A stretch of DNA of 44,977 nucleotides from a virus. Lineage: Duplodnaviria; Caudoviricetes. The position numbers were made by a program, and so were the translations under genes. The notes beneath the pieces were generated by a model. It worked only from the letters and a program-made list of their open reading frames with translations, ran no database searches and had not been told where the DNA came from. Where the stretch lies: positions 1 through 44,977 of IMG/VR virus record IMGVR_UViG_3300004633_000002; one strand, given 5' to 3'. Positions 1-44,977 of the stretch are shown piece by piece; positions within the stretch are counted from its first letter, which is position 1, and each line of letters starts with the position of its first letter.

Positions 1-100
1 ACTGCGCTGGTGTGCTTCTACGTACGCGGCCAGGAGGACGACCTGGCGGCGCTCTCGCGGGCTGGTGAGGGCGACCTGTACCTGGCCGTGGTGATGGTCC
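1..100. repeat. Terminal direct repeat, copy 1 (assembly circularisation overlap)
   Basis: Identical to 44878-44977; an ORF reads through the junction in frame. Confidence 0.95.
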
Positions 101-135
101 GCGAGGTGGCCACCGCCGACGGCGCCTCCGAATAG
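1..135 (+). CDS. C-terminal part of a 66-aa hypothetical protein spanning the circular junction (starts at ATG 44812)
   Basis: Frame 1 TALVCFYVRG...DGASE* continues the ORF starting at 44812; stop TAG at 133-135. Confidence 0.75.
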   Translation, partial: TALVCFYVRGQEDDLAALSRAGEGDLYLAVVMVREVATADGASE

Positions 136-139
136 TCCC

Positions 140-346
140 GTGCAGGTCGAATGCCCCGGGCATAGCTATGTCCAATCGCTGCACCCATCCTTCGGCGGCT
201 ACTGCCCAATCCACGAGTTCGACTGGACGGAGTGCTGCAACTGTTGCACCGAGCGGCGCGAGGAGTTGCGCCGCATCGACCACCTGTACCGCCGCTACTG
301 GCAGCAAGAGGGCTACTCGTGGGCTGATCGCGGGAGGACACGGTGA
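140..346 (+). CDS. Small Cys/His-rich hypothetical protein (possible Zn binding)
   Basis: CPGH, CPIH and CCNCC motifs; tightly packed in the rightward operon. Confidence 0.65.
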   Translation: MQVECPGHSYVQSLHPSFGGYCPIHEFDWTECCNCCTERREELRRIDHLYRRYWQQEGYSWADRGRTR

Positions 347-612
347 GTGAGGCCTCCCGCCAGCGCTACCTGCACGTCACCAACCGGCTAGCTGAGCTTC
401 GCGCCAAGCACGGCGCCGAGGACATGTCAATACCGGATTGGCTGGATTCGCTTGAGGGATACCAGGCCAGCATCGCCCAGGACGCCCCGCCGCAGCCCAT
501 CCAGGGGCCTGCGGAAATCGAGGCGTCCAAAGAGGTGGCCGCACCGCCACCCCCACAGAATCGCCGCACAGAGCGATCTGGGGGCAAGCGGCAGCGAGGC
601 GCCGACTGGTGA
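343..612 (+). CDS. Hypothetical protein
   Basis: GTGA overlaps with both neighbours; GGAGG RBS. Confidence 0.7.
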   Translation: MSEASRQRYLHVTNRLAELRAKHGAEDMSIPDWLDSLEGYQASIAQDAPPQPIQGPAEIEASKEVAAPPPPQNRRTERSGGKRQRGADW

Positions 613-1907
613 AACCGAGTGTGCGCCAGCTTGCTGACGTGATCCAGTACTGCTGGCCGGACGTGGACATCATGCTCACCTTCGAGCGGTTGCACGAGAC
701 TGACAGTGGCGCCGTGCGCGGCATGCTGACGGTGGAGGCGACCGACCGGCGCAATGGCAACGCGGCGCACATCTGGTGGGCGGCGGTGTCGGTTACCACG
801 GCCGCCGACCGAAAGACGCTGACGGCCAAGCTGGACAAGGCCGCGCCTCGCGAGGGCGGCTGGGAGCAGGATGTAGACCGTTGTTTTCTGGATGTCTACC
901 AGCGGCATACCGCCGTGCCTGAGCCGCTGGTACTGAGCGGTGTCGAGGAGGCCGAGGAGGAAACGACGTACCTGATCGACCCGCTGCTGCCCGAAGGCCA
1001 GGTGTGCCTGCTGCTGGCCGACCAGGGCAGCACCAAGAGCTTCCTGATGCTGTACCTGGCGGCCTGCATCGCCCTGGGCCGCCGCACGATCTTCGGTGAG
1101 CCGAGCCGCTCGGGGCCAGTGGTGTTCTTCGACTGGGAGGTGGACGAGAAGACCGCCAACCGCCGCCTGACGTGGATCTGCCGAGGCCTGGGCAGCACGG
1201 TGCCCACGTCGCTGTACTACGTCAACATGTCCACGCGGGGGCGGCTGTTCGACCGAGTTCGCGACATGCGTCATATGGTCGACCGCATTGAACCGGTGCT
1301 GGTGGTGGTGGACTCGCTGACCTTCGCGACCGGCGCCGACCTGAACTCGGCCGAGTACGCGGCGCCGACGATGTCAGCGATTGGCTCGCTGGGCGAAGGC
1401 GTGACCAAGCTGGCCAGCGCTCACCCCAACAAGGCCAGCCGCAATGCCGCCGCCGACGACGATATCTCGGTCATTGGTTCGAGCCTGTTCGAGTACCGCG
1501 CCCGAGCTATCTGGCACATGCGGCGCGAGCAAGGCGCCAGGACGGCTCGCTTCGGTGTCAGCATGCGCCCCAAGAAGCCCTTCGACGGGCCACCCCTGAG
1601 GCCGCTTGCGTACTACATGGACTTCGACAACGTGGAGCACGCGGCCCGCTTCCAGAGCGCCAGGCTTGGCGACATGCCCAGCCTGGAGGCCAGCACGCTG
1701 CCAATCACGGCCCAGATCCGTCGCGCTCTGGCTCGCGGCGGCCGCCTGGATACCAACCAGCTAGCCGACCTGCTGGGCCAGCGCTCCGACGTGATCAAGC
1801 TGGAGTGCAACAGGATGTCCGATGTGTTCCCGTTTGCGCCCGGCGGCGGCCGAGGTAAACCCACCGTCTGGGAGCTTCGGGCAGAAACCGTATCTGATAC
1901 GGATTAG
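609..1907 (+). CDS. AAA_25/RepA-like replicative helicase/ATPase with C-terminal winged helix
   Basis: YLIDPLLPEG lead-in, variant Walker A ADQGSTKS, VVFFDWE, Walker B VVVDS, H-P-N-K and GS motifs typical of RecA-fold AAA_25 proteins. Confidence 0.8.
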   Translation: MKPSVRQLADVIQYCWPDVDIMLTFERLHETDSGAVRGMLTVEATDRRNGNAAHIWWAAVSVTTAADRKTLTAKLDKAAPREGGWEQDVDRCFLDVYQRHTAVPEPLVLSGVEEAEEETTYLIDPLLPEGQVCLLLADQGSTKSFLMLYLAACIALGRRTIFGEPSRSGPVVFFDWEVDEKTANRRLTWICRGLGSTVPTSLYYVNMSTRGRLFDRVRDMRHMVDRIEPVLVVVDSLTFATGADLNSAEYAAPTMSAIGSLGEGVTKLASAHPNKASRNAAADDDISVIGSSLFEYRARAIWHMRREQGARTARFGVSMRPKKPFDGPPLRPLAYYMDFDNVEHAARFQSARLGDMPSLEASTLPITAQIRRALARGGRLDTNQLADLLGQRSDVIKLECNRMSDVFPFAPGGGRGKPTVWELRAETVSDTD

Positions 1908-1993
1908 AAACGGTATCTGCCTTCGGCCCCCACCCCCCCTCTTAAAGAGAGGGGGGGCCGAACGGTTTGATACAGATACGGATATACGGTTTC
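1884..1993. promoter_or_regulatory. Putative replication origin: ~110-bp imperfect palindrome with CCGTAT(C)/(G)ATACGG iterons
   Basis: GAAACCGTAT...ATACGGTTTC, CCGTATCTG/CAGATACGG and TTCGGCCCC/GGGGCCGAA surround a central CCCCCTCTTAAAGAGAGGGGG, at the end of the helicase gene. Confidence 0.55.
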
Positions 1994-2008
1994 CGGAGGA
2001 GGTGAGAA

Positions 2009-2242
2009 GTGTTCATTGAGGTGCATCGCAAGAAGGACGGCTCGGTGTTTCTGCTGAACGCGGACGCCATCGAGTACGTCTCCGAGGGCATCATCGCCAT
2101 GCGCGGCGACACGATTGATCCGTACTACGTGCGGGAATCGCTTGCCGACCTGAGTCTGCTGCTCGATGCTCGGCGGTATACGCCACAACACAAAAGCCCC
2201 CCACCGGGTAGACCGGTGAGGGGCTTGAATGTGCGCGTCTAG
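2009..2242 (+). CDS. Small FlbD-like hypothetical protein
   Basis: FLLNADAIEYV...YYVRES pattern; strong GGAGGAGG RBS. Confidence 0.6.
   Translation: MFIEVHRKKDGSVFLLNADAIEYVSEGIIAMRGDTIDPYYVRESLADLSLLLDARRYTPQHKSPPPGRPVRGLNVRV
2192..2226 (-). terminator. Intrinsic terminator of the leftward operon (possibly bidirectional)
   Basis: AAGCCCC-CCACCGG/CCGGTGA-GGGGCTT stem with a U-tract on the minus strand, where convergent genes meet. Confidence 0.7.
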
Positions 2243-2568
2243 GCCTCGGCCTGGTTGAATGGAGCACCCCGCGCGGCGCGTGCCTTACGCACGTTCTCGA
2301 CGAGCTTGAGGTAGTGCTCCGGGTGTTGCTGGGCCATCTTGAACTGGCGCCTGGCCTCGCGCTCTGCGCGCATGGCGTTCATCTCGCGCACCAGGCGCTG
2401 GCGCGACTGGCTGATCGTCTCCAGGGCCAGGTCGACGCCCCTGGGCATGGGTGTACGACCCCGTTCCCAGTTGGCGATGGTGTTGGTATGGCAGCCCAGC
2501 AGTTCGGCCAGGTTAGCCTGGCTCAAGAACTGGGCCTTGCGCCACTTGTATAGCTCGCGTCCTTTCAC
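2239..2568 (-). CDS. XRE-family helix-turn-helix regulator
   Basis: LSQANLAELLGCHTNTIANWERG HTH; GTG start at 2568 overlaps the upstream stop (GTGA). Confidence 0.85.
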   Translation of the reverse strand: MKGRELYKWRKAQFLSQANLAELLGCHTNTIANWERGRTPMPRGVDLALETISQSRQRLVREMNAMRAEREARRQFKMAQQHPEHYLKLVENVRKARAARGAPFNQAEA

Positions 2569-2681
2569 GAGTGATCTCGCCTTCTGAAGAATGAGCGGAC
2601 GACGTGCACGATGCCTCCGAAGATGGCGATCCATGCGACCAGGCCGACCAGCAGGGCGGCGTAGGTGATCAGGTCGCTCAT
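2565..2681 (-). CDS. 38-aa single-TM membrane protein (not in ORF track)
   Basis: MSDLITYAALLVGLVAWIAIFGGIVHVVRSFFRRRDHS; ATGA/GTGA coupling on both sides. Confidence 0.7.
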   Translation of the reverse strand: MSDLITYAALLVGLVAWIAIFGGIVHVVRSFFRRRDHS

Positions 2682-2872
2682 TCGAGTGTGAGCGTGGCCA
2701 CCCTGACGGTGACCGGGCCTGAGGTGGCCTTGCGGCCCTTGTTGACCAGCGCTTTGCGCGCCAGCCAGCGGACGAGGTTCCAGTTGATGGCTACCTCGAC
2801 GGGTGTGCCGTTTTCGAGCACCCGCAGCTTGACTACGCCGGTCGGCCAGGCGCCGGCGTTACTGATGGTCAT
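2678..2872 (-). CDS. Hypothetical protein (64 aa)
   Basis: ATG at 2872 overlaps the upstream stop; GGAGG RBS. Confidence 0.7.
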   Translation of the reverse strand: MTISNAGAWPTGVVKLRVLENGTPVEVAINWNLVRWLARKALVNKGRKATSGPVTVRVATLTLE

Positions 2873-3150
2873 GACGTACCTCCGTAGACCCCAAAGAAGC
2901 GCCTGCAGGCGCAGCCTTCGACGCGGCAGGCCGTACCGGCTTCGCCGTGGTGGTAGTGGCGGCTCGGGCCGTGGCCGCACAGGCAGCGGCGCGGGTTGTC
3001 AGCAGGCGTTTCCTGCTGCATGTCCTGCCAGGCTGCTTTGAGCTTGGTCAGGACCACCAGCGCATCGTGGTTGTGGCCGCTGGTGACGTGCCAGATGGCG
3101 TCGTTGATGAGGTCGAATGCCCGCGCCTGGGCGTCGGTGGTAGTGGACAA
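2869..3150 (-). CDS. Hypothetical protein with C-terminal CxCxH..H..C..CxC zinc-binding motif
   Basis: CLCGHGPSRH...CRVEGCAC; TTG start preceded by the conserved AGGAGAGTAGTTCC RBS motif. Confidence 0.75.
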   Translation of the reverse strand: MSTTTDAQARAFDLINDAIWHVTSGHNHDALVVLTKLKAAWQDMQQETPADNPRRCLCGHGPSRHYHHGEAGTACRVEGCACRRFFGVYGGTS

Positions 3151-3195
3151 GGAACTACTCTCCTTTTCTGCGGAACAAGGTTAGTCCAACTGGAA

Positions 3196-4497
3196 CTAGG
3201 CGGCCGAGGCCTGGGCGATGAGTTCACCCAGGCCTCGGAACGCGGGGCTGATAACCGATTGGCCGAGGACCTCGTGAGCCTTCTTCTGGCTCAGGCCTTC
3301 GACCAGGGCGGGCGGGATGCCCTTGATGGCGGCGTGCTCGGCCGCCGTGAACAGGCGGGCCATGCCCGGCCGGGTCGGATGCGCCAGGCGCACGTCGCAC
3401 GAGCCACCCTTCTGGTAGCCACGCCGCAGCGTGGGGACGCTGGTGGCGTCGGCCTGCAGCACGCGGCGGCCTCGGCTGAAGCCGTTGCCGTTGGCCGCAT
3501 CGCGCGCGGCCTTGCGCTGCATGGCTGCCAGCGACTTCCAGCCACCAGCTTTGGCGTCGACGATCTCGCCTAGCGTGGTGTGCTCGCGGCGTGGCTGGAG
3601 GCTGGCCAGGTCGACGTCCAGGCCGCGTGTGACGGCCAGCAGGACCCAGCGCTTGCGGGCTTCGAGCGACCAGGCCGCGCCGTCGACGATGGCCTCGTGG
3701 ACCACGTATCCGAAGCGGCGCAGCCGGGCGCGGATGATGTTGGCGGTGGCGCTGGATGCGTACTCCGGCACGTTCTCCAGCAGGACCACGGCCGGCTGGG
3801 TGGCGCGGATGATTTCGAGGAAGCTCACGGCCAGGTCGGCCGTGGCGTCCTCGTCCTCCTGGCGTTTGAGGCCTTTTTTGGCCTTGCCCGCGCGGCTAGC
3901 TGAGACGCACGGCAGGCCGGCCTCGATGACGTCGACGGTGCCCAGGGCGTTCGGATCGACGTTGCCCAGGTCGTACTCGAAGGTGGTGCCGCCGGTTTGC
4001 AGCGGACCATGTTCGAGCGACTGGCCGAGGTAGCTGGAGTCGCGTTCGACCGCCCAGGCCATCTCAGCGTTGCCCAGGCCGCGCAGCAAAGCGTCGGAGG
4101 CTACGCCACCGCCGTGGCAGATCGACCCCAGGCGCAGGCTCTGACCGGTGGCCAGACGCGACTGGAGTCGACCCAGGCGCTCCTGGGTGGCCTGATCGAG
4201 GTGGTGCACGCTGACGTACACGGCGCCGGGTGTGAAGGCCACCTCGACGCGTTCGACGTCACCCAGTTCGCGGGTGATCAGGTCGACGACCGGTCGGCCC
4301 TGCTTGTGGCTGACTTTGTGGTCGCCGCTGGGCGTGAGCCGCAGGGTGAGCACGTCGCCGGCCACGCTTGACTGGTAGCGCACACCGGCGTCGAAGCCGA
4401 TGTCTCGCAGGCGTTTGCCTTCGAGCCACAGGCGTCGACCGCCTTTGTGGGATGACAGCCGGCGTTCGGCTGCATGTGGGAGAATGGCGGGTGCCAC
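3196..4497 (-). CDS. C5 cytosine DNA methyltransferase with extra N-terminal (SymE/AbrB-like) domain
   Basis: Motif I variant SICHGGG, motif IV GLPC, motif VI LLENV, motif VIII RKRW, motif X LGQSV. Confidence 0.88.
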   Translation of the reverse strand: MAPAILPHAAERRLSSHKGGRRLWLEGKRLRDIGFDAGVRYQSSVAGDVLTLRLTPSGDHKVSHKQGRPVVDLITRELGDVERVEVAFTPGAVYVSVHHLDQATQERLGRLQSRLATGQSLRLGSICHGGGVASDALLRGLGNAEMAWAVERDSSYLGQSLEHGPLQTGGTTFEYDLGNVDPNALGTVDVIEAGLPCVSASRAGKAKKGLKRQEDEDATADLAVSFLEIIRATQPAVVLLENVPEYASSATANIIRARLRRFGYVVHEAIVDGAAWSLEARKRWVLLAVTRGLDVDLASLQPRREHTTLGEIVDAKAGGWKSLAAMQRKAARDAANGNGFSRGRRVLQADATSVPTLRRGYQKGGSCDVRLAHPTRPGMARLFTAAEHAAIKGIPPALVEGLSQKKAHEVLGQSVISPAFRGLGELIAQASAA

Positions 4498-4582
4498 GGG
4501 AGACTACTCCTCCTGTTGGGCAATGGGCGGCCTGGTGCTTGATACGCCAGGCCGCCTGGTCTTGTGCTGCGGGGTGAACTCG

Positions 4583-4644
4583 GGCCGGGCTTGCCACCGG
4601 CCTGCCGCATTACGCCCAGGCCTATGCGGCCTGGGTGACTCTGC
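4583..4644 (-). ncRNA. Twister ribozyme A (P5-type permutation); predicted cleavage between 4612 and 4611
   Basis: GCA GA GUC [A-CCCAGGCC/GGCCUGGG-CG] UAA UGC G GC A GGCCGG UGGCAAGC CCGGCC; pseudoknot GUC/GGC; irregular P1 base. Confidence 0.8.
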
Positions 4645-5473
4645 GCTTGAACGACCGCAGCGAGCGGTCTTTTTTGAAGGTGAATCCGAAGCGATCCTCG
4701 ATGGCGATGAGTTCCTCCAGTAGCTCCGGTCGCTGGTCGGCGCCGACCTGCAGGTCCCCGTTGCAAGCGAGGACGCAGAACTGGCACGACAGCCGCTCAT
4801 TGCCGAACACGTACGCGACGTGCAGCGTCCATCCGTCCAGGGCGCCGGCGACGTCGCCGGCCTGGTACTGGCGGCGCCTGCGTCGAAGCTCGATCTCCGA
4901 GTGTCCGCAGGCTGCCAGGACGTCGCCTATCCGCCAGAACAGCAGCGGATGCCACGTCAGTGCAGTTCGCACGGTGTTGTCGATGCGACGCTTTTCCCAG
5001 GCCTTTTTCTTCGACCGGGCGGTCGACTCCTCGGCGCGGATGCCGACGGCGCATACCACGTTCGAGTAGCGTCGCAAGTAGGCGTCGATGGGATCGCGCT
5101 TCATGTCGCTGGTGCAAAAGCGATTCTGGCTATCCGACCAGGGTCGGGCTTGCTTGCCTTGGGCTTGCATGCGCTCACCCCGAGCGATCCAGTGGTCGAC
5201 CATGTCGCGTCCGTCCGAGCGGCGTACCACCACCAGCGGGATGCCGGCCTGGTCGGCCATCTTCTGGACGTGCCCCGGCGTCTGGCGCCACTCGATCCGA
5301 CCCAGGTCGGCGTGGATGGCGAACAGGTCACCCTTCCAGCCACGCTGCTTGTGCAGTGCGACCAGGGCGACCAGCATGGCCTGGGAGTCTTTGCCACCGC
5401 TGATCGAGATGGCGAGTGCCGCACCACCATCGAGTTGAGCCTCGATGGCCGGCGGGAGGGTTACTTGCTTCAC
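4622..5473 (-). CDS. Phosphoadenosine phosphosulfate (PAPS) reductase-family PP-loop protein (DndC-like family)
   Basis: SISGGKDS PP-loop, HADLG.EW, RFCTSDMK..PI, GIRAEES..R and RLSCQFC Fe-S motif. Confidence 0.85.
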   Translation of the reverse strand: MKQVTLPPAIEAQLDGGAALAISISGGKDSQAMLVALVALHKQRGWKGDLFAIHADLGRIEWRQTPGHVQKMADQAGIPLVVVRRSDGRDMVDHWIARGERMQAQGKQARPWSDSQNRFCTSDMKRDPIDAYLRRYSNVVCAVGIRAEESTARSKKKAWEKRRIDNTVRTALTWHPLLFWRIGDVLAACGHSEIELRRRRRQYQAGDVAGALDGWTLHVAYVFGNERLSCQFCVLACNGDLQVGADQRPELLEELIAIEDRFGFTFKKDRSLRSFKRRVTQAA

Positions 5474-5502
5474 TGACTACTCCAGTGAATGCGGGTGAGA
5501 TT

Positions 5503-5561
5503 GACCGGGCTTGTGACCGGTCTGCCGCATTACGCCAGGCCTGGCGGCCTGGTCACTCTGC
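5503..5561 (-). ncRNA. Twister ribozyme B (P5-type permutation); predicted cleavage between 5532 and 5531
   Basis: GCA GA GUG [A-CCAGGCC/GGCCUGG-CG] UAA UGC G GC A GACCGG UCACAAGC CCGGUC; pseudoknot GUG/CAC; irregular P1 base. Confidence 0.8.
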
Positions 5562-5894
5562 GTCTGGGCAGGAGTCGTAGTGAGCCACGATGGCGCCGTG
5601 GCTGGCGCATCCGTTGCAATGTGGAGCGAACTCCACTTCGGATTCCCATTTGCGAACCTGGGCGTCGACTCGACGAGCCAGCGACTTGCGCTTGAACCAG
5701 TCCGGGTCGGCCATCGACCGACCCTGGAGTTCCCAATAGATCAGGCGAGCGTTGTCTTCGAGTTGCTCGTAGGAGCCGCGCAGCGGACTGGGCTTGAATC
5801 CCAGGCGCTGCAGCCGGCTGACCACTTCGTACTCGCCCCAATCGTGTGCCCATTGGAGCCAGGCTTCGCAGACGTCGAATCGGTCGAAGAACAT
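5553..5894 (-). CDS. Hypothetical phage early protein (113 aa, MFFDRFDVCEAW...)
   Basis: ATG at 5894 in a TGATG overlap; C-terminal CxxC..H..C. Confidence 0.75.
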   Translation of the reverse strand: MFFDRFDVCEAWLQWAHDWGEYEVVSRLQRLGFKPSPLRGSYEQLEDNARLIYWELQGRSMADPDWFKRKSLARRVDAQVRKWESEVEFAPHCNGCASHGAIVAHYDSCPDAE

Positions 5895-6103
5895 CAGACC
5901 CCAGCCTCCGCGATCATCTCGTCGAAGATGGCGCAGTTGAGTTCGTGGAATCCGTAGGCGTCGGCCAGGCCGCAATCCGGGCAGGCCTGGCAGCCGCACA
6001 TGACGTTGCCTCGCCCGTCGACCGACCAGTCATCGTCTGAGCCGCATTCGAGGCAGGCGCCTGGAGTGACTGTGCGCCACCCGGTGAACACTGTTGTTGC
6101 CAT
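5894..6103 (-). CDS. Cys-rich small protein (69 aa)
   Basis: CLEC, CGCQACPDC and HELNC; ATG at 6103 after the conserved RBS hairpin. Confidence 0.75.
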   Translation of the reverse strand: MATTVFTGWRTVTPGACLECGSDDDWSVDGRGNVMCGCQACPDCGLADAYGFHELNCAIFDEMIAEAGV

Positions 6104-6132
6104 TGGAACTACTCTCCAATGCGGATGAAATT

Positions 6133-6188
6133 GACCGGGCTTGGAACCGGTCGGCCGCATTACACCGGCTGCGGCCGGTGTCCTCTGC
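6133..6188 (-). ncRNA. Twister ribozyme C (P5-type permutation); predicted cleavage between 6162 and 6161
   Basis: GCA GA GGA [CACCGGC/GCCGGUG] UAA UGC G GC C GACCGG UUCCAAGC CCGGUC; pseudoknot GGA/UCC. Confidence 0.92.
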
Positions 6189-6189
6189 G

Positions 6190-6486
6190 CTAGGCGATGA
6201 GCGTGCCCATCACCACGTATTCGTAGTCATCCATCCAGCGGACGAGCACGCCGCTGAAGAATGAGTCCGACTGGAAGGCATGCCAGCGACCAGGGGCGTT
6301 TGGTGGGACGTTCTCAGTGAAGTCGCCCAGGTCGTACGTGACACCCTTGAAGCGCACGAACTCGCGTTCGTCGAGTTCAGACTCGCTCAGGTAATCGAAC
6401 TGCTTGAGTTCGGCCGGGGTGAGTTCGTAGCCCCGTACGACTGGACGTGGCTGGTTGTTGGTAATGACGGTAATTTCGGTCGACAT
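6190..6486 (-). CDS. Hypothetical phage early protein (98 aa, MSTEITVITNNQPR...)
   Basis: YELT..E...FDYL, F.FKG..YDLGDF and SDSFFSGVLV pattern recalled from phage early regions; ATG at 6486 with GGGAG RBS. Confidence 0.8.
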   Translation of the reverse strand: MSTEITVITNNQPRPVVRGYELTPAELKQFDYLSESELDEREFVRFKGVTYDLGDFTENVPPNAPGRWHAFQSDSFFSGVLVRWMDDYEYVVMGTLIA

Positions 6487-6517
6487 CGTTCTACTCCCGA
6501 TGAATACGGTTTGAATT

Positions 6518-6573
6518 GGCTGGGCTTGCAACCAGCCTGCCGCATTTCACCGGCCGGGGCCGGTGTGCTCTGC
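6518..6573 (-). ncRNA. Twister ribozyme D (P5-type permutation, A^A site); predicted cleavage between 6547 and 6546
   Basis: GCA GA GCA [CACCGGC/GCCGGUG] AAA UGC G GC A GGCUGG UUGCAAGC CCAGCC; pseudoknot GCA/UGC. Confidence 0.88.
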
Positions 6574-6575
6574 GC

Positions 6576-6842
6576 TCAGTCCTCCCAGGATTCGCAATCG
6601 TCGAAGCAGGGTCCGCTGACTTCGATGTAGTCCCAGAACGTGCCGGGCAGCGACTCGCTCTCCCGAGCGATCCAGAAGCCCTGCTTGCGCGATCCCTTGA
6701 CTCGCTCGCCAGCGTCCCGGTACTGGTCGACGTGCCACATGGCACCGGCCAGTGCGGCCGACTTTGTCGGGTAGACGTCGTTGGAGTTCGGAATGTATCC
6801 GCCGGCCAGACCGGCGATGCAGTGAAAGTGCTTGGTGCTCAC
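6576..6842 (-). CDS. Hypothetical phage early protein (88 aa)
   Basis: GTG start after the AGGAGAGTAGTTCCT motif; stop lies 2 nt before twister D. Confidence 0.75.
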   Translation of the reverse strand: MSTKHFHCIAGLAGGYIPNSNDVYPTKSAALAGAMWHVDQYRDAGERVKGSRKQGFWIARESESLPGTFWDYIEVSGPCFDDCESWED

Positions 6843-6878
6843 TAGGAACTACTCTCCTTGAGTTGTGTTGGATGGGGA

Positions 6879-7139
6879 CTAGGCCAGCAATTCGACTGGC
6901 CAGAATCCAAAGTCCGACCCATCACCGGGGTGGGTACCGAAGTACGTGCCTTCTGGAGCCAGAGTGTCCAGGGCATCGATGAGTTCGTCGACGAGTTCGT
7001 CTGCCTCGGCCACGTTGTAGCCATAGGCTTCGTAGTCCTGGCGCAGCCGGTGGCTGGCTGGGAGTTCGGCCACGAAGGCCTGGATGAGGTGATCTGCCAA
7101 CAGAGTCCCGTGGCTCACGGTACCGATTGAGTACGTCAT
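6879..7139 (-). CDS. Acidic hypothetical phage early protein (86 aa)
   Basis: GTVSHGT...LI.AF and APEGTYFGTHPGDGSDFGFW motifs recalled from phage hypotheticals; conserved RBS motif. Confidence 0.8.
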   Translation of the reverse strand: MTYSIGTVSHGTLLADHLIQAFVAELPASHRLRQDYEAYGYNVAEADELVDELIDALDTLAPEGTYFGTHPGDGSDFGFWPVELLA

Positions 7140-7172
7140 TTGGAACTACTCTCCAAAATGCGGAGTAGGTTT

Positions 7173-7243
7173 GCCTGGGCTTGTGACCAGGCTGCCGCAT
7201 TACACCCGGCCAGCGTTTCTTCTGGACCATGGGTGCACTCTGC
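7173..7243 (-). ncRNA. Twister ribozyme E (P5-type permutation); predicted cleavage between 7202 and 7201
   Basis: GCA GA GUG [CACCC...GGGUG] UAA UGC G GC A GCCUGG UCACAAGC CCAGGC; pseudoknot GUG/CAC. Confidence 0.9.
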
Positions 7244-7741
7244 GAGTACGTGATTCAACCGGCAGGCATTGGACTGGTTACCAACGAGTTCTGGTGGGAC
7301 GTCCATTTCCTGGCTCGAATCCGGGCGACTAGCGCACTAGGACCATACTGGCGGATTCGATGCTGTCAGTGAACGAGCTTCTGAACTACACCCGGAGCCT
7401 TCCCCGTACTTGTGTTGTGTTGTGTGAGTCCCCCTGATCCAATCAGCATTAGGCTTGTCTGGCCTGCGACACCGGACTTGGTTCGGAGCCCGCCGTCCTC
7501 CCCTGGCCACCCACGTTTCAACTTCGTGGTACTGGTTTGGGACTTGGCGCGGTCGATGGTGTAGCTGATGCAGTCCGTCAGGGGACTACGTTTGCCAGCG
7601 TTCGGTCAGCGACTAGGGCCAGGTTCAGATCCTGGGCTTACCGTCTTGGCCACTGCTTACTTGCGTATTCGCTCAGCGTCTCTGCCCGGGGCGTCCGGTG
7701 AGGATCGAGTCCTTTGTGGTGTCGGTCGTTTCCCGCCGACA
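7244..7741 (-). ncRNA. Putative ~500-nt multi-domain structured leader/ncRNA
   Basis: No credible ORF; long-range helices 7578-7587/7427-7437 and 7405-7410/7245-7250 separated by a CAACA-repeat linker (7411-7426); 5' hairpin at 7720-7741. Confidence 0.55.
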
Positions 7742-7746
7742 ACGTC

Positions 7747-7775
7747 AGTAAACCACAACGATTGTGGGTTGTCTA
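7747..7775 (-). promoter_or_regulatory. Sigma70-like promoter of the leftward operon with a palindromic operator in the spacer
   Basis: -35 TAGACA (7775-7770), 17-bp spacer, TGn-TTTACT extended -10 (7752-7747); CCACAA-N3-TTGTGG palindrome at 7753-7767; AT-rich upstream. Confidence 0.6.
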
Positions 7776-7924
7776 TAAACAAGGGACTAGCGAATTGCTA
7801 AATATTTGTAAACGCCCTGGGCACTTCGAGCGCTCTGCGGCCGGGACACCAGCGTCAGATGCGAGCGAGTTCGGGAGGCGACGTCGACTGGGAGGCCGGC
7901 TGGACGTCCAGGGCTGACAGGCCA

Positions 7925-8310
7925 GGCATCGACGCAGCGGAAAGCGACAAAGCGGAAAACCTATCGCATCGAAAAACCTACGCATCGACGCAGGCAGACC
8001 GGCGACTGGTCCGTATGCGCGACACCCTGGTCAGGAGGTATGCCGGCCTGGTCAGCGCTGAGCCTGGGTGGTGTAGGTATCCAGCGCTGGTATCAGGATG
8101 TCCAGGCCAAGGTCAGCGCTGGGTGAGCCTGAGATGCAGCGCTTGATCCCTGGGAAGTGGAAAGCGTGAGCCAACGCAGCAGCACGCCCCAAAGTCGCTC
8201 AAAGGAAGCGCGCGACGTACACCCAGCGAAGCTGGGGGTACGGGTGCCACCATCGCCCCTCACGCTCGCGGCCCAGGAGAACCTATACCCGATCCCCACA
8301 AAAATTCTGT
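7925..8310. repeat. Repeat-rich non-coding region upstream of terS (candidate packaging/terminus region)
   Basis: GCATCGA x3, AAAACCTA x2, CAGCGCT x4 (8053, 8082, 8114, 8137), then GGGGGTACGGG...CCCCACAAAAATT. Confidence 0.45.
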
Positions 8311-8379
8311 ATCGCGGCGAATGGGCGTCTCAACTCCAGTTGGTGTTGAGACTTGACGCTTGCGGTCATAATTGGGAGC

Positions 8380-8871
8380 ATGCCGACGAAGACGCCCCAG
8401 CCGCGTGTGTACAAGAAGCGCAATCTGCAGCAGCCGTGGGAAGCCGAACCGATAGCCCCGCCGCCCAGGACGCGGCGGATTCCGGAGGGGCAATTGCAGC
8501 GGCGCTATCTGGAGGCGCTGCCGAAGTTCTTCACGGTATCGGCGGCGCTGACGTCGGCGGGTGCGGACGCCAGCCAGTTACGCCGCTGGCGTGAGACGGA
8601 CGGGGCGTTCTTAGTGGCCGAGCAGGACGCCCGCAATGCGCTAGCCGACAAGCTCGAAGCGGAGGCGGTGCGGCGTGCGTTCAAGGGGGTGCGCGTGCCG
8701 GTGTATCAGGGTGGGCTGCTGGCCGGGCACATGACCCAGTACTCGGACCAGTTGCTGGTGCTGCTGCTCAAGGCCATGCGCCCCGAGAAGTTCAGGGAGC
8801 GCGCCGAGATCCAGATGACCCAGCCCATAGTGAAGGTGGTGGCCGGCTTCGACCCGTCTCAAGCACTCTAA
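8380..8871 (+). CDS. terS: Terminase small subunit
   Basis: D.LE.EA.RRA..G...PVYQ.G...YSD.LL..LLKA.RPEKFRER pattern; directly upstream of terL. Confidence 0.8.
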   Translation: MPTKTPQPRVYKKRNLQQPWEAEPIAPPPRTRRIPEGQLQRRYLEALPKFFTVSAALTSAGADASQLRRWRETDGAFLVAEQDARNALADKLEAEAVRRAFKGVRVPVYQGGLLAGHMTQYSDQLLVLLLKAMRPEKFRERAEIQMTQPIVKVVAGFDPSQAL

Positions 8872-9055
8872 GCGGTGGCGTACGTGCTGAGCCGCGAGGC
8901 GAACCCTCTCTTGGTACTTCTCTGTGTCAAGGGCCCCATCGGAAACAGGCGGAATCTGACCGCCCCACTGGGGTCAAATGTGACATGCCGGTGACGTCTT
9001 CCAAAATGCCGGCAGATTGGTGCTATTCTGGGCGCCAATGGACGGGCCGTCCTGA

Positions 9056-10465
9056 GTGGCCACCTCCCTGCGTCCGCAGCGATCTGGAGCGCGGCGCGGG
9101 GAGGTGCTTAGCGGGATAACCGCTGAGGTTCAATCGGAAATAGTCCGCACTCTGCCGCAGCAGTCGGCATACATGCCGTTTGGGGCTGCTCAGACGCTGA
9201 TGGAGTATCGCGGCAGGGAGGTCCTGCTGGCTGGACCGGCGGGCACGGGCAAGTCCAGGGCGGCGTTGGAGAAGCTTTCGTTCGTGGCCTATCGGCGGCC
9301 GATTCGGGCCGCCATCGTGCGGAAGGTCAGGAAGTCGCTGACCCAGGCGGCGCTGGTCACGTACGAGAAGAAGGTGCTGCCGGAGCCCTCGGGGGTGCGC
9401 TTCTGGACCGAGGATCAGGAGTACCGCTACCCCAACGGGGCCATCGTCGCCCTGGCCGGGCTCGACGACCCCGAGAAGGTCAAGTCAACGGAGTTCGATC
9501 TGATTTATGTCCAAGAAGCCACCGAACTTGATCAACTGGATTGGGAGTTGCTGGTGTCTCGACTCCGCAACGGGGTCTTGTCCTATCAGCAGATCATCGC
9601 CGATTGCAACCCCGCCGATCCTTACCACTGGCTCAAGCAACGTTGTGACCGTGGTGAGTGCCTCCTGCTCGATACACGGCACGAAGACAACCCTCTACTG
9701 TTTGACCACCAGGCAGGAGCTTGGACCGAGTTCGGCGAGCAGTACCTGAAGACCCTCGACACCCTGACCGGTTACCTGTACCAGCGCCTGCGGCTGGGCC
9801 AGTGGGTGGCCGCCGACGGGATGTTCTTCACCGAGTGGAACCCCGAGGTGCATGTGGTGCAGGGCTTCGACATTCCGGAGCATTGGCCCAGGTGGACCTC
9901 GACGGACTACGGCTTCGCGGCGCCGTGGTGCACGTTGTGGTTTGCCCGCGATCCCGAGGGCAATCGGCCGGTGTACGTGTACCGCGAGCGTTACGCGGTG
10001 GAGGTGCGCGATGAAGAACAAGCTGAGATCATTTCATCCGCGAGCGAAGGCGAGCGGATATTGGCGAATGTTTTGGACCCGAGCATGTTCAACGCTCGGA
10101 CGGAGCAGAACAAGCCCTCCATCGCCCAGGTTTACGCATCTGGCGGAATTTCCAATATTGTTCAGGGTTTCAACAACCGCCGCACCGGTTGGAGCATCAT
10201 CCGCCGTGCACTCGCCATTCCAGACTCAGGCACTTCGGAACCTGGGGCTGGACTTCCTCGGTTGCGGATCTTTGCGGACGCGTGCCCGAATCTGGAGCGG
10301 ACACTACCTGCAATGGTGAGAGATCCGCTCGATCCGGAGGACGTGGCCGACAAGCTGCACGGCAAGAAGACCGAGGACCACGCCCCGGATGCATTGCGCT
10401 ATGGCATGGCCATCGAGGCCGGCCCGAGCGCCGACGAGACGGTCGGCTCGGTGAGTTGGGGCTGA
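9056..10465 (+). CDS. terL: Terminase large subunit
   Basis: Walker A GPAGTGKS, Walker B IYVQEA, motif III DCNP, nuclease motifs TDYG and DHAPDALRY. Confidence 0.95.
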   Translation: MATSLRPQRSGARRGEVLSGITAEVQSEIVRTLPQQSAYMPFGAAQTLMEYRGREVLLAGPAGTGKSRAALEKLSFVAYRRPIRAAIVRKVRKSLTQAALVTYEKKVLPEPSGVRFWTEDQEYRYPNGAIVALAGLDDPEKVKSTEFDLIYVQEATELDQLDWELLVSRLRNGVLSYQQIIADCNPADPYHWLKQRCDRGECLLLDTRHEDNPLLFDHQAGAWTEFGEQYLKTLDTLTGYLYQRLRLGQWVAADGMFFTEWNPEVHVVQGFDIPEHWPRWTSTDYGFAAPWCTLWFARDPEGNRPVYVYRERYAVEVRDEEQAEIISSASEGERILANVLDPSMFNARTEQNKPSIAQVYASGGISNIVQGFNNRRTGWSIIRRALAIPDSGTSEPGAGLPRLRIFADACPNLERTLPAMVRDPLDPEDVADKLHGKKTEDHAPDALRYGMAIEAGPSADETVGSVSWG

Positions 10466-10468
10466 GGC

Positions 10469-11167
10469 GTGGTTGTTTCGGCGCAGCACTTCCGCGAGGT
10501 GACCAACGGCTACGAGCAGACCTCCTCGGGCTTGTGGACCCACAAGGGTGGCCTGCAGGCCGGCGCACTGCGGGCGACCGGGCCGCTTGGCCTGATCAGC
10601 ACCAGCGGACCGGGCGTGAATGTGCAGTACGACCCGTCCGGCAACGCCGGCTACATCCAGGCCTACGACTACTCCACGGGTGCCTGGAAGGACCTCGTCA
10701 TCGCCGCCCGCAACATGAACATCTCGACCACGGGCGGCACCCTCAGCTTGCCGGCCGGTTCGGTGAGCACCGCCGCGATTGCGGCGGGAGCCGTCACGGG
10801 CGTGGTGAGTTACCAGATCGCCAGCGGTTTTGTGGCTTCCACCGCCGCCTGGACCGAAACCGACGTGCGCGCCACCGGCACATTCACCGGCTCCGGCATG
10901 GTGCTGGTGTTCTGGAGTACGTGCTTCAGCAACCCCAACACCGGGGGTGGCACGTATATCGGCGTCGGCATCGATGGCGCCGCCAACACGGTCGGCCTGG
11001 TCGGCCATTCGGGGGGTTCGCTCATGCAATTCGGGGGCTGCTTCACCACGACCGGCATCACTGCCGGTAGCCATCGGGTGAGCATCTTCGTGTATCCCAC
11101 CGCTGGTGCCACCACCCTCAGCACTCAGGCCTACTCGACTGTCGCGGCACTGGAGTTGAGGCGATGA
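10469..11167 (+). CDS. Putative virion beta-rich fibre/spike-like protein
   Basis: G/T/S-rich, GSVSTAAIAAGAVT repeat-like unit, C-terminal beta-sandwich-like pattern. Confidence 0.5.
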   Translation: MVVSAQHFREVTNGYEQTSSGLWTHKGGLQAGALRATGPLGLISTSGPGVNVQYDPSGNAGYIQAYDYSTGAWKDLVIAARNMNISTTGGTLSLPAGSVSTAAIAAGAVTGVVSYQIASGFVASTAAWTETDVRATGTFTGSGMVLVFWSTCFSNPNTGGGTYIGVGIDGAANTVGLVGHSGGSLMQFGGCFTTTGITAGSHRVSIFVYPTAGATTLSTQAYSTVAALELRR

Positions 11168-13335
11168 GCATGCACTCCGCGCCACCCGCCGCCTGGTTCA
11201 AAAACTCCAGCGAGTCGCAGCAGGACGCCATGCAGCGGGCCACCCTGGAGCTTGCCCAGGAACTCCAGAACCAGTTCGCCGGGCGCGACGAGTTGTATCG
11301 CGACATCGACGCGGTGCTGTTTGGCGACCTACCCGTGGAGATCCCCGAGGCGTACCGCAAGACCGCCGTCGAGGTCCGCTCGCCGCTGGCCATGCACATC
11401 GCCAGCACCGTCACCGCCGCCCTGTCGGTCAACCCGATGACCACCGTCTTCAAGCCCATCGGCTTTGGCGACATCTACCAGCAGAACTCGACGCTGCGGG
11501 AGAAGTTCTTCGAGGCGAGTTGGAGCCGCCAGGAGCAGGAGGCCCGCCGCCAACTCCTGCGGCTGTTCATGTGGAGCATGGCCGTCAAGGGCGAGGGCAT
11601 CATCAAGACCCTGGAGCGCACCCGCGCGGCCTGGAGCGCGTACGACGAAAAGAGCGCCTCACTCCAGAAGCTGCTCGACGAGGAGCGCGACTACGACCAG
11701 CAGGCCAAAGACGTGATGTACGACAAGCAGACCGAGGAGTACAAGCTGGCCCTGCCGTACCCCATCGCGTCCACCGACGTGCCGCCCGAAACCTTCTACT
11801 ACACCAAGAACGAAAACGGCTTCACGGCGTGTGTCGAGATCAAGGAACTGCCGTATCTGGAGGCCCTGGAGCGCTTCGGGGCCGGGCTCAACTCCAGCGG
11901 CGAGGTGGTCGCGCCGGACACATGGAGCGGCATGGACCCCAGGTCCATGGAGTTGGCCCGCGCCGAGTGGAGCAGCATGATGCGCTCGGCCTCCGGTTAC
12001 AGCGGCACTACCCAGACCATCCGCTGCGTCGAGGCCTGGGACTACCAGACCCAGGTCATCCTGCTGAGCGGCCCCGGCCAGCGCAACAAGGGCCAGGGCT
12101 CGCTGGGCAGCGCCACGTTGTGCCGCGTGCTCAAGCACTCCTACGGCGACCCGATCCTGAAGACCCTGAAGGGGCCGTACTTCCACGCCCTGGGCGTGAC
12201 CACCGCCAGCCGCTTACCGGAGCGCGCCGGACTGTCGATCCTGTTCGGCTATTTGCGGCTGTTCCCGCTGCTGGACTCGCTGCTCACTGCCCAGGGCCAG
12301 AGCGCGTACATGACCATGTACCCGGCCTTCAAGAAGACCACTCCACCGGGCGTGCTGCCGGGCCTGCCGGCCATGCCCTATGGCACCGACTCGCGCGAGG
12401 CAAGCTCCAGGGCCTCGACCATCGAGCCGGGCAAGCTGTTCCCGTTCGACATCGCGCCCATCGACCAGCCGCGCCAGGGCGTCGACGCCGACAAGCTCAT
12501 CGAGAACATCCAGAAGATGATGGAGTGGGCCCTGCCCAGCGTGGTCCAGGGCATGGTCGCCAGCGACCAGAGCGGCTACGCCCTCAACCAGGCCGCCTAC
12601 CTGGCGCGCTTGGGCTGGGACCCCATCGTCAGTAACGCCGAGGTGGCCCTGGGCGAGCGCATCGGCTTCGAGTCATGGCTGATCGAAAACCGTATCGGAG
12701 AGAAGGTATATGCCTGGGGTGAGCAGGAGGCTAAAAAGGGGCGCAAGACCATCGGCGGCATGGTCAAGGCGACCTGGCTGGGCGTCGGGCCGGACGACCT
12801 CAAGGGCGTGCATCGCTACGAATGCAAACTCGCGCCGTCCACTCCGAGTAACGAGATCATCGAAACTCGGGCGCTGGGCGAGAAGATGCAACTCAAGCTC
12901 ATCACCTACGAAGACGCCGTAGAGCGGGCCGGCGCCAACCCCGACGAAGTTGAGAAATCGTGGCTGTTGCACGATTTGAAGAATAGCCAGGAGATCCAGC
13001 AGGAACTCAAGAACAGCATCTTCCAGAAGATCGCCACGATCCGCTCGGCCAGGATGGCGCAAGCCGGCCTTACGCCAGACATGCTCGGCGGACCACCACC
13101 CGGTGCGCCTCCCCCCGGCCCACCGGGAGCGGCTGCCACGGGCGTACCGGGGGGTACACCCGGTGCGCCTCCAGCACCCGGTCCTGGCGGCATGCCCCCC
13201 AACCCGGTCCCGTCTCCGGGCCAGGGCCTGCCCATCGCGCCTCCACCTCCAGGCGGGGGAGGCCCGGCGATGCCGCCAGGTGGTGTGCCCGGCACACCCG
13301 TGGTGCCCATGCCCCGAGGGCCGCTGCCGGTCTAG
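11164..13335 (+). CDS. Portal (head-tail connector) protein with Pro/Gly-rich C-terminal tail
   Basis: Size and position after terL; helical pattern with VQG...SGYALNQ motif; PG-rich last ~90 aa. Confidence 0.75.
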   Translation: MSMHSAPPAAWFKNSSESQQDAMQRATLELAQELQNQFAGRDELYRDIDAVLFGDLPVEIPEAYRKTAVEVRSPLAMHIASTVTAALSVNPMTTVFKPIGFGDIYQQNSTLREKFFEASWSRQEQEARRQLLRLFMWSMAVKGEGIIKTLERTRAAWSAYDEKSASLQKLLDEERDYDQQAKDVMYDKQTEEYKLALPYPIASTDVPPETFYYTKNENGFTACVEIKELPYLEALERFGAGLNSSGEVVAPDTWSGMDPRSMELARAEWSSMMRSASGYSGTTQTIRCVEAWDYQTQVILLSGPGQRNKGQGSLGSATLCRVLKHSYGDPILKTLKGPYFHALGVTTASRLPERAGLSILFGYLRLFPLLDSLLTAQGQSAYMTMYPAFKKTTPPGVLPGLPAMPYGTDSREASSRASTIEPGKLFPFDIAPIDQPRQGVDADKLIENIQKMMEWALPSVVQGMVASDQSGYALNQAAYLARLGWDPIVSNAEVALGERIGFESWLIENRIGEKVYAWGEQEAKKGRKTIGGMVKATWLGVGPDDLKGVHRYECKLAPSTPSNEIIETRALGEKMQLKLITYEDAVERAGANPDEVEKSWLLHDLKNSQEIQQELKNSIFQKIATIRSARMAQAGLTPDMLGGPPPGAPPPGPPGAAATGVPGGTPGAPPAPGPGGMPPNPVPSPGQGLPIAPPPPGGGGPAMPPGGVPGTPVVPMPRGPLPV

Positions 13336-13338
13336 CGC

Positions 13339-13821
13339 ATGCCAGGGACGCCGAACCCGCTCGACGAGATCGCCAATGACCTGGCCATCTGGATCGACCA
13401 GACATCCAGCGAAATAGCCCTGGCGTTCGCCCCCACTCGGGCGCCGTTCAGTGCCGACGTGACCGAGGAGCAGAAGCTGGAGTACTACAGGACGCAGTTC
13501 TTCAACAACGACGGCACGCCCAACGTCCAGGGCCGCAACGCGCAACTCCAGCGGCTGGGCGTGGAGGGCTTCGGGATCGTCTACAAGGCCATCATCAAGC
13601 GCTGGCCGGACCTTCGGATTCCGACTCCAGAGCCTCTCGCAGTGCCGTCGCGGTGGCCTCACGAGACGGCGCCAGGACCTCCAGGCGGCCCAGGCACACC
13701 TCCAGGCGCGCCGCCAGGTCCTCCACCCGGCTTACCGCCAGGTGCAGGCGGCCCACCACCTGGGCCAACTCCACCCGTTCCCGTTCCGCCACGCCCACCC
13801 ATGATGCCACCGGGGAGGTAG
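13339..13821 (+). CDS. Hypothetical virion protein with Pro-rich tail
   Basis: Clean ORF between portal and internal proteins. Confidence 0.7.
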   Translation: MPGTPNPLDEIANDLAIWIDQTSSEIALAFAPTRAPFSADVTEEQKLEYYRTQFFNNDGTPNVQGRNAQLQRLGVEGFGIVYKAIIKRWPDLRIPTPEPLAVPSRWPHETAPGPPGGPGTPPGAPPGPPPGLPPGAGGPPPGPTPPVPVPPRPPMMPPGR

Positions 13822-13827
13822 CTCGCC

Positions 13828-15009
13828 ATGATGACCTACGCCGATCTGCTCGCGAGCGCCGACGCCCGCGCGTGGCAGAACCAGGCCAACACCCAGCAGA
13901 ACAGCGCCGCCGCCAACGCCCTGGCCCAGGCCCAGTTCGACTGGCAAAAGCAACTCGGCACGGCCGGCCAGACGGGCATGTGGAACGGCGCCTGGAACAT
14001 GCCCACCCAGCAGTACTTCGCCAACACGTTTGGCGCCTGGGGCGCGCCGACCACCGGCCAGCAGACGCTGCAGGGCCAGCAGACCGCCGCCGACATCGCC
14101 CAGAACTGGTCGCAGATGTTCGGCCAGTACTACGCGCCGGGCACCGCGCCAGCCCAGGGCGCCCAGACCCAGGCCGCCCAGCAGGCCGGATTGGCCAACG
14201 CCGCCACCGTGGCCGGCCTGACCGGCATGTACAACGCGCCAGGCTCTACGGGTCCCGGCACCCAGACCCTGGCCGGCCAGCAGCAGGCCTGGCAGCAGGG
14301 CTTCCAGCAGCAGCAGTTCGCCGCCCAGCAGGCCCAACTCCAGCAGCAGAACGCCCAGAGCTACCTGCAGCTACTCAGCAACTTGCGCGGCCCGGCCGAC
14401 TGGGCCAAGTACCAGCAGGTGCTCGGCTCCACGCCAGGCGGCATGCGCGACCTGGCCGCCGCCGCCATGGGCCAGTACATCCCCGGCGGCGGGGCGACCA
14501 CCGGCGTGCAGCCCCAGGCGGCCAACTTGAACTCGATGTACGCCCAGATCCAGGGCTCGCCCAACACCTACGCCTACCCCCAGCAACAGCAGTACGCGTA
14601 CACCACCCAGGCCCAGCCGCAGGGCGGCAACATGGGCTGGAACTCGACTCCAGCCGCCGGCAACATGGGCTACGGCGAGCAACGCGGCGCCAGCGGCGAC
14701 ATCAACGCCCAGGGCCAGTTCGTCGCCAACCAGGCGTATGGCCAGCGGCCCGGCACGGGCACCCCCCAGGAGGCGACCGGCAACGGCACCAACGTGTGGG
14801 GCGGCCAGCAGAACCAGTACAACCTGCCCGCGCCCAACCAGATCGCCAGCCAATCGTGGAACAACATGGCCCCCAGCCAGCAGCAGATGCTGCTCGGCCA
14901 GTACGAGAGCCAGGGCTGGGATAAGGGCGACGTACAGGCGCTCTACAACCAGAGCCTGCCCAAGTACGGCACCAACAACGCGAGCGCGGGCACCTGGCGA
15001 CTCCAGTGA
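13828..15009 (+). CDS. Gln/Gly/Asn-rich internal virion (pilot/ejection) protein
   Basis: Very Q-rich low-complexity composition with repeated QTLAGQQ and GxTGxYN/WN units. Confidence 0.6.
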   Translation: MMTYADLLASADARAWQNQANTQQNSAAANALAQAQFDWQKQLGTAGQTGMWNGAWNMPTQQYFANTFGAWGAPTTGQQTLQGQQTAADIAQNWSQMFGQYYAPGTAPAQGAQTQAAQQAGLANAATVAGLTGMYNAPGSTGPGTQTLAGQQQAWQQGFQQQQFAAQQAQLQQQNAQSYLQLLSNLRGPADWAKYQQVLGSTPGGMRDLAAAAMGQYIPGGGATTGVQPQAANLNSMYAQIQGSPNTYAYPQQQQYAYTTQAQPQGGNMGWNSTPAAGNMGYGEQRGASGDINAQGQFVANQAYGQRPGTGTPQEATGNGTNVWGGQQNQYNLPAPNQIASQSWNNMAPSQQQMLLGQYESQGWDKGDVQALYNQSLPKYGTNNASAGTWRLQ

Positions 15010-18000
15010 CGATGCTGCCGGACATCGATCAGCAGGACTGGGACACCTACCAGCAGCAGAATCTGCAGCAGCAGATTCAAGCCAAGATCGATTCGTTCGG
15101 CCTGGACCGCATGATTGGCGACAAGATCAGCGAACTCAACGCGCTCAACGCGCCGCCGCTGGCTCCCAAGCCTGAGCCGCCGCCCGCGCCAGAGCCTGAG
15201 CCTCCCACCCCGGCTCCTGAGGCGCCATCCGTCTCGACGCCACCCGAGGAGCCGACGGCCCCTCCACCTATTACGTCACCGACTCTCACACCCGATTTCC
15301 AAAACTCGGCGCCGGTCCTGCAGGCCCCGGCCGGCGCCCCGCCGCAGGCCAGGACCTCGATCCCGCCGCCGCTACCCAGTACGGCACCGGCGCCAGCCCC
15401 TCCTGCGCCAACGCCGTCGTTTACGCCGCCGCCGCCATCGCGCGATGACTGGTTCGGCAACGCCCTGAACGCCGTGCAGGCCTCGGGTGGCGACGTCCAG
15501 AGCTTCGCCCAGAGTTACCTGAGTGCCAGCGGCCCCGATAGCTACGGCAACGCCCTCAACGCGGCGCAGAACGCAGGCGCCGACGTGCAGCAGTTCTCTA
15601 CCGCCGTGGCCCCGCCACCGCCACCCCCGACTCCCCCTGCGGCGCAACCTGCTTCCCTCCCAGGAGTCTCCTCGGCCGCGTCGCAGGGGGCCACTTCAGT
15701 CAGCGGGGTTCCAGACTGGCTGTCGTCGCTGATCGCCCAGAACGCCCCAGCCGAGCTAGCTTCAGACCCCGATTTCATCCGAACCGTAGCAGCCGGGGCC
15801 AAAGCCGAGAGCGGCTGGGACCCAAACCGTATCCAGAACGGTTTCACGCTGGGCTCGAACGCGGGCGCTCGCGGGCTGTTCCAGTTCGACATGGGCGGCA
15901 TGGGCGCGGGCATGGACGAGCAGGCGCTGCTGGGCGACCAGGGCGCCGCGTACCAGGCCTCCAAGATCGTGCCGCTGTACGCCAAGGCGTACATGAGCGC
16001 ACCCCAGGGCTTGAGCGGCGCCGACAAGGCTAGCTGGGTAGCTGGTCAGGCCGAGCGCCCGCTGGGCTTTACCGACCCCGCCTCGGCCGCCCGCCGCAAC
16101 TACGCGAGTGCCTACAACGAAATAGGCGCCGGGCCTGGCGCCACGCCCCAGGACTTGCTGGCCAGGACCGGTGGCTGGGCGCAGCAGGCCGCGAACGCGC
16201 CGCAGATCAGCCAGTTCGGTGACAAGCAGCTATCCGCCGACGAGGCCTACGCCGCGTGCGGGCCTGCGGCGGCGGTGCGCTTCGCCCAGATGTACGGCCG
16301 CAACCCGAGCCTGCGCGAGGCCACCGACCTGGCCGCCTCGGTGGGCTGGACGAGCGCCCAGGGCATGGCCGGCCTGGGCTCCGAGAAGGCGCTCATGGAC
16401 AAGCTGGGGGTGCCGACGCACGTTGTCGGGGGCGACTGGAACGCCATCGCCAGCGAGGCCTCCACGGGTAACCCGGTCACCATCAGCACGCCTGGCCACT
16501 ACTTCTTTGCCGACGGCTATGACCCGAACTCTGGCGCGTTTCACGTCGGACAGAGCGGCCTGGACCTGAAGGGCGGCAGCGAGTGGATGACGCCGCAGCA
16601 GATGGAAGGTCGCATGGGCGCGCTCCAGGGGGCGCTGTTCGCGGACAACCCGCGCGTACCGGCGCCGTCGACGGCCGACCAGACTAGCGCCCCGCAGAGC
16701 TTCCTGGGGCGCGTCAAGGACACCATCGGCGCGAGCTTCAGCGGCCTGGGCTCGACGACCCGCGACATCGGTCGCGCCCTGGGCATCGACACCTCCAGCG
16801 ACCCGACCGTGCAGGCTCTGGACCAGGCCGTGACGACCTCGGCGCAGCCCCCCGACACCGGCTTCAGGCGGGTGGCACCGGGCATGGTCGGCGGCCCGCC
16901 CGACTACACCGACTTCGGCAAGGCCGCCGCCCTGAGTGGCGACCAGAACCTGGGGGACGCCCTGGGCAAGACGGCCTACGGCGCCCTGGAGGCCTTCGGC
17001 AAATCGCTGCCCGACGTGAGCGACATGCCTGGCTTCCAGGCACCGCCAGCCAACACCCCGCTGGGCAAGGTGGTGCGCGGCACGCCGATCAGCCAGCTAC
17101 CCCCGGCCGAGCAGGCCCAGGCCGTCATGCAGTGGCGGCAGCAGGCAGCCCAGGCCAGCGAGGAGGCTACCCAGGCCATCAACCCGGCTCGCGACGTGCC
17201 GCTGCTGGGCGGCCTGATCAACCAGTCGACGAACCCCGAGAACTGGCTCGCCATGGGTGGGGCTGGGCGCGCCGCGCGTGCCGTCGAAGGCCTGGCCGGG
17301 ACGGGCATCGCGGCCAAGCTGGCGGGCGCTGCCACCGAGGGCGGGCTGCTGGGCGCACAACTCGCCTCGCAACAACCGGGCGCCACCGCCGAGGACATCG
17401 CCCTGGGTGCCGCCTCGGGTACGGCCCTCGGTACAGCCATCCCTGGCGCAGGCTACGCCGTCAAGGAGGGTGCGCCGCGCGTCGCCAGCGCCGCCCTGGG
17501 CGCCCTGGACCGCCTGTCGCCGCCGGACGTCGCGTACGCCTCCACCCGGCGACCGATGCCGACCGACGAGACGCCGTATTCCGCCCAGTCGCTGATGGAC
17601 GCCTACGACAACGTCACGCCCGCCCGCATCGCCTCGATCAATCAGCGTGTCGTCGACAACCTGGCTCCCCGGCTAGCTGGCGCGCGGGGCGACATCGACG
17701 CGGCCAATGCCCTCATCCAGCAGGTGTGGGACTACGGCAAGAGCATGCTCGATCAGTCGCGCATGACCACCACCGGACTGAGCGCCAAGGCGGCGGCTGC
17801 GCTGGCGGATGGCCAGGGCTTCACCAACAAGCTCAACATGGCCGGCACCGCACTCGATTCGGCCGAGGCCACCATGCGCCAGGTCACCACTACCGACCGC
17901 CCCCTGTCGATTGAGGACGCCCTGAACTTCGTACAGCGCGAGGCGCACGCTGACAACATGGCCCTCGGCTCCACCCAGGCCTTGGACGAGGCGGGCATCC

Positions 18001-21000
18001 GTGATCCCGACGCCCTCAACCGCCTGTACGCCTACACCACCGCTGGACCGCCGCTGCAGACGCCGTTCGATCCGGCCGTGCATATCGTGTGGGAGGATGG
18101 CGCTCCGCGCGTGGTGACCGCCCACCACCACTACGGCATCGGCTCGCCCGACGCCGACATCCACGCCAGCACCTCGCCCGGCATCAAGGACCTGATGTGG
18201 AACCCGGACGCCGTGGCGGGTGGAGTTCGCACACCTGGCCCTGGTGGCGAGGACCTCGTCAGCGACTACAACCGCATCCCCGTCGGGGACGGCCGCACCA
18301 TCGCGGATACCGACACCCTGGTCGGCCCTTCGGGTGAAAACGACATGCGGATGGCCACCGTCCTGGCGGGCATGCCCAAGACCGTGGCGGACGCCATCCG
18401 CCAGGGCAAGCTGACCGACCCCGAGCAGATCGCCGGCATCCTGCTGCGCGAGGCCGTGCCGCAGCGCATCGGGGTGGTCCAGGGCATGTTCAAGAGGATG
18501 ATTGCCCCCGAGGGCCTCTCGTCCAAAGAGATCTCGCAGATGAAGCTCTCCGACGTGGCCAAGGAGGCCCTGGCCATGGGCGCCACCGACAACGGCATGC
18601 GGACCGAGTCGCTGATGGTCGACCCCCAACTCCAGCACATCAAGGCGCTGTACCTGGCCGGGACCGAGGGCGGCATCCGCAACGCCGACAACCTGGCCAA
18701 CGTCGGGCGCCGCACGCAACTGGAGTTAGCCCAGCAGATTCGCCAGCGCATCATGGACGAGACAGGCAAGGACGTCCCGATCATCTTCAAGGACATCCAG
18801 CCCCAGCTAGCCGGTGGCGAAGCGAGCATCCCCAGCAAGCTGATCTCCGACGCCCAGACCCTGGCAGGCCCGTCGGACGTGACCCTGGCCCCAGGTCGCC
18901 AGCGCATCATCGACGCCTATCGCTCGGCCGGCATGCGCGACATCGGTTCCGCGCAGACGGCTTTCGCATCCCGCCTGGGGGGTGGCCTGGGCGGCGCTGG
19001 CCTGGGCTGGATGACCGCCCCCGACGACGCCAGCCCCCAGGATCGCGTGGCCCGCGCCGCAGCCTTTGCCGCCGCCGGCCTGGGCGGGGCGTACGGCATC
19101 GAGCGGCTAGCTGGTCGCCTGGATCGCGAAGCCCCCGACGCCTACAAGAGCGTCATCCCGGAGGCCTTCAAGCCGCCCGACCTGCCCGACGCGCCAGGCC
19201 TGGGCCAGCAAATCAAGAGCGCCTGGGACTCCGTCAACCGTCAGTTCTTCGACCGCAACGTCGACCTGGCCAACTACGACAAGCAGACCTCGTACCTGGC
19301 CCGCCTTGCCAGCGACCCCGCCGCCGAGGTGCGCGTCCAGCAGGGGCTGCGGCCAGCCGTCCAGTCGGTAGGCGACGACTACAACGCACTGCGCGATCTG
19401 GTCACCCTGCGCCACAACGTGCGGGTAGCCGATCAGGTGGGCGAGGACCTGATGCGGAACCAGGCTGACGGACAGATCTCGAAGGTGCTGCGCGACAACC
19501 GCACCAGGGCCGAGGGGGCGCTGAACGACCGCAAGCAGGAACTCCAGAACGCCATCCAGATGAACCTGCCCAAGAAGGCCATCGACTCCGCGCAACGCGC
19601 CGTGGACCGCGCCCAGAAGTCGTTCGACCTGCACGATGGCCGCGTGCAGGACGCCTACAACGAGGTCCTCAAGAATGCCTCGCGCTCTGGCGCCGAGGCC
19701 GCCGCGAGCCGCATGTTCAGCGGTGGCATCGACAAGGCCACCAGCCTCAAGCGCATACAGGACCTTGAGGACCAACTTCCCCCCGACCGCTGGCAGAACG
19801 TGAAGGACGCGGCCGATCAGGTCAGCCAGTTCGGCCAGAGCCTGCGCCAGCGCCTGGTGGACGCGGGCGTCATGAGCCAGGACCAGGCCTCCGAGATGGA
19901 GATGAAGTACCCGGACTGGGTCAAGACCAAGATCCTCGACTACATGAACTCCACCGAGGGCGGCCAGGCCGCAGGCAGCAAGATCGGCCTCTCCAGCCGC
20001 GACGTCCACGCCTACACCCAGGCTGGCACCGAGCGCGCTCGCGAGGACCCCATCGCCTCGATGGTCGCGTACGCCCATCAGGTGGAGCGCATGGCGCGCA
20101 AGAACGAAGCCTTCCAGTCATTGCTGGACGTGGACGCCGCCAGCGGCCAGCCGCAGTTCCGCCAAGTCCCGCAGGACTTCAAGCCGACCAGCCAGCAGGA
20201 AACCATCCAGGGCTTCGTCGACGGCGTCAAACAGAAGTTCGTCACCGACAACAAGGCCCTGGGCCAGGCTATCAACCAGACCGGCGTGACCCAACTGCCG
20301 GACTGGGCGCAAACCTGGGGGCGCATGTTCAGATCCCTGGCCACCTCGCGCAACCCGGTCTTCCTGGCAGGCAACGCCGCCCTGGACATCCCCGAGTACG
20401 CGCTTCGGAGTGCCGTGCGCGAGGGTGGTCCACAACACATCCCGCGCGTCCTGGGCGAGCTTGCCAAGGGCTATGCCGACGCCTTCCAGGGCATCACCCG
20501 AGGCGAGTACGCGGGCGAGGGCGCCCAGCGCTACTTGCTCGGCGGCGGTGGCGAGTCGGGTGCCTTCTCGGCTCCAGGCGGGACTGCCGCCGACATCGCC
20601 AAGCGTGGCGAGGAGCTTGCTCGCGAGCTTGGCCAAAAGCACGTCTGGAGTGTCAATTCGAGCGAGGACCTGGGGCGGCTGCTGCGGAACCTGGCCACCC
20701 TCAAGCCCGTCGAGAGCCTGGGCGAGCGCGTCGAGCTAGGGCCGCGCATCGCCGCCATGCGCCTGGCCGAGAAGCGCGGCCTGGACCCCGTGCAGTCGGT
20801 CATCCAGGGCCGCGACGTGACCATCGACTTCAACCAGGGTGGCCAGTTCACCAAGCTGGTCAACCAGATGGTGCCGTTCTTCAACGTCGGCTTCCAGGGA
20901 CCCGCCCAGGTGGCGCGCTCGTTTGGCGAGAACAAGGGCGCCTTCGCCTCCACGGTGGGCAGCCTGATCGGCCTGCCGGCGATCTCCAGCGAGATCTGGA

Positions 21001-21998
21001 ACAACCGCGACGACCAGACCGCCCGCGACTACGCCGACGTGCCGCAGTACGTGAAGGACCAGGGCCTGGTGTACATGCTGCCCGGCGAGGCGCCCGTGGA
21101 CGCCCAGGGCAACCGCCACCCGCAGTACGCCCACATCAACCTGCGGAACTGGGCGCCGTTTGCGGGCATCGCCCGCCAGGCCGTAGACCACGCCATGAAC
21201 TACCCAGGTCAGCAGGACATGCGCGAGCTAGCCTACTCGACGTTCGCCGGCCTGAACCCGTTCGGCGCGGCCCAGCCAGCCAACCTGATGCAGCGAGCCG
21301 TCCAGGGCATCCCGGCCCTGAGCGCGGCGGCGCAGATCAACATGAACCGCGACATCTTCCGCAACCGCTACATCGTCAGCCAGCGGGCTGACCAGCAGGC
21401 CTCGCAGCTTGCCAAAGACCTGACACCGGCCATCCAGAAGGTGACCGACCTCGTCGCGCCAGGCAACACCACGCGCCCCTCGGCGGTTGACTTCGCCCTC
21501 CGCGACCAGCTAGCTGGCGTGGGCGGCGCGGCGCTGAGTGCCTACGACATGCTGCGCGGTGCGCCAGGCAACGAGCGCGCGGCCGGCGTCGGCGCGACGC
21601 CAGTTGTTGGCGGCCTGGCGGGGCGCTTCGTGGGCGGCTCAGGCGGCGAGCTTCTACAGCAGTACCAGCAGCAGGGGCTGAGCGACGAGACGTCCCAGGC
21701 CCTGCGCGACGCGGGCGTCACCTACGCCCCCTCGCCGCTGCAGCAGACGCTACGCAACATCCCGCTGCAGTACGACGAGCAGGTCTACGCCCAGGCCCTG
21801 GCCAATCAGTACATGGACCAGCAGATCCAGCAACTCATGGCCTCGTCCGCCTGGCAGGGCGCCAGCCAGGCGCAGCGTGATCAGTTCGTGCAGACCGCCG
21901 CCAGCCGTGGCCGCGCCCAGGCCGAGAACGAGGTGCTGAGCGCTATGGGCGCTCAAGAACGCGACCGCCGCCTCGCTGCGGCAGGAAGGGGTAGCTAA
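15006..21998 (+). CDS. Large internal virion/ejection polyvalent protein (lysozyme-like + C39-like peptidase + LPD38-like C-terminus)
   Basis: AESGWDPN...GARGLFQF (~15800-15890); ACGPAAA...GHY (~16250-16500); TIDFNQGG...VPFFN...QG and DYADVPQYVKD (~20800-21100). Confidence 0.75.
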   Translation: MTMLPDIDQQDWDTYQQQNLQQQIQAKIDSFGLDRMIGDKISELNALNAPPLAPKPEPPPAPEPEPPTPAPEAPSVSTPPEEPTAPPPITSPTLTPDFQNSAPVLQAPAGAPPQARTSIPPPLPSTAPAPAPPAPTPSFTPPPPSRDDWFGNALNAVQASGGDVQSFAQSYLSASGPDSYGNALNAAQNAGADVQQFSTAVAPPPPPPTPPAAQPASLPGVSSAASQGATSVSGVPDWLSSLIAQNAPAELASDPDFIRTVAAGAKAESGWDPNRIQNGFTLGSNAGARGLFQFDMGGMGAGMDEQALLGDQGAAYQASKIVPLYAKAYMSAPQGLSGADKASWVAGQAERPLGFTDPASAARRNYASAYNEIGAGPGATPQDLLARTGGWAQQAANAPQISQFGDKQLSADEAYAACGPAAAVRFAQMYGRNPSLREATDLAASVGWTSAQGMAGLGSEKALMDKLGVPTHVVGGDWNAIASEASTGNPVTISTPGHYFFADGYDPNSGAFHVGQSGLDLKGGSEWMTPQQMEGRMGALQGALFADNPRVPAPSTADQTSAPQSFLGRVKDTIGASFSGLGSTTRDIGRALGIDTSSDPTVQALDQAVTTSAQPPDTGFRRVAPGMVGGPPDYTDFGKAAALSGDQNLGDALGKTAYGALEAFGKSLPDVSDMPGFQAPPANTPLGKVVRGTPISQLPPAEQAQAVMQWRQQAAQASEEATQAINPARDVPLLGGLINQSTNPENWLAMGGAGRAARAVEGLAGTGIAAKLAGAATEGGLLGAQLASQQPGATAEDIALGAASGTALGTAIPGAGYAVKEGAPRVASAALGALDRLSPPDVAYASTRRPMPTDETPYSAQSLMDAYDNVTPARIASINQRVVDNLAPRLAGARGDIDAANALIQQVWDYGKSMLDQSRMTTTGLSAKAAAALADGQGFTNKLNMAGTALDSAEATMRQVTTTDRPLSIEDALNFVQREAHADNMALGSTQALDEAGIRDPDALNRLYAYTTAGPPLQTPFDPAVHIVWEDGAPRVVTAHHHYGIGSPDADIHASTSPGIKDLMWNPDAVAGGVRTPGPGGEDLVSDYNRIPVGDGRTIADTDTLVGPSGENDMRMATVLAGMPKTVADAIRQGKLTDPEQIAGILLREAVPQRIGVVQGMFKRMIAPEGLSSKEISQMKLSDVAKEALAMGATDNGMRTESLMVDPQLQHIKALYLAGTEGGIRNADNLANVGRRTQLELAQQIRQRIMDETGKDVPIIFKDIQPQLAGGEASIPSKLISDAQTLAGPSDVTLAPGRQRIIDAYRSAGMRDIGSAQTAFASRLGGGLGGAGLGWMTAPDDASPQDRVARAAAFAAAGLGGAYGIERLAGRLDREAPDAYKSVIPEAFKPPDLPDAPGLGQQIKSAWDSVNRQFFDRNVDLANYDKQTSYLARLASDPAAEVRVQQGLRPAVQSVGDDYNALRDLVTLRHNVRVADQVGEDLMRNQADGQISKVLRDNRTRAEGALNDRKQELQNAIQMNLPKKAIDSAQRAVDRAQKSFDLHDGRVQDAYNEVLKNASRSGAEAAASRMFSGGIDKATSLKRIQDLEDQLPPDRWQNVKDAADQVSQFGQSLRQRLVDAGVMSQDQASEMEMKYPDWVKTKILDYMNSTEGGQAAGSKIGLSSRDVHAYTQAGTERAREDPIASMVAYAHQVERMARKNEAFQSLLDVDAASGQPQFRQVPQDFKPTSQQETIQGFVDGVKQKFVTDNKALGQAINQTGVTQLPDWAQTWGRMFRSLATSRNPVFLAGNAALDIPEYALRSAVREGGPQHIPRVLGELAKGYADAFQGITRGEYAGEGAQRYLLGGGGESGAFSAPGGTAADIAKRGEELARELGQKHVWSVNSSEDLGRLLRNLATLKPVESLGERVELGPRIAAMRLAEKRGLDPVQSVIQGRDVTIDFNQGGQFTKLVNQMVPFFNVGFQGPAQVARSFGENKGAFASTVGSLIGLPAISSEIWNNRDDQTARDYADVPQYVKDQGLVYMLPGEAPVDAQGNRHPQYAHINLRNWAPFAGIARQAVDHAMNYPGQQDMRELAYSTFAGLNPFGAAQPANLMQRAVQGIPALSAAAQINMNRDIFRNRYIVSQRADQQASQLAKDLTPAIQKVTDLVAPGNTTRPSAVDFALRDQLAGVGGAALSAYDMLRGAPGNERAAGVGATPVVGGLAGRFVGGSGGELLQQYQQQGLSDETSQALRDAGVTYAPSPLQQTLRNIPLQYDEQVYAQALANQYMDQQIQQLMASSAWQGASQAQRDQFVQTAASRGRAQAENEVLSAMGAQERDRRLAAAGRGS

Positions 21999-23881
21999 TG
22001 GTCGGCCTCCCGAACCTCACTCCACCAGGCAGTCTCGGCGGGACCCAGTCTGCGGCCCCAGCCCAAGGCGCAGCGACACCTCCCATCGGCACCGCGCAGT
22101 CGGCCAGCCTCCCGCTGACGCCGGATCTGGACCCGACCACCCAGAACCTGCTCCTGCAGCAGGCCCAGCGCAGCGGCTGGAACGCGGCCCCGCCGCAGCC
22201 CGACGTCAAGTACGTCAGCAACGGCTACGGCCAGATGATCCCCGTCGTCCAGGGCTACAAGATGGTGATTACCAACCCCCAGAACGGTGCCCGCGAGACG
22301 CTGGACCTGAACTACAACTCTGCCGCCCAGGGCAAGGGCGCGCAGTGGGGCCTGGCTGGTGCGCCTGACGTGAAGGCCCCGACGGCCTCGACTACCGTCC
22401 CGCACATCGGGGACGAAAAGACGGGCTACTACACCCAGAGCGGGCCGCCTGACGCCAACGGCAACAAGACCTGGCAGATGGTGGTCCCGCCAGGCGTGCC
22501 CAACGCCGACGACGAGATGAAGAAGGCGCTGGACCGCATCGACCGCCAGCAGGAGATGGCCGAGAAGCAGGCCAACGAGGCGGCCGGGCGCGGCTACATG
22601 ACCAACGCCGACTACGCCGCGATGGCGTCCAAGTACGCCGGCGACAAGTTGGGGCAGGACAAGCTGGCCGAGGACATCCGCCAGTTCAACGCTACCCAGG
22701 CGCAGAAGGACAAGGAGTTCGACCGTCAGCAGGACGCCAAGGACAAGGTCGACGCCCAGAACATCCTCCAGAGCCAGGCCCAGGTGGGCCAGATCAACGC
22801 GCAGACCGGCCAGATCGCCACCGCCACCGACATCGCCAAGCAGAAGGTTGGCCCTGAGATCGCGGAGATCCAGGCGCGGACCGACCTGTCTACCCAGCAA
22901 AAGGCCGAGCTTGTCCAGAAGATCCAGCAGGCCAACCAGCCGACCACGGTCCAGGCCACGCTGGGGACCACCTACGGCCAGTACGCCCAGGTCGATCCGA
23001 ACACGGGCAAGGTCAGCTTCGTCGACAACCCCAACTACACGCCGGTCACCCAGGCCCAGGTCGCCGCGCGGGTGGGGCAACTGCACAACCTGATGCTCCA
23101 GAAGGGCCAGGAGGTCCAGGGCAAGGTTGGCCAGTTCGTCGACGGCAAGCAGTACACCGCCGAGGACGCCCTGCGCGACTTCAACACCTGGCACGACCAG
23201 AACATCGCCCCGCAGCAGGCCAGCCTCCAGGCCGCCCAGGACGACGCTCTGCTGGCCCGCGCCAAGGACGAGGCCAGCATGCGCCAACAGGCCTACACGG
23301 CCGCCCTGGGCGCGGGCAACCAGCAGGTCAACGCCATCAATGCGCGCACCAACATGAACCCGGTCGGCGCCGGTTACGCCGACGTGATGGACATGGTGCG
23401 CCAGGGCAAGATGCCGACGGGCGAGCAGATGAAGAGTGCCTTCACCTACCAGGCCCAGGACCCGACCCAGGTCGCCCAGCAGGCCACCCAGAATGCCTAC
23501 CAGCAAATGCTGGGCAGCGCCGCGAGCAACGCCCCCAATCCCCAGGCCATCGACATTGCCGCCCAACTCAACCGCACCAACTACGGCGGCCCTCCAGGCG
23601 CACCAGCCCCCGCTGGCCCTGGGGCACCCGCCGCTCCTGGCCAGACCGCCGGCGCCAACTTCATCCCTGGCTGGCCAGGCTCCGACCCGCAGCTATCGGG
23701 CGTTCGCAATCCCGAGCCGAACGCGCCACGCCCCTTGCCTTCGCAGTTCGCGAACCCGATCTACACGGGCCTGGCCCAGGGCACGAGCGCGCCTGGACCG
23801 CAGATGCCGCCACAGATGCCGTTCGGCGCTATCGCGGCCAACCCGTGGGCGAACGCGCCCAACTATTCCTTTGGTGGTTAG
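21998..23881 (+). CDS. Gln/Ala-rich internal virion (ejection) protein
   Basis: Coiled-coil/Q-rich composition; TAATG coupling to the large protein. Confidence 0.6.
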   Translation: MVGLPNLTPPGSLGGTQSAAPAQGAATPPIGTAQSASLPLTPDLDPTTQNLLLQQAQRSGWNAAPPQPDVKYVSNGYGQMIPVVQGYKMVITNPQNGARETLDLNYNSAAQGKGAQWGLAGAPDVKAPTASTTVPHIGDEKTGYYTQSGPPDANGNKTWQMVVPPGVPNADDEMKKALDRIDRQQEMAEKQANEAAGRGYMTNADYAAMASKYAGDKLGQDKLAEDIRQFNATQAQKDKEFDRQQDAKDKVDAQNILQSQAQVGQINAQTGQIATATDIAKQKVGPEIAEIQARTDLSTQQKAELVQKIQQANQPTTVQATLGTTYGQYAQVDPNTGKVSFVDNPNYTPVTQAQVAARVGQLHNLMLQKGQEVQGKVGQFVDGKQYTAEDALRDFNTWHDQNIAPQQASLQAAQDDALLARAKDEASMRQQAYTAALGAGNQQVNAINARTNMNPVGAGYADVMDMVRQGKMPTGEQMKSAFTYQAQDPTQVAQQATQNAYQQMLGSAASNAPNPQAIDIAAQLNRTNYGGPPGAPAPAGPGAPAAPGQTAGANFIPGWPGSDPQLSGVRNPEPNAPRPLPSQFANPIYTGLAQGTSAPGPQMPPQMPFGAIAANPWANAPNYSFGG

Positions 23882-23890
23882 AAAGGGCCT

Positions 23891-24646
23891 ATGATGGCGG
23901 ACGAACAACCAAACACCCCTTCAGAGGGAGCGCAGCCTCCCGATGCAGCAGCGGCCGAGCCGGTTTCCGACGAGTCGCGCGAGGGGCCTTCGACGCACTG
24001 GTGGGATCGCCTGCTGAACAAGCGGCCTGCTACGGAGGCCCCCGCCGAGGACGGGGAATCGGGTGAAGCCAGCGGCGCGTCGCAGAAGCTCTCGCTGACC
24101 CAGGAGGAGTTAGACCGCAAAGTCCAAGCTGAGACTGACCGCCGCGAGGCGCAACGTGCTCAGCGCCAGCGCCAGGAAGATCGTAAGAAGCTGCGCGACT
24201 CTGATCCCTGGGCGTATGCCGAGCAGGATCGTCAGGCCGAGCAGGCCCAGGAGCAGGACAACACCACCCTGGACTTCTTCCGCAACGTTGGCACTCAGCA
24301 CGACCGCATCGCCATCGACCCGCTCATGCAGGCCCTGCCCGCAGCAGAGCAGCAGCGGATCATGAACATCGAGGGTGCTGGCCGAGGCCTGGACGGACGC
24401 AAGCTGGTTGTCAGCGAGGCGCTCAAGAGCCTCGAAAAACACTGGAAGGCTGAAGGCGAACGGGAAGCCGAGAGCAAGCTTCGACGGAACGCAGCGTTCC
24501 GCAAGCAACTCCTCAGCGAGGCGCGCGGCCAGGTGGTCGAACCGGAACTCCTGCCCGCCTATAGCAGTTCAGCAGCGGATCAAAAGGTGTCGGACATCCT
24601 GCGCGGCTACTACGGCGTAGGGGGCGCGAGACACAACAGCGCGTAG
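23891..24646 (+). CDS. Capsid scaffolding protein
   Basis: Acidic and helical, LTQEELDRKV motif, directly upstream of the major capsid gene. Confidence 0.75.
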   Translation: MMADEQPNTPSEGAQPPDAAAAEPVSDESREGPSTHWWDRLLNKRPATEAPAEDGESGEASGASQKLSLTQEELDRKVQAETDRREAQRAQRQRQEDRKKLRDSDPWAYAEQDRQAEQAQEQDNTTLDFFRNVGTQHDRIAIDPLMQALPAAEQQRIMNIEGAGRGLDGRKLVVSEALKSLEKHWKAEGEREAESKLRRNAAFRKQLLSEARGQVVEPELLPAYSSSAADQKVSDILRGYYGVGGARHNSA

Positions 24647-24703
24647 GGTCGCTCGAACGCTGAGTCATCGCGGGAGCGGCCCCGTTCCTAGAGGGCCACT
24701 CTC

Positions 24704-25714
24704 ATTCCATACAACTCAATCGCCACCAGGGCGACCCCAGGTTCGGGGCCGCTTATCCCCGAGGACGTACAGCGCGACATCGTGCAGTCCATTGAGGTCA
24801 AGTCGGCAGCTATGGCGCTCATGCCTCACGTTCGCATGAAGCGCGCCCAGCAGCGCATCCCGGTCATGAGCCAGCTACCCGTCGCGTACTGGATCACCGG
24901 CGCCAGCCTGGACGCCCGCGACATCGGCATGAAGCAGACGACCTCGCTGCAATGGGACAACGTCTACCTCAATGCTGAAGAGATGGCGGTGCTCGTGCCC
25001 ATCGCCAAGAACCTGCTCGACGACATGGACTACGACTTCTGGTCGCAGACCAAGCCCAAGATCACCGAGGCTTTCGCCGTCGCCCTGGACGACGCGATCT
25101 TCTTCGGCACCAACGCCCCGAGCACCTTCCCGCCCAGCATCGTCTCGGGCGCCAACTCGGCAGGCAACCTCGTTGTCGCGGGCACCAGCAGCGTGGACTA
25201 CCTCGACGACATCAACACCGCCATGGCTGCGGTGGAGGCCGACGGCTTCGACGTGACCGGCTTCTGGGCACGCCGCCAGGTCAAGGCCAAGCTGCGCGGC
25301 CTGCGCGATACGACCAAGGGCCTGCTCTTTTTGGGCGACAACTCGACGCCGAATGCCTCGATCAACACGGGCACGCTGTACGGCGAGCCAATCGTGTTCT
25401 CGAATGCTGGCTTTACGAGCTTCGCCACGGGTGCTACGGGTTACAGCATGATCGGCGGCCAGTGGGACCAGAGCATGCTCTCGATCAGAGATGACATCAG
25501 CATGGAGATGTTCGACACGGGCGTCATCACCGACAACGGCGCGCCGCCGGTCATCCAATACAACCTGATGCAACAGGACATGGTCGCGTTGCGCGTGACC
25601 GCCCGCTTCGCCTGGGCCATCCCCAACCCGGTCAACCGCCAACAGCCGACCAAGGCCAGCCGCTACCCGTTCTTCGCCGTCCAACAGAAGGCCACCACAG
25701 GCGGCGAGGGCTGA
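24704..25714 (+). CDS. Major capsid protein (HK97 fold), probable ATT start codon
   Basis: Frame is open from the TAG at 24689: (I/M)PYNSIATR...PLIPEDVQRDIVQS; E.AVLVPI, ALDDAIFFGT, LRGLRD, NLMQQDMVALR motifs. The track's GTG at 24782 truncates the conserved LIPE motif. Confidence 0.9.
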   Translation: MPYNSIATRATPGSGPLIPEDVQRDIVQSIEVKSAAMALMPHVRMKRAQQRIPVMSQLPVAYWITGASLDARDIGMKQTTSLQWDNVYLNAEEMAVLVPIAKNLLDDMDYDFWSQTKPKITEAFAVALDDAIFFGTNAPSTFPPSIVSGANSAGNLVVAGTSSVDYLDDINTAMAAVEADGFDVTGFWARRQVKAKLRGLRDTTKGLLFLGDNSTPNASINTGTLYGEPIVFSNAGFTSFATGATGYSMIGGQWDQSMLSIRDDISMEMFDTGVITDNGAPPVIQYNLMQQDMVALRVTARFAWAIPNPVNRQQPTKASRYPFFAVQQKATTGGEG

Positions 25715-25715
25715 C

Positions 25716-25880
25716 ATGCCAGGCGGGCGCCCGTACAAGAAGCCTGTTAGCCAGGCTCAGGCGCGCCTGTTTGGCGCCGCAGCCGGGGGCCAGGTCCCCG
25801 GCTTCAGCTCCGATGAGGCGCGCAAGAAGCTCAAGGGAGTGGACGAGAGCAAGCTCCCCAAACGGAAAGGCAAGAAGTAA
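25716..25880 (+). CDS. 54-aa basic protein (not in ORF track)
   Basis: MPGGRPYKKPVSQAQARLFGAAA...SKLPKRKGKK; fills the gap with a TAATG overlap. Confidence 0.7.
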   Translation: MPGGRPYKKPVSQAQARLFGAAAGGQVPGFSSDEARKKLKGVDESKLPKRKGKK

Positions 25881-26092
25881 TGCCGAAGGTGAGACTGCTC
25901 GTCCCGTGGGGTGAGCATGCGGCTGGCCAGGAGCTTGATGTCAGCGCCGAGGAGTTCGCTGCGCTGCGCGCCGATGGCAAGGCTGCCGACGTAGCTGCCG
26001 AGGAGGCCAACATGGCCCAGCCGCAGCACTTCAGCGACCGTACCGCCCGCGAGGACACCACCAGCACCAAGCCCAGCAAGGAGAAGAAGTAA
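25880..26092 (+). CDS. Small hypothetical virion-associated protein
   Basis: Coupled ORF after the capsid gene. Confidence 0.7.
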   Translation: MPKVRLLVPWGEHAAGQELDVSAEEFAALRADGKAADVAAEEANMAQPQHFSDRTAREDTTSTKPSKEKK

Positions 26093-26296
26093 ATGGCCAA
26101 GCTGCGCTTCCTGGCGGCCTCGGCCGACCCGCGCCCAGGCCAGGAGGGCATCGTCTACGGCCCAGGCCATGAGACGGACTTCGACCAGTCGGACTACGAC
26201 TACGTGAAGACGTTGCTGCTGGAAGGCAAGGCCGAGATCACCGACAACACGCCACCGGCTGAGATCTTCACGGCGCCGCCACCGCCACCGTCGTGA
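26093..26296 (+). CDS. Small hypothetical virion-associated protein
   Basis: Coupled ORF; shares an L..GKA pattern with the previous gene. Confidence 0.7.
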   Translation: MAKLRFLAASADPRPGQEGIVYGPGHETDFDQSDYDYVKTLLLEGKAEITDNTPPAEIFTAPPPPPS

Positions 26297-27189
26297 TCAC
26301 CCTCGCGCAACTTGATCAAGAGGTGGCCCGCAGGACCGGCCCGTTCTTCCAGGCTGCCCAGGACTCCCAGACGCCGACCACCTCGACGACCATCGCGGCG
26401 TACATGCCAACGCTCAAAAGCTCGGCGCTCCTGGGTGGCCCAGAGAACCTGTGGCTCCTGCGGCGCGGGATCAAGGCCGACGGCACGCCGGCGACCTACA
26501 ACGCCCAGGACCGCACGCGCATGGTGCTGTCGTTCGACTCGGCCTCGGGCCGCGTGATCGTCGACCGCAACTGGGCCTACCCGATGCAGCCCAATGAGCT
26601 AGCCGACTTCACCCACCTCCACCCGGATCAGGAGCTACGCGTGGCGGTGATGGCCGGCCTGCGGCGCTGCTTCCTCGAAGACCTGATCGCCGCCGTCCAG
26701 ACGAGTGGCTACGGCGATGTCGACCTGACCTACCAGGCGCCTTGGATCACCAACCCGACCCAGGTCACGCGGGTCCAGTACGGCTGGTACAAGCCGTTTG
26801 GCGAGGCGCCTTTCGAGACGACCGTGCAGCAGGGCCACGTCATGCTGCGGAATACCAGCGGCCCGTACGCGCCAGCCAACGTGTGGGTGACGGCTCTGCG
26901 CCCGGCCTGGACGTGGGTCAACAATGCTGATTCGACGACTGGTCCGACCGACGACGAAGACCAGCTAGCTGTAGACCTCGACTACGCCGCCTCGGCGGGC
27001 CACATCGAGGCCTGGCACCTGTGGCCCAGCCATATGTTCGCGGCAGCCGCCGGCAGCCTCCAGGCCAGCCAGAAAGACGCCGCCGCAGAGTTCACCCGCC
27101 AGAGCCTGATCTGGGCGCCGCCAGGCGTACGCCGCATCGGCTTCAACGAGGTGGTCGGCTTGCCGCTGATGGGGTCGGTCGCCAGGTGA
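26293..27189 (+). CDS. Putative head-tail adaptor protein
   Basis: MITLAQL..EV N-terminus, size and position typical of podophage adaptors. Confidence 0.55.
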
Positions 27190-28142
27190 CACGCGTCAAC
27201 TGGAACCCGGTCGCTGGCGAGCCGCTGCCCCCGACGTGGTCGCAGGGGCCGCAAGGTCCCGCTGGGCCAGCAGGTCCCATCGGGCCGGTAGGGCCAGCGG
27301 GCAAGGATGGTCAGCAGGGCATAGCTGGCGTCATGGGGCCACCAGGCGCCACGGGCGCCCAGGGCGCGGTAGGCCCAGCGGGACCGATGGGGCCTCAGGG
27401 GTCAGCGGGCGCAGCCGGCGTGCAGGGACCTCAGGGGACCCAGGGACCGGCCGGCCCGTCGGGGTCAGCCGGCCCAGCCGGACCGACCGGACCGCAAGGT
27501 GCGGACTCGACGGTGCCCGGCCCGCCCGGCGTAACCGGGGCAACTGGTCCGCAGGGGCCACAGGGGGCTGCCGGGCCGCAGGGCGCCACGGGAGCGCAAG
27601 GCCCGCCCGGCGCAGATGGCGCCACAGGCCCGCAGGGTCCGTCGGGCTTCGCCTGGGAAACGGCCGCAACCCAGGCCGCACTGCCTGGCACGGGCAACTG
27701 GGTGGGTCGCACCTTCCGCGTGACGGCTGGACTGGGGACGCAAGTCATGGTCTGGAACGGCTCGGCCTGGATCGTCGACCTCAACAGCGACACCGGCTGG
27801 CTGGCGGTCAACGCGCGCGTCGCCAACGGCTGGACGGTCGGGCCGGGCGGCATCGCCATCCGCCGCATCGGCAATCAGGTCGGCCACCAGTACGACCTGA
27901 CCGTGCCGACGACGTGGAACGCCGTGGTCGCTCTGGCGTGTCCAGCCGGCTTCACGCCGCGTGGCCTGTCGGTCAACCAGGCGTACTCGGAGTCGGGCAC
28001 ACCGCGCGCGGGCACGGCTATCGATGTCACCAACTCGCAGACCTTGTGGTGGAGGGCACTCGGCACGAGCGTCGCAACTGGCCGCATCCTGGGCGAGATC
28101 TGGACGACGACGGCGGATGCCTGGCCGACGGTGGCTCCCTGA
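27186..28142 (+). CDS. Collagen-repeat fibre protein
   Basis: Long GXY run; C-terminal DTGW...RRIGNQV fibre-tip pattern; GTG start in a GTGA overlap. Confidence 0.85.
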
Positions 28143-29842
28143 TGGGCCGTGCCATTCCGGTGGTCATCAACGCGCCTGAACTGCCCCCGACACCGAGGGG
28201 CGGGATTGTCGGCACGCCTCAGCCACCCGCCGGACCACCTGGGCCACCAGGCCCTCAGGGGCCAATAGGTCCGGTCGGTCCTCAGGGTCCGGCTGGCGCG
28301 ACTGGCCCCCAGGGGCCACAGGGTGCTGATAGCACGGTGCCAGGCCCGCAAGGGCCGATTGGACCAACTGGCCCGACTGGTTCACAGGGGCCTGCAGGCC
28401 CGACTGGCGCCACCGGCTCGCAGGGTCCGGCGGGCGCGACCGGCGCCCAGGGGCCGCAAGGGCCGGCCGGCGGGATCGGCCCGCAGGGACCCCCAGGCCA
28501 GGGCATCCCGGTCGGCGGCACCGCTGGCCAGATGCTCACCAAAGTCGATGCGAGCAACTACAACGTCCAGTGGACCACGCCCTCGACGTTGGCCATCGCG
28601 GGCGACGTGCGCGGCACGCTCGGCAACGTCATCCACTCGCAGCGGAACAACTCGCCCTACTACATCCAGACCGCCGATGCGGTTGAGCACATGTTCTTCA
28701 ACGTCGGCCCAGGCAACGGCGTCAACTGGTACAACGCGGGCGGCGTCAGCACCTCGTGGTACAACCAGGCTGGCTCCACCCTGCTGATGTCGCTGGCTAA
28801 CGCCGGGGGGCTGACGATCAGCACGGGCGGCCTGTCGGTCACCGGCAACGTGTCGGTCAGCAGCGGCAGCATCGGTGCGACGGGCGATATCAGCGGGCGC
28901 TACCTGTACACCACTGACAGTGCCATCGGGCTGATCTCTTCCCAGAACGGGCCGCTCGTGGTGCGCGGTGCCAGCGGCCTGGTCCAGATGGACGGCGCCG
29001 GCGGCCTCTTGCTGACCACCAAGTTGCTGGTGGGCTCAAGCAGCGTGGCCAACTCGCTGAATGCGCCAATCGCCATTGCTGCTGCCCTCGGCAACCGCCT
29101 CTGCATCTACGACGCGGGCAGCGGCAGCGGCTACGGGATTGGCATGAACAGCGGTGAGATAAGCCTCTTCAGCCAGGGTCAACTGGTCAACTTCCGTATG
29201 AACAGTTACGCCGGCGCATCAATGATGGCGTTTGGTCCCAACGTGACGTGGATGCCTACTGGCGCGGGTGCCCTGGTCTACTACATCAACTTCGGCGGCA
29301 ACGACTCGCTGACCAACGCGCAGAACTCGTACATCAACTGGCGGCGCAGCTACGACAACGTCAGCCCCATGTCGATCTACGGCAGCGGCTTGCTCCAGAC
29401 GCTGGGCGCAGTGCAGTCAGCGACCAGCCACAACGCCTACAGCGCGCCGGTTGACGGCTACGGCTTCCGCACCAACAACACCGCCAACGTCAACGGCCAG
29501 GGCTACGCCAACGCCTGGGTGACGGCAAGCTCGAAGGAGTTCAAGAAGAACGTCAAGCCGATGCGCGATCCCATCGCGGGCGTACTCAACCCGGCCCTGC
29601 GGGGCATCGAGTACGACCATACCTGGCGTGCCCAGGGCGCAAAGGCTGACACCACCACCCACCACATCGGCTTCGTTGCCGATGACTTCCAGCCGTTCTA
29701 CCCCGAGATCGTGTCCACCGATAAGGACGGCAAGCCAATGGGCATGGACTACGCGCGGGTGACGGCCATTCTCTGGGAGGCGCTCAGGAGCTACATGCTG
29801 GACACCAACGCCCGACTCGACAGATTGGAGCCACGCGCATGA
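28142..29842 (+). CDS. Collagen-repeat tail fibre with C-terminal S74 intramolecular chaperone
   Basis: GXY run, GG..GQML.K motif, then SS.EFKKNV, IGFVADD..P.PEIV and MDYAR (peptidase S74 pattern); TGATG start. Confidence 0.85.
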
Positions 29843-30099
29843 CCGCAGGACTCTCGCCCGTCAACGCGTACGAGGTGAACGCCAACGTCGGCGCGGTGCT
29901 GCGCCAGTTCACCGACGTTCGCGCCATCATTCACCAGCACTGGTCCTGGCTCGCCGCCGAGGACCTGAAGGTACCGCCGTACGAGATGTCGGCCGACGAC
30001 GAGACACTCATCAAGAGCGCCCTGGGGCCGCTGGACGAAGACCTCAAGGCCATCGACATGACCTTCATCTCCCGCCTGATTGGACTGCCGACGACGTGA
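29839..30099 (+). CDS. Hypothetical protein
   Basis: ATGA-coupled ORF. Confidence 0.65.
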
Positions 30100-30272
30100 C
30101 CGAAGTTCCCTACACCACCAACGACCTTGTGCTGCTGATCGGCCAGGCCACCGTGGAGCTTGCCTACCTGCGGGCGCGGGTGGCCAGCCTGGAGGCCCAG
30201 GTCGCCGCCAGCCAGGAGAAGCCGCCCAACGGGCTGGCCGAGGTGATCCCCGAACGTGTCACTGCTCAGTAG
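30096..30272 (+). CDS. 58-aa coiled-coil protein (not in ORF track)
   Basis: [36 protein letters not shown]...; GTGA overlap. Confidence 0.65.
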   Translation: MTEVPYTTNDLVLLIGQATVELAYLRARVASLEAQVAASQEKPPNGLAEVIPERVTAQ

Positions 30273-32310
30273 TCGCCGCAGGCCGTGGCCCTTCCACATG
30301 CGGATGGGCAGCATCCTCGGCTCGCCCAACGACCGCCTCGGGTTCATGCTGGTGACCAGCCAGGACGGCCTGATGGTCGGCAAGAAGCAGCAGATGCTGG
30401 ATTCGGTGGTGCCTTCGGTGCAGGAGTACGGCTCGGCGCCGGTGTACCGCGAGCGCACCTTCCCGGCACACGCCTCGGGCGGCTACGGCGAGCGCGTCCA
30501 GTCCAGCTACGGCGACAAGCGCTACTACTGGGGCAACGACATCACCGTGTCCGGCGGCCTGGTCGGCAAGGGCCCGCTGGTCCACCCGATCATGCCCAGC
30601 CCCGCGCCAGGCAGCAGCGTCTGGAAGATCATCGACGGTTACAACACGGCCAGCCTGACGCTCACCCAGTTCGTCTGCTCGGGGACCAAGGTCTACCGCC
30701 GCACCGACGACACCAACGCTGGCCAGGTGGTGGACAAGGACTTCACGCCGAACGTTGTCAACGACGCGGCGGTCTTCCAGGGTGGGTTCGCTGGAGCTAC
30801 CAAGAGCCTGTACATCGCCACCAACGGTGGAACCGTGTGGGAGCGCACGCCCAGCGGGACGTGGACCCAGTGTGCGCTGCCGATGAACATCTTCAGGCTA
30901 GAGGTGGTTGGCACCGAGTTGTGGGGCGCCGACGTGGTCAACAGCGTGGTGCGTAAGGTCACCTCGGACCCGAAGGTGTCGGCAAACTGGTCCGGTCCGT
31001 TCCTGATCGGTGACCCGAGTGTGCGGATCAGCGCTATCCGCCAGACCGGCCAGACGCTGGTCATCTTCAAAGAGGACGGCACGCTGTACACCCTCAACTC
31101 CGACGGCTCCGTCAACGACCTGTTCCCCGGCATCGCCTCGACGCCCAACTCCGACAATGGCTACCGCGCCCAGGCTTGGATGGGCGCCCTGTGGTTTCGG
31201 GCCGGCCCCGCCTTCTACCGCCTGGACATGCCGGGCGCGCAGCTTACGCCGATGGGTCCAGGGCGGCTGCTGGACAACGCCTCACCCGTTCGGGGTGAGC
31301 CGCGCGTGTTGTGCGGCTGGGGCGGCTACCAGGCCTACCTGGGCATCTGGAACCCGACCTCGACGACCGACTACCCGGCCGCGAGCTACCTGCTGAGCTA
31401 CGGCTCCTGGGAAGAGAAGAACACCGACGAGGGCGTGCAGATCGTCTTCGACGACCAGTGGGACGGCAGCCTGGCGCACTGGCCTGGGCGCCAGATCACG
31501 GCCATGTCGACGAGTGGCGCGAGCGGCCAGGACCGCCTGTACATCGGTTTCGGTGACGGCGGCTGGGACTGGATCAAGCTCGTCCAGAACCCGCTGGCGC
31601 CCAACAGCGGCGCCGAATTTGTCCTCGGTCCGAGCGAGATCGTCTACCCGCTGCACCACGCCATGTTCGAGGCCGATCTCAAGCACTGGCTCGGCTTCAG
31701 CGTCTTCGGGCCGACGATGAAGCCTGGCGACGAGGTGACGCTGAGCTACCGCATCATGGCTTCGTCGGGTGCCCCAGGCACCGATCCCTCGGGCGGCTGG
31801 ATCGCCCTGGGCGAGTTCACGGGCAACGGCCAGCGCATCCAGACGCCCGCCAACATGGTCGGCAACGCGCTCTCGCTGAAGGCTGCGCTCTCCAACACCA
31901 CCACCACCGACACCCCGGTTATGGAGATCGTGGCGTTCCACGAGCGCGTGGTGCCGGCCTTCAAGCGTGACCTGCAGATGACCGTCGATGCACGCGGCTT
32001 CCAGACCCGCCTGGATGGGGCGGCCATCCGCTACGACTCGGCGGCCATGCAGCAGGCCATGATCAACTTCGCCTCCGTCCCCGGCAGCCTGGCCATCGAG
32101 CTACCCGACGAGACGGTCAACGAGATCGCCGTGTTCGGCTATCAGGAGCGGCTGCTGCCGCCGCAAGCGGGTGGTGGGCGCTCCTGGGGCATCGATATCC
32201 AGGCCACCCAGTTCCGCATCCTGACCGTCTACGGGATTATCAAGCGCTTCCGAGGCACGCGCGTTGGCGACATGCGCGGGTTCAAGATCGGCGCCACGAG
32301 GACCATGTAA
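30256..32310 (+). CDS. Putative tail nozzle/tubular protein (beta-propeller-like)
   Basis: 684 aa, beta-rich with repeated LYI/LW/LVIF strands; position after adaptor and fibres. Confidence 0.6.
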   Translation: MSLLSSRRRPWPFHMRMGSILGSPNDRLGFMLVTSQDGLMVGKKQQMLDSVVPSVQEYGSAPVYRERTFPAHASGGYGERVQSSYGDKRYYWGNDITVSGGLVGKGPLVHPIMPSPAPGSSVWKIIDGYNTASLTLTQFVCSGTKVYRRTDDTNAGQVVDKDFTPNVVNDAAVFQGGFAGATKSLYIATNGGTVWERTPSGTWTQCALPMNIFRLEVVGTELWGADVVNSVVRKVTSDPKVSANWSGPFLIGDPSVRISAIRQTGQTLVIFKEDGTLYTLNSDGSVNDLFPGIASTPNSDNGYRAQAWMGALWFRAGPAFYRLDMPGAQLTPMGPGRLLDNASPVRGEPRVLCGWGGYQAYLGIWNPTSTTDYPAASYLLSYGSWEEKNTDEGVQIVFDDQWDGSLAHWPGRQITAMSTSGASGQDRLYIGFGDGGWDWIKLVQNPLAPNSGAEFVLGPSEIVYPLHHAMFEADLKHWLGFSVFGPTMKPGDEVTLSYRIMASSGAPGTDPSGGWIALGEFTGNGQRIQTPANMVGNALSLKAALSNTTTTDTPVMEIVAFHERVVPAFKRDLQMTVDARGFQTRLDGAAIRYDSAAMQQAMINFASVPGSLAIELPDETVNEIAVFGYQERLLPPQAGGGRSWGIDIQATQFRILTVYGIIKRFRGTRVGDMRGFKIGATRTM

Positions 32311-33188
32311 TGAGCGATCTGACCACCGAACTCAACCTCGCCCTGGCCGTGGACGACGACGACCTGGCCGACTACCTCGATCAGCCGGCCGGGCTGCGCG
32401 GGTCGCTGATCACCCTCGACGGGCTGTTCAACCAGAGCACCGGACACAATCACAACGGCAGCCATCAGGGCGGGGCCATCAACCCAGGCGCGTTTGCCGA
32501 CGGCAGCATCAACGGCAGCAAGCTCGTCGACAACACGGTCACCAGCGCCAAGATCACCAACGGCACGATCACCGGCGCCGACATCGCCGCCGCCACGATC
32601 ACCGGCGCCAACATCGCCACGGGCACGCTGACCAGCGGCAACATTGCCGACGGCACGATCACCGGCACCGACATCGCCGCAGGCACGGTCACGGGCGCGA
32701 ACATTCAGGACGGCTCGCTGACGGGCGCCGACCTGGCCGCTGGCACGGTCACCTCGGACAAGATCGCCCCCTTCACCAGCGGCCCGACCACCAGCGACTG
32801 GTTCCGCGTCAGCGTCACGGCTGCGGGCATCTTCTGCACGCCCGCCAACCAGGGCATCGCCTTCGACGCCAGCGGCGCATACGCCTACCCCAGCGCCGAC
32901 CGCCTGGTGGGCGCCACCGCCACCCAGACGCTCAGTAACAAGACCGTGGCCGACCCGCGTATCACCGGCGAAGGGCCGGTGTACACCACGGGCAACTACG
33001 AACTGGGCGCCGCGACCAACGGCAAGTGGCGCTTCGTCAAGGCCTGGGGCGGCCCGATCACCTTCTACGCCACGGGTAGCTCGGGTATGGCTGGGCCTGG
33101 GGCCACGGCCATCACCACCACGGTGGTCATCCAGAACGGCGACTCGTGTTCGTGGTACGCCGACGGCACGTACTGGTGGTGCATCTGA
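32310..33188 (+). CDS. Fibre/spike protein with ITGADIAAGT-type decapeptide repeats
   Basis: About 9-10 tandem 10-aa repeats; HNHNG motif; TQTLSNKT motif. Confidence 0.7.
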   Translation: MSDLTTELNLALAVDDDDLADYLDQPAGLRGSLITLDGLFNQSTGHNHNGSHQGGAINPGAFADGSINGSKLVDNTVTSAKITNGTITGADIAAATITGANIATGTLTSGNIADGTITGTDIAAGTVTGANIQDGSLTGADLAAGTVTSDKIAPFTSGPTTSDWFRVSVTAAGIFCTPANQGIAFDASGAYAYPSADRLVGATATQTLSNKTVADPRITGEGPVYTTGNYELGAATNGKWRFVKAWGGPITFYATGSSGMAGPGATAITTTVVIQNGDSCSWYADGTYWWCI

Positions 33189-33189
33189 G

Positions 33190-33579
33190 GTGACCTTCAT
33201 CCAGATCTCGGCCGACACCGAGGTAACCGTCCCGCTCAGCGTCACGCTGGTCAACAACGGCACCAGCGCCAACACCACGCTGACCATCCCCAAGAGCGGG
33301 CACTGGGTGATCGGCTGCTACGTGGACGGCTCGGTCAACCTGAATAGCTTCGGCGCCACCGCCACCGTGCAGTGCGGCGGCCTGATCGGCGCGGGCAAGG
33401 TCACCAACGGCTGGACAAACACCGGCAGCGGCCAGTTCCACGCCGGCTTCTGCGTCTTCGGGGACGCCACCGCCGGCCAGTATCTGCAGGTCAACGTCGC
33501 GTGCCAGTTCATCGTCAGCGGCACTGCCACGGGGCTGCTGTATGCCCACTTCGTCCCGACACCCGCAGTTCCACGCTAG
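33190..33579 (+). CDS. Hypothetical beta-sandwich virion protein
   Basis: Beta-rich ORF following the fibre gene. Confidence 0.6.
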   Translation: MTFIQISADTEVTVPLSVTLVNNGTSANTTLTIPKSGHWVIGCYVDGSVNLNSFGATATVQCGGLIGAGKVTNGWTNTGSGQFHAGFCVFGDATAGQYLQVNVACQFIVSGTATGLLYAHFVPTPAVPR

Positions 33580-33587
33580 GGGGAGCT

Positions 33588-33773
33588 ATGAGCGATTTTG
33601 TAGTTGGTGAAGGCGTTCAGGTCGCCATGTTCAACGCTGGCGACACGCCTGCCTCGGACGAGATCTACGAGGTCCAGGCCGAAGGGCACACGATCTCCAA
33701 GACCTATGGCCACCAGGCCGTCTACTACTGGTACGAGGAGACGGGCGCAGTTTCGCGCACGCCCTTTCGGTGA
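33588..33773 (+). CDS. 61-aa protein; possibly the N-terminal part of a frameshifted lysin
   Basis: GGGGGAG RBS plus ATG at 33588; ends CCC TTT CGG TGA. Confidence 0.7.
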   Translation: MSDFVVGEGVQVAMFNAGDTPASDEIYEVQAEGHTISKTYGHQAVYYWYEETGAVSRTPFR

Positions 33774-33822
33774 GGAGACAGGAGACTGGTACTGGTACTT
33801 CGATCAGAACCGAGGCCTGTAC

Positions 33823-34248
33823 ATGGCTCCCCAGGAAGCCGGCTGGACTTGCTCTGTATGCGCTACTGACTGGACTCTCCGGGCTACTGGTCTGGACCCT
33901 GACTCGAATCGCATCAAGGTCGGGCTCAACGTTGGCTACCCCAACTGCGTCAACCCCGCCAACGGCCTGGAGAGCACCCAGTGTGTGGTCGATGTTCTGG
34001 GTAGCTACGGACCCGAGGCCGTCCAGGCCTGGGTGGACTTCGACGAGGCCTACGACCTGTGCGCCTCGACGGCTGGCGTGCTCAACAGCACCCGCTGGTA
34101 CCACTTCGTCGGCATCCGAGGCGTGAGCAACGGCCAACTCTGGATCGCCAACAGCGCCGAGGGTTACCAGGGCATCTATTCGCAGATCAGCCGCAGCCAG
34201 TGGGACGCCTGGGCGGGTAGCTGGCAGATCGTCTACCTGAGGAGGTAG
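33823..34248 (+). CDS. C39-like cysteine peptidase (probable endolysin); start uncertain (ATG 33823 or +1 frameshift from 33588)
   Basis: Q..GWTCS, HFVGIRG and WIANS catalytic pattern; adjacent to a holin-like gene. Confidence 0.7.
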   Translation: MAPQEAGWTCSVCATDWTLRATGLDPDSNRIKVGLNVGYPNCVNPANGLESTQCVVDVLGSYGPEAVQAWVDFDEAYDLCASTAGVLNSTRWYHFVGIRGVSNGQLWIANSAEGYQGIYSQISRSQWDAWAGSWQIVYLRR

Positions 34249-34251
34249 CTA

Positions 34252-34407
34252 ATGCAAATCACCACTGTCAGGAGCTACTCGATCACCATCGGCTGGCTGA
34301 TTGGCCTGGTCATATTTATCGTCGCCGTGGTGCTGCTCATCCTGTCGATGATCGACCTGCGGCTGGGCCTGTTGATCGGTGGCCTCGCGCTGGCGAGGCT
34401 CCTCTAA
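34252..34407 (+). CDS. Putative holin (51 aa, two TM segments; not in ORF track)
   Basis: MQITTVRSYSITIGWLIGLVIFIVAVVLLILSMIDLRLGLLIGGLALARLL; GAGGAGG RBS. Confidence 0.7.
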   Translation: MQITTVRSYSITIGWLIGLVIFIVAVVLLILSMIDLRLGLLIGGLALARLL

Positions 34408-34576
34408 CTGGTCCGGAGCCGGGGAGTCAGAAAGGGGACGTACCTACCACAGCCTCGGCTCCGGGCACCCGCTCTAAGTGGTCCAAACCCGCATTGAAGT
34501 TGGGTGTAGCACCCAGCCCCATTCGATGCGGTCAGGCAGATCGTCCCATCGGCGGGCGTCAACGGGGCAATTCTTT

Positions 34577-34843
34577 CTACCAAGCGTTGCGAGCTACGCC
34601 GATCACGCGCAGCTTGCCGTCGGTGAGCATGGCCATGATGCACAACCTACAGCGGCGCCTGGCGCGCACGCCGCTGCCCGTGCCCCAGACGCCGATCCGC
34701 CCGCAGTAGCTGTACTCGCTCCTGCCGTCGAACCAGTGCTCCAGGCGCGGGGCGTACTCGTAGTCATACTTCGCGTCACTGGGTCGCCAGCCTGCCGTGC
34801 GCGGCCACTCGGGCTGATCCTGGGTGAGGTCGGGCTGGCTCAT
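34577..34843 (-). CDS. Hypothetical protein with H..C..CxxC motif
   Basis: ATGA-coupled last gene of a leftward operon. Confidence 0.65.
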   Translation of the reverse strand: MSQPDLTQDQPEWPRTAGWRPSDAKYDYEYAPRLEHWFDGRSEYSYCGRIGVWGTGSGVRARRRCRLCIMAMLTDGKLRVIGVARNAW

Positions 34844-35085
34844 TCGGTCGGCGGCTGCAGGGGCGGCAGGCGGTACTGGCGCCGCAGCTTTCGGAGCTTC
34901 TCCCAGGCCTCACCTTCAGACCTGGCGTAGCTGATTCTGCGCTCGCCTTCGACCATCAGCGACGCGCACCAGCGGCCGTCAGCGGTGCGTTGGTACACCG
35001 AGCCCTGGTGGTTGCGCCGCTTGGGCGTGGCCTCCGACCAGACCTCGCCCGAGCCGCCGCAGTTGGGGCAGACTTGCCAGGTCAC
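34840..35085 (-). CDS. Small protein: CxxCxGxG motif plus integrase arm-binding-like domain
   Basis: CPNCGGSG followed by GSVYQR..DGRW.A....G.R...Y....EA.EKL; GTG start in a GTGA overlap. Confidence 0.65.
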   Translation of the reverse strand: MTWQVCPNCGGSGEVWSEATPKRRNHQGSVYQRTADGRWCASLMVEGERRISYARSEGEAWEKLRKLRRQYRLPPLQPPTE

Positions 35086-35417
35086 AGAACGACGACGAAG
35101 GTGTGCCCGAAGTACTCGTCCAGGGCGGCCACATCCTCGTCGGTCAGGTCGACGGTGTCGGGCGGATCGGTACGCACGATGATGACTGGCCCGACCAGGG
35201 GCTGGCCCAGCAGCACCGAGTACACGTTGTGGGGCAGGTTCTTGCGGAGGCCGTCCTCGTCCACCAGGCCCATCAGGCCCTGCTGGCCCAGGTAGGGCGG
35301 TAGCTGGATTGGCTCCAGATAGCCGCCCAGGAGATCGTGCATGGCGTTCGGATCGTTCGCGTCTACCTCGGGGTAGCTGATGGCGCCCAGGGCGGGCACC
35401 AGGCACACGCGGGTCAT
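35082..35417 (-). CDS. DUF3846-like protein
   Basis: LLGGYLE, VDEDGL..NLP.N and LVGPVII motifs. Confidence 0.75.
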   Translation of the reverse strand: MTRVCLVPALGAISYPEVDANDPNAMHDLLGGYLEPIQLPPYLGQQGLMGLVDEDGLRKNLPHNVYSVLLGQPLVGPVIIVRTDPPDTVDLTDEDVAALDEYFGHTFVVVL

Positions 35418-35674
35418 AGTCTGCGGAAGCTAGAGATACGGCGCATGGAGAGAGTCACCTGGGTGCCGCACTTGGGGCAAGTGTCTTCCACTGCGAAGTC
35501 GAAGCGACTCGCCCACTTCGCGTGGGCTTGGCCCGCGAAGTAGCCACTGAGGATGCCGACGATGACGGCGAGCAAGGCCTGACCGCCGGCCAACAGGGCG
35601 AGGCAGATGACGAATAGAAAGAACGCGATCAGGATGGCGGTCCACGGTGGATACAGCGGTCGCACAGGCCTCAT
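35414..35674 (-). CDS. Membrane protein with C-terminal CxxC
   Basis: Two hydrophobic segments; CPKCG. Confidence 0.6.
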   Translation of the reverse strand: MRPVRPLYPPWTAILIAFFLFVICLALLAGGQALLAVIVGILSGYFAGQAHAKWASRFDFAVEDTCPKCGTQVTLSMRRISSFRRL

Positions 35675-35868
35675 TTGGCGTAGTTCAGCAGGAAGTAGAA
35701 GACGCCCGCGAAGCCCAGGATGAGCAAGCCGTACAGCGGCAGGATCAGGCCCATGATCAGCCAGGGCGTGGGCACGTTGTCGAGGCGGGTCTTGATCACG
35801 GCCAGGTCGCGTTCGATGGCGGTCAGGCGGTCCTCGATGGACGTGAAGCGGGTGTCGAGAGTGGTCAT
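35671..35868 (-). CDS. Coiled-coil plus TM small protein
   Basis: LDTRFTSIEDRLTAIERDL heptads followed by a TM helix; ATGA overlap. Confidence 0.7.
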   Translation of the reverse strand: MTTLDTRFTSIEDRLTAIERDLAVIKTRLDNVPTPWLIMGLILPLYGLLILGFAGVFYFLLNYAK

Positions 35869-36263
35869 GCTGGTATGCCCCTCGATGCGCGGTAGTTCGC
35901 CAGGGCGCGCTCGAACTCCTCGTGGCGATCGGTCGCCCACTGCTCTTTACGCGCCGCCCACCGGTCTTTGCGGACGGCGTCCTGCATGTTCATGTTGTGG
36001 TCGCCCAGGAACAAGTGCTCAGGGCGTACGCAGGCGCGGTTGTCGCAGTGGTGGAGCACCTGTAGGCCATCGGGGATGGGGCCGTAGTGAAGCTCCCAGG
36101 AGTAGCGGTGGGCACGATGGCGGTTGCCAGGACCACTACCGACGCTGAAGCAGCCGTACCCCGTGTCCAGGCGTGTGCCGAGCCATTCCCAGCAGCCAAC
36201 CTCGGCTCGCTTGACCTTGGCCCAGAACCGCTCGTACGCGGCTCGCTTACGATATTTACGCAT
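35865..36263 (-). CDS. HNH endonuclease (HNH_3-type)
   Basis: RFWAKV..CWEW.G..GYG..AHR.SW...GPIP.G..VLHHCDNRACVRPEHL..G...N..D. Confidence 0.9.
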   Translation of the reverse strand: MRKYRKRAAYERFWAKVKRAEVGCWEWLGTRLDTGYGCFSVGSGPGNRHRAHRYSWELHYGPIPDGLQVLHHCDNRACVRPEHLFLGDHNMNMQDAVRKDRWAARKEQWATDRHEEFERALANYRASRGIPA

Positions 36264-36831
36264 TGCGGGGCACCTCCCGTAGTGTCAGGCCCCCGACCGT
36301 TCACGCGGTGCGGGGGTCATTTCATTCTACGCACCTGGCGGCCAAGTACCCTTGATACCAATCGCAGATACCGAATCGCAGATGCTAAGCCGCAGGAATC
36401 AGGCCGTTCCAGGCCGCGCCAGACCCGCCCCCAAACTCAAATCGAGGCATGGTGTAAACGCCAAACGGGGCACTACACATCTCGGAGGAATCAAATGCGG
36501 CGCCCCGCTTTGAGATTGATTTGCCGCAGTTTGCCGCAGTTTGACGGCTGAAGATACCTGCCGATGGTACCTTCGCCCGACTAAGGCCTGCTGCGGCCTG
36601 ATGCCGTCTGTTAACTGCGATCTCATACAAGTCTCACGTTCGTTGCTCACGCTGCGTACTAGCCTGAACCAATGCATGCGATTCGGGAACGCTGCGACTG
36701 GTGTTATCGCAACGAGGTCGGCCTGGGCGGTGTCAGGCCGTACATGCGCGAGGTCACTTGAACGAACCCCGAGGGGAAGCGCCAGGTCTGGCGCGTGTGT
36801 CCTGACTGCCGCCGCAAGATGGAGCGGCTGA
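36264..36831. other. Non-coding repeat-bearing region; candidate attP or regulatory region
   Basis: Tandem TTGCCGCAGT x2 (36521-36540), AATCGCAGAT x2 (~36360-36383), several TGCGA/TCGCA words, hairpin at ~36288-36318. Confidence 0.35.
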
Positions 36832-37335
36832 TTACTCGCCTGAGGCGGCACGAGTCGCCAGGCGCAATACGTTGACCTGGGCGCGTATGCCGCCGTCGGG
36901 ATCGATGACGACCAGCACGCCCTTCTTGCCCAGGTCGCGCGCCTGGTGCATCGTCCAGCAGCCGCCGCTCTTGACGTGGTCCTCGGGCGGCGTATGGCAG
37001 TGGTAGCAGCCCTGCGGGAAGCGCATCCCGCTGAAGTCCTCGGGTAGCTCCTTGAGGGTGACGCAGGCGACGATGTCGCTCGCATTGGCAATCGCCAGGT
37101 TGCGCGCTCTGTAGTACTGCCAGCCACGTCTCAGGGGCGGGTACTCGCGGGTATCCACCCCGAGTTGCTCGGCCTCATCAATGGCCCACCAGTCGATGCC
37201 GCCCAGGGGCGAGTGGCCGCTGATCACGAGGTCGGCCTCGAACTTGCGGATCATCGTGTTGATCACGCGCCTGGCGGCGGCCTCCGTCACCGAGGTGAAC
37301 TTGGCCGCCTCGCTACCGACGATGCCGAGCTTCAC
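36832..37335 (-). CDS. SLOG-superfamily (YspA/DprA-like Rossmann) protein
   Basis: KLGIVGS, VISG....GGID..A, RN..IA..SD and SGG.WT...A...GK. Confidence 0.75.
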   Translation of the reverse strand: MKLGIVGSEAAKFTSVTEAAARRVINTMIRKFEADLVISGHSPLGGIDWWAIDEAEQLGVDTREYPPLRRGWQYYRARNLAIANASDIVACVTLKELPEDFSGMRFPQGCYHCHTPPEDHVKSGGCWTMHQARDLGKKGVLVVIDPDGGIRAQVNVLRLATRAASGE

Positions 37336-37526
37336 AGTAAGAAGTCGCCTGACGGGTGCACCATCTCTGGTTTGAGGCGGATCAGACGCAGGGCGCAGGC
37401 CTCGGTCGCACCTTGCCAGAACTCGGCAAGCTCGTCGGTTGTGAAGGTTTCCAAGACTTTGTCGAGGCGGGCCTCTAGTAGATTGATTGCCGCAGTTCCG
37501 TAGGCGGCGGCGGTTTCGTCAGGCAC
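37332..37526 (-). CDS. Hypothetical protein
   Basis: Coupled ORF. Confidence 0.5.
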   Translation of the reverse strand: MPDETAAAYGTAAINLLEARLDKVLETFTTDELAEFWQGATEACALRLIRLKPEMVHPSGDFLL

Positions 37527-37653
37527 GCCCGACCCACCAGGCCACCCACAGAGTGCCCAGGGCGGCCACCACGATGGAGGCCACGCCCATGCAGGTACAC
37601 GCTTCGTTGCTGAGCCAGGGCAGGCGGTAGCACTGCGCCAGCAGGATGGTCAT
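37519..37653 (-). CDS. 44-aa membrane protein (not in ORF track)
   Basis: MTILLAQCYRLPWLSNEACTCMGVASIVVAALGTLWVAWWVGRA; ATGA overlap. Confidence 0.55.
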   Translation of the reverse strand: MTILLAQCYRLPWLSNEACTCMGVASIVVAALGTLWVAWWVGRA

Positions 37654-37955
37654 AGCTCGGCCAGGATGTTCTCGGCTAGACGCTTGAATACGGCGCCGTC
37701 GATGATCGTCCAGCGGCCACCCAGGGACATCAGCACGTTGCTCCTGCGGTAGCCGTCCTCCATGTCCGTGAACACGCGCCAGCGCAGGTCGGTGGCGTAC
37801 TCGTTCTGGCTGACCATGCCCTCCATCATCTCGATGCGCGGCGCCTCGCGCTTAGCCACGTCGAAGTCGCCCCTCAGGAACCGGAACCACCGACTCAGTA
37901 GCCACGCGACGACTAGGCCGCTGGCGAGCCACGCCAACAGAATCCACTCCATCAC
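37650..37955 (-). CDS. Hypothetical protein with N-terminal TM (start uncertain)
   Basis: Overlaps the upstream HTH gene by ~100 nt if the TM start is used. Confidence 0.55.
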   Translation of the reverse strand: MMEWILLAWLASGLVVAWLLSRWFRFLRGDFDVAKREAPRIEMMEGMVSQNEYATDLRWRVFTDMEDGYRRSNVLMSLGGRWTIIDGAVFKRLAENILAEL

Positions 37956-38244
37956 GCCGCTGCTTCCGCCTGAGCCGCTGGCTGAGTAGCTCGATGGCGC
38001 GGCGGGGCAGGGCAGCCGCCTCGGCGCTGTTGCCCATGCGCTTGCCGCGCTCCCAGAGGGAGAGTGTTATGGGCGAGCAGCCGAGGATCTCGGCCACCTC
38101 TCGCTGGGTCAGGGCAAGCTCCAGCCGCAGGCGGCGCATCTTGTGGCCGTAGCTCTCCTGCTCGGGCGTGCCCAGGTCCTGGGCGCTGTACTGGTACGGG
38201 ATGGGCACGCCCATCTGGCCCAGGTTGCGGATGGCGACCATCAC
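37852..38244 (-). CDS. XRE-family HTH regulator
   Basis: LRLELALTQREVAEILGCSPITLSLWERG. Confidence 0.8.
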   Translation of the reverse strand: MMVAIRNLGQMGVPIPYQYSAQDLGTPEQESYGHKMRRLRLELALTQREVAEILGCSPITLSLWERGKRMGNSAEAAALPRRAIELLSQRLRRKQRRDGVDSVGVARQRPSRRVATESVVPVPEGRLRRG

Positions 38245-39455
38245 TCGGCCACCGGGAACTTCTCGGCACCTCGCCCCGTGTCATGCCAGGACAGTGCCTG
38301 GACAAGCTCGTCGCGACGCCAGGCATTCCAGCCCTTGATGACCACGGCCATCAGCCGCTCGCGAGCATCGGTGGTGGAGTGCCACTCGCGCCCGCCACGG
38401 TACATGTTGCGGAGCTTCAGGATGGGTGAGCCGGCCTCTAACTGGGCGCCCTCGATGAGCTTGTCGACGAACACCCGCGTCTGCTCCTCAGAGCGGCGCC
38501 AGAACATGGTCAGCATGATCGCCCACAGGCCGGTGCCGCCGACGAACTGGCCCTCCTTGCGGATCTTGTCGGCCAGGCGCAGGGCATCGTGCACCTCGGG
38601 GTGGGCCTCGATGTACGCCAGGCCGGCCGCGTTGCTGGGCGTGGTCAGGTGGCCCAGGCGGACACCGCCCACGTCGTACCGCCCGTACATCTCGATCAGG
38701 ATGAGCCCGCGCGCGGCGGTGGCCAGGGCCTTGGTGTTCTCGTGGCCGTGGATCGATAGCACGTCGGCCATGTTGCGGCTCTTGCCCGTGTCGATCTTGT
38801 CGAAGGCGCTCTCACTGATGCCGCGCACCACGATGCACGGCACGGCGATGCCGGCCCGCACGATAGCGTGCAGGCGGTGCTGGCCGTCGCGCACCTTGCC
38901 GTCCTTGTCGAGCTTGATCGTCTCGCCCGTCAGGTCCCACTCGCCCATCTGGATGGCGTGCACGAGCTTCAGGATGGCCCGCTCGCTGGGCTTGCGGTTG
39001 ATGCCGCCGCGCTCCAGCCAGGCCTGGGCCATGTCGGGCGTGATCATCTCGACGGCGATGCCCAGGCCGCTGTCGCCTGGGTGGATGTAGTGACCGTTGG
39101 TGACCGAGCGCTTGGCGCCCGGCCCGCCCAGGAGTGCCTGGACCTCGGCTTCTTGTGACATGGCCATCTGCTTGGCTGCTGCCCGTCGGCTCATATTGTT
39201 CTGGCGGAAGGCCGTCTGGACGCCTGCCCCGTTGGCCTTGTAGTTGCGCTCGTACAGCGCCAGGAACTCGTCACGAGGCTTGGTATGGACTCTCCCATCG
39301 TCATCCTCTCGGCTACTGCCGGTGTTGTCGCCCTTCTTGACGACCCTGTACTTGACCGCGCCGGCGAACGTCTGGCCTTCGATCTGGATGACCGTGCCAG
39401 AATGAACACCGCGACGCAGCACCCATTGTTCTCCTGGCTCAAGACGCGGAGCCAT
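38241..39455 (-). CDS. ParB/Srx-like (DGQHR) domain protein
   Basis: ITP..A..WL...NR...G.W...GETI..D..G...DGQHRL.A...D.G..R. Confidence 0.8.
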   Translation of the reverse strand: MAPRLEPGEQWVLRRGVHSGTVIQIEGQTFAGAVKYRVVKKGDNTGSSREDDDGRVHTKPRDEFLALYERNYKANGAGVQTAFRQNNMSRRAAAKQMAMSQEAEVQALLGGPGAKRSVTNGHYIHPGDSGLGIAVEMITPDMAQAWLERGGINRKPSERAILKLVHAIQMGEWDLTGETIKLDKDGKVRDGQHRLHAIVRAGIAVPCIVVRGISESAFDKIDTGKSRNMADVLSIHGHENTKALATAARGLILIEMYGRYDVGGVRLGHLTTPSNAAGLAYIEAHPEVHDALRLADKIRKEGQFVGGTGLWAIMLTMFWRRSEEQTRVFVDKLIEGAQLEAGSPILKLRNMYRGGREWHSTTDARERLMAVVIKGWNAWRRDELVQALSWHDTGRGAEKFPVAE

Positions 39456-39483
39456 CGCGACCTCCCTTTAGAGGGTGAACGCC

Positions 39484-39518
39484 AAAAAGGCCCCAGCCTG
39501 TTGGGCAGGCGGGGGCCT
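39484..39518 (-). terminator. Intrinsic terminator downstream of the integrase
   Basis: AGGCCCC-C-GCCTG/CAGGC-T-GGGGCCT stem followed by a U-tract on the minus strand. Confidence 0.75.
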
Positions 39519-39567
39519 CTCGGTGACGGCGGTGAGCGGCGGCTGAACGATCAGCCATAGGCGGGGG

Positions 39568-40905
39568 CTAGACCGCCACCTCGGCCTGAACCTCAAGCGA
39601 GGCCCAGAACCGATCCATCGACTCGGCGCCCAGGCGACGCTGGTCACCGATCAGGTGGGCGTAGATCGTGGCGGTGATGTCGGTATTGGCGTGGCGCAGA
39701 TGCTCGGACACCACCGTCAGCGGCACGAGGTCGCTCAGCATGAAGCTGCCGCAATCGTGGCGCATGCCGTGGAAGGTTTTCTTGACCCCGGCCCTGGCGC
39801 ACACCCGCTTGAACCAGCCGTACAGGTTGTTGGTCTGCAGCGGCGTGCCGTCGGCCGACGGGAAGACCAGGGCGTCTTCGGCGCCTGGGTCGGTGGCCAC
39901 CACGTAGGCCTCGCCCGACTGCGAGCCGGAGTGCTTGGCGTAGTACCACTCGCTGACCTGGCCAGCCGCCCAACCTGGCCCCTGAAGCTCGCGCAGCCGC
40001 GCACGGTGCACCTTGAGGAGCGCCATCGTGGCGACCGATAGCTGGACATCGTGGAACTCGCCGTCGCTGGTCTTCGAGCCAGGCACCAGGGCACGCCGCA
40101 CCGTGTTCTTTTTGGCCGAGCCGCTGCACACCTGATGCCAGCGCACCCAGATGCGGTTGTTGTCCCAGTCGATGTCCCCCCAGTGCAGGGCGCCGACCTC
40201 GGAGCAGCGCAGGCCAGAGTCCAGGGTGAACGGGATAACGGCCGCCAGGTGGTGGCCGGCTGCCGCCGCCATGAGCTTCGGGTAGTCGGCCTTCTCGCTC
40301 TGGTGGCGCTTGCGCTGGCCCACGCGCACGGCGTCCACGCTGGCGGCTGGGTTCTCGATCAGCCCCGTGGTGCGCTTCGAGGCCACGGCTGCCTTGAGGC
40401 ACGTCTTGATGCGCTTCAGGGCGTAGTTCACGCCGTCGGCGCCCAGGCCTGCCTCCTGGCGCTCCTTGCGCCAGCGCTTGAGCATCGCGTCGGTCAGGTC
40501 GACCAGGGCGACATCGCCCAGGAACGGCCAGACGTGCTTCTCCAGGGCGCGCTCGTATTTGGTCAGGGTGCTGGCGGCGTTGTTGTTGGCCACGTCGGTG
40601 TCCAGCCACTCGCGCGACCAGGCGCGCAAGGTGACTCGCTCCTGGCGGCCGAGCGGCATCGACTCCATCCCGCGATTGGCCAACTCGAAGACGTGCCTGT
40701 CACGCTGGGCGACCAGGGCAGCGTGGCCCTCGGGCGTGTTCTCGAACGGGCCATAGCGCTTGTAAACCAGCTTGCCCTGGAGGTCGCGGCCATTGCCGAC
40801 CTTGAGCAACAGCTTGCCATTGCCCAGCTTGACGACGCCCTTGCCGAGGTTATCGACGGCGGACTTGCGCGCTCGGCGCGTGGTAGAACGGACCTGTACT
40901 GTCAT
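39568..40905 (-). CDS. int: Tyrosine integrase
   Basis: SGLRCSE (R), K, HGMRH (HxxR), LRH and IYAH (Y); SAM-like core domain; ATG at 40905 after a GAGGGAGTAGT RBS. Confidence 0.92.
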   Translation of the reverse strand: MTVQVRSTTRRARKSAVDNLGKGVVKLGNGKLLLKVGNGRDLQGKLVYKRYGPFENTPEGHAALVAQRDRHVFELANRGMESMPLGRQERVTLRAWSREWLDTDVANNNAASTLTKYERALEKHVWPFLGDVALVDLTDAMLKRWRKERQEAGLGADGVNYALKRIKTCLKAAVASKRTTGLIENPAASVDAVRVGQRKRHQSEKADYPKLMAAAAGHHLAAVIPFTLDSGLRCSEVGALHWGDIDWDNNRIWVRWHQVCSGSAKKNTVRRALVPGSKTSDGEFHDVQLSVATMALLKVHRARLRELQGPGWAAGQVSEWYYAKHSGSQSGEAYVVATDPGAEDALVFPSADGTPLQTNNLYGWFKRVCARAGVKKTFHGMRHDCGSFMLSDLVPLTVVSEHLRHANTDITATIYAHLIGDQRRLGAESMDRFWASLEVQAEVAV

Positions 40906-41060
40906 CAGAGGACTACTCCCTCGGGTGCCAGTGCCGCGCCCTGGGCCGGTGAGACGGCGCCAGGGCATTTCACTGCCCCTTGATTTAGCTTCCGCCTGAT
41001 TCGGGCGGGAGTCGGATGATAAGGCGTGAATCCGCCTGATACCAATATTGACCCGAGGTA

Positions 41061-41471
41061 TCACAGGGTCCCACCGTTCGGCGGTGGCGGCCAGCCGTTG
41101 TCGCGGCGCCAGCGCCACAGGTTGCTGGGGTGGAGAGCGATCTCGTGCGCGACCTCGGTGAAGCGGGGTTCGCGCCGAAGCTCCAGCCAGAGCTTGTCGT
41201 AGGCCGTACGGATGATGCGCGTCCGCTCGGTGGGGTCCACGCTGAGGGACGCGCCCGGGCCGTCAGCCCGACGACCCTTGCGGGGTTTGAACATCCGCTT
41301 CGCCAATCGTTCGAGCAGCGATTGCTTGAGGTGTTCCCATAATTCCTCCCGCGAAATGATGGAGCCATCTTCAAGGGCGACAAGATCGAGTTGATTGGCG
41401 AAATGAAGCGCGAGAAAAGACTCAGTCTTCCCACTATTAGGCTGTACGTGAATGACCACCGGCGCCCCCAT
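41061..41471 (-). CDS. Putative immunity repressor/regulator with C-terminal HTH
   Basis: FTEVAHEIALHPSNLWRWRR; divergent from the rightward early genes and upstream of int. Confidence 0.55.
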   Translation of the reverse strand: MGAPVVIHVQPNSGKTESFLALHFANQLDLVALEDGSIISREELWEHLKQSLLERLAKRMFKPRKGRRADGPGASLSVDPTERTRIIRTAYDKLWLELRREPRFTEVAHEIALHPSNLWRWRRDNGWPPPPNGGTL

Positions 41472-41560
41472 CTGACCTACGTCTCGCGTTCGCTGCGGGC
41501 CGAGCGCATCTCTCCCTTATAGGCTCTTTACGTTGGGCATACAAGCCTCTGGGGGTATCG

Positions 41561-41612
41561 CGCAATGTGCATAAATACACTCAGTCGCCGGTAGCGAAAG
41601 ACGCACATTGCG
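41561..41612. promoter_or_regulatory. 10-bp perfect inverted repeat in the divergent (lysis/lysogeny) intergenic region
   Basis: CGCAATGTGC (41561-41570) ... GCACATTGCG (41603-41612). Confidence 0.5.
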
Positions 41613-41666
41613 TCATTACCGCCCCCTCTTGGTGGTGGGTGCCCCTGGGCTGCAGGCTAACAAACC

Positions 41667-41858
41667 ATGCCCAGAAGCATCTATGTGCCCCTCGAATCGA
41701 CGGAGCTTGCCCTGCTCGCGGCGATGGCCAGGGCCGAACATCGCACCCCGCACAACCAGGCCGCGCACCTGATCGCTGAAGCGCTGGATCGCTGGCGCGC
41801 CGAGCAGGTCCTCGAAGGATCGCTACAAGGCGAGAACTCACTGGAGGAGGTCGCGTAA
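41667..41858 (+). CDS. Arc/ribbon-helix-helix-like regulator
   Basis: SIYVPL...L..LA.MA..E.RT...QA..LI..AL. Confidence 0.7.
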   Translation: MPRSIYVPLESTELALLAAMARAEHRTPHNQAAHLIAEALDRWRAEQVLEGSLQGENSLEEVA

Positions 41859-42103
41859 TGGCAGAGTCCAACGGGACTCAGGAGGTGCTGCTGTTGACCG
41901 CGCAGCAGGCGGCGGACCTGTGCCAGGTGTCGGTCGACCGGATCTACGAGTGGACGTACATACCTGGGTTTCCAGTCATTGCTGGCCCCCACCAGCTACG
42001 CATCCATGCCAGGTTGTTTGAGGAGTGGCTGGTGGCTCGCGCCGCCGAGGGACGGACGCGGGAAGACGCCGAGCAGCCCAGGACGGAGGAGACGGCAGCG
42101 TGA
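41858..42103 (+). CDS. Excisionase-like HTH_17 protein
   Basis: LLLTAQQAADLCQVSVDRIYEW...FP......LRI...FEEWL. Confidence 0.8.
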   Translation: MAESNGTQEVLLLTAQQAADLCQVSVDRIYEWTYIPGFPVIAGPHQLRIHARLFEEWLVARAAEGRTREDAEQPRTEETAA

Positions 42104-42375
42104 ACGATATGAGCATGCACCTGATCGAGCTACTCAAGCACGTCGGGCACATCGAGGAACTGCTGATGTCCATCGACGAGAAGCTGGCCCAGGGCGCCAC
42201 CGGCAGCGGGGTGTCCAGTGTCGAGGTGAAGACGTCGACCAGGGGCTACGACATCACCACCAAGGCGTACACCGGCAGCCCCATCGTGCCCGCTGGCGAC
42301 GCCGCGATGGACGAGTTTGTGCGCGTGGCCCAGGAACTCACGGCCAAGCTGATGGGTCAGGACAAGGCGGCGTGA
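42100..42375 (+). CDS. Hypothetical protein
   Basis: GTGA-coupled; GGAGGAG RBS. Confidence 0.65.
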   Translation: MNDMSMHLIELLKHVGHIEELLMSIDEKLAQGATGSGVSSVEVKTSTRGYDITTKAYTGSPIVPAGDAAMDEFVRVAQELTAKLMGQDKAA

Positions 42376-42581
42376 GGCGCCTCTCGGAGCGCCAGGTCAA
42401 GGTGTGCGAGACGGCCGAGCGGCCTCGCTGCCGCTGCCGTTGCGGCGGTGTCCTGCATGGCGCCAAGCGCAGTGACCTGCCAGAGTTCTACGAGGGGCTG
42501 CCCGAGGAGGACCCGCACCAGCTACCTCGCCGCTCGCGTCAGCTTCGGCTGCCGCCGCCGGTCGGATCGGAGGCTGCCTGA
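42372..42581 (+). CDS. Zn-binding small protein (C..A....CxCxCGG..HG)
   Basis: CETAERPRCRCRCGGVLHG; GTGA overlap. Confidence 0.7.
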   Translation: MRRLSERQVKVCETAERPRCRCRCGGVLHGAKRSDLPEFYEGLPEEDPHQLPRRSRQLRLPPPVGSEAA

Positions 42582-42874
42582 TGCACAAGTGCCACGAGCT
42601 AACTGACGGGCACCGCACCATCGAGCGCGAGGAGGTCACGCCCCAGGACCTGTTCGACCTGGCGCACGACATGCTCGACCGCCTGGACGGCCTGGAGTGG
42701 GCCTTCGCCTGTCTGACGCTGATCAGCCTCAACCACCTCGACGTGATCGGCAAGCCCGAGGACCCGCAGGGCTATGCCGACACGCTGGGCACCCTGGAGC
42801 GCTGGCTCAGCGACTACCGCAAGGGCCAGGAGCAGATCGAACGCGACCGCTTCTTTATGGAGCAGCCCGAGTAA
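42581..42874 (+). CDS. Hypothetical protein
   Basis: TGATG coupling; GGAGG RBS. Confidence 0.7.
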   Translation: MHKCHELTDGHRTIEREEVTPQDLFDLAHDMLDRLDGLEWAFACLTLISLNHLDVIGKPEDPQGYADTLGTLERWLSDYRKGQEQIERDRFFMEQPE

Positions 42875-43037
42875 TGGCCGACTGCAAGCGCTGCGGCAAG
42901 CCGGTGCCGCCGGGCCGACGTAGCTACTGCTCGGAGGCGTGTGCCGACGTGGTCGCCCACCAAAGGCGCCTGGAGCGGCTGGCTAGAGGCCAGTGGAAGC
43001 TGGCCAAGTTCCGCGAATACCCGAAAGGAGAGGCGTG

Positions 43038-43038
<1 letters not shown>
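42874..43038 (+). CDS. Small CxxC...YCS..C zinc-ribbon protein
   Basis: CKRCGKPV...YCSEAC; TAATG coupling. Confidence 0.7.
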
Positions 43039-44093
<1,055 letters not shown>

Positions 44094-44097
<4 letters not shown>

Positions 44098-44822
44098 CCG
44101 AGCTTGCTAGAAGCCAGCCCAGCGGCCTGACCGTCAAGCTGGTGTCCGAGATGACCGGCTACGCGCCGACCGACATCGCCCTGGTCAGTAAGACCGTGGC
44201 CGTGGGCGCCACCCTGCAGGAGTTGGCGGTGTTTCTGCATGGCTGCCGCGCCCTGGGCCTGGACCCGCTGCTGCGCCAGGCGTACTGGATCAGGCGCCAG
44301 GGCAAGGGCGGCCTGCAGGTCGGCATCGACGGCTTCCGCGCCATTGCCGAGCGCAGCGGCGCCTACGCCGGCGCCGAAAGCATCGAGCATCGCGGCCAGA
44401 TCGAGTGGACCTACAAGGGCAAGAAGCTGATCGTGCCCGAGCTTGCCCGCGCCACGGTCTGGAAGCTGGTCGGCGGCCACAAGAACGCCTTCGTGGGCGA
44501 GGCCTACTGGAACGAGTTCGTGCCCAGCGGTGAGGCAGAGGCCTTCATGTGGGCCAAGATGCCGCGCCTGATGCTGGGCAAGTGCGCCGAGGCCCAGGCG
44601 CTGCGGCGGGCGTTCCCGGCCCAGCTAGGCAGCATCACCCTGGCCGAGGACTTCGACGACGCCCAGCTTCAGGTGACCGAGGAGGACCCGGCCGAGAAGC
44701 AGCGGCGGAATGCCAGGCGCTACGACGAGATCTTTACCCCCGACGACGAACGTCCGGCCAAGCCCGCGCCTGAGTCGAACGACTACCCCGAGGCTGACGA
44801 GGAGCCCGACGATGGCGACTGA
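44094..44822 (+). CDS. bet: Bet/RecT-family single-strand annealing protein
   Basis: GLDP...Q.Y....QVGIDGFR.IAERSG.YAG and W.KMP..ML.KCAEAQALRRAFP. Confidence 0.9.
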
Positions 44823-44977
44823 GGAGAATGTCATTCGCTTGGAGGCCAAGCTGGGCAGCCTGGCCAGGACCGGCCGTACTGCGCTGGTGTGCTTCTACGT
44901 ACGCGGCCAGGAGGACGACCTGGCGGCGCTCTCGCGGGCTGGTGAGGGCGACCTGTACCTGGCCGTGGTGATGGTCC
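44812..44977 (+). CDS. N-terminal part of the junction-spanning hypothetical protein (ends at 135)
   Basis: GAGGAG RBS, ATG at 44812, MATEENVIRLEAKLG..., in frame with 1-135. Confidence 0.75.
   Translation, partial: MATEENVIRLEAKLGSLARTGRTALVCFYVRGQEDDLAALSRAGEGDLYLAVVMV
44878..44977. repeat. Terminal direct repeat, copy 2
   Basis: Identical to 1-100. Confidence 0.95.

Follow-up and report, generated by a model that had tools for sequence, protein, structure and literature searches.

The functions of self-cleaving ribozymes near bacterial and phage genes are largely elusive, and the processing of polycistronic transcripts has only been suggested, according to the relevant passages of PMC6765202. 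The genome of an uncultured soil phage (IMGVR_UViG_3300004633_000002), analysed here as a window of 44,977 nucleotides, poses the question in a specific form: it contains five type-P5 twister ribozymes ahead of small genes, and each is followed by a short strand complementary to the 5' end that its own cleavage would create. What might such a strand be for?

Twister ribozymes and adjacent genes

Twisters are a ribozyme class reportedly described by Roth et al. in 2014. The copies in the window were assigned with the Rfam covariance model RF02684 (Twister-P5), whose gathering score of 37.6 bits is exceeded by all five over model positions 1-58 (45.5-59.7 bits). They lie on the minus strand at 7175..7244 (ribozyme 1, 50.2 bits), 6520..6574 (ribozyme 2, 50.7 bits), 6135..6189 (ribozyme 3, 59.7 bits), 5505..5562 (ribozyme 4, 58.9 bits) and 4585..4645 (ribozyme 5, 45.5 bits), the last overlapping the end of the upstream ORF. 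In every alignment the 5' strand of P2 and GAG are located upstream, P1 is closed, the 3' strand of P2 and P4 are present, and the structure is open at P5; inspection of the window copies by eye revealed no obvious P5 stem joining the flanks. Both pseudoknots are able to pair in all five, T1 with the codes TG/CA, CA/TG, GA/TC, TG/CA and TC/GG, and T2 through an invariant GC with the AAGC loop. Cleavage is predicted at U7202/A7201, A6547/A6546, U6162/A6161, U5532/A5531 and U4612/A4611, with the second base of each pair as the new 5'-terminal A. Residues A1 and A2 occur in all copies, and the base at -1 is U in four of them and A in the 6546 copy; broad tolerance of changes at this position is reported in a part of PMC11662667. 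At threshold, no Rfam family except Twister-P5 was found in the window, and no ligand-binding aptamer was detected among the catalogued families.

The surrounding genes are also encoded on the minus strand. The first, an 86-aa ORF (6879..7139), has a weak match to phrog_29605, of unknown function. It is followed by an 88-aa ORF (6576..6859) which has the same ribosome-binding site (RBS) hairpin with neither ribozyme nor element and serves as an internal control. A 98-aa ORF (6190..6486) and two small ORFs of 69 and 113 aa (5553..6103) have no family match, while the two remaining genes encode a 283-aa protein of the PAPS reductase family with a GUG start (4622..5473; PF01507, phrog_424) and a 433-aa protein of the C5 DNA methyltransferase family (3196..4497; PF00145, phrog_116). 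A promoter scan gave two sites versus 1.0 expected and is uninformative. In a terminase comparison with cultured phages the best matches were less than 60% identical, and protein relatives gave no host assignment.

A downstream complement of the cleaved 5' end

All five twisters are followed, 10-12 nt past P4, by a complement of their own new 5' end. The initial annotation had observed this strand after each twister, and the observation is confirmed along with its minus-strand coordinates: CCGCATT begins at 7163, 6124 and 5494, CCGTATT begins at 6509, and a shorter CCGCA occupies 4572-4568. The first element in the transcript (CCGCAUU, 7157..7163) is located 11 nt past P4 of ribozyme 1. The second (CCGUAUU, 6503..6509) is a G-U variant that abuts the RBS hairpin 6502-6484 with no overlap. 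The third (CCGCAUU, 6118..6124) provides the base of an RBS hairpin with its own CAUU, and the fourth (CCGCAUU, 5488..5494) extends the RBS hairpin 5489-5469 with its own UU. The fifth and shortest (CCGCA, 4568..4572) does not overlap the RBS, the Shine-Dalgarno sequence (SD) being 54 nt further on. It had also been stated that the element is not part of the twister consensus, and indeed the Rfam model stops at P4.

On the entire minus strand CCGCATT occurs four times, and three of these occurrences are elements. Dinucleotide shuffling gave the four 7-mers p values of 0.003, 0.003, 0.007 and 0.000; the 5-mer at 4572 (p 0.31) is not significant alone. CCGCA also precedes the RBS hairpin of a ribozyme-less window gene with its start at 3150. 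Three soil DNA runs covered 4400-7900 in fragments and provided no usable within-species variation at the elements.

Conservation in related phages

Conservation was assessed in 31 twister copies from the window phage and seven terminase-linked relatives, using a complement score in which G-U counts as half and shuffled sequences serve as the null. Scores of at least 5, 6 and 7 were reached by 26, 19 and 10 of these copies, which share ancestry, as do the phages, and are not independent events; the shuffle means were 6.8, 1.8 and 0.4. None of 27 ribozyme-less gene starts scored 6 or more. The element is thus present beside homologous twisters of related phages; the initial annotation had named its absence there as grounds for rejecting the proposed refolding.

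Bases opposite ribozyme positions 1, 2, 3 and 7 pair in 15, 21, 28 and 26 of the 31 copies, positions 4-6 pairing by definition of the register, so that tallies there are no evidence. Several element variants retain pairing via G-U. Where ribozyme position 3 is U, the opposite base is A in 26 of 30 copies; where it is C, the opposite base is G in four of nine distinct copies and A in none, compensation being seen at this one position only and in few independent lineages. The four copies with G opposite C3 come from three different contigs, one duplicate record having been left out, and the other C3 copies comprise three with an uncompensated element and two with no element. Because the element is conserved and its variants keep pairing through G-U or compensate for changes, pairing with the cut end has probably been selected.

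Outside the clade, a score of at least 6 was found in 4 of 77 phage P5 twisters (shuffle 1.6, maximum 6) and in 7 of 81 P5 twisters from bacterial genomes (shuffle 3.6, maximum 9). The short CGCA core is enriched in the same 77 phage twisters (30 versus 8.9). By these counts the long element is clade-specific, and other phage twisters retain the short core. In the UGCA-type P5 twisters, 25 metagenome loci that were reduced to 14 non-redundant ones and, after one type-P1-like locus was dropped, to 13, a match to the own end with a score of at least 4 occurred once, with no enrichment and no compensation. Nine loci of twisters varying at positions 4-5 included no usable P5 twister, scanning viral sequences for alternative bases at position 6 recovered mostly type-P1 twisters (114 of 122), and a loop-form pattern search returned 40 loci, four of them with twisters (on three contigs, all already known) and the remainder chance matches.

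Enrichment of the core outside the clade would be expected if the element were a neutral leftover of a type-P1 arrangement, with the P2 strand after P4, carried through permutation and copying. Type-P1 twisters place their P2 strand similarly, and 7 of 41 downstream CGCA sequences continue with GAG exactly as the native strand does. However, the element is not a plain copy of that strand, because the preceding C and the following U differ from it: C precedes the native CGCAGAG in 0 of 87 cases and the downstream CGCA in 15 of 41, and U follows the latter in 17 of 41. The extensions by a 5' C and a 3' UU are absent from the native strand, and variants that keep G-U pairs or compensate are unexpected for a neutral relic, as is persistence in the loops of unrelated stems. 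In our reading of the folds, the motif of about 12 copies lies in an apical loop, on hairpins whose construction differs, a placement that would favour pairing with a free end. The neutral origin is very unlikely as an explanation and, for this clade, largely refuted. A type-P1 ancestor probably supplied the element in the form of its 3' P2 strand, which was later extended in these phages.

Predicted capture of the cut end

We lean towards reading the element as an additional strand, located downstream and able to pair with the P2 segment, which would capture the 5' end freed by cleavage and give the mRNA a protective paired start. In the predicted fold of the precursor the native P2 forms with the upstream CGCA, while the element resides either within the RBS hairpin or in a loop of its own. 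Owing to the P5 permutation, the native P2 partner would be lost together with the upstream product, leaving AAU free as a toehold. From there the element would supplant the previous 4-bp partner in a new helix of 5-8 bp that also takes up the active-site bases A1 and A2 and the first T2 base; separation of the products would follow, and the core would be unable to re-form. The purpose would be to shield the 5'-OH end from 5'-end-dependent decay, e.g. by RNase J.

That the element can pair with the post-cleavage 5' end, as originally proposed, holds on paper, with the helix predicted in the product and with the G-U and compensatory variants. In a local model the capture helix has a predicted P of 0.45-0.98; in four of the five copies this drops to 0.00-0.05 when certain longer 3' ends are folded, and a separate fold run gave the 6161 copy values of 0.00-0.12. 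ViennaRNA, used for these predictions, models neither pseudoknots nor loop-end pairing, and loop-type copies were judged from their sequence. The postulated flush 5'-terminal hairpin is supported by the predictions as a hairpin but not as strictly flush, since the terminal A-U frays (P 0.00-0.48) and leaves the end nearly flush. Protection against 5'-dependent decay is plausible by likeness to glmS, whose 5'-OH ribozyme product is degraded by RNase J1 according to portions of PMC3997798 and PMC10810187. A result that counts against this reading is given in a section of PMC5052635: when an engineered twister in a 5' UTR cleaved in E. coli, mRNA and protein levels stayed unchanged. A pairing of the element with the 3' region of 16S rRNA was dropped as a candidate for its wrong polarity.

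The initial annotation had further suggested that before cleavage the element could compete with P2 and tune the cleavage rate; in the form considered here it would set the fraction or rate of cleavage. The two folds are near in energy when pseudoknots are left aside (-0.8 to +2.4 kcal/mol), and flanking sequence can alter ribozyme behaviour, as part of PMC11662667 describes. Nevertheless, native P2 has the advantage in four of five copies with neither of the two pseudoknots taken into account, and once the ribozyme is finished transcription has another 10-12 nt to go before it reaches the element. An element confined to a loop would also have difficulty invading a strand that is internal and already paired; such competition is therefore not favoured, and we regard it as very improbable indeed.

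Another possible role is the insulation of the array, in which the element would release the products and hide the 5' end from the CGCA strand of the next copy, from a hybrid ribozyme spanning one gene unit and from ligation into circles. The longest elements occur in multi-copy arrays, and in the five multi-copy relatives adjacent copies almost always have identical T1 codes, which would make hybrids possible. In the window, however, all neighbours differ in T1 code, which already hinders hybrids, and the elements are still among the strongest; array status is confounded with clade, and ligation by small ribozymes has been reported in some cases only, as far as the pertinent text of PMC6765202 goes. 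Insulation as the main function is quite unlikely.

RBS hairpins and translation

Capture of the cut end by the downstream element might also affect translation, a consequence that the initial annotation had put forward as a switch turned on by self-cleavage. Three of the five window copies have an element that overlaps an RBS hairpin. One predicted hairpin (7137..7160, minus strand) contains GGAG at 7154-7151, the loop AGUAG and AUG 7139. In another (6101..6121, minus strand), sequence and fold indicate that CAUUGGAG-AGUAG-UUCCAAUG holds the SD and AUG 6103. In the third, an overlap that the initial annotation did not list, UU 5489-5488 pairs with the AA after GUG. The CAUUGGAG-AGUAG-UUCCAAUG hairpin, previously quoted for two copies, is exact only at 6121-6101 and does not hold for the second; the 7160-7137 hairpin is CAUUUUGGAG-AGUAG-UUCCAAAUG, bulged, and the lock predicted in the 7201 leader is a different helix, 7168-7163 with 7151-7146.

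In these three copies, capture would also loosen the SD and the start codon, a secondary effect that depends on the gene. According to the folds, the energy needed to open the SD-to-start region falls from 8.9 to 5.3 kcal/mol in the 7201 copy, from 9.1 to 4.0 in the 6161 copy and from 11.2 to 7.6 in the 5531 copy, gains of 3.6-5.2 kcal/mol that 0 of 40 shuffled 5' ends matched in each case. The unlocked values approach those of ribozyme-less window genes (7.5 and 6.5 kcal/mol). Such figures favour the element being mainly a cleavage-triggered translation switch, with SD and start locked until the 5' end pulls the element away. Similar overlaps are found in L381, L391 and L397, the compensated element of L459 is, in our reading of its sequence, still able to pair with the start codon via G-U, and engineered twisters turn translation on likewise, by 5- to about 100-fold in the results seen in PMC5052635.

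The effect is nevertheless predicted in a minority of copies. A gain of at least 1.5 kcal/mol was obtained in 8 of 31, less than 0.5 in 14, and none of the 13 copies with further-out elements reached 1.5. When six bases were withdrawn from ribozyme-less RBS hairpins at equal distances, at least 1.5 kcal/mol was gained in 42% of 192 trials, compared with 7 of 16 copies in this like-for-like positional control, the mean gains being 1.55 (control) and 2.3 kcal/mol (copies). Moreover, CAUU complements any A-AUG, so that overlap comes cheaply, and a switch for which no ligand-sensing part was found would be constitutive. In these models the switch is a side effect or a feature of a subset, not the conserved core, because it appears in only 8 of 31 copies and no oftener than position alone gives. 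As the main function of the element it is unlikely.

A combination of both effects in a cleavage-gated cassette is a tentative possibility that we consider doubtful: the twister would cut the early transcript, and the freed 5' end, acting as toehold, would pull the lock off the RBS hairpin and seal itself against exonucleases, so that only processed, stabilised mRNAs are translated. Such a cassette would be a natural ON-switch in which the cut end of the ribozyme itself takes part in strand exchange; it would invert the logic of glmS and form a portable 60-nt module for any gene.

Whatever the balance between stability and translation, a conserved strand that pairs only with an end created by cleavage would place the fate of the 3' product under selection. 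The 7-nt handle, with its natural compensatory alleles, allows a direct test of stability versus translation. If capture of the cut end is confirmed, it would offer a compact design for insulators or switches in hosts that have 5' exonucleases, where ribozyme-cut mRNAs are otherwise exposed.

Comparison with known systems

The five copies resemble other type-P5 twisters (RF02684) in having P1, P2, P4 and both pseudoknots and in lying in the vicinity of phage genes, a context reviewed in part of PMC6765202. They differ in what follows P4, where RF02684 ends and includes no further strand that could pair with the cleaved 5' end. A literature search returned no description of such a strand; the alignments of the original twister paper, outside that search, may show the flank. 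The closest structural likeness is the 3' product of a type-P1 twister, in which the P2 partner lies downstream of P4 and the cleaved 5' end is paired in cis, a state that the element would restore. Unlike that partner, the window elements have no GAG and T1 continuation and cannot build an active site, and they extend over A1/A2 and the first T2 base.

In engineered twister and hammerhead switches that sequester the SD (described in part of PMC5052635), self-cleavage frees the occluded SD, as predicted here for three of five copies. The phage SD, in contrast, is held in a separate hairpin rather than in a ribozyme stem, and the new 5' end would loosen this hairpin by exchanging strands with it; the phage version is natural, has no aptamer and concerns a subset of copies only. 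With glmS and its RNase J1-dependent decay, as covered in portions of PMC3997798 and PMC10810187, the phage leaders share self-cleavage in a 5' UTR that leaves a 5'-OH mRNA. The predicted outcome is the opposite, the end being sealed rather than offered to an exonuclease, and nothing in the sequence indicates that cleavage in the phage depends on a ligand.

Two sister phages (L386 and L389) carry type II hammerheads (RF02276) at the head of RBS hairpins of this kind, once before a homologous gene, and similar contexts appear in part of PMC8782182. At these gene starts the hammerheads stand where the twisters do, ahead of RBS hairpins, and their product starts with a paired stem, as is predicted for the twisters. 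In the hammerhead, however, the paired end is built in as stem I, whereas a P5 twister has to gain it from an additional strand.

Genomic setting

The record (44,977 bases, a single contig) belongs to a tailed phage, as judged from the terminase subunits encoded at 8353-10465, and its sequence is present in six listed sequencing runs, all six of soil metagenome DNA. The only hits above threshold in an Rfam scan were five Twister-P5 ribozymes (RF02684), all encoded by the minus strand; the five are ordinary members of the known class. With their downstream elements they sit among small genes that run leftward and end with a PAPS-reductase-family and a C5-methyltransferase-family ORF. Upstream of the first ribozyme about 550 nt (7250-7800, minus strand) contain no convincing gene and no Rfam match, and include an inverted repeat at 7300-7375 (minus strand).

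The T1 pseudoknot codes of the window twisters (7244-4585) are TG, CA, GA, TG and TC, all neighbours being different, unlike in those relatives where a TG/CA code is common to nearly all copies. A strong hairpin (4567-4515, minus strand) separates the last twister from the methyltransferase RBS. It is similar to the P1 arms of twister copies 4 and 5 and could be a sixth copy that has degenerated; spacer hairpins like it also follow copies in the comparison loci L381 and L391.

Conservation of the downstream element

The predicted new 5' ends are located at 7201, 6546, 6161, 5531 and 4611 (minus strand), and each begins AAUGCGGC. A complementary element follows P4 at a distance of 10-12 nt, and all placements made in the initial annotation were confirmed in the sequence. 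The four 7-mer elements are individually significant against shuffles (p 0.000-0.007), and the 5-mer at 4572 alone is not (p 0.31).

Relatives were gathered by a terminase search blind to the element, which yielded 22 loci, six of them carrying 23 Twister-P5 copies in Rfam scans. Three more copies came from L376, the second stretch of a terminase-matching contig, entered through the ribozyme pattern; three L373 copies (contig not terminase-linked) and one degenerate L385 copy (below the Rfam threshold) were left out. Including the window, the clade set comprises 31 copies on 8 contigs, which are not 31 independent events, since copies within one phage are paralogues. Each copy was scored by the longest helix that its 5' end can form with sequence no more than 35 nt from P4 (G-U counted half), and the score was at least 5, 6 and 7 in 26, 19 and 10 of the 31 copies, respectively; shuffles gave means of 6.8, 1.8 and 0.4 and maxima of 13, 7 and 2. 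A control window further into the genes gave 9, 4 and 2 of 30, and among ribozyme-less or hammerhead-headed starts of the same phages, some doubtful starts included, 10/27 reached score 5 and 0/27 score 6. The initial annotation had made its reading depend on the element standing beside homologous twisters in related phages, and there it is present, with a score of at least 6 in 19/31 copies versus the shuffle mean of 1.8. The capture strand is real and conserved, and it has probably been selected for pairing.

The element is linear at an offset of 10-12 in 18 of the 31 copies and lies further out in the other 13, about 12 of which, from folds read by eye, have it inside or spanning the apical loop of a distinct hairpin, with stems that vary from copy to copy. 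Pairing is retained through G-U in the variants CCGUA, GCCGUA and CCGCG, but not in CCGCU and CCGCC.

At the L385 gene start 7670, a degenerate twister that has lost the P2 5' strand heads a homologue of the window's 7139 gene, and its element is reduced to a three-base remnant. The window itself contains a ribozyme-less 93-aa gene with CCGCAG ahead of its RBS hairpin (3172-3150, minus strand); in L381 a gene of partial homology (copy 4264) is headed by a twister with the same element, and the ribozyme may have been lost in front of the window's 3150 gene.

Origin of the element and covariation

In the type P1 permutation the P2 strand follows P4, and the view of the element as a relic of this arrangement is true in part. 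CGCA occurs after P4 in 41/91 non-redundant phage P5 twisters (shuffle 12.3, maximum 21), second only to GGAG. The downstream CGCA is continued by GAG, as in the native strand, in 7/41 cases and followed by U in 17/41, and a C directly precedes it in 15/41 versus 0/87 for the native strand. Among the 31 clade copies, the opposite base pairs with position 1 in 15, with position 2 in 21 and with position 7 in 26. Because these extensions span the adenines of the active site as well as the first T2 base, a catalytic role of the downstream strand is excluded. Outside the clade, score 6 is reached by 4/77 phage and 7/81 bacterial-genome copies, both within the shuffle range, and the short CGCA core is found in 30/77 phage copies against 8.9. 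Judged by sequence, the long element is a clade feature; the short core has a broader distribution in phages. Acidobacteriota genomes (contigs L272-L372) contain a large number of single P5 twisters that have a P1 loop in common, ahead of small genes and in several cases on contigs >1 Mb; the long element is mostly absent from them.

Scanning for C at position 3 found 25 loci. With two duplicate pairs merged and one truncated copy set aside, these included nine distinct P5 twisters whose P2 is CGCG and whose downstream sequence is readable. Four of the nine, on three different contigs, have G opposite C3 (CCGCGU, CCGCG, CCACGUU and CCGUGUU); three have an uncompensated element, two have none, and A is opposite in 0/9, versus 26/30 copies with U3. 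UGCA-type twisters match their own 5' end in only 1/13 cases. The covariation, at one position and in few lineages, is suggestive to good support, short of conclusive.

Two further structural variants were observed. In L381 (7108-7166 and 7924-7979) and L391 (7976-8033 and 8825-8895) both sides of the T2 pseudoknot differ, GG being combined with an AACC loop in place of GC with AAGC. In the P5 twisters of L450 (~200-330) and L460 (~210-330) a large P1 insertion puts ~90-100 nt between the 5' strand of P2 and the cleavage site.

Predicted capture of the cleaved end

Cleavage of a P5 twister would release the native P2 partner with the upstream piece, leaving eight bases unpaired, and the downstream element could then capture the freed 5' end. 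For products ending just after the start codon, folding gave capture-helix probabilities of 0.85, 0.92, 0.45, 0.95 and 0.98 in the five copies; these fall sharply for some longer 3' ends, as coding sequence competes, and the terminal pair frays. In the precursor, pseudoknots uncounted, four copies favour native P2 (by 0.5-2.4 kcal/mol) and the 4611 copy favours the alternative by 0.8 kcal/mol. It is quite likely that the pairing forms and the element captures the 5' end after cleavage, which, according to the models, is the feature common to all copies.

Effects on translation

Self-cleavage was initially proposed to switch translation on by opening the RBS hairpin. The hairpin quoted there is exact at 6121-6101 only, the 7201 copy having a bulged version plus a rival lock; an overlap of two bases between element and RBS hairpin in the 5531 copy had been missed. 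Once the 5' end is freed, the SD-to-start opening cost is predicted to drop by 3.6, 0.6, 5.2, 3.6 and 0.3 kcal/mol in the five window copies. Over the whole set the drop is at least 1.5 kcal/mol in 8/31 copies, all linear. As a control, six bases were withdrawn at matching distances from 12 RBS hairpins lacking a twister; 42% of the 192 trials showed such a drop, compared with 7/16 for twister copies whose SD is close by. The four largest effects among twisters (4.1-6.7 kcal/mol) are at or above the control top (maximum 5.6). The calculations make a switch credible in a small number of genes, including three of the window, but it is not a property common to all copies, and it is unlikely to be the element's main purpose.

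In early genes, with a ribozyme or not, the RBS-hairpin loop is repeated within a phage and differs between phages. It is AGUAG in the window (7154-7142, 6857-6845, 6117-6105, 5483-5474, 4513-4500 and 3163-3151, minus strand), GGCAA in L381 and L391, GAGACAU in L397 and UACAC in L392, L385 also belonging to the set. From its sequence pattern, the loop resembles a recognition site of an RNA-binding regulator particular to each phage.

Comparison with known systems

None of the searched titles and abstract openings, a scope outside which most subscription papers fall, describes a strand downstream of a twister that captures the cut end, and such a strand is apparently undescribed so far; PMC6765202, PMC8782182, PMC11662667 and PMC6154101 served as further background. 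In E. coli, cleavage by an engineered 5'-UTR twister is reported to have altered expression only when the twister held the SD (PMC5052635). Two other papers describe the 5'-OH end after glmS cleavage as an entry site for RNase J1 (PMC3997798, PMC10810187). In the product of a type P1 twister the P2 partner stays in cis, whereas the P5 partner departs. In sister phages the same hairpins at gene starts carry type II hammerheads in place of twisters (L386, 2983-3048 and ~2090-2030; L389, 7813-7875), one hammerhead heading a gene whose L385 homologue is twister-headed, and their products start directly with stem I. Because the 5'-OH end left by glmS is an RNase J1 entry site and the P1 and hammerhead products are paired, end protection would be the preferred purpose of the capture, tempered by the E. 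coli result, and, by analogy with these systems, somewhat the more probable account of the element's main role.

Follow-up and report, generated by a model that had tools for sequence, protein, structure and literature searches.

What self-cleaving ribozymes do between the genes of a phage is the question raised by an operon on the minus strand of a 45-kb, circular genome from an uncultured phage. The whole 44,977-base stretch analysed is referred to as the window. The phage is regarded as temperate because it encodes an integrase, and it also encodes RecT. [quoted passage not shown] The best matches to the capsid protein reach at most 41% identity in genome collections and 40.8% among cultured phages. 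A host was found neither from these matches nor by a DNA search of cultured phages, which returned four short matches.

Operon layout and twister ribozymes

The operon, which may be expressed early, would be transcribed as a single RNA from about 7740 to a terminator at about 2190. It comprises the following features.

7747-7775, minus: putative promoter (TAGACA, 17-nt spacer, extended -10-like TTTACT), assigned by eye and by homology to the relative L208
7767-7753: palindrome in the promoter spacer, possible operator
7202-7740, minus: leader of about 540 nt without a clear gene
6879-7139, minus: g1, 86 aa, function unknown (phrog_29605), 71% homolog in L211
6576-6842, minus: g2, 88 aa, function unknown, 88% homolog in L233
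6190-6486, minus: g3, 98 aa, function unknown, weak phrog_1845 match
6103-5894, minus: g4, 69 aa, cysteine-rich; homologs of the g4/g5 region in L233 and L211
5894-5553, minus: g5, 113 aa
4622-5473, minus: PAPS-reductase-domain gene, 283 aa (PF01507, E 9e-14; phrog_424)
3196-4497, minus: C5 cytosine DNA methyltransferase gene, 433 aa (PF00145, E 3.5e-18)
2239-3150, minus: three small genes, then an XRE-type HTH gene (2568-2239) at the end
2194-2226, minus: intrinsic-terminator-like hairpin, 14 pairs followed by a U run, operon end

The promoter region is 77% similar to that of L208 across 86 nt, and the -10 position of L208 is nearer the consensus; a consensus promoter scan gave no call at 7775-7747. 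The palindrome occurs once, no second copy being present in the genome. Matches to g1 are limited to unnamed viral clusters, and g3 has neither a relative among viral contigs nor a usable Atlas match.

A preliminary description made from the sequence had placed five twister ribozymes at gene boundaries here and proposed a covariance-model search. We searched the window with Infernal and the Rfam Twister-P5 model (RF02684, gathering score 37.6). Exactly five gathering-level matches were obtained (E values 5e-10 to 2e-6), all on the minus strand and all at the places described.

7173-7244, minus: copy 1, long P1; Rfam 7244-7175, 50.2 bits; predicted cut 7202^7201
6518-6574, minus: copy 2, A at N-1; Rfam 6574-6520, 50.7 bits; predicted cut 6547^6546
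6133-6189, minus: copy 3; Rfam 6189-6135, 59.7 bits; predicted cut 6162^6161
5503-5562, minus: copy 4; Rfam 5562-5505, 58.9 bits; predicted cut 5532^5531
4583-4645, minus: copy 5; Rfam 4645-4585, 45.5 bits; predicted cut 4612^4611

Most of the preliminary description held. The P5 permutation (P2'-GA-T1-P1-cut-P2-T2-P4) is matched along the full length of the model, positions 1-58 of 58. The 3-bp T1 pairs are those given there (GUG/CAC, GCA/UGC, GGA/UCC, GUG/CAC and GUC/GGC in copies 1-5), and the 2-bp T2 is GC/GC in all five copies. With P4 extended, the 3' ends of the copies stood (7173, 6518, 6133, 5503 and 4583), but the 5' starts had to be moved one base earlier, to CGCA, adding a P2 pair. 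The copies do lie at gene boundaries, but no ribozyme sits at two other evident intergenic junctions, 6879/6842 and 3196/3150. In the region 1900-8600, no further ribozyme or RNA family was detected at E values up to 10, sub-threshold chance matches aside.

Catalytic-core features are intact in all five copies, each of which has a P1 of -12 to -18.5 kcal/mol, a P2 of 4 bp and a P4 of 6 bp. Twister residue numbering was transferred to this permutation through the Rfam consensus and is presumed to apply. The catalytic G of the GA, the A at +1 of the scissile bond and the L4 U/AA are invariant in 31 of 31 copies from the phage and its relatives; the roles of the G and the A are covered in the consulted part of PMC5408937. 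In these 31 copies, 99.4% of core-pair cells are paired, versus 87.1% after shuffling, with 98-100% in the P1, P2 and P4 stems. The covariation noted earlier is borne out by two-sided changes at 9 of 15 pairs, located in P2, T1, T2 and P4 and thus including both pseudoknots; the copies descend from one another, so that such counts and p-values overstate their independence. A P5 helix, missing from the preliminary description as well, was rejected: none of 32 copies has flanks that pair over more than 4 bp, and in 26 the pairing does not exceed 2 bp. This helix lies outside the Rfam model and is optional in twisters, according to the sections available of PMC5408937.

The sequence features of the five twisters make it likely that they cut the operon transcript during its synthesis. 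The predicted 3' products begin at 7201, 6546, 6161, 5531 and 4611, with spacings of 655, 385, 630 and 920, as calculated before. In the four internal copies, stop codons precede the predicted cuts by 29, 28, 21 and 10 nt and fall either 1-2 nt before the ribozyme 5' half or within it. For instance, the stop codon of g5 is the UGA of copy 4 itself, and that of the PAPS-reductase-like gene is inside the P1 loop of copy 5. Each predicted piece retains a complete reading frame; two of the five released pieces would carry two genes, and the last about five.

Complementary strands and start hairpins

On the 3' side of each twister lies a CCGCAUU-like strand whose sequence is complementary to the 5' end freed by the predicted cut. 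Next come a hairpin over the ribosome-binding site and the start codon, which complete this cassette head. These strands and hairpins, like the hammerhead exchanges and the conserved leader considered below, were absent from the preliminary description.

7157-7163, minus: CCGCAUU strand, copy 1
6509-6503, minus: CCGUAUU strand, copy 2, one G-U wobble
6124-6118, minus: CCGCAUU strand, copy 3, overlapping the g4 start hairpin
5494-5488, minus: CCGCAUU strand, copy 4
4572-4568, minus: CCGCA after copy 5
7139-7157, minus: g1 start hairpin (G-AGUAG-U loop)
6844-6858, minus: g2 start hairpin, at a junction without a ribozyme
6502-6484, minus: g3 variant start hairpin
6121-6101, minus: g4 start hairpin, pairing the g4 AUG
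5489-5469, minus: start hairpin of the PAPS-reductase-like gene
4499-4513, minus: start hairpin of the DNA methyltransferase gene
3149-3175, minus: ribozyme-less junction; CCGCAG remnant, start hairpin at 3165-3149
40908-40922, minus: start hairpin before the likely integrase start, outside the operon

A strand with at least five Watson-Crick pairs is present in 23 of 30 copies of the clade, whereas shuffles predict 4.9 and the upstream side has 3 of 30. It is found at 24 of 32 starts preceded by a twister versus 1 of 22 other hairpin starts, and in none of five hammerhead slots. Substitutions to G-U preserve the pairing. Outside the clade the strand is much rarer (27 of 113 copies, five re-fetched clade copies included, versus 9 expected).

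The start hairpin (stem-G-AGUAG-U-stem) covers the Shine-Dalgarno (SD) sequence, and often the start codon too, at seven starts within the operon and at the likely start of the integrase gene. Exact copies of the motif are all on the minus strand of the genome (7/7) and lie ahead of operon genes or the integrase; six are counted in the operon versus none in 300 shuffles. A set of 44 distinct hairpins was selected on loop, start codon and SD-like GG only; their three stem positions are paired in 44, 40 and 41 of them, with several pair types, indicating covariation.

In folding predictions, which ignore pseudoknots, pairing of the released 5' end exceeds 0.9 for copies 1, 2 and 4 and is weak for copies 3 (0.36) and 5 (0.47). 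The predicted capture would loosen the start hairpin from -7.2 to -4.2 kcal/mol after copy 1, from -8.5 to -2.6 after copy 3 and from -11.1 to -5.7 after copy 4; the hairpin after copy 2 hardly changes (-5.3 to -4.7).

Ribozyme exchange, cargo turnover and leader conservation in relatives

Among the related phages, in which a search for the same array had also been suggested, some carry twisters or hammerheads. Hammerheads are confined to L213, L215 and L239; those of the window are twisters. Four cases of exchange between the two classes were identified at orthologous junctions. Downstream of the PAPS gene, for instance, the window and L209 have a twister, whereas in L239 the slot is taken by a hammerhead II (36.0 bits, E 0.0012) sitting behind a decayed twister 5' half. 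Ahead of homologous genes (82.6%, 51.8% and 41.7% identity), L211/L217 carry a twister and L213/L215 a hammerhead. The exchange of unrelated ribozyme classes in the same slots suggests, from sequence comparison, that the cut itself matters.

The presence of a ribozyme also varies. The g1/g2 junction lacks one in the window and has one in its L233 homolog; before the homolog of the gene at 3150, L208 carries a twister where the window has none. Of 22 related loci scanned, some of which may not span the whole operon, 11 have no Rfam ribozyme match, and L225 features start hairpins without ribozymes; the operon would therefore work without cutting in some relatives. In ribozyme-less relatives, no long intergenic repeat beyond start-proximal motifs was observed among the five largest families per region. 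Short joints between ribozyme positions in contigs of four DNA runs, two of which may be the source of this DNA, came from the twisters of other organisms and were set aside. No RNA dataset containing the locus was listed among the public runs, which says nothing about expression.

The genes vary extensively. With L233 (TerL 98% identical over 181 aa), the window has only g2, g4 and part of g5 in common, and with L218 (93% over 247 aa) only the methyltransferase and HTH genes. Several homology blocks stop in a ribozyme, and one stops inside g5.

The leader is 70-71% similar to that of L233, and in its 7690-7410 portion is probably a structured, uncatalogued RNA with homologs in L233 and L213. 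The consensus fold modelled from the three sequences has 52 pairs, 20 of which show two-sided changes; the minimum free energy of the single sequence is unremarkable (z-score only 0.24). The leader has no Rfam match at E values up to 10, and no homologs were found beyond L233, L213 and the window's own record. A coding role is unsupported; the longest closed reading frame has 57 aa.

Proposed role of the cut and comparison with known systems

On balance, we favour the reading that the twisters cut, and that each is part of a standard cassette head giving its gene a uniform, insulated, translation-ready 5' end. Cleavage at N^AAUGCGG would end the upstream product in a 2',3'-cyclic phosphate and start the downstream one with a 5'-OH. 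The CCGCAUU strand would then pair with the freed AAUGCGG, sealing the new 5' end in a stem and displacing the upstream product, held by P2 and T1 only. A 5'-OH end in a stem would be expected to stabilise mRNA. At copies 1, 3 and 4, capture would also open the lowest pairs of the start hairpin, and translation would rise after the cut as a result. The outcome would be a leader RNA of about 540 nt and mRNAs with separate turnover. Because every gene has the same head, genes could be swapped between phages without retuning of expression. Points that weigh against this reading are the weak predicted capture at copies 3 and 5, the nearly unchanged hairpin after copy 2, the relatives without ribozymes, the rarity of the strand outside the clade, the absence of a promoter call and the degradation that follows glmS cleavage. 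A more ambitious version is put forward only tentatively: a modular head made of a ribozyme of either class, a capture strand and a loosened hairpin would act as a cleavage-activated translation switch and insulator for plug-and-play accessory genes, the first ribozyme freeing the structured leader.

Other roles for the cut were considered. It might shorten mRNA life, as in glmS, whose cleavage leads to degradation (PMC6765202, sections consulted), yielding a brief pulse of accessory protein or silencing leakage in the lysogen while the hairpins dampen translation. The temperate lifestyle, the occlusion of SD sequences and start codons and the occurrence of the same hairpin at the integrase fit this role, which is nevertheless unlikely, as a conserved strand sealing the 5' end suits protection better than decay and each piece keeps a complete reading frame. 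We find it harder still to believe that the CCGCAUU strand is a decoy partner of P2, an anti-ribozyme in competition with co-transcriptional folding, with ribosomes that complete the upstream gene covering the ribozyme 5' half and setting a tunable cut fraction. The strand mimics the upstream CGCA, though lacking the catalytic GA, and its pairing is the stronger of the two (-8.6 versus -4.9 kcal/mol), and the stop codons are positioned suitably at all four internal copies; however, the ribozyme is fully transcribed about 10 nt before the strand emerges, its core is strictly selected, copy 1 has a strand but no upstream gene, and hammerhead slots lack the strand.

Little credence is given to the view that the repeats are mainly DNA anchors for cassette exchange, or spread selfishly, with cleavage incidental. 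The different cargo of the close relatives L233 and L218, the homology blocks ending in ribozymes and the presence of RecT are in line with it. Yet compensatory changes keep RNA structure while lowering DNA identity, replacement by a hammerhead loses homology but would keep self-cleavage, and one block ends inside g5. Finally, a host RtcB-type ligase, for which 5'-OH and cyclic-phosphate ends are suitable, might circularise the pieces between ribozymes into stable circular mRNAs, which we regard as highly improbable. Neighbouring copies of the window differ in T1, so that a re-joined hybrid would be mismatched; L208, L211 and L218, however, share GUG/CAC in all copies, which also led us to discard T1 as a general barcode against mixing of neighbouring halves. 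Moreover, the 5' end is predicted to be sequestered, a Pfam scan covering 57 of the ORFs revealed no RtcB or RNA ligase, and no circles were seen for hammerhead arrays in the part of Perreault et al. 2011 at hand (PMC3088659).

The cassette head that we favour has several known counterparts. The window copies share P1, P2, P4, T1, T2, GA, AA and the permutation with RF02684 twisters; they differ in lacking P5, in numbering five per operon and in having two elements outside the Rfam model downstream of each, the complementary strand and the start hairpin. Ribozyme-flanked prophage genes have already been published for hammerheads; the class swaps with turnover of the cargo genes, the strand, the start hairpins and the leader are additions. 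In the accessible sections of Perreault et al. 2011 (PMC3088659), hammerheads flank single prophage genes and cut polycistronic RNA, and triple arrays cleave in vitro and in E. coli. In both systems, ribozymes border individual genes or short gene blocks of temperate phages, with variable flanked genes and proposed gene-length mRNAs. Here, in contrast, the ribozymes are twisters, in five copies rather than the three-copy arrays tested there, with a standard cassette head and twister/hammerhead exchange at orthologous junctions.

Like the start hairpins, the Start Associated Sequence (SAS) of Cluster K mycobacteriophages, a 13-nt GG-N7-CC-like repeat in the portion of PMC3203893 consulted, overlaps the SD before non-structural starts in one orientation. 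The start hairpins differ from its 13-bp consensus, GGGATAGGAGCCC, and are analogous rather than members, being a covarying RNA stem closed by a G-U pair under a loop of 5 nt, and linked to ribozymes. The Theta ribozymes found in gut phages are likewise small phage ribozymes processing phage transcripts (cleavage being predicted here), but are HDV-like and next to tRNAs, as far as the available text goes (PMC10879173), whereas the twisters lie between protein-coding genes. A survey of mostly open-access texts, not directed at these features by name, returned no twister array accompanied by a complementary strand or an RBS hairpin downstream, although the supplements of Roth 2014 and Weinberg 2015 may list twister clusters; polycistrons and phages are not mentioned in the part of Felletti 2016 at hand.

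The clade offers natural controls, as the same junction may have a twister, a hammerhead or nothing, and the strand and start hairpin are mutable elements that predict the effect of the cut on the downstream gene. The locus is thereby well suited to testing what ribozymes are for in phages. In RiboJ-type synthetic insulators, a hammerhead-based ribozyme and a hairpin upstream of the RBS standardise the mRNA 5' end; here the arrangement is of natural origin and occurs repeatedly, and its hairpin overlies the RBS. If the favoured reading is true, the operon would be a natural counterpart of these engineered insulators and reveal a mechanism of phage accessory-gene modularity.

The operon and its twister ribozymes

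The window, a single contig of 44,977 bases, is one complete phage with a 100-nt terminal repeat. It carries terminase, major capsid, tail-fibre-like, RecT and integrase genes, and is therefore a temperate phage. No protein family matches the likely portal (11164-13335), and a virion-region protein of 2,330 residues (15006-21998) yields only a weak peptidase C39-like match and two unnamed PHROG matches. The ribozymes lie in a minus-strand operon, divergent from the terminase genes. Its genes are five small ones of unknown function, one with a PAPS-reductase domain, a C5 DNA methyltransferase gene, another three small genes and one for an HTH protein. Homologs of the HTH gene occur, independently of cargo, in 16 of 25 related phage loci searched (some of these represent one contig twice).

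Features of the window and of related loci (L-numbers)
2226-2194, minus strand: terminator-like 14-pair hairpin, operon end
2239-2568, minus strand: XRE-type HTH gene, last of the operon
7210-7235: within the first ribozyme, which has a long P1 (also L211 7683-7772, L218 8733-8775, L233 2749-2791)
7410-7690, minus strand: candidate conserved leader RNA (homologs L233 2965-3240, L213 4075-4370)
7753-7767: perfect 6-3-6 palindrome in the putative promoter spacer, single copy genome-wide
40908-40922, minus strand: operon-type start hairpin before the likely integrase start
L208 7952-8420, L218 8733-9170, L211 7683-8325, L264 8003-8700: further leader families, equivalent slot, 440-700 nt

The five elements read as twisters in the preliminary description coincide with exactly five gathering-level Rfam matches genome-wide, all Twister-P5 and all on the minus strand. 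Every copy has P1, a 4-bp P2, a 6-bp P4 and the T2 pseudoknot GC/GC; the T1 pairings proposed there are borne out in all five, and the P5 helix, noted there as not obvious, does not form. In an alignment of 31 copies from the window phage and seven related loci (an L211 copy with a P1 of ~80 nt and the L232 copy were excluded), 99.4% of cells pair, versus 87.1% in shuffled and 24-35% in slid controls. The fold is that of twister as presented in PMC5408937. The covariation already remarked upon extends to two-sided changes at 9 of 15 pairs, among them pairs of T1 and T2 and a single P2 pair, counts being inflated by kinship. From knowledge of the family, the window copies very probably self-cleave.

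As originally placed, the first bases of the predicted 3' products are 7201, 6546, 6161, 5531 and 4611, corresponding to predicted 5' UTRs of 62, 60, 58, 58 and 114 nt, taken as the difference between cut and start coordinates. The four upstream frames end 29, 28, 21 and 10 nt ahead of the predicted cuts, and two of them extend into the ribozyme, which contains their stop codon. The P1 of the operon's first ribozyme is often much longer than in later copies (~80 nt in L211), possibly as a regulatory insertion.

Complementary strand, start hairpin and leader

About 10 nt 3' of P4, copies 1-5 carry CCGCAUU, CCGUAUU, CCGCAUU, CCGCAUU and CCGCA, strands complementary to AAUGCGG, the 5' end that cleavage would free. 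Of 30 clade copies, 23 offer at least five Watson-Crick pairs with this end, versus 4.9 expected from shuffles and 3/30 upstream flanks; the copies are not independent. Among other viral twisters, a set that includes five clade copies, the strand is present in 27 of 113 (9 expected). When the released UTRs are folded in silico, pseudoknots ignored, the 5' end is predicted to be closed by pairing with the strand at P >0.9 in copies 1, 2 and 4, and at only 0.36 and 0.47 in copies 3 and 5. In an unrelated phage (L073, near 1986, minus strand), a twister with an altered 5' end, AACGCGG, precedes a strand altered to match, a single compensatory example.

A hairpin of the form stem-G-AGUAG-U-stem covers the SD at six operon starts and at the likely integrase start, and a variant with an internal mismatch is found at g3, the third small gene. 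The hairpin is absent from all 300 shuffles of the operon. Loops in relatives are AGUAG, AGACA, GGCAA, AGAAG or AGCAA. In a set of 44 distinct examples, picked without demanding a stem, all 44 pair at the first stem position, 40 at the second and 41 at the third, with several pair types; 30 pair at the fourth. The layout, but not the sequence, resembles SAS of Cluster K mycobacteriophages, as portrayed in PMC3203893. The copy at the integrase hints that integrase and accessory genes may share translational control.

Among hairpin-bearing starts, the complementary strand occurs at 24/32 preceded by a twister versus 1/22 others, among which the hammerhead-preceded starts have none (0/5). The lone exception is window 3160, and the L208 homolog of that junction has a twister. 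One relative, L225, has the hairpin without a ribozyme. The complementary strand overlaps the hairpin base in copies 1, 3 and 4, where capture is predicted to weaken the hairpin by 3-6 kcal/mol (<1 in copy 2). An extra strong hairpin (4520-4560, minus strand) separates copy 5 from the methyltransferase start; L208 and L218 have similar ones ahead of their methyltransferase genes.

Judged by its appearance and by L208 homology, a promoter may lie at 7775-7747, where a promoter scan made no call; the 7753-7767 palindrome is a possible repressor operator. In the window, as in six relatives examined, the first ribozyme follows 440-700 nt in which no ORF exceeds 65 aa. Both L233 and L213 have a homolog of a 280-nt stretch of the window leader. 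Across the three sequences, two-sided changes affect 20 of the 52 pairs predicted; the single-sequence MFE z-score is 0.24, and Rfam gave no leader match. The segment is probably a conserved structured non-coding RNA, which we offer as a lead only. It features a long-range AGUCCCCU/AGGGGGACU helix with a competing local partner. Otherwise dissimilar leaders of L208, L218, L211 and L264 have short blocks in common, such as GGCUAGUUCAAG and CCGACCAAGAGGUC; the L208/L218 pair shows two-sided changes at 17/104 predicted pairs.

Turnover of cargo and ribozyme class

A terminase search gave 35 related loci, and 20 of these, plus L239 and L264, were scanned with Rfam. Twisters are present in 8/22: six each in L233 and L211 (the latter with one additional long-P1 copy, detected by pattern), five in L208, four in L218, three in L264 and one each in L209, L217 and L232. 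Type II hammerheads are present in 3/22, namely three in L213 (two below gathering) and one each in L215 and L239 (the latter just below gathering). The scan found neither class in 11/22, some of which may not cover the operon. Two ribozyme-less relatives, L219 (5937-8714) and L228 (6215-8135), have their own short repeat motifs in the operon, four copies each. Four further viral contigs (L003, L013, L059, L070) hold 2-5 neighbouring Twister-P5 copies, several with CCGCA 3' of P4.

Cargo changes fast between relatives. With L233 (TerL 98% identical over 181 aa), the window has nothing of the operon's gene content in common beyond g2, g4 and part of g5; with L218 (93% over 247 aa), nothing beyond the methyltransferase and HTH genes. 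Ribozyme presence also varies: g2 and g8 (the first small gene after the methyltransferase) have none in the window, while the g2 homolog in L233 and the g8 homolog in L208 each have one. The junction 3' of the PAPS gene carries a twister in the window and L209, and a hammerhead in L239, in which a decayed twister 5' half forms the PAPS gene end; L209 and L239 have a 100% identical 104-aa protein in common. Three more homologous gene pairs (82.6%, 51.8% and 41.7% identity) differ in the same way: the member in L211/L217 lies behind a twister, its counterpart in L213/L215 behind a hammerhead. This replacement of one fold by an unrelated one is the strongest indirect evidence for selection on self-cleavage itself.

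Possible processing and published arrays

Beyond the anatomy, conservation and ribozyme-class swaps that the analysis demonstrates, we think it reasonably probable that the whole operon is read as one transcript which the twisters would cut co-transcriptionally. The complementary strand would capture each new 5' end, freeing the upstream piece and easing the start hairpin; the pieces could then have separate lifetimes, and genes behind such a standard head might be readily exchanged. That the cuts serve faster mRNA decay seems unlikely, and it is slightly less likely still that the complementary strand is a decoy limiting cleavage, under translational control. A role of the ribozymes as recombination anchors is improbable, and the formation of circular mRNAs from the pieces very improbable.

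The array is real, and its kind is already known for hammerheads. In Perreault et al. 2011 (PMC3088659), prophage genes are singly flanked by multiple hammerheads, the flanked genes varying; three triple arrays cleave in vitro, one in E. coli, and circles were not found. A 2019 review (PMC6765202) describes gene contexts common to twister and hammerhead, and records polycistron processing as an earlier suggestion whose purpose is unsettled. The array is thus not new in kind. Three features found no counterpart in a literature search that was not aimed at them by name: the strand complementary to the released 5' end, the RBS hairpin coupled with the ribozymes, and the class swap at matching junctions.

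Follow-up and report, generated by a model that had tools for sequence, protein, structure and literature searches.

The gene-free stretch of about 500 bases that heads the early operon of this phage is a real, uncatalogued, structured non-coding RNA, as judged from comparisons between sequences in which the support is good and the sequences are few. Its build resembles a string of separable modules more than a single fixed fold. The window, that is the whole stretch of DNA analysed, is a complete virus record of 44,977 bases with direct terminal repeats. Terminase, HK97-type capsid and integrase genes are present, and the integrase gene points to a temperate phage. The leader and the operon behind it are laid out as follows:

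7745-7245, minus strand: leader, gene-free, about 500 bases, at the head of the early operon
7175..7244, minus strand: first Twister-P5 ribozyme (Rfam RF02684)
2194..7139, minus strand: early operon, running leftward with its start at about 7740, from gene calls and a terminator scan
6520-6574, 6135-6189, 5505-5562 and 4585-4645, minus strand: four further Twister-P5 ribozymes (Rfam)
2226-2194, minus strand: early-operon terminator, from the terminator scan

The early-operon genes comprise small unknowns, a PAPS-reductase-domain gene, a C5 methyltransferase and an HTH gene, and the five Twister-P5 matches that separate them all lie above the Rfam cut-off. Regarding the host, one of the 120 capsid relatives among the matches listed carries a Chloroflexota label (90% identical), which is a hint only. 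GTDB scans found no close prophage; the first returned none and the second, with 28 loci, a single contig at 58% in an Actinomycetota bin. The collections of cultured phages and of plasmids yielded nothing beyond short chance matches, and the nearest cultured terminases are less than 60% identical. Around the packaging genes, a short conserved motif was seen upstream of the terminase genes (8228-8245 in the window and, in most relatives, some 100-900 nt ahead of terL), which is possibly a packaging or end signal. The distance of terS (window 8353-8871) to terL and to the early promoter varies in comparison with L008, L012-L016 and L018-L020, and in L012 terS directly adjoins the promoter of the leader.

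Three elements mark the start of the leader:

7747..7775, minus strand: putative early promoter, from a by-eye alignment with the promoter regions of 11 related loci
7753..7767, no strand assigned: perfect palindrome in the promoter spacer, the only perfect copy in the window
7720..7741, minus strand: leader 5' hairpin (fold z -1.8, with 12 of 200 shuffles equal or better)

An early promoter is likely at 7747-7775, where the preliminary description had placed it. Its -35-like (7775-7770) and -10-like (7752-7747) boxes are imperfect: a consensus promoter scan made no call there and T replaces the conserved second A of the -10 box, but this non-consensus box aligns with the -10-like boxes of the relatives. 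We infer a transcription start at about 7740-7743. The palindrome is likely a repressor operator and recurs at the equivalent place in L007 and L008; its two matches at two mismatches, against 1.19 expected, are non-significant when taken alone. The 5' hairpin, also proposed before, is present at 7741-7720; it is 59% identical to that of L023 and its sequence is variable among relatives.

The leader contains no credible open reading frame. Those of 23-64 codons have, by eye, no matching counterpart in the related loci L023 or L012, and many gaps of 1-2 nt in the pairwise leader alignment with L023 break the reading frames, in agreement with the earlier claim of a non-coding leader of about 500 nt. 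The Rfam search that had been suggested as a check yielded no match to any catalogued family up to E 10 in 6900-9100, where the adjoining twister alone reaches threshold. Rfam and ARAGORN detected no riboswitch, group I/II intron, RNase P, tmRNA, SRP, 6S or pRNA. Several resemblances that were noticed by eye (RNase P, a group I core, a cobalamin riboswitch, a decayed hammerhead) were rejected, being neither conserved nor supported by Rfam. A tRNA-like domain 2 was dropped as well, as its T-loop-like sequence is not kept in L023 and ARAGORN was blank.

Single-sequence folding is at chance, with minimum-free-energy z values of -0.11 for the whole leader, 0.00 for domain 1 and -0.57 for domain 2 (39 of 100, 87 of 200 and 60 of 200 shuffles, respectively, folding equally well). 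The case for a fold above chance therefore comes from the comparison across homologues. These were obtained from terminase searches with 22 and 80 loci. L023 carries the whole leader (71% identity over 557 columns) and L012 carries domain 1 only, so that the type-A (domain-1) sequences are three: window, L023 and L012. For a covariation test that takes phylogeny into account, three is too small a number. No further type-A copies appeared in four more pattern scans, three viral and one metagenomic; the metagenomic one gave nine stretches, namely the three known type-A sequences and six unrelated ones. Model R1 recovered only its three training sequences from 81 and 100 sources and 50 whole records, and model R2 brought up no new leader, its match in L060 falling within a gene. 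Identity to L023 is 74% in domain 1 and 67% in domain 2, compared with 51% in adjacent intergenic DNA and a shuffled baseline of 52%. The third codon positions of TerL are 69% identical to those of L023. Because leader identity is about the same, conservation alone is weak evidence for the window-L023 pair.

The modules between the 5' hairpin and the ribozyme are:

7591..7700, minus strand: 5' subdomain, aligned in the window, L023 and L012
7427..7587, minus strand: domain 1 core, nested helices P1-P6 in the consensus fold
7411..7426, minus strand: C/A-rich single-stranded linker, unpaired in folds
7245..7410, minus strand: domain 2, with a closing helix, the stem 7375-7370/7305-7300 and a three-way junction
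7315..7360, minus strand: three-way junction module, recurring across leader types

The strongest evidence was obtained for the domain 1 core. Unguided consensus folding of the three sequences gave a z of -8.37, with none of 100 column shuffles as good, and terS coding controls in the same test gave -1.07 and +0.30. Compensatory changes were found in 15 of the 37 predicted pairs against 7.8 ± 2.5 expected (1 of 100 shuffles). A structure of 64 pairs, chosen after viewing the three domain-1 sequences, has 20 pairs changed on both sides, a number reached by none of 500 shuffles and compared with at most six when the structure is slid; 187 of its 192 cells pair if shifts of up to two columns are allowed, which is a fitted figure. 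The window-L023 pair alone gives a modest signal: three helices have at least two compensatory changes, a result that 1 of 60 shuffles reaches, the total changes being matched by 2 of 60 and the helix count by 6 of 60.

The closing helix of domain 1 (7587-7578/7437-7427) and the helices nested in it (7569-7564/7447-7442 and 7562-7558/7473-7469), which had been noticed in the single sequence, are present and belong to a domain that covaries across three phages. The CCAAGUCC repeat noticed with them is not kept in L023 or L012. The core also has an invariant internal-loop CGGACUG, an A-rich loop on P5 and an AGACA-loop hairpin, P6. The 5' subdomain consists of a small hairpin, an invariant 3-bp GNRA hairpin (7667-7658) and the stem 7655-7649/7613-7607 with two compensatory pairs; as a whole it is no better than shuffles (consensus z -0.34). 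Homology of this subdomain to type-E leaders was considered, and the comparison gave no support.

The opposite strand also folds strongly in the consensus, with z values of -6.65 and -3.28. As it folds nearly as well, the assignment to the minus strand rests on the ribozymes, the genes, the kept GNRA loop and the excess of G-U pairs. G-U exceeds A-C by 8 to 1 in eight in-register helices, which were themselves chosen on the minus strand, a source of bias. The same observations bear on the idea that the stretch is not a functional RNA at all, being instead some DNA feature close to the packaging genes or a spacer in decay with incidental hairpins. Folding at chance in the single sequence, the folding of the opposite strand and the distance of about 600 nt from terS would all suit it. 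Long-range nested helices that covary, the GNRA loop, the G-U bias and the location of the leader, with a promoter-like site before it and a ribozyme behind it on the same strand, would not, and we regard it as very improbable.

Behind domain 1, the CA-rich linker at 7426-7411 is present and unpaired as described earlier, and similar linkers were found in L023, L007, L017 and L286. The domain-2 closing helix (7410-7405/7250-7245) could likewise be confirmed, and its sequence is wholly different in L023. The consensus of window and L023 over domain 2 has a z of -2.86 (1 of 100 shuffles), with 11 of 37 pairs compensatory against 3.8 expected (0 of 100 shuffles). Two helices proposed in this domain, UCCGGG/CCCGGA and UGGAC/GUCCA, are missing from those kept in both sequences; the covarying alternatives are 7375-7370/7305-7300 and 7360-7356/7319-7315. 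The junction module is composed of a stem, a CCAGUA[A/U]GG hairpin (7351-7343), a linker and a GUG-led hairpin. It occurs in five leaders (window, L023, L011, L136/L286 and L275/L283), with two unrelated chance matches among 304 sequences, and eight of its 13 pairs are compensatory, as in none of 500 shuffles. The comparison of homologues, which had been put forward as a check on the leader, thus revealed compensatory pairs both in domain 1 and in the domain-2 junction.

Candidate long-range (pseudoknot) pairings are invariant in the two sequences holding both strands, window and L023. Among them are the complementary stretches 7576-7571/7276-7271, which could pair within or between molecules. 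Such contacts matter for an alternative in which the released RNA forms an RNA-only assembly (dimer or cage) similar to ROOL and GOLLD, with its invariant loops making the intermolecular contacts. Its size class, phage origin, multi-junction build and the arrangement of variable 5' and more shared 3' modules are alike. However, 7576-7571/7276-7271 shows zero covariation, L012 retains one strand and has no domain 2, there is no Rfam match and no tRNA island is adjacent. Overall, this makes an assembly an unlikely explanation.

The first twister scores 50.2 bits against a gathering cut-off of 37.6, and its core positions match the consensus. We take the predicted cut to lie between U7202 and A7201, as placed from twister chemistry with AAUGCGG located at 7201. 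Some further observations concern the RNA behind this cut. The predicted post-cut 5' end (7201-7157) finds its complement about 40 nt downstream, and this is kept in L023, with similar 5'-end complementarity behind the twisters at 6135 and 5505. Such pairing would hide the 5'-OH end in a stem that lies immediately before the ribosome-binding site. The binding site of the first gene lies inside a predicted 7-bp hairpin (7156-7138). Between the twisters (window 4585-7244), each piece would start with a 5'-OH and finish with a 3' cyclic phosphate. Ends of this type are substrates of RtcB-type ligases, and circular mRNAs from the inter-twister pieces are possible. In an account of hammerhead clusters, the parts concerned report that no circular mRNAs were found (PMC3088659).

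Related phages have long leaders in the same slot. Ten were identified, of about five types with modules in common and with lengths of 400-680 nt in several types. L007 and L017 form type B, whose first-domain consensus has a z of -4.65; among the others, L011 and L283 are related, as are L286 and L060, and L302 completes the set. The terminase searches did not supply L286 and L302, which were picked up in a scan with a twister pattern (128 of about 340 stretches). Short motifs, including the AGACA-loop hairpin, reappear in different leader types. A ribozyme match ends eight of the ten long leaders, three of these matches being below the Rfam cut-off: a twister above the cut-off ends those of the window, L023, L007, L017 and L283, a twister of 26.4 bits that of L011, and a type II hammerhead those of L012 (32.8 bits) and L060 (32.1 bits). 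In the case of L286 and L302, no ribozyme match was found at the leader end, and the leaders run into the first gene. Domain 1 is followed by a twister in two phages and by a hammerhead in the third (L012). This swap of ribozyme class behind the same domain suggests that cutting matters, and not which ribozyme does it. The earlier proposal of an unrecognised non-coding RNA ending at a ribozyme is supported by covariation, the blank Rfam search and the ribozyme-ended leaders.

Eight relatives have, as read by eye, short leaders (L008, L013, L014, L015, L016, L018, L019 and L020), and none showed a ribozyme ahead of its first gene; for L016 and L019 the scan covered twister only. They come from the loci read by eye, beside which about 30 others have upstream DNA of sufficient length. 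The clade is not resolved in the TerL tree, and leader presence is patchy.

Some details of the relatives deserve mention on their own. The long leader of L302 contains at 3181-3278 a tRNA-like module ending in CCA, with a weak tRNA-Sec match (E 0.6) and no ARAGORN call. The first ribozyme of L012 (L132 2735-2881), a type II hammerhead match, admits a drawing in which stem III has 11 bp and encloses about 85 nt, with a GAUAA core variant. In the below-cut-off hammerhead of L060 (8149-8209), C replaces the conserved U of the CUGA turn. In L286, a folded-looking stretch (725-812) lies between the junction module and the first gene, and Rfam is blank where relatives have a ribozyme; it is a candidate unknown ribozyme. 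L277, an unrelated twister-bearing phage, seems to have a long gene-free stretch (600-1160) before its first early gene.

These leaders allow two further explanations to be weighed. The preliminary description had offered a sensor gating the operon; here a ligand would switch the twister, and hence the first genes, on or off. Domain 2 does end at the twister edge in the window and in L023, and in both the leader could form a few pairings with the twister, but none of them has a compensatory change. Moreover, L012 joins domain 1 to a hammerhead with no domain 2, and the first downstream genes differ among leader carriers. Since a leader, once cut off, cannot steer downstream translation and no leader-ribozyme pairing covaries, we consider a gating sensor extremely improbable. 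The second explanation is that one of the leader domains is a catalytic RNA of its own, as yet undescribed, which cleaves itself or ligates. The context is rich in ribozymes, and parts of one survey describe new ribozyme classes beside ribozyme-associated genes, along with other structures from such places that did not cleave (PMC6765202). Invariant unpaired motifs exist in domain 1 and in the junction, and L286 has the junction and yet no known ribozyme before its first gene. Set against an intact twister match already directly behind the leader, and with no known catalytic core recognisable by Rfam, a catalytic domain appears very unlikely.

Action in trans is favored because the leader is optional and exchangeable like the neighboring accessory early genes. 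Our best explanation, held tentatively as one that falls a little short of probable, is an uncatalogued, modular early RNA that is released by a ribozyme and acts in trans, its likely role being that of a protein decoy or scaffold. On lytic entry, the early operon, under repressor control, would be transcribed from about 7740. The twister would likely cut at 7202 and free a leader RNA of about 540 nt, whose 5' triphosphate hairpin and 3' cyclic phosphate would slow exonucleases. The freed RNA could then bind host proteins in trans during early lytic growth as a stable decoy or scaffold. Two considerations temper this explanation. Firstly, ribozymes also lie between ordinary genes here, so the first twister may serve the downstream mRNA and not the leader. 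Secondly, close relatives do without the leader, which is thus dispensable. A broader version, which is possible though doubtful, would have soil phages carry in the first early-operon slot an interchangeable arsenal of large non-coding RNAs with shuffled modules, matured by any self-cleaving ribozyme, as RNA counterparts of early anti-defence proteins. If true, this arsenal would be a new class of phage effector and would give twister and hammerhead ribozymes a concrete job in phages.

The chief competitor of the decoy or scaffold is a cis-acting element. Like put, which is about 70 nt long, the leader would act on the transcribing RNA polymerase and suppress pausing or termination over the 5.5-kb operon, the ribozyme only tidying mRNA ends. 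The two long leaders that enter the first gene with no ribozyme detected are compatible with this, as is the position directly behind the inferred early promoter of a temperate phage, where put lies according to parts of its description (PMC9378689). From the leader to 2226, however, the operon has no strong intrinsic terminator, minus-strand matches having 5-pair stems only, and leaders of 400-680 nt in several unrelated types that are absent in eight relatives with similar operons fit such an element poorly. We rate it as unlikely.

Large structured phage RNAs are rare, and this locus ties an uncatalogued one to an exchangeable ribozyme that would fix its 3' end. The host is uncultured; in vitro synthesis can give the leader RNA its natural ends, and for comparison there are natural variants that have the modules, lack them or have them swapped. 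Among the open-licence papers listed, none describes this RNA in its title or abstract start; supplementary motif tables could hold parts of it.

Compared with put, the leader is alike by position, just behind an early promoter that is itself inferred. It is much longer, is followed by a ribozyme and does not match in sequence. The part of the literature on HK022 that concerns put presents it as a structured nascent RNA behind a temperate-phage early promoter (PMC9378689). A second comparison is with GOLLD and ROOL, large multi-junction orphan RNAs of phages and prophages, ROOL averaging 581 nt (parts of PMC12286853 and PMC5737381). GOLLD's 3' region is conserved and its 5' region less so, and it forms cages (part of PMC12286853). 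These are the nearest kind of RNA to the leader, which is phage-encoded, about 540 nt long and has many junctions. Membership fails on the model match, as neither the leader nor those of the relatives gave a sequence or covariance-model match. There is no tRNA island, the single tRNA gene of the window, tRNA-Leu(CAG) at 34823-34915, being 27 kb away and eight related loci having none. The 3' end of the leader would be set by a self-cleaving ribozyme, and its modules are shuffled among relatives; its candidate pseudoknot pairings are invariant in window and L023.

Theta ribozymes serve in the 3' trimming of tRNA. In gut phages they are described, in parts of the reports, as small and adjacent to phage tRNAs (PMC10879173, 10.1101/2023.06.13.544163). 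There an HDV-like ribozyme is joined to a known RNA, the tRNA, whereas here a twister or hammerhead is joined to an uncatalogued one. The ribozyme array itself is ordinary. Clustered hammerhead and twister ribozymes that split prophage transcripts have been described, with mRNA processing as the proposed role (parts of PMC3088659 and PMC6765202), and what genomic self-cleaving ribozymes do in bacteria and phages is regarded as largely unsettled (part of PMC6765202). As in those clusters, several self-cleaving ribozymes would cut one phage transcript into gene-sized pieces; unlike in those clusters, where the portions concerned place protein genes between the ribozymes, the first piece here would be a large conserved non-coding RNA.
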